A stretch of DNA of 56,587 nt, filler included, from Dugesia japonica (taxonomy: Eukaryota): NCBI GenBank assembly GCA_001938525.1. It is 6 parts of 6 records of this genome, joined end to end, with 100 filler letters (N's around TTAATTAATTAA, not from the genome) between each part and the next. Parts side by side here need not be neighbours in the genome. Positions count along the whole stretch, not along the records: positions 47,525 to 56,587 come from MQRL01320483.1; 5 more parts are not named here. One strand, 5' to 3'. Positions within the stretch are counted from its first letter, which is position 1; the number at the start of each line of letters is the position of its first letter. Both the position numbers and the translations under genes were made by a program. Shown here piece by piece: positions 1-56,587 of this stretch. Under the pieces are notes generated by a model. The model saw only the letters and a list, made by a program, of their open reading frames with translations. It did no database searches and had not been told where the DNA came from.

Positions 1-840
1 ATTCAACATGTGTCCAGATGCACAATTACGCATTCTCAATAAGAACAGATTAAGAAGTCATCCGGCTGTTAGCAAGCCGTTGGTCCATGATATGCAAAGG
101 AAAAGAAGATTGGAATGGGCGATATCTAAACAGCAATGGGATGTTGAAAAATGGGCACATGTTGTCTTCAGTGATGAATCATTGTTTCGCACATATAGTC
201 ATAGTCGCTCCTAAAGAATTAGACGGTTTCAGCATGAAAAATTAAGTCCTATTTGTACTAAGAAGGTTATTCAATATGGTGTGCAAATCCATGTTAAGGG
301 ATGCTTTTCACGATTCGGTGTAGGAATTTTGAAACGAATCAGGGTACGTTGAATTCTGAAACCTATCAAAACAAGATTGTTAATGACATTGACTTGGTTA
401 GCAAGTGCTTGGTCTTCCCTCTGCATTGGTTCATATTGCAGCATGACAATGCTCCTTGCCATCGATCTGAATCAACATTATCCTTTTTCAGTGAACGTCA
501 AATCGATATATTAAATTAGCCAGCGAATTCTCTGATGCCAATCCGATTGAAAATCTGTGGCATTTCATAAAGATCAAAATGAATGCCTTGGGACCTCTGA
601 ATGCTGATGAAATGTGGGCGGAGTTACAAAAAATATGGTATAATATACCCACTTCCTTTAGTCGCAGACTCGTTGATTTCATGCCACGAAGATTGTCCTC
701 TACCCTAACCCAACAAAATATTAATAAACTTACTATCGTTTGTAAATATAATGTTTCTTCCTTTTCCATTGGCTTTTCAAACAACTTTTCTGTAATTTTT
801 GTAATTTACATGGGTGCGAGCAGACTTTTGAAGCGGACTG
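1..840 (+). mobile_element. Tc1-like DNA transposon, 3' part (transposase pseudogene plus right end)
   Basis: Frameshifted motifs HVVFSDES, ILQHDNAPCHRS and *PANSxDANPIENLW. Ends ...GAAGCGGACTG|TA (a CAGT-type terminus plus TA) at 840-842. Confidence 0.85.
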
Positions 841-924
841 TAAATAAATATATATATATATATATAGACTGCCCTGAACATTTTAGACAACTCAAAAACA
901 TAATTAACAATTTTTTGTATTAGA

Positions 925-1195
925 AATGATTACATTGTGATCTGGACAAAATGCAGATTCAGCAAGATGATGCAACATGTCGTACATTTCGTGCCGCAAT
1001 CCAATTATTGGAGAAAGGTTCACTGATCGTTTAATCTCAAGAAAGGCCGATGTGAACTGGTCACCAAGATCATGCTATATAATTCCATTGGACTTCTTTC
1101 TCAGGGATTAAGTGAAATAATTTCTTTACACCCAGAAAACACAAAACTTTATGACCTGAAAACCAACATCGATCGTGTTATTGGCATCTTATGTA
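925..1195 (+). pseudogene. DD37D/maT-like (Tc3-related) transposase C-terminal fragment
   Basis: Translates QIQQDDATCRT and LISRKADVNWSPRSCYIIPLDFFL, matching the WFQQDGA / WPPRSCDLTPLDFFLW motifs. Confidence 0.7.
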
Positions 1196-1321
1196 ACCAA
1201 TTTTAAAAGATTATTTAGTGAAATTAGTCAACCAAGTGTTCATCTAAAATATCGAAATATTACACTTAAGTTCAAATGAGATTATTTTGAGAATAAACAC
1301 AACTGAGGTTTAATGACAATA

Positions 1322-2281
1322 TTAAGTTGGTAAAAAAGGAATTTCAGTTTTTACATAGTTGAAGTTTATTATTTCATATTTGTTTAAATGTTTTAAAATT
1401 TAATATCATATTACATATTATTTGAAATAGTTATTACCGCTCAATATTTTGATAACATTTTTTATGAATATATTATTTTCGTAATTAATCAACGATGAAA
1501 AATAATGAACTTCACGGAATTTTTGGTATGAGTATAAAAGAGGTCAGAAAGTAACAGTGACAGCTTTTAGCAAAAAAGCTGCAAACGAAGGCACAGTGCA
1601 ATGGTGGTTCACACGGTTTAGAAGTGGAGACGAGAGCCTTTAAGACTTAGAGCACGATAGCCAACCACCAGTAGTTGACAACGACAATTTGAAAACAATT
1701 CAGCAAACAACAATACGAGGCAAAACACATTTGAAAGTTCTGATCCACCCTTAAGCACTTGGAAAATGGAAAAAATTCAACAAATGGGTCTCGCGCGAAT
1801 TTAATAAAAACCAAATAAATTGCCGTCATGAAATATCATCAACTCTGCTTCTGTTTAAGAGAAACGACCCGTTTCTTGACCACATTGTGATGTGAGATCA
1901 GAAGTTTATCCTCTACGACAACCGACGACGATCGACTCAGTGGTTGGATTGTGATGAAGTAACGAAACACTTTCACAAACCGGAATTTTATTAAAAGAAG
2001 ATAATGGTGTTCATTTGATGATCCCAAGCCGGTCTAATTCATTGAAGTTTCGTGAATCTAACCCACAGATTATTATTTCTTTAAGAATTTTAACAGTTTC
2101 CTGCTCCAGAAATTCTTCAAAAACCATGATGATTATGAAACAACTTTCATCGAGTTCGTCGTTGGAAAAAATGTGTAGATAGTAATAGATTTCATTTCAA
2201 TTAATAAACTTTATTATGAAATAAGTTATTTGCTTTTAAAGTTAACTGTTAAAAACTAAAATTATATTTTTACTAATTTAA
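1322..2281 (+). mobile_element. Mariner element, internally deleted, with TIRs and TA target duplication
   Basis: Left end TA|TTAAGTTGGTAAAAAAGGAATTTCAGTTTTTA matches the reverse complement of the right end (TTAAATTAGTAAAAATATAATTTTAGTTTTTA), followed by TA at 2282-2283. Motifs TVQWWFTRFRSGDESL, NDPFLDHIVM and ILYDNRRRSTQWLD. Confidence 0.85.
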
Positions 2282-2431
2282 TACCTCAGTAAAATTACTC
2301 ACAGAAATATATTTTTATTCTCAATTTTTGATTTTTTAAAAATACAATAGCCGTCTACTTATTACAATGATTAATTAAGCTCTTTATTATTTAAATTTCA
2401 TTTTTTAAATTAAATATATATATATATATTT

Positions 2432-3325
2432 ACTACCAACAGAAAGTTTGAGGCAGGTAATAAATTCTTAAAATTGATAATAAATAAACTTTTTCAAATA
2501 TGATTTGTACTTTAATGGATGTGTGTACAGATACTAATAAATATTAAACATTTTTTATTATTAATTTTTAATTATAAGTGATACTTTATTAAATCGTTTG
2601 ATTCGTCAAAATATCCTCGTTCATTCTTTATTACAGTGGCACAGATCTTTGACATATGATTAATTAATTTACGCAGTTGATTCGGGCTGTATTGCATTCT
2701 TGCAATATGTGCCAAAAGTTTTCTAAAGAAGATGACTGCTCTTCTCGCACATTTTTGCCAAGTTACACCCACAGCAACTCGATCGGATTGAGATCTGGTG
2801 ACTGTGGTGGTCATTTCATTATTTTTAGTACTTTTTGGCCTTGAAGATCTCCTAAATAGCTTTTGCAAAATTTGCTAGTATGTTTCGGATCATTATCATG
2901 CATAAAAACATATTGATTCGAAAAATAATCTCTCACCAGACGGCAGTTCTTGTCGTTCCAAAATGTCCCTATAAATTTCTTTCGTCATAATTCTGTGTGT
3001 GAACCCAACATTTTCTCAACCAAAACATTCTCAGTGACAGACCAACCTTCATGTTTTACAGTTGGCACCAAACATTCTTCTGAGTATCTTTCTCCTGCAT
3101 ATCTTCGAACGAAAACAGGTCGTTTTGAACCAAAAATTTCGAATTTGGACTCATCCATTCAAAGCACGTTTTTTTCATTGTTCAATTGACCATTGTTAAC
3201 GTCTTCTAGCCTGGTTAAGTCTTTTAGCCAAATTGCTTCAGTCGATTTTCGATAGTCAGAGTGCTAATTTTAATATCGTTAAACTGATAAATTTATACAC
3301 TGCCTCCAACCATCTGTCGATAGTA
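2432..3325 (-). mobile_element. Tc1-like element, deleted, with TIRs
   Basis: TACTACCAACAGAAAGTTTGAGGCA at 2432 matches the reverse complement of TGCCTCCAACCATCTGTCGATAGTA ending at 3325. Minus-strand motifs MDESKFEIFGSKR, MHDNDPKHTSK and PPQSPDLNPIELLW. Confidence 0.85.
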
Positions 3326-3363
3326 TATATATATATAAACACAATTTTTTAAAACATTTATTC

Positions 3364-3404
3364 GTAAGACATGTTTCGGACAAATCTATGCCCATCATCA
3401 GTTA
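3364..3404 (-). ncRNA. Second, inverted copy of the Penelope hammerhead
   Basis: Reverse complement reads TAA-CTGATGA-T-GGGCA(TAGATT)TGTCC-GAAA-CATG-TC-TTAC. The single A>G change gives a G-U wobble in stem II. Confidence 0.75.
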
Positions 3405-5000
3405 TGGTATGGAAGTCAGTTTGCAAAGCTTTATGGCTTACCAAAAGTACATAAGCCTGATGCCCCTTTAAGACCGGTTTTATCAATGATAAACACAGCG
3501 CAATACAAAGTTACTAAAGTACTTGACAAAATGCTTAAACCATTAATATGTAATGAAAGAGAATTTAAGGATACTTTTGAAATCGTAAATTGCTTAAAAA
3601 ATAAAAAACTGATCTCAGATAAGGAAATTATGGTTTTATTTGATATAGTTAGTCTGTTCACAAACGTTCCTATAAATGAGACTATCAATATTTGTGTTGA
3701 CCTCGGGGAAAATCATTACGCAAATTTAAACTATAAATTTGATGAAACAGCTATGAAGGAACTGTTGGCATTTTACTGTAAAGATGTTAAATTTTTATTT
3801 AATAATGATTGATTCACTCAGAAAGATGGTGTTGCAATGGGTTCTCACTTGGCACCGAGATTAGCATCATTAGTTTTGTCTACAATGGAGTCACGAATTA
3901 ATAATTTTTCCGAAAATCAACCCATAGAATACAAAACATACGTAGATGATATCTTCTTTATTTTTAAAGAACAAGATGATATACTACCTTTCCTTGAATA
4001 TATGAACAGTCTTCATCAAAATATGAAATTCACTATAGAAGTTGAAAAAGAAGGTAAACAACCATTCTTAGATGTTCTTGTTTGTAGACAGGATTGCAAC
4101 TATAATACTTCACTTTATAAAAACCAACCGACACAGGGCTTTATACCACTCCTAAAAGTTTTTATGATGATCGATATAAGAATAGATTAATAAAAGGTTT
4201 GGTTCATCGAATGTGGTGTATATCATCAAGCTTTAAGATTGGTGATGATGGTCTTAACAAATTAGATAGTAGTCTTCAAGCTAATGGATATAATCAAAAG
4301 GTGATTTATAATAATATAAGGAGTACTCTAAACAAACAACTGCTCAATATCAAATAATGACCAAAAAGAAAACATTAGAAATAATAAAGAAAAAAAAGAA
4401 AAAATAACTATAAAACTACCATTCTTGGAAGCATCTAAATCATTAAAATGCTCTCTCATGAAATATTTTGATGATAATAAATTTAGATTCATTTTCACTT
4501 AACAGAAAACCTCAAGTTATTTAAGCAACAAATATATTACATCAAAAGCTTTACTCGAAAACTTAGTTTATCAATTTAATTGTAACGGGTGTGATGCCAC
4601 GTACATCGGAGAGACCAGACGTCATCTTCGTACACGTGTCAGCAAGCATATACAATTGAGTAGGAAAATTTCGGTTTTAGATCATGCCTGTTGCTGCAAA
4701 AATAAAAAAGGCAAAATAAGCATTGANNNNNNNNNNNNNNNNNNNNNNNNNNNNNNNNNNNNNNNNNNNNNNNNNNCAAAATAAGCATTGATGAGTTTAC
4801 AGTTTTGAACAGCGGTTTTGGTAACTATTTTGAAAGAATTGCGTGTGAGGGTTTGAGAATTGGGTTTCATAATCCGATTCTTAATACTCAAATGGACGCA
4901 CATTCACTTTTAAATTTATTTTAATCTTATTTTATTGGATTGATTACGCAACAGGTTTTATTGGGCAGTATATAAACAATTTCCTTCTTATTTTACCGCA

Positions 5001-5042
5001 GTAACTGATGATGGACATAGATTTGTCCGAAACATGTCTTAC
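5001..5042 (+). ncRNA. Minimal type I hammerhead ribozyme in the Penelope 3' repeat
   Basis: GTAA-CTGATGA-T-GGACA(TAGATT)TGTCC-GAAA-CATG-TC-TTAC: intact core, stem I GTAA/TTAC, 5-bp stem II, palindromic mini stem III, GUC cleavage site. Confidence 0.85.
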
Positions 5043-5288
5043 GAATAAATGTTTTAAAAATTTGCGTTTTTTATTTTATTAAGATCAAAGCAATTTGTTC
5101 AATATGTTTTTGAATATATATATATATATATATATTTATTTATTTATTTAAAAGTAATTAACATCGACAAATTACTTTCAAGGAAAAACATCTAAGCTTA
5201 ATAAGAAATTTTGAAAGTTTAAATGAAATGAAACTATTAAAATATTTGATTTTTGTGGATATATTTGGAAAATATATTTATATATTAC

Positions 5289-8200
5289 CAAAGATTGACA
5301 ACACAATGCGGCGAGCAAAACTAGAGAACCATTCCATTGTACCCATTCAATCATCAAAGGTAGCATGAAACTCAAAATACAAGAACCAATACCACTTCCA
5401 CATAGAGCTATACCGATAGCGACAGCTCGTTTTTGATTAAACCAATGAGCTACTATTGCAATTGCTGGTAAATACATGAGTCCACATCCAATACCTGATT
5501 TAAAATTTCCAATATTTATTATGGTTAATGTTAATAGATTTCTAAAATAATTTTAATAAACAAATTTCTTTACCAAATAAAAAATAGATTTATATATTTA
5601 CGGTTTTGATTTTGTTTATAAAAAATTAATAAAGACACCGATACATATTTCTAATCCAAAATTTATCAAATATACCAATAATATAATATTGAACATAATA
5701 AAAGAAAGGTCAAAACGGTAATTATCATAATAAGGTTTGATTGAGATCATCACACATTAAGACTAAGTGTATCACACTGTTGTAACGGAATGCATAATAA
5801 TTAATTTTTGCACTAATTTTAATATATCTTGTCAAAAATTATGGTACAGATCCATGATTTTAGTGGATTTCAGATTTTTTACTTATTGAAACTTAATTAA
5901 GTAATTCGTCAAATGTCGCTTTTAATAAATTATCTTCTTTTATTGGCATAATCTGGATCAACAGGTGCAATAACTGATATGACGATGACATTAATTAAAT
6001 TAATAATTTAATTAATATTATTAATTGAATTAACAACCAAAAGTTTATATTGCAAAGTCGATTTTAATGTTTTGATACGTTACACAATGTCTTAAAAACG
6101 CGAAGCTGTTTTTATAATGGACAATGTGAAATAGAGATTTGTGAAAGATGAATTTTCATTAATGTTTCTACCTCTATATTTATCGTTTAAGAACTCAATT
6201 GAAAATATGTTCAGTAAATCGAAAACATATGTTAAAAGAGAAAATCACGAAACGAACAATCTTCATTTAATCTGATTGGCAAACGTTCAGGGCTAAAAAC
6301 CACTAACGATTGTGAATGATTCTATAGGAACGTGTTTTCATACATACCTTGACGTTTTATTACTGAGATAATAAATACGTACGGTTATTTGATTGAATTA
6401 TATTACTTTAACCATAACATTTGCATCGGTCTTTGCTGAAAGATTTTCAGCATTGACATTTACTTTGAACGAATTTGTTAAAATAAAATGAAATTATGTT
6501 AAAGTCGAATGAGAAACTTTTTCTTAATATAAAGAAAGTTTAAATTCTGTTAATGATATTTAGTATAATCAAAAAACCCGTTTAATAGGCTAATGTAGAG
6601 AAGAAGTCAACTAACACCGTCTATATCTTCTTTGAATTCTTTAGAATTTTGTATATTTTATAATTTCAAAAAGTTGATGTCGCGCAATGTTGAATTATGC
6701 TTGTAGATATATGGAAAAATTGATATGGCATGTCAAATCTCTTCCTCTTTAAGTAATAGTTCTGTTTCATATTAACTGAGGTAAGAAGATATGGTTCTAA
6801 GTGTGGTTCTCATGAAGATTCTATTTTATTTTTACTATTTTGAAAATTTTGAATTGCATAATAATTAATAGTTAATTAATTATAATATTACATATAATTC
6901 TATAAAACGTTTTTATTAGTTATATTATTCAAAATCACATTAAATATTTAGGTGCATACTAATTTTATATTATTTAACAGTAATTATATGTTATTCTTAT
7001 TATCAAAGTTTTGCAATAATGGTTTGATTTCTTTAGCATAACTATATTCTCTTTGTAATAGAATATGCCATCATATTGATTAATTTAAAAGAAATTCGAC
7101 TACATGTTTCTTTTCGTGTAATTAAATAAGATAAAGTGGCTCTTGAAACCAAAAATTTATAGATCCCATGCGCACCCAGTAATGGTAAAACATTATTTTG
7201 GCTTGTGAAAACTGTTAAATTCGTAAATTTACAACAATTAGATAAAAGTAAAATATTATTGAAATTAAATATCGAATAAATTTTAAACAAATTAAATAAA
7301 TATATTATTTTTTTAATAAATATAATTAATTTATAATATTAATTTTAATTTCTTTTTTTTTAAATATAAATCCCACATATTTACGAATTACCAACGCTAA
7401 CATAAACAACACAGGTAATATTTACTATAGACGACTTTTGATACATATTTTATTAAAGTTTTAAATAATCTAAATTCTATAACTTGTATTACTTAACTTT
7501 ATGCACCGATTAAAATGTGAAAAGAAATTCAAATAAAAAAAATAAACAGAGTTAATAAAACTATGCATTAACATTTAATCACGGAATAATATGATAAATA
7601 ATATAATATATAATAAATAATATTATAATATGAATAATATAATATAGTAAATGATGTGATGTATCGTGAGCTTGTATCTTTTGGGTACAGAACCTGATAC
7701 ACTTTGTAACAATAATGTTTGTTTATATTTGAAATACCATTTCCTTTATAAATAAAATTTATAAATACCATTTCCTTTCCAATATTGACAATGTAGTTCA
7801 TAATGTCAATCCTCAACAAAGTTCATAGTTCTAGATATTTCTTCACAGGCAGTTTCATAATGATGAAAAGTAAAAAAATAAAAAAGTAATGGATTTAAAA
7901 ATCGAATTTTGTGCAAATTTCATTTACTTTTCGGTTCATATTTTGTGTAAAATAAAAATATCAGCCCATAGCGTTAGTGTGATTAGATTTCGTGAGATTA
8001 ATTATCAAAAAACCAATAAGATTTCTCAGAAATTGAATAAAAAATATCACATTTGTTTGTTTATAATTTTTATTGAATTTTAATTTACTTTACTATAAAA
8101 ATCTAATTCTCGTTATTTTCAAAGAATAAATAATTGTTAAAATGTTTCACAAATATTCCCTATTTAAATTACTTACTCCATCCCAGAAAAAGTAGATTAT

Positions 8201-8526
8201 TAAAAAAATTAAAAAACTAAGAATATTTGTATTATTCAAATATATACGAGATAAAATGNAATTACATAAAATGNTAATATTAATCATTTATAATTAAAAT
8301 TAAATTTATTAAATCCACTTTTAGTATGGGATGGAGTTAGTATAATAGTAAAAAATAAGTTAATTGTTTAACAGAAACTCACCACTAAAAACTCCAAAAA
8401 ATAAAATAAATAACAGATACGAATTACAAAAAGAACTGATCAATAAAGAAATTGTTGTACAAATACTTCCAATCATTGCAACAAATCGATATCCGAAATA
8501 ATTAGCTAGTGGATTAGCTAATGGAC
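5289..8526 (-). CDS. SLC16/monocarboxylate transporter-like MFS protein, two internal exons (8526-8383, 5494-5289)
   Basis: Exons join in phase with TAG/GTGAGT and CAG/GTAATA splice sites: GPLANPLANYFGYRFVAMIGS...FGVFSG|IGCGLMYLPAIAIVAHWFNQKRAVAIGIALCGSGIG. Confidence 0.88.
6090..6830. pseudogene. IS630/Tc1-like transposase remnants in the transporter intron
   Basis: Plus strand FIMDNVK and FLPLYLSFKNSIENMFSKSKTYVKR resemble LPPYSPFLNPIENMFSKWK. Heavily degraded; the right boundary is approximate. Confidence 0.5.
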
Positions 8527-8705
8527 CTAAATAAATTTCAAATATTTAAATGAATATTTATTTTTTCTAAAATAATAATAATAATAATTAATTCATTTAA
8601 TATAAAAGCTTTGATCAAAATTTAGGTTTTAATTATTGATGTAGAAGATAAGGTCGAAATATCGAATTGTTATCCAATATCAATAATTAAAACCTAAATT
8701 TTGAT

Positions 8706-8805
8706 NNNNNNNNNNNNNNNNNNNNNNNNNNNNNNNNNNNNNNNNNNNNTTAATTAATTAANNNNNNNNNNNNNNNNNNNNNNNNNNNNNNNNNNNNNNN
8801 NNNNN
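8706..8805. other. Artificial scaffold-joining spacer N44-TTAATTAATTAA-N44; same linker at 19023-19034, 28112-28123, 38247-38258, 47469-47480
   Basis: An identical 12-mer with stops in all six frames is embedded in N runs five times. Confidence 0.95.
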
Positions 8806-9565
8806 GAGCATATATATATAAAGATTACCCATACCATGCATAAATATATAGACTGCCCATAACATGCATAAATTTCTTGAATTATTATATTAAAAAAAAT
8901 CAAGACTGCCCATATCTTGTAATAATATCGTAAAAAATATCAAGACTGCTCATATCTTGTAATAATATCCTAAAAAATATCAAGACTGCCCCATTTCATA
9001 GATAAATAAATTAATTTAATTAATTTAATTAAATTAAATTTAATTTAATTTAATTATATTAAAAAGATTTCCGCCCCAACCCCCAAAAAAATATTAAAAT
9101 TTTATTTACCAACAAAATTCTAGCTTTAATTACAACAAAAAAAATTTAATTAGTTAAAACAAACAATTTTCATAAATTAAAACAAAAAAAGTTCAATTAT
9201 TAAAATAAAAAAATTCCATTAATTAAAACAAAAAAAAACAATTAAAACAAAATTCCCTCTTAAAAAAAAAGTTAAAAAAAGATTAAAACAAAAGGATTAA
9301 AAAAAGGTAAAAAAAAAGATTAAAATAAAAATAAAGATTAAAAAAATTGATCCGATCAAAAAATTCTGACCAAAAAAGAAAACTGATCCGATCAAAAAAA
9401 ACTGATCCGATCAAAAAAAAATTTGATCCCAAAAATCTTAGAAAAAAAACAAGCCAAAAATTAAAGGACAAAAAAACGCAGCTCAAGCGTAATGTGTTTT
9501 CGACCCCCTCCCGGGGGGTCCCGCGATAACTGCTTTAAAAAAATTGCCGCAATGCGCTACTATCC
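8806..9565. repeat. Element end with subterminal tandem repeats, terminating in ...GCGCTACTATCC
   Basis: About three copies of a 40-bp unit (CAAGACTGCCCATATCTTGTAATAATATC...) at 8901-8990 and several TGATCCGATCAAAAAA units at 9347-9430. The terminus matches GGATAGTAGCGCATTG at 49034. Confidence 0.6.
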
Positions 9566-12500
9566 CCCTACTCTTAAAAAGTATAATTGATTGTTCTCTT
9601 AAAGAAAATCATCTCATACTTGAAGTAATTTCTTAGTTTTTCACACTCTAATACTAGTGTAGGATATTTTTCCTTGGTGAGAGTTTCAATCATCTTCATT
9701 TTGAAATAATGAATAAAAGATTCAGTTTATTTAGGTTTTAAAGCCAGTGTGTATTAATTAAATACATTGATACGTTTAAACAATTGATTCTAGAACATTC
9801 TTAAAGAAACTATTTAAAAATAAAATTATTTTAAATCAAATTAAATTAATTTGAATTATTAAAGTTTAATTTACTTGTTTTTTCTATATAACTTTTTATG
9901 TATAAGGTTTGTTGATTTTTAACCGTGTTATTCGTCCTCATCGTAAAATATTTTATCCAATAGAATCAATTTCAATGAAGTTTGAGTTACCTTTGACATT
10001 TTCAAAAAATAATATCTGGAAGACAGCTGTACATATCCGTTAGGAAGCATTTTAACTTTGCACAGTCACTATTTTCTTATTAGTAACATACTCCCAAATT
10101 TAAGTCTATAGCAGTTCTCTGTGCACAGAGATCTGAGCGCTTAATTCTGAATTTTGAGATTTCTGCATCACTAAACAATATTTAATCGAGTAATACCCTT
10201 GTCAATTTTATGTTAACATATTTGGAATCAGCGAAAATTTCTCTAAAACTTTATATTGACCTATTTGAGAAGGAAAACATTTTCGAAAAGGTTTAATTTA
10301 TGAAAAATGATAGCCGTAAGTAGTTTGATATAAAAATCTTTGAAATCTGAGATATAGAAAATATTTTTCAAAGCTTTAGACTGTTCCTAAAAAATTTTCA
10401 TTTTAAAAATTTAAAATTTTCATATTATTTAAATAACATAAACAATTTGCTCGGATTTCTGTAAAAAATTCCTATAAAAAATTTTCCCACCCTAAAAAAG
10501 CCTAAAGAATTTTCGCCGCTAAAACCACAGGAAAATACAGAACCACTTAATCACATTTCGTAATATGCCATCATTTTCTAAATTCTCAACTAAATGCATT
10601 AGGATTATGTTTCGTTACATCATTAATTCTCGTGGGGTATTGAATGTGTGCTGGCTATGACAACCACTATCTACCTACTAATGATGAATAGATGAGACCA
10701 TTAACTAAATAATCAATAGGTAAATGATTATAGCGAGTATTGTGTATGCTAAGACTTAATGATAGTGAGAGTTGTAAACTATGACTTAAGCCTTATGATA
10801 GTGAATATTATGATAAGTATGATTAATAGTAGGATAACACACATGAGATAAAATGAACCTATGTTTTCAAAGATTTTATTATATTAAGATGAAAATATAT
10901 GAACAATTGAAAGTACATTTGATTAAATGAACAATTGCTGGATTTTATGATTAATAAAGTACCATTATGATAAACTCATAGAAAAGTAAAATTTAACTGT
11001 TCTCTGAATGAATTATTAACATTTAAAATAAATTTTTAATAAGAAATAATATGAATAAATATCATAAAGACATGAAACCTGGTAATATTAGAATTATTAT
11101 TACAATTAGAACTATAAATTATAATGTAGAGCAACTACTAAGAAAAATGGTTAATTAAATGTATCCAGTTTTATGGTCTTATATTTTATTATAAAAACAT
11201 ATATTTTCATGATAAATCCAATATTTTCAGGATAATACCCATATTTATCATCAAACCTATATTTTCAATGTTGAGATCAATACTGTTAATGTTGAATTAA
11301 GTACTTTTAATGACAGACCCGTATTTTCTACGTTTAACTGTTATTTTCTATCAATGTTACTGATAATTTATATTTAAAAGAAAACGAAACCTATAAAAGC
11401 AAAGAGCATGCAGAATTGCCAATGAACAAGTAAGGAACCAAGGAGCAAGCAAAGAAACAAAAGGATAATCAGATGATGAAAATATACTGAAATAATTATA
11501 ATTTTGTAAATAAGAATCATGTAATACTAGTTTTTACTCAGTATATTACTCATTTTATCACTATGTCACACTTAAGGTTAAAACTCAAAAAATAATTTAT
11601 AAATTAAGGTAAAACAAGAAAGAATATGAAAAATAAGAGTAAAATAGTGTAAATAGAGGTAAATGTTGGAAATGACTAAAGATATGGCAAAATGTTGCAA
11701 AACGTGACATAAAGTGTATAAATTAAGCATATTAAATGACTAATTAATTAGTGACTAGATTTACTCTATTAAATATGTTTTATGTCCAAACTCATATTTT
11801 CTATGATAAGTCTGTTATTTTTCAATAACGAAATCAGATAATAATTTATAAGTTATTGTTAAAAGATTGATTTTACTAACAATGTTACTAATAATTAGGT
11901 ATTTAAAAAGAAAGAAAAAACCGACAAAACTAAGGTGCACGCAAGGAAACCAAAACAAATAGTAAGCATATAATTAATGATTTTATTGAAAAGAATACTT
12001 ATATTTCACAAAATAAAACCCATATTGAACTGAAATTGTAATGGAATCAATCCTTTATCCAATAAAATAAACCATGAGTTATTATATGGTAAAATACTGC
12101 AAAGTATAGGGAAATTGAGCAAAATATGGTAAATATTGTAAAATTTGGCAAAATGGTATATTAATCGGAAAACAATGGGCAAAAATTGCCAAAATACGGT
12201 CAAAAATATGGTAAAAAAATTGGGTAGATATGGTAAAACAGGTTAAAACAAAAGAAATTAAGAGAGAAACGTTAAAAATTTAAACCAATAAATAACTATA
12301 AAATCATATAGAAACCATGGAAATCATGTGACTCCTCCGAGGAATATTAATAACTATGCTTGATAATCAGATAAAAATAACCATTAAATAATAAACACAT
12401 AATAATACAACAAAGTAATGGCTAATATTTTTTCAATATCTTATCATTTCCTCTTGAATTTTAATAAAATCTTCAATTATTTGTTTGAGGATTACAAACT

Positions 12501-13689
12501 TGACTTTTCGCATAACCAAAGTCCATTTTCTACATCATTGTTATAAACTTTAATTACAGATTTACTATATATTCGAAAACAATCATAGACTTTGCTCCAA
12601 TATCTTTCTGGGTTCTCAGTATGTGATATTTTCTTTTTCCAAAATGGTTTTTATAATTTTTCAAAATTAATTAATTAGGTAATTAAAATAAACCATACTT
12701 TTCTCTTCAAGATATAAATATTCATTAGCTTCAGAATCAACATACCAATTTTCATCATCTGATTTCTCTTCAAAATCGAAATATTCATTTTAATTTTCGC
12801 TATTATTAGGCCATGACTAAAGCCAATAAAAAAATTGACCTCAATAAAGTTCACCGAATAAATTCTGAACCAAAAAGCTTGATAACATTTCTAACCACCT
12901 AAAAGGCAGAAACAATACTGCACCTTATAAACCTAAAAATGTTTCGCAACTAAATACACGGGAAAAACCAAATCAAATTACCGATTAATAAGCCTAAAGA
13001 TTTTTCCAAACTAAATACACAGGGAAATACTAAATCACTTAATCCTATTACATAAAAATCTCGACGATGAAATTAATCTAATAACATAACTTGTGTGCAA
13101 AATATTTTGCCAACTAAATGCATTAGGATTATGTTTCGTTACATCACTATTCCTTGGCGGGTACTGATTTTGTGTGGTGTACTTTGCCACTATCTATCAA
13201 AATATAACGGAAAAAAATTTTTTCCCAATATGTATTAACTAATTATTAATTATTGTTATTATATAAAAACAAATAAGTGCCACTGTGTAGATATTATTTC
13301 ATTAGATATTAAATAAGAGTCCCATCATAAAATTAGTCAACTGTGAGGCTATACATTACATAGTGGGTCATTAATTTTACAAAACAAATGTTGCTCAGAT
13401 ATCATCGTTTTCCAAACTTTTGTCCGTGAGCAGTATTTTACCAGTGAATAGTTTTCAAAGCGTTTTTGTTATAAGATGGTATGTGTGAATTATTTAGAGC
13501 AAAATACGTAAACTTTGTACATATCATTCATATATCATTAAAAATACAAAAATAAAATGAAATTATAATATAAATTGTAAATTACTAAAAAACATAGTAA
13601 AAATTGCTTTCAAACTGCGAATGAAAAAATCAAATCTGTGCTCAGGTCATTTACAATATATAAACATCTGAAAACAAGAAACTTTCGAT

Positions 13690-25762: not shown

Positions 25763-26869
25763 TTACTTGACTTCATTAACAATTAATGTGCTATTTTTTA
25801 ATTTGTTTTAATACTGTTTTTATAGGCTAGAATTACTTAAGATTTTCTTTATAGTTGTTTTTGATAATAAAATATTTAATGTAGTTATATTAAAAATCTC
25901 AAACGATTTCAGTAAAATAAAATAGAAATGTCAATATTTCAACCATTGATATTTTTTTTAATTTTATCAATTTTTAATTATTATTAGAAAAAAATGGATA
26001 TTATAAATGAAATCTTTGCAAGATAAAAAGATTATTAGGCCATTCAGGAAATCACCAAAAGGGATTTTAAATATTTAAAATTGTCTATTCTTAGATTGTA
26101 TATTTGTCGATTACCAACCTTACAAAAAACGGTGATCTTGAAATTTATAATAATATGTATTCTATTTGGGCTATAATCTTTATGAACCTCATTAAAACAA
26201 AAAATCTAAACGCTGAAGAAACAAATCATTTATGGGTTAGATTACGGGTTCCCAACATATATGTCGTGTTGCATTTATGTTTCACTTGTATGATTCATGC
26301 TATCTGTGTCCTTGCATTCCTGTTGCATATCCATTATATACACAATGTTTTATGAATAAAGAACCAATTAAATTAATACACATACTTACATGAGAATAAG
26401 CTAAAACTTATAATAATTTTTCATTATTTTACAAATGCCAAATATTTTATCAAAAATCAATGCTTCAATTGTTTATGTTGAATGTAGTAAACCTGTGGAT
26501 CACCAGCAATAAAATAGAAACTTCTTAAAAAGTCGATAATATATGCGTTACAAATGATGTGAATTACTATTATTTACTAATTTTCCTAATAATACTCTTT
26601 GATGAAAGGAAGTACGTACAATATGCTTATATCAGAAATAATTTCCAAAGACAAGATTTTATTAAATGAATTATTTTCAAGAATTGACTAGTCATTTATA
26701 ATAAAAAAATGAGTTTTTTATAATTTAAACGGAAGTTCCTGAATATACACACGATGTTGGAATTCAAATAAATAGATGATTATGTTAATGAAAAATAATA
26801 TGTATTTAAATAAATTATTCTCTTCTAAAATCTGAATATTTAAATACTTCATTTTTTATATTTTATCAC

Positions 26870-28047
26870 ATTTCTCTTTTTATCATTCGAATTCCGGGAA
26901 TCTTGTTGGTTTACGTCTTTCTCTTGTAGGATTTCTTTATTCTTGTCTCTCTCCTGTTATATGTTCCGGTTTGATTATTGAACTTCTTTTTTACTGGACT
27001 ATCATTGTTGTGTTCTAAAGACTCTTTTCTCCTCTAGCTTTTTTATTATAAATCTTTTCATTTGATTAACATTACAAATTAGCGATTTCCCTTTGTAACT
27101 CATTCTTATATTATAGAATGGTAATATTTCCGTAACTTGACATGGTTCTTTATTCGCTTATTAAACATTCCTTTTTCTGATTTGAACATTGCCATATCGC
27201 CAATTTTTATTTAGTGGTTACTATTAATAATTACATTCACTTTTGCTTTCACATTTTGATTTATTCTTTCTAAATTTACTCTAATAATCTCTAAATATTG
27301 ATCCCGATTTTTCCAGGTGACTTGTTCGTTATTTAAATAAGTTTGAAATTGTTTGTCAAAAGCTATTTCAAAAGAAGAATAATTAGTTGTTTGATTTTTT
27401 TGTTATTCTCATACCCATTTCGACGAATGAAACGGCATATATCCAATTCGTGAGAAATTTCAAGCTGGTTGTATAAATTCTATCTCTTGCAGTTCTAAGA
27501 ATTCTTTCTACCAAGCCGTTCTGTTGATGATAGTATGGGCTTGCAAATGTTTGATTTATTAAAAGAACTTTACAAAATTCTTCCATGAAATTGTTTTTGA
27601 ACTGACCTCCATTATTGGAGTGAACAATTTTTGGCATTTCAAAGATAGTGATCCATCTTTTAAATAATTTACTTATTACTTGTCTCGACATGGTATATCT
27701 TGAGAAGACATCTATCACGCCTAAAATATATCTATAGCCTTTACATTCTGGTAATGGTCCTGTGATATCTATGCATATTTTTTCAAATGTCTCAATAGCT
27801 ACAAAGTATTTCTCAGGAATGTAGTTTGAAATTATTCCATTCTTTCGATTTATGCATGGAATGCACTTATCAATTAAGGATTTTGATCTCCAGTCCTAAC
27901 AATTTTGAATTAATTCCTTTGTCCTTATAAATCCTGGATGGCCCATGTTGTTATGATAATATTCTATTATTTCCTTTTACTTTAAGACGTGAAATCAATT
28001 TTAAAACTCGAATAATTAACTTCTCATCATTTTCTTTTTCGATCAGT
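26870..28047 (-). mobile_element. Gypsy LTR retrotransposon integrase relic
   Basis: HNNMGHPG, CIPC, ICIDITGPLP, ILGVIDVFSRY, VHSNNGGQF and PYYHQQNGLVER. Purine tract followed by TGTGAT near 26870. Confidence 0.85.
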
Positions 28048-29229
28048 TTCACATTTCTTCGTTTTTTNNNNNNNNNNNNNNNNNNNNNNNNNNNNNNNNN
28101 NNNNNNNNNNNTTAATTAATTAANNNNNNNNNNNNNNNNNNNNNNNNNNNNNNNNNNNNNNNNNNNNAAAAAATAATATTTATAACATAAATTATATGTA
28201 TAAAAAACACAAAACAAAATAAAAATTTTTAAAAATTTTCACAAAAAAAATACAAAATAAAATGAAAAATTTTTAAAATATTTTCAAAAAAAATTACAAA
28301 AAAATTAAAATTAAAAAATTCTAAGTATAATATATCTATAATATCTAAAAGACTTTTCTGTATTAATCAAAAAAAAAATTTTGAAAATTTTTTGACTTGA
28401 TTTAAAAATAAAATTAAAATTATTAAATTTTAAAAAAAACCAATAAAATTTTGATAAAATTTAAAGAATTTAGTAACAAAGATATATTGTATTGAATATC
28501 TCAAGAAGCCNNNNNNNNNNNNNNNNNNNNNNNNNNNNNNNNNNNNNNNNNNNNNNNNNNAAAATTTGAACTTTTTTACAAATAAATTTTGTTTTGATCG
28601 AAGCTTTATCTTATTTTAATGAAATTATTAATATAAATTAAACAAATACAATATTTTTATCCTATAATTATTTATCACTTATTAAATTTATCTATTAAAA
28701 TCCCAAAAACTTAGTGCCATTTAATAAATTCGACTTTTAATATGAGTTTTAATAACTTAAAAAAAATTTAATGAATAAAGAATTGATAATTATAAATGGT
28801 ATGCCTACTTGTACTCACTTTCACTCAAAACTTTAAAAACCTCTTTAACATTACATTTTCATAGATTAGATTATGTGAGTTTATTGTTTCTTTAGATTTC
28901 TTATGTATATTTTCGAATTTACATAATTTTGGCTAAAATGTGCTAATGATTCCATTCACTTTTACGACATATGTAACCAATTCATTTTAAAAAGTATAGT
29001 AAGAACAATAACACGGCTAGTCAAAAACATTTTAATGATTACTTCAAATTTACTTTTTACATCTTATAATGTATTTAGAAATATGTGTTATCTATTTATT
29101 TAGTATAATGGAAAATTGAAGAGAATATCTTTCTTTTATATTTATCGTCTCGCGTAAGCATAAGAATCATATTACTAATTAATATTATTGTTTCACCAAG
29201 CCCGCAAGTTTAATATGAAAACCTCTCAT

Positions 29230-29700
29230 TGCATTATTTACTATGACGTACTATCAATAGTTAAACAAACATTGTATTAAGAACAGTCCCCTGAGTCATC
29301 ACTGTTGAGTAGTGTACTTTTTTGTAATGATAATGAAGAGACCGAATCTATAAAACCCAAGGGGAAATGAAGATGAGTAATGGCTGCCTGATGAACACTA
29401 TCCATCAAATACTACTATATATATTTGTAAGGAAATTTGTGCTACAAAAGAAAATTCACATCAATCAACAGTAAAATAGAAAGTCTATCTAGGATATCTT
29501 AAGAGAAATGGTAGCTATGACTTTGTCTATAGAATGGGTTCTGTTAAATATCGGTATCCTTACAAATACAAAGGATGACTGCTGGCTGTTTATTGATTGT
29601 AGTTCAAAAGATGTGAAGACAGTGATTCTATATTTAGATACCGAGTGATCAGCTACTCCCACAAAAAACTACACAAAAAAAAACATAAAAAGTAATAATG
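29230..29700 (-). pseudogene. Possible LINE RT relic
   Basis: Degenerate DSVHQ and VMTQGTVLNTMF resemble AFDSVPH and GVPQGTVLGPLLF. Confidence 0.35.
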
Positions 29701-30022
29701 AATCATAAAGATAAGAAAGATGAGTACTCTGTGAAGTAGTGAAGATAAAAATTATGGAATTGTATATTTTCGGTTCTAGCGTGTAAAATAACTACTATAT
29801 AGACGGTATCAAAAATTTGAAAAATAATCATAAAATAATTCAATGGTGAGAATTTTCATTTCACTTTCACTTTATCACTTAATTTTCATTGAAACTGATA
29901 TCTAAAAAAAAATATAATTATTGAGAAATCTTTTTACTAACTAACAATAATCTAAATCAAATTTTATTCTTAAGCACAAACCAACAATAAATTTCAAAAC
30001 CGATTCTTTTGTTCAATATATT

Positions 30023-30343
30023 CAGGAGGGTACAAACTCTATTTTCGGAAAAATATATAAAATTTATTTTAAAAATTATAGACCTTTTCCAATCCAGTTA
30101 ATTTAATTTAAACCCCAAAATATTAAATTTTAACATGTGCACATACCACGTAATAATGAAACAATACATCTTTTTAATTTATTGTAACACTTGTTAATTA
30201 AGACAGAAAATATTTATAAAAAATTATTAATGAATATTTTTAACTTTATCCTATTCCTATTAAATTTTGATATTATAAAAATTTACAATATATTTCATAG
30301 GGTGTGCAGTTGCACCGTTTGCGCCCCTCTGTGGACGCTCATG
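30023..30343. mobile_element. hAT-type MITE
   Basis: Ends CAGGAGGGTACA / TGGACGCTCATG. 8-bp TSD AATATATT / ATTATATT. Confidence 0.65.
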
Positions 30344-33300
30344 ATTATATTGTTATCATGTACTTGGATACATTCATCAAATTTAATTATTGTATTATAT
30401 TAATTTAAAATATAAAGCAGAAAATCAATAAATAATATCCAGAGAGAAATTCAGACAATTTTATTCAGAGGTATAGATCCTATCAAAAGTTTTAGGAATC
30501 TCGATTGCCGCTATCTTGATGTTTTTAGACGTTTTGACAAATCTTAAAAATTAAATCAATTTTTAGGATTGGAAAGCTTAAGTAGTTGTATTAGCATGTA
30601 AGATTTCTTTTATTCTTTAGGAGTTTCTCTTATTCTTTCGTAGTTTTTCTTTTCTAAACTTGTTTTCATTCAGCATTATTTTCGTCCAGCAGAGATGTGG
30701 ACATGAATTATTAGTCATAATTTATGACATTATTGCAATTGTTTTATCAGGTATGAATGAATCAAGAGTTATTTATAGAAATGCTATCAGATATGAAGAT
30801 GATTTAAATTATGACAAATTATCCTTGAAAACAATTATGATGTAGCTTGATTTGAAGTAAACAATAGAAATCGGACAGGAGTATTGAAAAAGTAAAATAA
30901 AGAAAAATTTTATAGCACTGCTATTGTGTCTAATAAATAACTCAAGTGCTACATTATAAAACTTCTGTGATAGATGAGTCAGAGAATATTTATTCGTACT
31001 TCTGAATGATATTATTTGTGGATTTTTGCTGATATTATTGTCTGAAAAATCTATGTTTATTATTTGTTAATTTCTTCTAAATACTCTTTTTATAAAAATA
31101 TGTCGATTTTGAACCGAAGTCTCATTTACAGTCTTAATGTTACTGAATAGCTTTGTTATTTAAAAATCTTTCGTTGCATAAAATAAATAATAATCAGAAA
31201 GTGTTATGTCAAGAAATTAGAGAAGATGAAATAACACTTTCCAAAAGTGTTATAAATATTTTTATTTTATAAGTATACATAAAATTAACAAACCAAAACA
31301 ATTTATTTAATTTAGCTAAGATAATAATGATACTAAAGAAATACTAAAATTTGTCGTCTTTTGGAAGATTAAACATTTAATCTATATTCTTCGTTTTAGA
31401 CCGAAACTGCTATAATCTATGATAGCCTTCGTCTTTTAGCCAAAGGATTCGCTAGTCTTGCCAGTATGAGTGAAATTAAGTTATCATCAACACTATCCTG
31501 CAATTCTAAAACCAATTGGGCTCCTGGTATTAGTTTCCTTAATTCTATTAAATCAGTAAGTATATTATTTAATTCACATTTCAAGTAGATATTCTTGCAG
31601 TTAGCAAAATATTTATTTATTGTATTCATAACAATCAAAGTAAATTTATTCGACTAATTGTACAAATTTCATTAAATTAAAAGCTTCGCTCAAAATATTG
31701 TTTTTCTTTTTTATATTTATTTTTTTTAGTTCGTAATAGTATTTTGAATTTTCGGCTTTGTATTCGTCATTAGAGGTAGAGTTGCAGTTCTGACAAATTT
31801 CACAAAAAGGACATCAATTAAAAATATGCTCATAAATTAAAGGACAGTTCTTTAAAATAAAGGACGGTTGGCAACACTATTGTTTAAATGAGCACATATG
31901 CTTCTTTTTCTGCATTGAGTGTTATCAATATAAATTAATTACTGAACATTAATAGTTTTATAATTTACTTTTAGATAAAAAATAGAAATCTTCATTTTTT
32001 GTTTTCTGTTGCCTTATTTTTTAAGAAGTTTAACCCTTTTTATTAAATTAATCGAAAACTTTCCAATAAATACTCTATTAATAACAAGCCATTTAAAGGT
32101 CATTTCAAATAGAGTTTTAACATAAAACATGTTTTATTTTCTTTAATTTTAACTTTTTGTAAAATTTGATGAAAAATCAAAACAAAATTCTCATAAATTT
32201 AAAACGTTTCAAAGTACATTTAAAAATTTTTTGCTTCGGGAAACTTTAACAGGACTTAAACACATATGACGAACGAATGAGGTACGCATATATTTATTGG
32301 AAAGTTAATATTGGAAATTTAATTTTATTTTAATGCTTTACTATTCTTGAGAAAAATGATGTTAGAAATAAAGGACAATTGGCGTCTTTTCAAAATTCAT
32401 AAAAGGATAAGGACTAAAAAGCTCAATTAAAGGAATGTTCTTTAAAATAAATGACGGTTGGCAACACTAATTGGGGGTATATATAATTCTTGAAGTTACT
32501 GGAAAAGTATTTTCGGCAAAATTATCCGAACAATTATGTTTCTGATAATTATTTATAAAAGTTAACTGTCTCAATGACAAAACATTTTTAAGTTTCGTAT
32601 GTAAAAATAGTTAATGTAAAATTACAGTTAAATGGTATAAAGTTGCAAAATTATAAGTTAAAAATTAATCATTAAATTTCATATTTAAAAAATTATTATT
32701 CTTCATAGATTTGTGATGTTTAGAAACTAATGGAAAATACGGATTGGTTTTTAATTAACAGCTGATTACTTAAATACTCCAGATATTGATCTTCAATTAA
32801 TTGATTTGCAATTTTTACAGGAAATTTCTTTATCAATTTTTTTCAGCTAACTTCAAACGCGTGTGTTCTTTCAAATTGATTTTGTTTATAAAATAATAAG
32901 GATTGATATGAACGATTAAAAATGTATTTCAATATGTATTTCAATTCGATTGTCCTCTGTATCACATATATTTTTAAAAGAATCTGTTGCTGAAAATCGG
33001 CGCTTCTAGCAATATCTTATCAAGAATTGAAGTTCAATTTTAATATTTACCATCTTTATTTTACTTAGTAATAATTTATTAATATAATATTATATTATAT
33101 TATAATTTTTGCAACGATTAGTTTTCGATTAATTAACGATTAAGATTAATGTAAATAAAGCATTTAAACAACTACGTTTGAAACAAAATATAATAATACA
33201 TGTAAATTGAATTTTTGCAGCTGTAACAGAACCTTATTGACAATCTAAAATTTTTGAAAAATAAAATAAAATTATACGTTGTATTTTAAATATAATTGTA

Positions 33301-34619
33301 GTATTAGGTGAAGTTATAAATATAAAAGTAGTTCTTATTAACTATGAGATTTTTAAAGAATGACACTTTCAATTTCAAAGATTAATGCTGGAGGATCGTA
33401 TAGACAAATGTCTAGAACCCGGTCAAAAGAACCGTTTCGAAAAGATTTTTTAAAAAAATAAGTTTACTTAAATTTCACAAAATAAAAAAAAGTTGAATGC
33501 TCAAATAAATAATCTTCTCTCCCCAGTTCTTAGGCAAAGTGATTATGAATTTGCTTTTAAAAATTTTAATTACAATTACAATAAAAATCTTAACACCAAA
33601 TTAATAAATACGAAATATATAAATGTACATAAATATCACACAATAATTGACTAATTGTGTAGGTGGCCTTTTCATTAGTTTTCTTTATATCGAACAAAAT
33701 ACTTTGGCCAATATTAATTGTGAGAATATAATTGATAATTTTTAATTAAAAACGAGAAAACCGAAATTTTAAATCAATTTCATTCATACTTAATTAAAAC
33801 CATAGTTTTGTTTAGCATTTAATGGAATAAATTTCGTCTTTTATTAATTTCTGGAATGCAAACAGTTCTAATTTTGCTATAATTTTGTCGGGATCTATAA
33901 AAACTAAAGAGTATTGTTTTGTATTGAAATTGTTTTAAATTATAAAAAAAAGTAAAAATGGCTGCAGCCCGAAAAAAGGCTAATCCGGCAACACTAACAA
34001 TAAATGTAACAGTTATGTAATAAAGTTAATGTAACTTTCTTTATTAACGTGATCATTAATAGCAACTATAAACCGATATAATATCAGTATTATAAAGTTA
34101 AATTTTTTATGTTTTACAAATTGTCAAGATTTTGATGCTCTTCTAAGAGATTTAATTAATTATTAAAGACAGTATATATTTGTCATGATCAGACAGAATT
34201 TCCTATTTCATATGTATTTGTCTAGTAATTTTTGTATGGTAAATCTACAGTTATCAAGTTCCTGTAGCGTTAGATAGAAATTTTCGGCAATATTTTTAAT
34301 GCTTACTAGTTAACACTTATTCAAAACAACTGTTCATATTATTTTTCATCATGAGTCAATCGAATTTTGAATAATGTAATTCGACAAAATAAAACAACAT
34401 TATAATGAACTTTGTCAAATTTCTTATAAATTAGATTCAATTTATGAATAAAAAAACATTAATATTTATGAGTTTCAACACGTCAATAATATTTATGTAA
34501 CTTCATAGAAAAACACTACAAACAAAAATAACTGAAGTAAACAGAGATATTTTCAAATTTATTAATCTAGTGGATTTTAGATGATAGTATATTTATCTAT
34601 AATATAGATCAAAAGTATA

Positions 34620-37600
34620 AAGTCTTGCAATGAGTATTGATTTATCAAATTTATTTTTATTGGCAATAATCATTTAATGCCCAGGTACCTTTATGACTTT
34701 TTGTTCATAACTGAGGTTCGTCAAGAAATCATGTTGATAATTGTCAATGTCAAAGAAAACATTTAAAGAAATTAATTTCCTTTAAGATTTTATTTCTCAC
34801 CAATGGCATCACAACTGGCATTTTGATCATCTCATATCCAGAAAACATAATCGGTGCCGTAGTTATTGCTACATTCAATCGCTTGAACAGGTTAATCATT
34901 TTCCATTGTCCATTTCAATCTTTTTTACTCAAACTGTTATATAATTGTTCTCATATTCTGGCTATTTTGTCTACTTTGATGAATCTTGTTCAATAATAGC
35001 AGATACATAAATACCTAAGTTTATTTACACAATTTGGTTTTCCAAAATTTAGTACGAATTCAATTACAGAATGATCGATCCGTATGCCTTCCTTGATGAC
35101 TTTGTGTCCCGATCTCCTTTAACACTTTCTCGAATTTTGCATAATGTTGTTTTTTATTGTTCGAATAAATTAATATGGCGTCCGAATATACCATGTCTTC
35201 TTAATCTTGTCGAACACCTATTATAATTTCATGGAACGTATCTGATCCTGTAGTAATTTCGAACATCATTTTAGTAAAACAATATTATTTGTTCTTTGTT
35301 AAGATAGTTGTTTTATTCTGCGATTTTTCGTCCAAGTCCATTTGATAATAAGTATTATCTATATCAATCGTGCTGAAAAATCAAGATTCTTCAAACAAAT
35401 TCTAAAATTTGGCTTATGTTTGCTTTTAACTGTCTGAAATTCATGAATAACTTTTTTCTTTTTTCAAGTCGCATGTTAGCTTTGTGTTCATAAGGTAATC
35501 GAATTTCTTTATTATCTCATTTGCAGACGAATACTGTATTGCTTCTTAAATCTTTGCTTTCCAAATTTATGGGCTCCCAATATGTTTATATGTTGATCAA
35601 TTCACTTTTTGTCGCTATATGTTTTACCAAATGTGTTCAGAACTCATGTTTCCGAGATAGCTGATTTACTATGGAAAAAGTTTTCCACGTGTATACAAAA
35701 GTAATTCAATCATAAAGAGAATTTTTTGAAAAATAATAAAATGGTTTTCAATGCTAAACATTAGTTTTGTTACTTTTCGCGATACATATCCGAGTATCCT
35801 TTTTATAAAAAATCATTCATCTCAAATACTAATAGTAAAAAGACTTGTCAATAATATTAATGATTTATTTAACAAAATTTAATTTGTATTATTCAAACAA
35901 AATTGACTGTTTAAATAATACCTATTTTCTAACTTCCCTCTCCATTGAAATTGAAATTCGTTTTAGCCATTAAATTCGTCTTGACTTTAATTTATCTGGA
36001 AAATTCAGTAAGACTTGGTGGGAACTTAAAAACTTAATAATCGTATACGGACCTTCATATATGTCTCCACTTTTATGAATATTATGAGGCTCTTTATTTA
36101 CAAGAACATTTTCACCAATTGCAAATTGTCTGTGACCTGTTGTATTTGATTCGTACTTAATCATTTCCTCCGCAACTCGTTTCAGTTCTACTTTTGTGTT
36201 ATTAACCACNTGTTCATGATTAGCGAGCTCATTTCTCGACAACCCATATAACATCACTTTTGCCCATATAGAACTTTAAATGAAAATCTATTTATAGCGC
36301 TTTGATATGTTACATTAATTGAAGATTTAATCTTGGGAATGTATTTATCCCAAGTAAATTTATTCTTATCACTATTCGTTGAAGTGACTAACATATCTCT
36401 GAATGTTCTAATTACTCGCTCTGCTAAACCGTTGGCTTGATGTTGGTAAGGTGATGTAAATTCTTGTGAAATTCCAAATCTTCCACACAACTCATTCATT
36501 TAGCTACCTTCAAAAACTCTACCCCGAGCAGATATGATTGATTTTGGTTTTCCAAATCGGTAAATCATTGGTTTTTTATTGCATCTGATATTGCTGTTTC
36601 ATCTTGTTTTGACTGAGAGGTATCAGTCAAACCAGTTTGCTAAATCTATCGATAATAACAAGCAAGTACTTTTGATTAGGCTTATACTCAGAAAAATAGC
36701 CACTACTATTATCACAACATAAGCACGCTGATTGTTGTAAGATTTCATCACGTGGAGGTGCTTTACCCCTGTATTGATTGTAGAATTTCATTGCAATCAT
36801 CTTCATTGATCGTTGTAGTCTATTGGCTTGATGAGAAAAATTACCATTATTGCTTGATTGTGAAAAATTTTTATCTCGATCCTTATATGCAGTAAATTTT
36901 TCAGATTGATTAATATTTTCTGAAGATTTAAAATTTCCTGAATTTCTTTGGTGCTTAAAATGTGTCTTTACTTCTGAACGTTGATTAAAATATCGAGATT
37001 TACTTATCACTTGCGAATATGTTGGTTTCNNNNNNNNNNNNNNNNNNNNNNNNNNNNNNNNNNNNNNNNNNNNNNNNNNNNNNNNNNNNNNNNNNNNNNN
37101 NNNNNNNNNNNNNNNNNNNNNNNNNNNNNNNNNNNNNNNNNNNNNNNNNNNNNNNNNNNNNNNNNNNNNNNNNNNNNNNNNNNNNNNNNNNNNNNNNNNN
37201 NNNNNNNNNNNNNNNNNNNNNNNNNNNNNNNNNNNNNNNNNNNNNNNNNNNNNNNTTCTTTACTTTATCATAAATTGATTTTGTATTTGTAAAGGTTTTC
37301 ATAAACTATTTTTCGACCTCATTAGTAACAGAATCATTTGAACAGGCAAATTCTTCAATCAACTGTTTTGCATCATATTTTAGGAGCATATCTAATGCGA
37401 AAGCAAATTCCATTTGAGTGAATGTCGCAAAATCTTTTGTTGTGTGCATCCAATCTTCGGCATCTTGACTGAGACTATCAAAGAAACTTGGTTTCGAGAT
37501 TAACATTTCTTGCCTTTTTTGAGGCAAATTAGAAAAAATATTTTGCCTTTCTTCGCGGTGATGCAAAAGACCTGTGGCAAGCATTTAAAAGCCGGCAGAA

Positions 37601-38202
37601 TGTTGACGATAAAATGGCTAGCGAATGGTTTAAAGGAAAATTTATAAAAAAAAAGTCATTTCTCCGAATTATTGAAGAATGTAGTGGATTCGACAAAAAG
37701 AAAATGAACGTTTTGAAAACTTTGAATTAAGAGTTTTAAGATCAGTCAAAGAAATATTTGAATCAGGATTTACTGTGGAGGAAATTGCTCAGCAAATAAT
37801 CAAGAAAAGAGTTGGTTCGAAAGAGCTAATAAACTCATTTGCTCTTAAACCAGAAATTAAGATGGATGAAATGAGAAAGTTGGCTGAAAACTTTGAGAAA
37901 AACGATGACAATTTTGATGGGTTACAGATAAATAAGTTGACTTATTCAGAAGTGGCAGCTGCAAGTTACAATCCGAGAATTAAGAAAACTGATTTAAAAG
38001 GTTCTAACTATCATAAACCTTGGAATAATGAAATTGAAAAATCAATTCCAATTGCTGAAGAATTTAATGATTTCAAAACAGTAGAGAAGGTCAATTTAAA
38101 AATATGCAAACAGTTTCCATGAAGTTTTTTGCAAGGAAATTGTACAATAGATCAAAAGGACTTCCTCCACCAAAAGAAGAACAATTAAAAAAAGCTCATG
38201 TT
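34620..38202. mobile_element. Cluster of Gypsy relics (RT ~35050-35400 minus; integrase 35950-36780 minus with PPT and short LTR-like region; gag-like fragments 36800-38200)
   Basis: FSTIDIDNTYYQMDLD, KYLLVIIDRFSKLV, FTSPYQHQANGLAERVIRT and the GPY motif YEGPYTI. Confidence 0.8.
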
Positions 38203-38938
38203 NNNNNNNNNNNNNNNNNNNNNNNNNNNNNNNNNNNNNNNNNNNNTTAATTAATTAANNNNNNNNNNNNNNNNNNNNNNNNNNNNNNNNNNNNNNNNNN
38301 NNCTTTCATTATAAATAATGAAGACTTTTTATAAATGAAATTTTCATTTTTATTAATTGAATAAAGCACTAAATTTTCATATAAAATTTGAATTAATCAT
38401 TACAAAATAAAACTGAATTATTTACAAACATAATTAAAGTGGTTAAATAAAAATTAATACCTTTAAATGGTTTGGCATTTTTCTTCATTCTTTTTCTTTA
38501 TTTGCTTAAATTGTTTGAAAAATTTGAATTTTGACCATATTTTTTGTATTTTAAAAAGAATTTTGTTAACATGATTTATTAAATGTTATGGTTAAAANAA
38601 TAGTTCCTGGAAAAGGCTATACCAAAATATGGAAAAAAATAACAGCAACTTTGATCTTTGCTTGTTAAAAAAGTTTTTTTGAAATAAAAACTTTTTGGTT
38701 GTTAAAAATACAACAAATTGCCAAAAATTAACTCATCAATTCCAGTTCCTTATTTCAAAAGAGCAAAATGTAAATTTATTATTTATGATTTCAAATAATA
38801 ATCAATTTATTTTATTTTATTTCAATTGATGTGAAATCGATTGTTTAATGTTATTTTCTTTATATTCTAATTTTCAAAATTACTTTTATACTTAAAATAA
38901 TAAATGAGATATAAAATACAATAATAATTATTTATTAG

Positions 38939-41900
38939 ATAATACTGATGAGGGAAACTATACTCAAAAGACAACATGATGAACAAAACACTCCACTTAT
39001 AGAAATCGGTTTATGGCAGTCTCATTTGGAAACAGTTGTCAATGTTCAAAAACAGTTGCATTTGCCAATAACAAAAGAAATTCTTGCTAATCTTGAAAGA
39101 GTTGATTCTCAATACTATCACTCTTTTGTCAATTTGATTATAGAAATCAGCGAAGAAAAACTTTATACGAAAGATATGCTAAAATATTTGAATCCAATCG
39201 GTTGCTGGTTTGAAAAATTCGATGAGGCAACAGAGACTGGAATAATCGTTTCACTCATCCCCCCGCTTTTAAGATTAATCTTTCTATTATGGAAATATAA
39301 CAAGTAAAAAACTTTTATTTTAGATAACAGTATTATTTCGTTATTGCCCACTACGATATAATTTGTGTTTAAATGTTTACTGAAAACGTCCAGTACGAGC
39401 ATTTTATAGTAATTTTATGCCTTTGGCATTTAGTGAACGTTTGAGAAAATAAAAAATGTTGACCTGGGAATCTTGAAATACTTATTAAAAGATATAACAT
39501 TATTCGGTACTTTCCTGTTATCTCGACCTCACATAAAATTTTATTTAATTTTCTAAAATCTTTTTATTCCAAATCATACAAAAAACAATAGAAATATATA
39601 TAATATATTTTATTTTATTTAAGATTGATTTTGTTTAATTTTGAAAATTAATTTATCAATATCTTAAGATTAAAAAAATTATAAAATTTTTGATGAGGTC
39701 GAGATAACCGGAAAGTACCCATTATTCATGAAATTTAAAATAAATTGTTAAATAAAATATGCAAATAGAACTAAATAGAAAATATCAGGTTGATGCATAC
39801 ATTTTGTCGGGTTTAATAATATATATACAGGGTGTTCCAATTTAAGGTTTCATTTTAAATTTTCAATAAAAGAAGCTAAAGTTATGAAATGTAGAAGTAT
39901 ATTTATTTACAATGATAGTACGTATATTTCGGTTTAACATGCAAGGGATCTCCTGCTGCTGCATAGCAAGCACCCATTCTTTTACAAAAGTTTTCTATAA
40001 CATTTTGGTACAACTGGGGCTTAATTTCACCATTTTCATAGATGATGTTCTCCTTAAGATCAACAATTGTTTTAGGATCGCTAATATACACATTTTCCTT
40101 TAAATAACCTCAAGAAAACATCTAGAGGCGTTAGATCGCAGGACCTGGGCGATCAATTGATGTTTGCATTTCGAGAAATTAATCTTTCACCAAATCGTTC
40201 TCTTCAAAGTGTAATTGTTTCTTTTGCCGTAAGAGATCTGGCACCATCCTGCTAAAACCACATGTTCTGGGTATCCATACCTTTCAATTTATGAAACAAA
40301 AATTTTCCAATCATATTTCGATATCGATCTCCGGTAACTGTTACATAATTCCAAGCTTCATTCTCAAAAAACAAGGACCGATAACATCACCCACCCAAAA
40401 CCCACACTAAACTTTTACCTTTGGTTAATGGAATTGTTTTTGTAGTATTTCATGCGGGATTCATTGCCCCAAATTCTACAATTCTGTTTGTGTGTTCACA
40501 AATCCTCCTAGTTCAAAATATTCTTTGTCGCTAAAGATCACTTTTTGGAAAAATGTTTCATTTTCATGCATATTTTCAATGGCCCATTTACTGAATTTAC
40601 GGCGTATTTCAAAGTCTGCCGGGTTTATTTGTTGAGTTATTTGAATATTGAATGCCTTAAAATGAAGATCCTCATGCAAAATTCTGAATAACGTCGTTCT
40701 TGGAATGGATAGTTGTTGTGGACGACGACGGATTGACGTTTTTGATTTCTCACTCACACTACAGCTTACAGCTGCAAAATTTGTTTCCGAGCGACCACTT
40801 TTATGATATTCGTGGCATCTTTAATCTTTTACCGAGCCACTTTTTATAAATTGTTTGATAACTTTTTGAATTGTCACATGTGACGGACAACTTTCTCTTC
40901 CTTATTCAGAATTAAATTTTCTGCGAACTTCGGGATAACTTTCGCCGTATTTAAAATAATTTGTTACCATAAATACTCTTTGTTCAATAGTATAACGATT
41001 CATTTTTAAAAACCGCATGAATTACTATTGCTTATTCAACAATTATTGATTTATTAAAAGAAAAATAGAAATAAATGGAATTAAATTTAAAATGTAACCT
41101 TAAATTGGAACTCCCTGTATTTATATAATGACATATTGATTATCAATAAAGAAGATAAGAAAAGAATTGTACTGGTAGGAAAATCCATACCCGATCTTAT
41201 AGATTTCATACACGATGACGAAATATTTGAGTGTAAGTTATTTTTGGCCAAATATGCAAAGATATGTAGAGCATCAACTAAAAAAATGCATGATATGTAA
41301 CATGCGTAAAACGTACACTGAGTGAACAAAGGAATTTCTTATTCCACGAACAGAATTTGGACCATTAGAAAAGGTTATCATGGATATCGCTTACTTTCCA
41401 TCATTGAAAACCAAAACTAAATATGTTCTTGTCATGGTTGACAGGTATAGTAAGCTAGTATTATTCGCAGCGTTAAGTAAATAGGATGAAACATCGGTAG
41501 TTGAGACAATAAAAGAAAACTGGATTTAAAGTTTTGTTAAGCCAAAATCGTTTTTGACCGAAAGAGCAAAAATCTTCGAAGGAAAGTTATTTTGCGGTCA
41601 CCTGAAGAGAAGTTTGAGATTCAACAAGAATTTTCGTCTCCATATCAACATCAATCAAATGGTTTAACAGAAAGAAATATCAGAACACTACAAGATATGA
41701 TGGTAACAACGATTAAGAACGGCTGCACAAAATCAAGTTTTGACAAATTGCTTCCACAAATTCAGTTTGTAATAAATGCAACACAACAAAAATTGACTGG
41801 TCTATCTCTCTTTGAAATTATCTTTGAAAGAAGGATAGTTTTAGACGGATTACCACAAGAAGGAAATCCGAAACACGAAGCAATGAAAAAACTGGTAGAT

Positions 41901-44900
41901 GAAAATTTACAGAAAGCAACTCAAAAATTAAGCAAATACGAATGTGAAAAGCGAATATCCAGACATTTTGAAGAAGGGGAAAAAGTATTCGTGAAAGTAG
42001 AACCATACAAGTTAAAGAAAAAAGGTTTCAGGTATGAGGGTCCTTAGTAAATTTATAAGCCCGCATGAAGTGCTTATAGGTTATTCAGGACAGCTTAAAC
42101 CCAAATGAATTGAATTTCTGAAGAAAATTAAAAATGAAAATTAAAAAGAGAGAGAGCAGTTATATAAAATGATATAAAGTTTTAAATTTGTTAAAATTAA
42201 ATGATATTATTTATTTACATAATTCATTATTAATAAATAGTTTCTTTGTTTAAATAAATAATTATGAAAAGTTCAAGTCTTTTAACTATAACAAAGAACA
42301 TCAATCTATGATATACTCTCCTCCATTGATAAATTTTCCTCCCAATATTTAGGTAACCTTTCGATTCCTATTTCGAACAAGGAATGTAAAGTTAATGTCT
42401 GTTCTATATTGTCCTATAAATTTTGTTTTCTTATGTTACAATTATCATCTGGGTTTAAATTATTATGCATCAGACTATTATCCTATTAGAAAACTATTTA
42501 ATATATTTAAGAGAACTAACCCAATAATTTGTCTAATTTTCATTAAAACCAATTTGTTATTGGAAATGACTATATTATAAATGATCCTTAGCAAAATTAA
42601 CTCGTTAACCATTAAATATCAATACTATAATTCTTATAAGCACTAAACTCAATTTATTTAATAACCAAGACCACTCTAATATTGAATTATATCTTACTGG
42701 AGATCAATCTTAATATAATTAACCACTTTAGACGACACTGTATTCTAATAATAAAATCTCATTTAGTCTATGATTATGATAATTATTACAGCTCTAAAGA
42801 ACAAATAGATCATTAATCTAAAAAAAATTAATCATAATAGACGATTAAAGACGTCGTGATTACAACTATGATAAACTCTTAAATTAATTCAGTACTCTAG
42901 TTAATAATATTAAATTAGTAATAGACTAAAATTAACATTAGTGCAAAATCTTAACTCTTAATTGATCCAATTGATAACTCATTATTAAAATCCTATTTTG
43001 ACAACCATTATTCTAAGGATCTTAAAATAAAACAATCCATGAGTATTTATAAATTATATTATATCAAAAACGAAATTAAAGTTAAGCCAACAAAGTTATA
43101 TCAAATCCCATTCAACAATATACAAGACACGTTTATTCAAAATCCATTCTCACAAAATAAATCACTATTAATCATTCAAATCATAAGCATAAAACATACT
43201 TACGTAAATCCTTTCATGGTAAAAACAGCATCCAATAGAACATTATCGTCATGTATAATCATCAGGACAGCATTGACATGCAATTCATAAATGGGCATCT
43301 TCGTGCATACGATGGGTTTAATATAATCGTTTACGGTTTCTTCGTTTATGGTTTCTTCCAGACACTTGTAGCTTGAATTAGTAATTATTTCTAAAATCGT
43401 AAAAGTGGATGCAATAGTCGTCGTATAAGACGATGATAATTTTGACTGAAATGCAGGTGTTTAAATAATTATAGAAACTTTTCTATTCTGCTCCTATCTC
43501 TTCTCTAATGGTACAAATTCATTCTTAATCNNNNNNNNNNNNNNNNNNNNNNNNNNNNNNNNNNNNNNNNNNNNNNNNNNNNNNNNNNNNNNNNNNNNNN
43601 NNNNNNNNNNNNNNNNNNNNNNNNNNNNNNNNNNNNNNNNNNNNNNNNNNNNNNNNNNNNNNNNNNNNNNNNNNNNNNNNNNNNNNNNNNNNNNNNNNNN
43701 NNNNNNATTATTAACTGGTGTTTTAAATATTAAATTTGATTTTTCTATTATTTAAAAATTATTTAATTCATTGTAAAATAATTATTTACTATTTAGATAC
43801 TATCACTTAGAAGAAAATATCCATAGATTTCTCAAAATATTCACAAATAAAGTTATTGAAAAAGTTTATTCAGTTCTTGGTGATTACCAAAATAAAGATG
43901 CTAAAGAAGTACAATTTCATTAAAAGTTTAATTAAAAAATTACTTGAATGCAATATTTAGAATTTATTAAATTTCAAAAATGCGTTGAAAATTTGTGCTA
44001 AATTTCGTGGAACCTATTTAGATACTCGAGATATGGTAGACCAAGTTAATCAGAAACATGAAGTAGAAAACGAAGATTTGATGTTAGTTGACTGCCTTTA
44101 TTATTATTATTANNNNNNNNNNNNNNNNNNNNNNNNNNNNNNNNNNNNNNNNNNNNNNNNNNNNNNNNNNNNNNNNNNNNNNNNNNNNNNNNNNNNNNNN
44201 NNNNNNNNNNNNNNNNNNNNNNNNNNNNNNNATTATTTTTATTATTATTTTCAAATTTAGTTTTAATTTAAATTCTAGTTCCAGATGAAATGTAAGGTAA
44301 ATAATTATAGCATGCGTTAATTTTATCATATGCACGAAACTTTTTCAAATTGGACTATATTTTTTGATAATTACACTGAAAAATCATTTTGCAACTTTAT
44401 TATTCATCATTGTATTTTATAAATAGAAATGATTATCTTTTTATAAAATAAATATTTTATTATATAACGTTTGGTATCACTTTAATGCCAAAATTTTTTT
44501 AATATATGTAAAGTTAGTCAGTTTTTAAGCGTGGTTTTGTTATCTCAAGGTTTTCAACAATTCTTTTTATTACCAGCAATCTAAAAAATGTGTTGCGGTT
44601 TTGATATTTATTACAGAATATTTTTATAATGAAAGTGTGTAACATTTTCGAATGTTTTTATGAATTTTCATTTGGAGATTAGTTTTTATTGTTTTCGAAC
44701 CACATAATTACGAATTTAATTTGATTTTCTTTTAATCGTTTATTTTATTTTCTAGTCCCCCTTTTTCCTTTAAAATATCGTAGGGTAATATGATTACAAT
44801 ATACAGATAATTTGTAATTTTTATGAGCAATTCACACAAATCGAGTGCAAATAATACAGTTTATAGCTATATTTATCAGCACAATTGATACTGTGGATCA

Positions 44901-46702
44901 ATAAAAATTTAATCTTGTATTGCGATCACATAAAAAGTTGGAGTTTAGTAATTCGCGTACATATTACCTAACTTTTACGTACAGTATAACAAAACGCCAA
45001 TTTCATACGACTGACAGTCAGTGTTGCCAAATGTAAATTCGCACTCGTACAAGACGAGTACATATGATTTTATACACTAAGAAAATGCTCGGGTTTCTCA
45101 GTTGTTTGTTTTGTTATTGCCATTAAAAATGAGTAATAGTGCATTTAGAGGTTGTTAAATTATGTAATGAAGTATAAGAACTACTAAAATATTTCCGTGG
45201 ACCACCAGTTGAATAACACTGGTTATAGCATCTTATCATTTAAAATTAGGATAATTATTTGTCTCCATTTTTTTTCTTGCAAGATTTTTTAAATGCTCTC
45301 AATAATATGTTAATAAAAGTTTATTCAAACGTCAAATTTTTTTAGAAGAATTTATTTGTTATCATTAAAAATTTTAAGTAATTTAACAAAATATTATACG
45401 TTCAATAAATTAAAAAGCTTAAATCAAAAAGATGGTTTTTAATTTTGGTTAGAACTTCGAATTTTTCACGATATATTCTTCCATGATTTACTTTTGTATT
45501 ATATTTATACTTTAGTATATTATACTTTATATGTTATGTATTATTATTTAATATAACTACTTTTTATTGAAAATTTAGAGTATTTTAGTTAAATGAATAA
45601 ATTGAATTTTGTTTAAAAGATCTATTTCTTCAGTTCTTAGGATTTTTGATAAATACGAAAATATTTTATTTTAAATCTTTGTTTATGCGTTCAAGCAAAA
45701 TTAATAAAATTAATTTATTATTTTTTAAAATCATTTATGTATTAAAATATATTAAAAATATANNNNNNNNNNNNNNNNNNNNNNNNNNNNNNNNNNNNNN
45801 NNNNNNNNNNNNATTTTGAATTTTAAATTATGAGATATTAAAATATTTTTCTTAGAGAGAATTTTTAACGATTTTTTCGAAATATAAAAACTGGAAACGA
45901 AAATTAGTATTTTATTAATGATTTTAATTGTGTTTTTGGTATANTTGAACTAATCAGCATGAAGTACTTTCGTGAATTTCTTTAAACATTTACTTCTATT
46001 TGATTAATGCATATTGTTTATTAGAGTAACAATTCTCATGATCATTTCATTTTACATTGAAATTGCTATTTTAGTTAATGATTTCACGTGACAAATGTTC
46101 TAGAATAGATGTTCCAATATTGTACCCGTCACTGTTTGACTTCAAAGACTCAGCGTTGTTTTAAATTTTACTTCAACTGCTAAATTATTGAATGATTATT
46201 CAAAGTAGAGACACCAACTAACCAAGTCTCTATATACTATTTGACATGTATTTCTTGTTAATGATAAAGTTGACAATTAATTTTATTTGTATGTTTAAAA
46301 TTCTTGTACATTATTAATTATAACCAAGAATAAATGTTCTCTAAAATAGGAAGGTGCACGAAGTTGTATTGGCAATTTTATATATGATGGTAATATTGGT
46401 AACCCCTGTTCTATGATATCACATGTGTCACAGTTCGATAAAATTATGTATTTTTTATCCAAATCTTTTTCAATAAATTTTGTTTGTATTTCATTGTTTA
46501 TTTACAGTCGTAATGCAACCAAAGGAGAAATGTGGCGGACAAAAGTTTATGGACCATATGCATTTAAATCAACATATAGATTGAAATCCGGAGTTTATCC
46601 AAATGAAACAGAAGAGGATTTAATTGACGAAATTTGTTTAATAAGTTTATGGCCTGCAAGAAATTCTTCGTGTTTTGACAGCCTTAACCGTTTTATTCAA
46701 AG
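38939..46702 (+). CDS. Axonemal dynein heavy chain, N-terminal (DHC_N1) exons 38939-39303, 43797-43908, 43961-44082, 46508-46702
   Basis: Phase-compatible GT-AG junctions give TPLIEIGLW...LKYLNPI...LIPPLLRLIFLLWKYNK|YYH...ALKICAKFRGTY...WPARNSSCFDSLNRFIQR. Paralogue not assignable. Confidence 0.85.
39506..39719. mobile_element. Merlin-type MITE
   Basis: TIRs GGTACTTTCCTGTTATCTCGACCTCA / TGAGGTCGAGATAACCGGAAAGTACC. Perfect 8-bp TSD CATTATTC. GGTAC terminus fits Merlin. Confidence 0.8.
39828..41117 (-). mobile_element. Full-length (1290 bp) DD37D/maT-like Tc1-mariner element, inactivated
   Basis: TA|CAGGGTGTTCCAATTTAAGGTT ... AACCTTAAATTGGAACTCCCTG|TA. Start MNRYTIEQRVFMV at 41003; motifs VIFSDKEYF, WF*QDGA and SPRSCDLTPLDVFL. 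Confidence 0.92.
41200..42291 (+). mobile_element. Gypsy integrase relic with PPT and 3' LTR-like segment
   Basis: KYVLVMVDRYSKLV, FSSPYQHQSNGLTERNIRT and RYEGP. Purine tract AAAAGAGAGAGAG at ~42144, then AGTTA...TATAACA ending at 42291. Confidence 0.8.
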
Positions 46703-48079
46703 GTAAATTTTCAATTAAAATTTTATTTATCAAAATTTCTTATGAATAAGATTTTCACAATTACAATAGTTTTAATTAGTTCATTTTTAATTTTTAACGT
46801 CATAACAAGCTATTAAAATTAATCACTAATAAAGTATTTAATATATATATATATATATTTCATATATTGTAAATAAAAACTAAATAAAATTATACAAACA
46901 GTAAATTCTTGTTTGAAGCTTTTAAATAATTTAATATACTCAGTTGAGATTTCAAAAGATCAAACCTTTTCATATAAAATTCGCATGAGAGTAAGAGTAT
47001 CAAGATTAACAGCACTTCTTTATGGATTATACTATAATATCTGATGAGGAGGACTGACTAAGGTATCAGCTAAATTTAATCGGTTTCATGACAAAAGCCC
47101 ACATCATAAAAGACCACATGAAAATAGTTCACACGGTGAAAATCCCACATTGACAAAAGTCCATGTTTTTTTATATATCGGTCATATTTATTATTTTAAT
47201 CTCAATTTTTCTTGTTTTGTGGGGTTGATTACAGTTGTTTTAATTGATTATTTATTGTTGTCGTATATAGATGTTGTTGAGATGTACAAAAATTAATTTT
47301 TTTTCGTACAATGTTTTCTTTTGTTAAATAAATTTTCATATAATAAAATTTCATTTAGACTTGAATAAAAAAATAATAAATTAAATTTATAAGGCAAATA
47401 AAATACGAAAACATTTAAAATAATNNNNNNNNNNNNNNNNNNNNNNNNNNNNNNNNNNNNNNNNNNNNTTAATTAATTAANNNNNNNNNNNNNNNNNNNN
47501 NNNNNNNNNNNNNNNNNNNNNNNNCTTGATTAGATTCGTCATAATGATAATTAATTTCTATGATTTCAATAGAAATGCAAGGATACTTTAACATTTTTTG
47601 TAAATCTTTTTTTATATTTTTTTTATATGAAAAAAACTTAAAATTTAACAATTAAAAAAATTAAATCATTCCATAAAAAAATTAAATAGAAATATTAATG
47701 AAAACTTNGTTTATTGAGTTTAGTTGGAAAGTAGAAATCGAATAAATTATAAAATAAAAATTGAAAGTAAATTTGTTTATTATAATTTTGTTTTTAAATA
47801 AATATTTTTATGTTGAAAGTTAATTTAATTAATTTTAAATAACTCGATTTAGAAAATAATCGACAATAATATTTTCAGACAATTATTATTTACAATATGA
47901 CATCATAAGGATAAAATTTGAATATACAATCTAAATATGACTTCATGTAAAGAATTTGTTTACATTATAAAATAAATAATAACCATATTTTATTGTTTCG
48001 TATCGAAAATTAAATTAATTAAAATATAAACAATAAGCCTTCGTTATCATTTCCAGTTATCCGTAGAAAATTTGAAATA

Positions 48080-48782
48080 ATGAATTTACTAGGAGTTTGG
48101 ACGTTGTAAGCTTTTTAAAGCAGACAATGATGAGATCTAAATTTTATTTTTTAGACAATTGACCAGTCTATTGTATAAGTACACAAATGTAATAGATGTT
48201 TCTCACCACAATGGAAAAATTGATTGGGCAACGGTGAAAAGTTCTGGCCTTAATTTTGCGTTTATCAAGTCTTCACAGGGAGCAAATTATATTGATCCTA
48301 TGTTTGTTTCAAATTGGAATAGTGCGTCAAAAAATCAATTTAATCTTGGCGCTTATCATTTCTACGAACCGAAAGTATCATATAAAAAACAATTTATGAA
48401 TTTTCGTAGTTGCTTATTAAAAGTAAATATAAGTCTTCCAAGCAACGCTATAGCTCTTGACGTGGAAAAGATTGGTAATATATCCAAAGCCCAATATTCC
48501 GACGATATTTATTCATTTCTTGAATTACTAAAATCGAATTTCGAAGTTCCTATTTTCCTTTATACTGGTAACTCATTTTGGAATGGTAACATTGATTGGA
48601 GAAGACATGATTTTACGCAATATTTACTTTGGGTTGCAAGTTATACTAAAAATCCTCAACCAACCATGCCTGGTAATTGGACAACATGGGGTTTGTGGCA
48701 ATATACCGATAAAGGCAAAGTTAATGGAATTAAAGGTTATGTAGATCTTAATTATCTTCCATTCGGAATTCCACAAAATTGA
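48080..48782 (+). CDS. GH25 (Chalaropsis-type) muramidase/lysozyme; exons 48080-48105 and 48155-48782
   Basis: Motifs IDVSHHNGKIDW, FAFIKSSQG, GAYHFY, ALDVE (DxE), LWVASY and WQYTDKGKVNGIKGYVDLN. A 49-nt GTAAG...TTTTTAG intron joins ATG 48080 in frame. AATAAA at 48812. Confidence 0.93.
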
Positions 48783-49477
48783 TAATAATCAATATAAAAT
48801 CTGCAACATTGAATAAACAAAATATTGATAATTATTAAACTTATTGCATACTTTGTTATTTTGATTATAATCACTTATCTCTTAATACTTTAATAGTATT
48901 TATAAATACTCTATTTTACTCATAACATTTACTTAATAAAAACAGATCTAATTTCTTCTGTTTTCTTATTATTTTTTAATTTTCAATAATAGTTTTAGAA
49001 AATTATTTTGGTTTAACATCATTGTGTGTAGGTGGATAGTAGCGCATTGGCTCTTCTCGTGTGTAAAAAATTGAGTTACAAATTTCATGTTTTTAGGCGG
49101 CAATAAAAATGTGTGTGATTGCGAAACTTTTGCACGTATTTTTGTTGTCTGTATAGTTCGATTTATTCGAATTTTTTATTGATTTTAATTTTTGGTATGA
49201 AATTTAAAATTTAAATTTTTAAAAATTAAATTTAGTGCCCATTTTTATTCTTTAATTCTCTTTAAAATTATTTGAATTTTCAATATGAATTTCTGTTTGT
49301 TTCCTTTTTGTGAGTTATTTAAATGTTCTAAGTAAATATTAGAATTTTCCTCAATGAATATTAGAATTTTGTCCTGGTATATATCTAAATTTTTAATCAG
49401 CTGTTCTTAAAATATTTCATTGGTGGATGTTAGTGATTCGTGGATTTTAAATATCTGGGAAATTTTTATATATATTA

Positions 49478-49600
49478 AAGTGGAACCTCTCAAAATTGAT
49501 AATCTAAGAAGCTGCAATATTTCTATTTCTGTATAATGGTGACCACCTCCCAAAAAGGGACCACTTCTTGAGAAAGTTGTCACTTTAGAGAGGTTTCATA
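49478..49600. mobile_element. Short Tigger-like MITE
   Basis: AGTGGAACCTCTCAAAATTGATAA / TTGTCACTTTAGAGAGGTTTCA inverted ends. Confidence 0.55.
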
Positions 49601-49722
49601 TTAAAATTTATTTTTTTTAAAACATTCAAATATTCATGTAAAAAATGTACTTAACAGATTTTTAAAATATAAAATATTTTTTAAAACGAAATTAATTTAA
49701 ATAATTTCTATATATTATATTA

Positions 49723-49865
49723 GGGACCATCCATTATGGATGTTCCCAAAAAAATAGCACTTTTTGACCCTCCCTTGTCCATTTCCAGGACCCTCCCTAT
49801 TGTCCACACGTGTCCCCTTTGTAGAGACTCCCCCTTCCGAGGGGATGTCCTTAATGGATGGTCCT
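49723..49865. mobile_element. PIF/Harbinger (Tourist-like) MITE
   Basis: TTA|GGGACCATCCATTA ... TAATGGATGGTCCT|TTA. Confidence 0.82.
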
Positions 49866-50016
49866 TTAGGCAAAATTATAAAAGTATAATTTATTTTAAA
49901 GAAATTATGCTGAAAAATAATTAAAAATATATGTAAAGTATAAATACTTTGTAGAATTAAAATGGATATTTTTAAAATATTTTATTACAAATTTCTCAGA
50001 TTACTTGTTTGAATAC

Positions 50017-50094
50017 TATGGATTATTCTATGGATTATTCTATGGATTATTCTATGGATTATCCTATGGATTATTCTATGGATTATTCTATGGT
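50017..50094. repeat. 12-bp tandem repeat (TATGGATTATTC), about 6.5 copies
   Basis: Directly visible; produces the MDYS-repeat ORF. Confidence 0.9.
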
Positions 50095-50952
50095 TTTCTC
50101 AGAGAAGGTACTAGCGCACTTGCACATTGCCCCTTATCCTAAGTGGTTTGATTATTTTGAATCAAAACCAGTATCATTGAATAGAGAATTAAAAGGTAAG
50201 TCAGAAATGCATCCGAACATTTTTTCTGAAAATGTATCCTTCCTTATGAAAATCTAGTTTGAAAGTTTAAATTAAAGACTTCAATAATTAATTTCTCAGT
50301 AAAAAATTATCGTATAATGACAAATTTGGTATCATTATTCTTAAAAATAAAAGTTCTTTAATTGCTATAAAGAGTTTTTTATATAAATATGCTTAGTTCT
50401 CTCAGAAAAGGTAGTGGCGTACTGGCACAGTTGAACACTGTGTTATAAAATTTCTCAGCTTCTAGTAATTGTATGACTTTGAAGATTGTACTATTCGATT
50501 CGAAATTAAAAACTCTATATAATTGCTTAATGAACTATTACTGAAAATGTATGCTTCTCGAAGTAACATATTATTATTGATTATATTTTTAATTATAATT
50601 AATTCATATCATTATTTTTACACCATTAAAATCAGAATAAAAAACTGCTTATATATTGCCTAAAATACTTATAGTTACAAATGCTTCCTTCTTACAATTG
50701 AATTGCATATGTTAATTTAAATTGTTTTCATTAAATTTAAAAATCTTATATGTTAATTGAAATAAGTGATTCTTTGAGTAAATTTCAAATTTTAATGGTT
50801 TTTATAATATAAATTTGATTTACTATTACAAATAAGCGTTAAAAATTAATTCTATTTATAATTGTGACGCTATTTTACTAATAAAATAAGCAGGATAAAA
50901 TTTTAAAACATTGAAATAATGCAATTTACATATAAATAATACTAAAAAGATA

Positions 50953-52293
50953 AAGCAGCGTAGCAAAGTGGAGGGGTGTTGTTTAATATGCCTCGGGCGT
51001 TACTCGCAGAGGGGCGGCGAATGGTCCTCAAAACAAATAGGATTTTCTGTGTCAAAATAAATTTAATAGTTTTTTTGGCGAAGCATATGCGACCAATAAA
51101 GTTTGAGAACCACTGTACATTGACATAATCGAATTTTCTAAAAGCATTAATAACTTATTCAACTGTTGGGCTTCTAGAATTTGAGTGTTAGAGCTTACAA
51201 TCGTATATTATTAATCGTGGATATAGTAAAAGATCCTTTCCCAAAACTTGTATTTGTGTAGGCCTTTTGTTATTATAGTCTAAAAGATGACATAGAAGTC
51301 ACAAGATTTGTGCTGACACTTTTCCCGGATTCAGTGGGTCTTTGTAGTAACCCGTCTTATAGCGTTGGGCCATATCACCTTAACGCCATTTACTTACGCT
51401 AATTATCAGAGTGATCCCAAAATTCAATTTAGGCTATACATTTAATTTCTAATCAAAATATGCACATGATACAAACTTGAATTATAAAAAATGTCATCTG
51501 TAAACCCTAAATCTAATCACACAATCACCACTGTCTTGATACTGCCATTCTGCCTTGCATAGTTCAGAATGATTACTTTTGTGGGCTTTGTCTGCGCTTG
51601 AATCCATCGGTTTGCATGATTCTTACATAGAATGCACATATCGGAGACTATAGTGTTCTTCGATTGGCATAGAACTCTACTACATTTGACAATATCCGAC
51701 ACGTACTCCTTAGATTTAATTCCTTCTCTCGTAAAAATCTATTCTTCTCAAGCAATTAATTTTTCTGTTGGCGTAGGGTCATGGTTTCCTTAATCAAGGT
51801 GGTGGATCTCAATTATCACTGCACGGCTTCTTCAACTTAAGTGGTTTCTGATGTTGCACTGGACTTCATTTAGGATTAAATCGACATAAATTAGTCGCTC
51901 AATCTTTACTACATGATTAAAAGAACATTTTTAGAATTAAATTAGACATGTTTTACATAATAAAATTGAAACCGTTTAAATCAAAATGGTGAATTCAACA
52001 ATGACTTTTATAAAAAAAGATTGAAATAAAAAATATCAAATAATGAAATCCAACTTGACTTATTTTTTGAATTCAACTACGTTTTTATTATAGCAAAGGG
52101 TCGCCGAATGGTCCTCAAGTCAAACAAGATTTTCTGAGTCAAAAAGAATTTAATAATTTTTTGGGCGAATGATATGCAACTGAGAAAACTTGGGAACAAC
52201 TGCTATATATTATATTAATATAGATTTTTCAAGTGTTGGGGGCGCCAAAATTGTGCAGTACCCCGGGCTCTAGTTATGTTCGCTACGCTACTG
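50953..52293. mobile_element. Composite non-autonomous hAT element
   Basis: Ends AAGCAGCGTAGCAAA / TTCGCTACGCTACTG. 8-bp TSD AAAAGATA / AAAACATA. Internal ~105-bp direct repeats at 51010-51115 and 52097-52203. Confidence 0.7.
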
Positions 52294-53029
52294 AAAACAT
52301 ATATATAATTTGAATTACAAGATTTATTTCAAATTATATTGTATCTTTGGTTGATCATAATAGTTTAAAATTAAATACAATAATTTACTTTAATTGACTG
52401 ATTCGGTAATAAAATACTACGTGTTATGCAATGTGCAGTATTAATTTGCTTACTATCTCTAGTAGCTTAAATGTGTTCACTTGTTTTACTGTCACACTGG
52501 TAGTAGTGTCACATTGGTTTACTACGTGTGAACTGCAACTAACTATGTGTAAACTGCAGATAACTATGTATACATTGTAACCAGTTATTTGTAAATTGTT
52601 GCAAGCTGTGTAAAAATTGTAATAAGCTATATGCAAATTGTGACCACCAATGTATAAATTGTAGTAAGCAAATTGCAACCATCTAATATACATTAAGATA
52701 TTAGTTTGAAATTTTTTAGGACTAAATTTTAATTGGAAAACATGCTTTTAAAAAATCTCTATAGATTTGCACAAAATACTAAGTCTTTAAGCCCTGATTA
52801 AAATATAAACTAATTTTATTAGGATTTATTAAATTTCCATTATTGCCTTAATTTTAATAAGTTTCAAAAATTTCGTTAATTTTTCTAAAGTCATTTAAAA
52901 TTAATTATTTGCACAAAAGTTAATTTAATTTTATTAATTTCCCCTTAAGCTCCCTGTTAATTTCTGTAAAGTTTATCGAATATAATAGGTTTAATAGATT
53001 TATAGTGCTCATTAGGTGTTATTTGTTGT

Positions 53030-55480
53030 ATTTCTTTCATAGACTTCGACATTCCCGAGCTGATATTCGGCAAAAATGATTCAAAATCGAAAATAGTTTC
53101 TTATCAAAATGTCGAAGAAATAAAACATGTGACGGGGAAGGAGAAGTACTGTGCCAGGGTGCTAGTATACATCTACTAACATCTAATTGTAAATACATTT
53201 GTAGTAGCCTCCAGTGAACTGCACAATTATGTTTTGAGTAATGTGTTAGAAAGATTTTCTTAATTTTACTACCTGGATTACTTTGATGTTCTGATGTTAC
53301 TGGTATATCGTTTAAATAATCATGGTGCTCATTAGAAATTTCTGTCTACTTCTACTTTAACAATGGATGGCTTCAACCCACTCTTCTACTAGTGGAGCCC
53401 TGCCTTTTGGGTACTGCCTTTCAGAATCACTTTCATATACTTCATCCTATCCATCGTTTGTATTGAAATTTTCATCTTCAATCGCATGTACTCGATTATA
53501 TCAGTTTCTGCAGTCATAAAGTTCTCACTTTTTCTTTTCATTTTCAAATGTCCACCATTTCTACAACAAAAGCATTTTGTTGAGTTTTTAATTAGAAAAT
53601 CTCGACTTATATGTCTTGTTTTATGATAAGTCCAACACTCTACCACTTTTTTATAGGACAATTTGCTTTAGTGTGACTGGTCTTATGACAACCAACATTC
53701 GATAATTCATTTTTCCTTTATTTGATCCACATGTCTATTCACTGTATGATATACAGGTTTCTGATAATTTCGACTTGTAACTCTCGCGTAACTTCTAAAT
53801 GCATAAACTTGATCTCTGGTTTTCTCTACTCGATCTATTAACATTATTGTTTCTTCAATTTCTTCTATATTATGTCGTTTCTCCACAGTCACTTTTTTCT
53901 TAAACTTTTTGTTATCTAAACATTGTTATCTTTTACATTTTTTAAATAAATTTGAATCTCTTCATTTCCACGACTGTAGTTAATCCAATTTGAAAGTCTT
54001 TAATAACATCTTTCTTTTTTTAAATTCCATACGTAAACAAGCCTGAAAACCTTCAACTTTTTTCAACGTCTTTACATATTCTTCCAACAAATCATCATCT
54101 AACAAACAAGAGACTAATNNNNNNNNNNNNNNNNNNNNNNTGATGTTTTTAGCTTCAAAATACAATTCGCACCGCTTTATGAATTTCTCAATATCATCTC
54201 TTCTAGAGAACACATTCGGCAATAACCTCTATGTAATAGAATCGGTATTAATCAGGTTAGGTAAATCTTCAAATGGATAATTCATTTTCCAAGTCAAAAC
54301 TAATATTTTTAGACATAATTTGTTTCACAATTAAAACATCAATTAGTTGAGATAAGTGATTACAATTAATTAAATATTAATATTCAATTTAATCGCTTTG
54401 TATTGGCTAAAATTATTAATAATTTATTATTTCCTTATACAGATACTGACAGAAATTTGAATAATATTGAATTGCAACTGAAAAATGAAAGAAAAGAATC
54501 GAAAATTATGGCACTAATAGAAATATTATGTGATATTATAGATTTATTCAGTAAATATAAAATGGATATTTGGAGAACAAATTCCATTCAATATGCTACA
54601 GAAACAAAGAATGATGTTCCTATGGCAATTAAACCCCGAAGAATATCAAAGAGCTTACGAAATGATGTTGGAAAAATGATAAATGAGCTTTTGAAACTTA
54701 ATATTTTTAGAGAAAGTACGTGATTTGTCACTTGTGATTGTCAGAAAAAGAAATAGAGATTTACAAATGTGCGTTGACTAGGTCTTTAAATGTGAAAACA
54801 TCTCGATCAATTTTTCCCATCTGCAGATGAATTATTTTATACCGTTTCCGATACCATGTATTTCACGAGTCTAGATTTGCTAAGTCGTCATTACCAAGTT
54901 CCAATAAATGAAGATATTCAGAAAACTGCTTTCAGCACAAGATATGATCAATTTGAGTTCAACAGAATACCTTTCCGATTGTGCTGGACACCTGTTGGGG
55001 TTTTATTTAGGCAGCACTACTTTAAATTCAAGTCTAGGGTAATATATTTAGTAAAACCACCCGAAGAATTTGGTCGAGTGTCCGGGTTCTAGGATTTTGG
55101 CTGATGACTTGGAACCCGTAATTCGAGAGCATGCTCGTATTCGTTTGTTTCGGGTCCATAGCTACCAAGTTTGTAACATGAGCAATGATTAATAAACGAG
55201 TAAGTGTAGTCTTGCTTATAACTAACACTACAAATTATTATAAAGAAATAAAATTTATACAATAAGAATTAAAAGGTTTGTTAAGGTTTATTTACAGTAC
55301 TGAATACATTAGATAAAACAACACCATTCCATCATACCGTTACATTATACAGTAGCATACACAGACATTCGTGGAGCATTATACGTCAACTATCTACACT
55401 ATCTACTACCATCTTGTGACTAATATGTGGGGCCTTTACACACGCAAGCCGTCTTCTGGTGAAATCCATCACCAGCCTTG
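53030..55480. mobile_element. Gypsy relics: gag with zinc knuckles (minus, 53390-54290), RT (plus, 54500-55000), LTR/PBS junction (minus, ~55160-55180)
   Basis: CWTYHKTRHISRD and CFCCRNGGHLK knuckles. YFTSLDLLSRHYQVPINE and KTAFSTRYDQFEFNRIPF. Reverse complement TGTTACA-AACTTGGTAGC. Confidence 0.78.
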
Positions 55481-55909
55481 CCCAGTAGTATCGAGTAGTC
55501 ACCTGAAAACATATGAGCTCATTAAGTATCGGCAGTAATACAACCACCACTTAGCAACAAGTGTTTAAAGTTACCGGCCTCAATTTCCACTGGGCTGCCA
55601 TTTTTTTCAATCTTATTTTATTCTGTTATAATAGAGTTCAAAAATGGTGAATTTGGAAAAATTTAAATATTTTAATTTGAACAGAATCTAAAAAAATTAT
55701 TTGTAATAAATTTTNNNNNNNNNNNNNNNNNNNNNNNNNNNNNNNNNNNNNNNNNNNNNNNNNNNNAAAATTCAATAAACATTCATTCATCAATCACTAA
55801 TAGTTATACAAAAATTAGAAAAGGCTAAGAAAAAATTCAAAAATTTTATTTCACAAATCAGCTTAAATACACATCTTTCTGGATAAATATGACATAATAT
55901 ATCTAGTTA

Positions 55910-56395
55910 TCAGACAACCGATTTAGTGTGAGTATTAATAAATAAACCTAAATTGAAGAAAAGATCATTCCAACTTTTGAAATGATTTTTTCTTTTTTTG
56001 ATCCAAGTACATAAACCATTATGATAAATCGGATTTGATCCGTCAAATCTAGAATCAATCATTATCATAGCTCCCCAATCCTCGCGATGCCTAATACAAC
56101 GGCCAATAGCTTGATTGAGAGCTCTAAATGCTTGAATATTATACCATTCAATTCCAGTTAAACATTGATTATCTGTGTTTTTATGCTGTTGGTTTTTCTT
56201 TGTATTGTAGTTCATTTTTAGTGATACCTTGAACACGGAATAGAATCAGTACACTGGTTCATAATAGAACAAACTTTAGGATCAGTCACTGATGGATATG
56301 GTATTCCTACTGTTACAACAAGACGAGCGGCGTCATCGGCAAAGTCAACTCCTTCACTGGCTTTACCCCGGAAAACAGCAAGTAACAAGGCGCCA
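55910..56395 (-). CDS. BRIP1: FANCJ/BRIP1-type XPD-family helicase, last two exons (>56395-56275, 56227-55910)
   Basis: [34 protein letters not shown] and [34 protein letters not shown]. The RALNQA/DWGA signature favours FANCJ over RTEL1. 47-nt intron at 56274-56228. Confidence 0.85.
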
Positions 56396-56587
56396 NNNNN
56401 NNNNNNNNNNNNNNNNNNNNNNNNNNNNNNNNNNNNNNNNNNNNNNNNNCGCGGTTCCATAAAAATTGATTTGTGTTTTCTGATTTCATCAATTAACCGC
56501 GTATCCTTAATAGAGAATGAATGATGGGCTTAATTGTTTAAGAAATAATTCATAGTAATAAATTATTTATGTGAAACCAATTTTCCA

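Follow-up and report, generated by a model that had tools for sequence, protein, structure and literature searches.

A GH25 muramidase gene with a 49-nt spliceosomal intron in an animal-type nuclear genome, probably acquired from bacteria long ago

The window analysed here (56,587 nts of DNA) contains, in its piece 47525–56587, a two-exon gene for a 217-aa GH25 muramidase. With a probability of about 0.8, an animal-type host has here a functional nuclear gene that descends from a bacterial GH25 N-acetylmuramidase gene acquired long ago by horizontal transfer. It is on the + strand (48080–48782), and its coding sequence after splicing is 654 nts, with an N-terminus of MNLLGVWTLQLTSLLYKYTNVIDVSHH.

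The structure of the 5′ end of the gene is proven by RNA. A preliminary description of this DNA had held that the TTG at 48159, with which the 207-aa open reading frame (48159–48782) begins, is not the real start, and that an exon starting with the ATG at 48080 is joined to it through a 49-nt GT-AG intron. Both points are correct. The region 47525–50524 was compared with two raw RNA runs of 2026 (X21 and X22), RNA contigs (X8) and DNA contigs (X2). The junction 48105→48155, at which 49 nts bounded by GT and AG are skipped, is crossed by 532 reads, 190 of them from X22 and 342 from X21, and is also present in one RNA contig from run X8; a spliced transcript thus exists. Loose read ends at 48155 in the raw RNA runs carry the letters of the end of exon 1, and the intron is retained in DNA run X2 (unitig 47525–48209). 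It opens with GTAAGC at 48106 and reads TTTTTTAG up to 48154, and exon 2 is in frame with the TTG reading frame. The ATG at 48080 has A at −3, and no ATG is found between the RNA 5′ ends and this codon. A moderately hydrophobic segment at the N-terminus begins in exon 1, which is also conserved in three relatives (L001, L004 and P0022; Table 1).

Table 1. Features of the lysozyme gene and its surroundings, and the three relatives with the same N-terminal structure
Feature	Position or source	Strand	Remarks
TATAAA, box-like hexamer	48025–48030	+	about 25–45 nts upstream of the RNA 5′ ends seen
5′ UTR	48053–48079	+	read starts at about 48053–48074, clusters at 48066, 48070 and 48074; without upstream ATG
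Exon 1, coding part	48080–48105	+	ATG (48080–48082) + 8 codons + 2 nts: MNLLGVWT, then intron-split L
Intron	48106–48154	+	49 nts, GT-AG, spliceosomal, phase 2, 24% GC; RNA junction reads
Exon 2, coding part	48155–48782	+	including TGA stop
GH25 catalytic domain	48192–48731	+	ORF residues 12–191, uninterrupted; Pfam
3′ UTR	48783–49016	+	at least to the reach of the X8 RNA contig (record 48493–49016)
High-copy repeats (MITE/TE pieces)	49525–50424		3′ of the gene; X2 depth 326 to 15312 vs about 13 for single-copy DNA
FANCJ/BRIP1-type helicase, last coding exon	55913–56197	-	Pfam PF13307 (Helicase_C_2), E 1.3e-16; 5′ border approximate
FANCJ/BRIP1-type helicase, preceding exon	56275–56394	-	PF13307, E 1.6e-13, profile 63–102; upstream side cut by N run
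P0001	1.1-kb metagenome contig L001		50-nt GT-AG intron after codon 8, phase 2; spliced N-terminus MNLLVLLTLQ...
P0021	1-kb SRA contig L004		48-nt GT-AG intron after codon 8, phase 2; spliced N-terminus MNLIWLWTIQ...
P0022	UniParc entry		annotated N-terminus MNLVGIWTMQ... = spliced form

Transcription is limited to the gene. A query stretch of 1301 nts is present in 20 runs from 11 studies, all of one species, and the RNA-type runs contain about 57% of it (about 740 nts), roughly the length of the interval 48080–48820. RNA depth is 200–370 over 48125–48724 and close to 0 in either flank. The X22 library is oligo-dT and stranded, and 99% of its stranded reads indicate + strand RNA. Since about 100–140 reads per million (oligo-dT and cDNA libraries) fall on a transcript of less than 1 kb, the gene is strongly expressed; its mRNA in these libraries is abundant, spliced and polyadenylated. 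The TATAAA hexamer and an initiator-like CAGT at 48054–48057 are placed where a core promoter is expected and may well serve as one. At the other end, the AATAAA that the preliminary description had pointed out after the stop is present (48812–48817, 30 nts past the TGA). It is a candidate poly(A) signal only, because the X8 RNA contig extends to 49016 and the site in use is thus not fixed by it.

The surroundings of the gene are those of a eukaryotic genome. The GC content of the piece is 28.8% overall and falls to 15–25% in non-coding stretches, and no bacterial genes were found in the flanks of the lysozyme gene, which are non-coding DNA of that composition. In the independent DNA run X2, overlapping unitigs (47525–48209, 48202–48402, 48378–48515 and 48493–49442) cover gene, intron and AT-rich flanks alike at a depth of 12–16 throughout 47525–49442, as expected of a single copy. 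Repeats of about 1000-fold depth, dispersed in the same genome, start about 0.8 kb downstream of the gene, and a 12-nt tandem array lies within them (50016–50093). About 7 kb downstream, on the opposite strand, two helicase exons match consecutive positions of the Helicase_C_2 profile; their sole PDB match is human FANCJ (9ej9, E 3.2e-21, helicase exon), and a search of the ESM Atlas with the helicase exon gave a match at family level only. Eukaryotic MITE-type repeats and a BRIP1-type gene had been claimed for the same segment, and both are there. The linkage itself, also part of that claim, stands in so far as the exons are on the same piece, while the join spans short N runs and is given by the assembly only. 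Retroelement-like open reading frames at 53.4–55.1 kb have no Pfam match, and their reverse-transcriptase-like motif was seen by eye only; an Rfam search of 47525–56587 gave no match.

GH25 genes are typical of prophages and endosymbionts, and the bacterial group closest to the gene includes an insect endosymbiont, ‘Candidatus Tisiphia’ (Rickettsiaceae), as well as P0062, a gene on a 1.46-Mb bacterial chromosome amid relaxase and transposase genes. Such facts would suit a contaminant or a recent bacterial or phage insertion that is not expressed, the sequence being then an artefact of assembly or a nuclear insert without function. This reading is refuted by the RNA and DNA run data. A spliceosomal intron is removed from the gene in hundreds of poly(A)-selected reads, its flanks are AT-rich non-coding DNA, it has the single-copy depth of the host in an independent DNA run and is seen in 11 studies, and its open reading frame is intact with a pN/pS of 0.34. 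Contamination in particular is excluded because of the single-copy depth, the adjoining high-copy repeats and the FANCJ/BRIP1-type exons on the piece, and the same observations support integration in a eukaryotic nuclear genome. The coverage check proposed earlier was thus without sign of contamination.

The protein has retained what is characteristic of its family. Pfam PF01183 (Glyco_hydro_25) is matched over its full length (profile positions 1–180 of 180, E 3.2e-41, 142 bits vs a cut-off of 27), much better than chance would give, and the uninterrupted domain with the acidic residues of DVSHH, LDVE and VDLN is as originally described. The codons concerned are those for Asp at 48195–48197 (IDVSHH), for Asp at 48459–48461 and Glu at 48465–48467 (LDVE, 48459–48467), and for Asp at 48744–48746 (VDLN), the last being just past the Pfam envelope. 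In an alignment with cellosyl (PDB 1jfx, E 7.3e-22) IDVSH, LDxE and VDxN are in register, so that D13, D101, E103 and D196 in the numbering of the open reading frame line up with the cellosyl motifs. Across 11 aligned sequences there is no variation at D13, E103 or D196, while D101 is replaced in one sequence only, P0001, which has F there. We take the catalytic residues to be D9, D98 and E100 in cellosyl and D10, D92, E94 and D182 in Cpl-1. An AlphaFold2 model made from the 11-sequence alignment has a mean pLDDT of 92 and a pTM of 0.89. When it was compared with the PDB by Foldseek, the top 22 matches were all GH25 enzymes (TM up to 0.85), the best structural neighbours being the phiSM101 endolysin domain, a Bacillus anthracis GH25 enzyme and cellosyl (TM 0.80–0.85); fungal GH25 structures have a TM of 0.77–0.79 to the model. 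By this model and these alignments, the whole GH25 (beta/alpha)-barrel and its Asp / Asp-x-Glu / Asp set are intact.

Selection has acted to keep the protein. About 3.5% of coding sites distinguish the lineage represented by X21 and X22 from the reference. The fixed differences comprise 8 synonymous and 11 non-synonymous ones (pN/pS 0.34), without a stop, frameshift or indel. Against L001 and L004, dN is about 0.4 and dS is saturated, which gives a dN/dS of at most about 0.22. The outcome of the selection check that had been suggested is purifying selection.

The first 16–19 residues come before the first barrel strand; as a moderately hydrophobic segment they are conserved in all four members of the clade described below (mean Kyte-Doolittle value over 18 N-terminal residues 0.66 here, and 0.66–1.67 across the four). 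Several bacterial relatives lack this hydrophobic segment. Its simplest reading, from sequence, would be a short signal peptide, half of it contributed by the new exon. The mature protein would have a computed mass of about 22.8 kDa and a pI of 9.0, and a basic pI of about 9 is found in many lysozymes.

Close relatives of the protein are few. The databases searched comprise 5.8 billion clusters and 1.84 billion cluster representatives, with uneven representation of eukaryotic proteomes, and in both only three sequences, P0001, P0021 and P0022, are at 51–53% identity; the next level is 38–43%. Scanning of JGI metagenome contigs with clade-specific motifs brought no relative, and an exact look-up of the 207-aa open reading frame gave no record. 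Two of the three relatives have a spliceosomal-type intron at the same codon and in the same phase as the gene here, and the N-terminus of the third agrees with this, so that the 5′ exon and the intron predate the split of the four genes. L001 and L004 are at 33–34% GC and are therefore probably from other species. (P0001, encoded on L001, has F and G at two of the catalytic Asp positions.) The transfer is old and not recent: identity between clade members is down to about 52%, their dS is saturated, and they have the intron in common. The preliminary view of a horizontally acquired gene that gained an intron consequently stands, given the spliced intron and the bacterial nesting described below, with the qualification that the acquisition lies far back.

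For the ancestry of the gene, bacterial and archaeal genomes (one per species) were scanned with a 5-sequence alignment as query, and 80 named loci were kept. The best were from a Spirochaetia MAG (41%), Roseibium, Pannonibacter, Terriglobales and the ‘Candidatus Tisiphia’ endosymbiont of a fly. Best bacterial identity is 41–43%, vs 24–25% to fungal GH25 structures (E 1e-14 to 1e-9). A maximum likelihood tree with 99 sequences unites the four intron-bearing genes in a single clade (100/98). It is nested in a group of 17 rows (100/85), which includes the genes of Tisiphia and the Spirochaetia MAG, P0062, P0052 (in a cluster with Pseudomonas lundensis proteins) and the ‘Lysozyme M1’ of the springtail Folsomia candida. 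The neighbours next outside this group are alphaproteobacteria of the Stappiaceae (91/91). The nesting is repeated in a 50-row tree (96/89, then 95/91). The trees are unrooted, and ‘nested in bacteria’ therefore depends on taxon sampling, which is hundreds of bacterial vs four eukaryotic sequences, without nematode or amoeba LYS-type, leafhopper, ant and Meloidogyne GH25 sequences. With that reservation, the phylogenetic check suggested earlier comes out in favour of bacterial ancestry, which is supported by these comparisons of sequence.

It is on this point that vertical descent has to be weighed, from an old eukaryotic GH25 family (for example of the protist/nematode LYS type) lost by most animals. 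A clade of at least four members with a shared old intron and saturated dS has clearly been eukaryotic for a long time, and unrooted trees with LYS-type sequences outside their sampling leave room for such a history. Yet outside the clade it is bacterial sequences that come nearest, being almost as close to it as its members are to one another, whereas the fungal GH25 structures are far off in E value too when set against the 7e-22 for cellosyl. Only three relatives came from the billions of clusters searched, and in the maximum likelihood trees the clade sits within a bacterial group. Vertical descent is on this evidence improbable.

Horizontal transfer being preferred, the donor can be placed only in a mostly proteobacterial subclade, because the sister of the clade is unresolved in the trees. 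The bacterial setting of its members is illustrated by P0024, whose neighbours on a bacterial contig of 485 kb include genes for an AntA domain and an S24 peptidase. A phage origin was considered and rejected: the best GenBank phage endolysins are at most 39.5% identical and no closer than bacterial genes. The AT-rich codons noted as being like those of the host are indeed so, with a GC3 of 0.249 in the lysozyme gene vs 0.252 in the neighbouring FANCJ-like exons. The GC3 of some candidate donors is 0.19–0.25, the two most similar bacterial genes being as AT-rich as the lysozyme gene. Because some candidate donors are equally AT-rich, codon composition is weak evidence here, and a shift towards the host is not demonstrated by it.

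The presence of a springtail gene in the same subclade raises the matter of how many transfers there were. In the Folsomia gene (P0067, a lysozyme by NCBI annotation) a 445-nt intron separates a signal-peptide exon from an exon with the unbroken GH25 sequence, and there is a Cys-rich tail as well. A single transfer to an arthropod ancestor could have given rise to both this gene and the four-gene family. P0067 is in the same 17–20-row clade, an AU test does not reject its grouping with the family (p 0.43), and in each a signal-type 5′ exon precedes an unbroken GH25 domain. The introns, however, are not at the same place, that of Folsomia (445 nts) lying about 19 codons before IDVSH and that of the gene here (49 nts) 12 codons before it; the N-terminal peptides are unrelated, the Cys-rich tail is extra in Folsomia, and the trees give no support to a direct sister relation. 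The AU test has low power on some 200 columns, and grouping with P0312 (L087) is likewise not rejected (p 0.31). The latter is a GC-rich GH25 open reading frame (GC3 0.88) with AT-rich flanks and a splice-acceptor-like site just upstream, and it groups with the Tisiphia gene (94/93). Since the AU tests separate the family from neither Folsomia nor L087, the number of transfers in the subclade is not fixed by them, though the differences in gene structure make one shared acquisition with Folsomia very unlikely.

An ancient transfer of a Pseudomonadota-like GH25 gene, with an endosymbiont or a prophage as possible donor, would be the first step in the history that we favour. After integration, the gene would have gained a host core promoter, a short 5′ exon providing the start codon and the beginning of the hydrophobic N-terminal segment, and the 49-nt phase-2 intron, and its codon composition would now be the same as that of the host. 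The 217-aa product is most likely a hydrolase of the MurNAc-GlcNAc bond in peptidoglycan, an activity predicted from its motifs and modelled fold. If the N-terminal segment does work as a short signal peptide, this basic enzyme of about 23 kDa (pI about 9) might act extracellularly or in a digestive or phagosomal compartment, where it would kill or digest bacteria. An antibacterial or digestive role is plausible on these grounds.

A wider reading is more tentative, with the odds against it. The four intron-sharing sequences would represent an undescribed, phylum- or class-wide family of domesticated bacterial muramidases in a group of invertebrates, aquatic or of the soil, whose genomes are AT-rich and whose introns measure about 50 nts, serving as a major secreted lysozyme and acquired from recurrent Rickettsiales-like donors. 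Were this true, a secreted muramidase, digestive or antibacterial, would replace the c-, g- or i-type enzymes in a host group without a reported GH25 lysozyme, and the subclade with the four-gene family, Folsomia and L087 would reflect a recurrent pool of donors, intracellular Rickettsiales-like symbionts, from which animals have drawn. The GH25 subclade that is shared with arthropod endosymbionts apparently makes its way into animal genomes again and again.

Animals that have adopted a bacterial lysozyme gene offer some of the clearest cases of horizontal transfer with an immediately useful, antibacterial function. The gene here is an unusually clean case, in that data back every element of it (splice junction, strand, expression, single-copy depth, bacterial nesting and purifying selection), and its family is old enough for a small diversification with a conserved, newly built 5′ exon. 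It is a good model for the way in which a prokaryotic open reading frame gains a promoter, an exon with a start codon and probably a secretion signal. Nothing is overturned by it, the transfer of bacterial lysozyme genes to animals being already established. The kind of event is known from other animals, and the four-gene lineage, old and intron-bearing, appears to be undescribed: no paper on the four-member clade was found in the literature (a listing inside some genome paper is possible), and nothing relevant came of searches that paired GH25 with Hydra, mites, rotifers, Schmidtea or flatworms.

Comparison with known GH25 enzymes and genes may start from the structures. Cellosyl of Streptomyces coelicolor (1jfx) and the endolysin of phage phiSM101 (4kru) have the same fold as the model of the protein here (TM 0.85, rmsd 2.2–2.3 over 200–205 residues), and their catalytic Asp, Asp-x-Glu and Asp are aligned with its own at 27–32% identity. 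Phage GH25 enzymes usually have a separate cell-wall-binding domain, which is absent from the protein here, and these bacterial and phage enzymes are without an intron or eukaryotic 5′ exon. Among eukaryotes, Trichomonas vaginalis has TvGH25, a secreted GH25 lysozyme which is reported to be used against bacteria (bioRxiv 10.64898/2026.07.07.735988). It is a protist gene, and the mode of working proposed here is the same.

Several animal lysozyme genes have been considered as counterparts. The ‘lysozymes’ of gall-midge, Dermatophagoides and Bradysia (PMC8455502) are not among them, being of another family, as their tree has GH24-labelled fungal and APSE-type lysozymes. Nuclear GH25 genes of bacterial origin are known from root-knot nematodes (‘GH25 Lys1-like’; PMC7593179, PMC3511272), leafhoppers, ants and the springtail. 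The gh25-1 and gh25-2 genes of the leafhopper Macrosteles are reported to be Pseudomonas-like (PMC6294904), and Pseudomonas GH25 is in the same subclade as the gene here. With the Folsomia gene there is likeness in the signal exon and intact domain and difference in intron position, N-terminus and Cys-rich C-terminal tail. Lysozyme genes of Wolbachia origin in two ant clades (PMC13320244) have also gained a 5′ exon, but it is non-coding whereas that of the gene here is coding, and they are about 75% identical to bacterial references in contrast to the best bacterial identity of 41–43% in the present case.

A parallel in process is the set of bacterial GH25 transfers to the pea aphid (bLys), Selaginella, fungi (Aspergillus) and the archaeon Aciduliprofundum (Metcalf et al. 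2014, eLife, PMC4241558). Family and process are the same, with an intact bacterial GH25 domain expressed in the recipient. In aphid bLys the introns are outside the GH25 domain (PMC4241558), as in the lysozyme gene here. Identity with pea aphid bLys is ruled out, since that gene has a carboxypeptidase-domain fusion and five introns whereas the product here is a stand-alone protein of 217 aa from a gene with one tiny intron, in a clade separate from bLys and with its own conserved 5′ exon.

The 2026 RNA runs (X21 and X22) carry, over the stretch of the GH25 lysozyme gene from 48053 to 48767, about 25 fixed differences from the reference in 700 nt, and their mapping ends within the 3′ end and UTR of the gene. 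The reference is matched by older RNA and DNA runs, which bear the same species label as the 2026 runs. Since the 2026 runs are diverged and the older ones agree with the reference, a single species name covers two well-diverged lineages. Beside the main splice joint of the gene (48105 to 48155) there is a minor one from 48102 to 48155, which skips 52 nt (10 reads in X21, 1 in X22). In 9 reads the letters ATT stand between its two sides. The minor joint is probably an effect of alignment, with a variant beside the donor site, and not a second donor.

One member of the gene family, P0001, has altered catalytic residues. The first Asp of its Asp-x-Glu motif is replaced by Phe and the C-terminal catalytic Asp by Gly; the intron is retained and the rest of the sequence is conserved. 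Whether paralogue or orthologue, P0001 may have lost its catalytic activity (the coordinates of this and other features are tabulated).

Coordinates of GH25 genes and of repeat features
Feature	Location	Strand	Source or remark
Family member P0001	L001:378-1066		
P0062	L086:5001-5846		OZ181652.1
GH25 ORF P0312	L087:371-964		Logan contig of SRR19355472
Springtail ‘Lysozyme M1’ (P0067/P0308)	L085:2001-4546		Folsomia candida LNIX01000019.1
12-nt tandem array, 6.5 copies	window 50016-50093		
Cys-His knuckle-like peptide	window 53389-53661	-	read by eye
Peptide similar to Ty3/gypsy reverse-transcriptase core	window 54856-55092	+	read by eye

Several short segments of the window between 49525 and 50424 reach k-mer depths of 326 to 15312 in a DNA run (X2), where single-copy sequence stands at about 13; they are very abundant, dispersed, MITE-like repeats. 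Further 3′, at 53389-55092, are broken short ORFs on both strands, the two tabulated peptides among them. A Pfam search with these ORFs gave no match at E 0.01 or better, and because of this the retroelement-like reading of the region is by eye only.

The closest bacterial GH25 subclade has among its members a sequence (L010) of Ca. Tisiphia, a Rickettsiaceae endosymbiont of an insect, and P0062, which is encoded on a 1.46-Mb bacterial chromosome with adjoining relaxase and transposase genes. Bacteria of these types offer a plausible route to animal germ lines. P0312, the GH25 protein of contig L087, clusters with its counterpart from a ‘Ca. Tisiphia’ endosymbiont (support 94/93; 50% identity). 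Its ORF has a GC of 0.60 and a GC3 of 0.88 between AT-rich, non-coding flanks; immediately upstream is a pyrimidine tract with CAG, ending at 361, and AATAAA is 3′ of the stop. It looks like a distinct, recent transfer to a different eukaryote. The GH25 subclade of the window gene also takes in ‘Lysozyme M1’ of the springtail. In that gene an intron of 445 nt separates the signal-peptide exon from an unbroken GH25 exon, and the C-terminal domain is Cys-rich.
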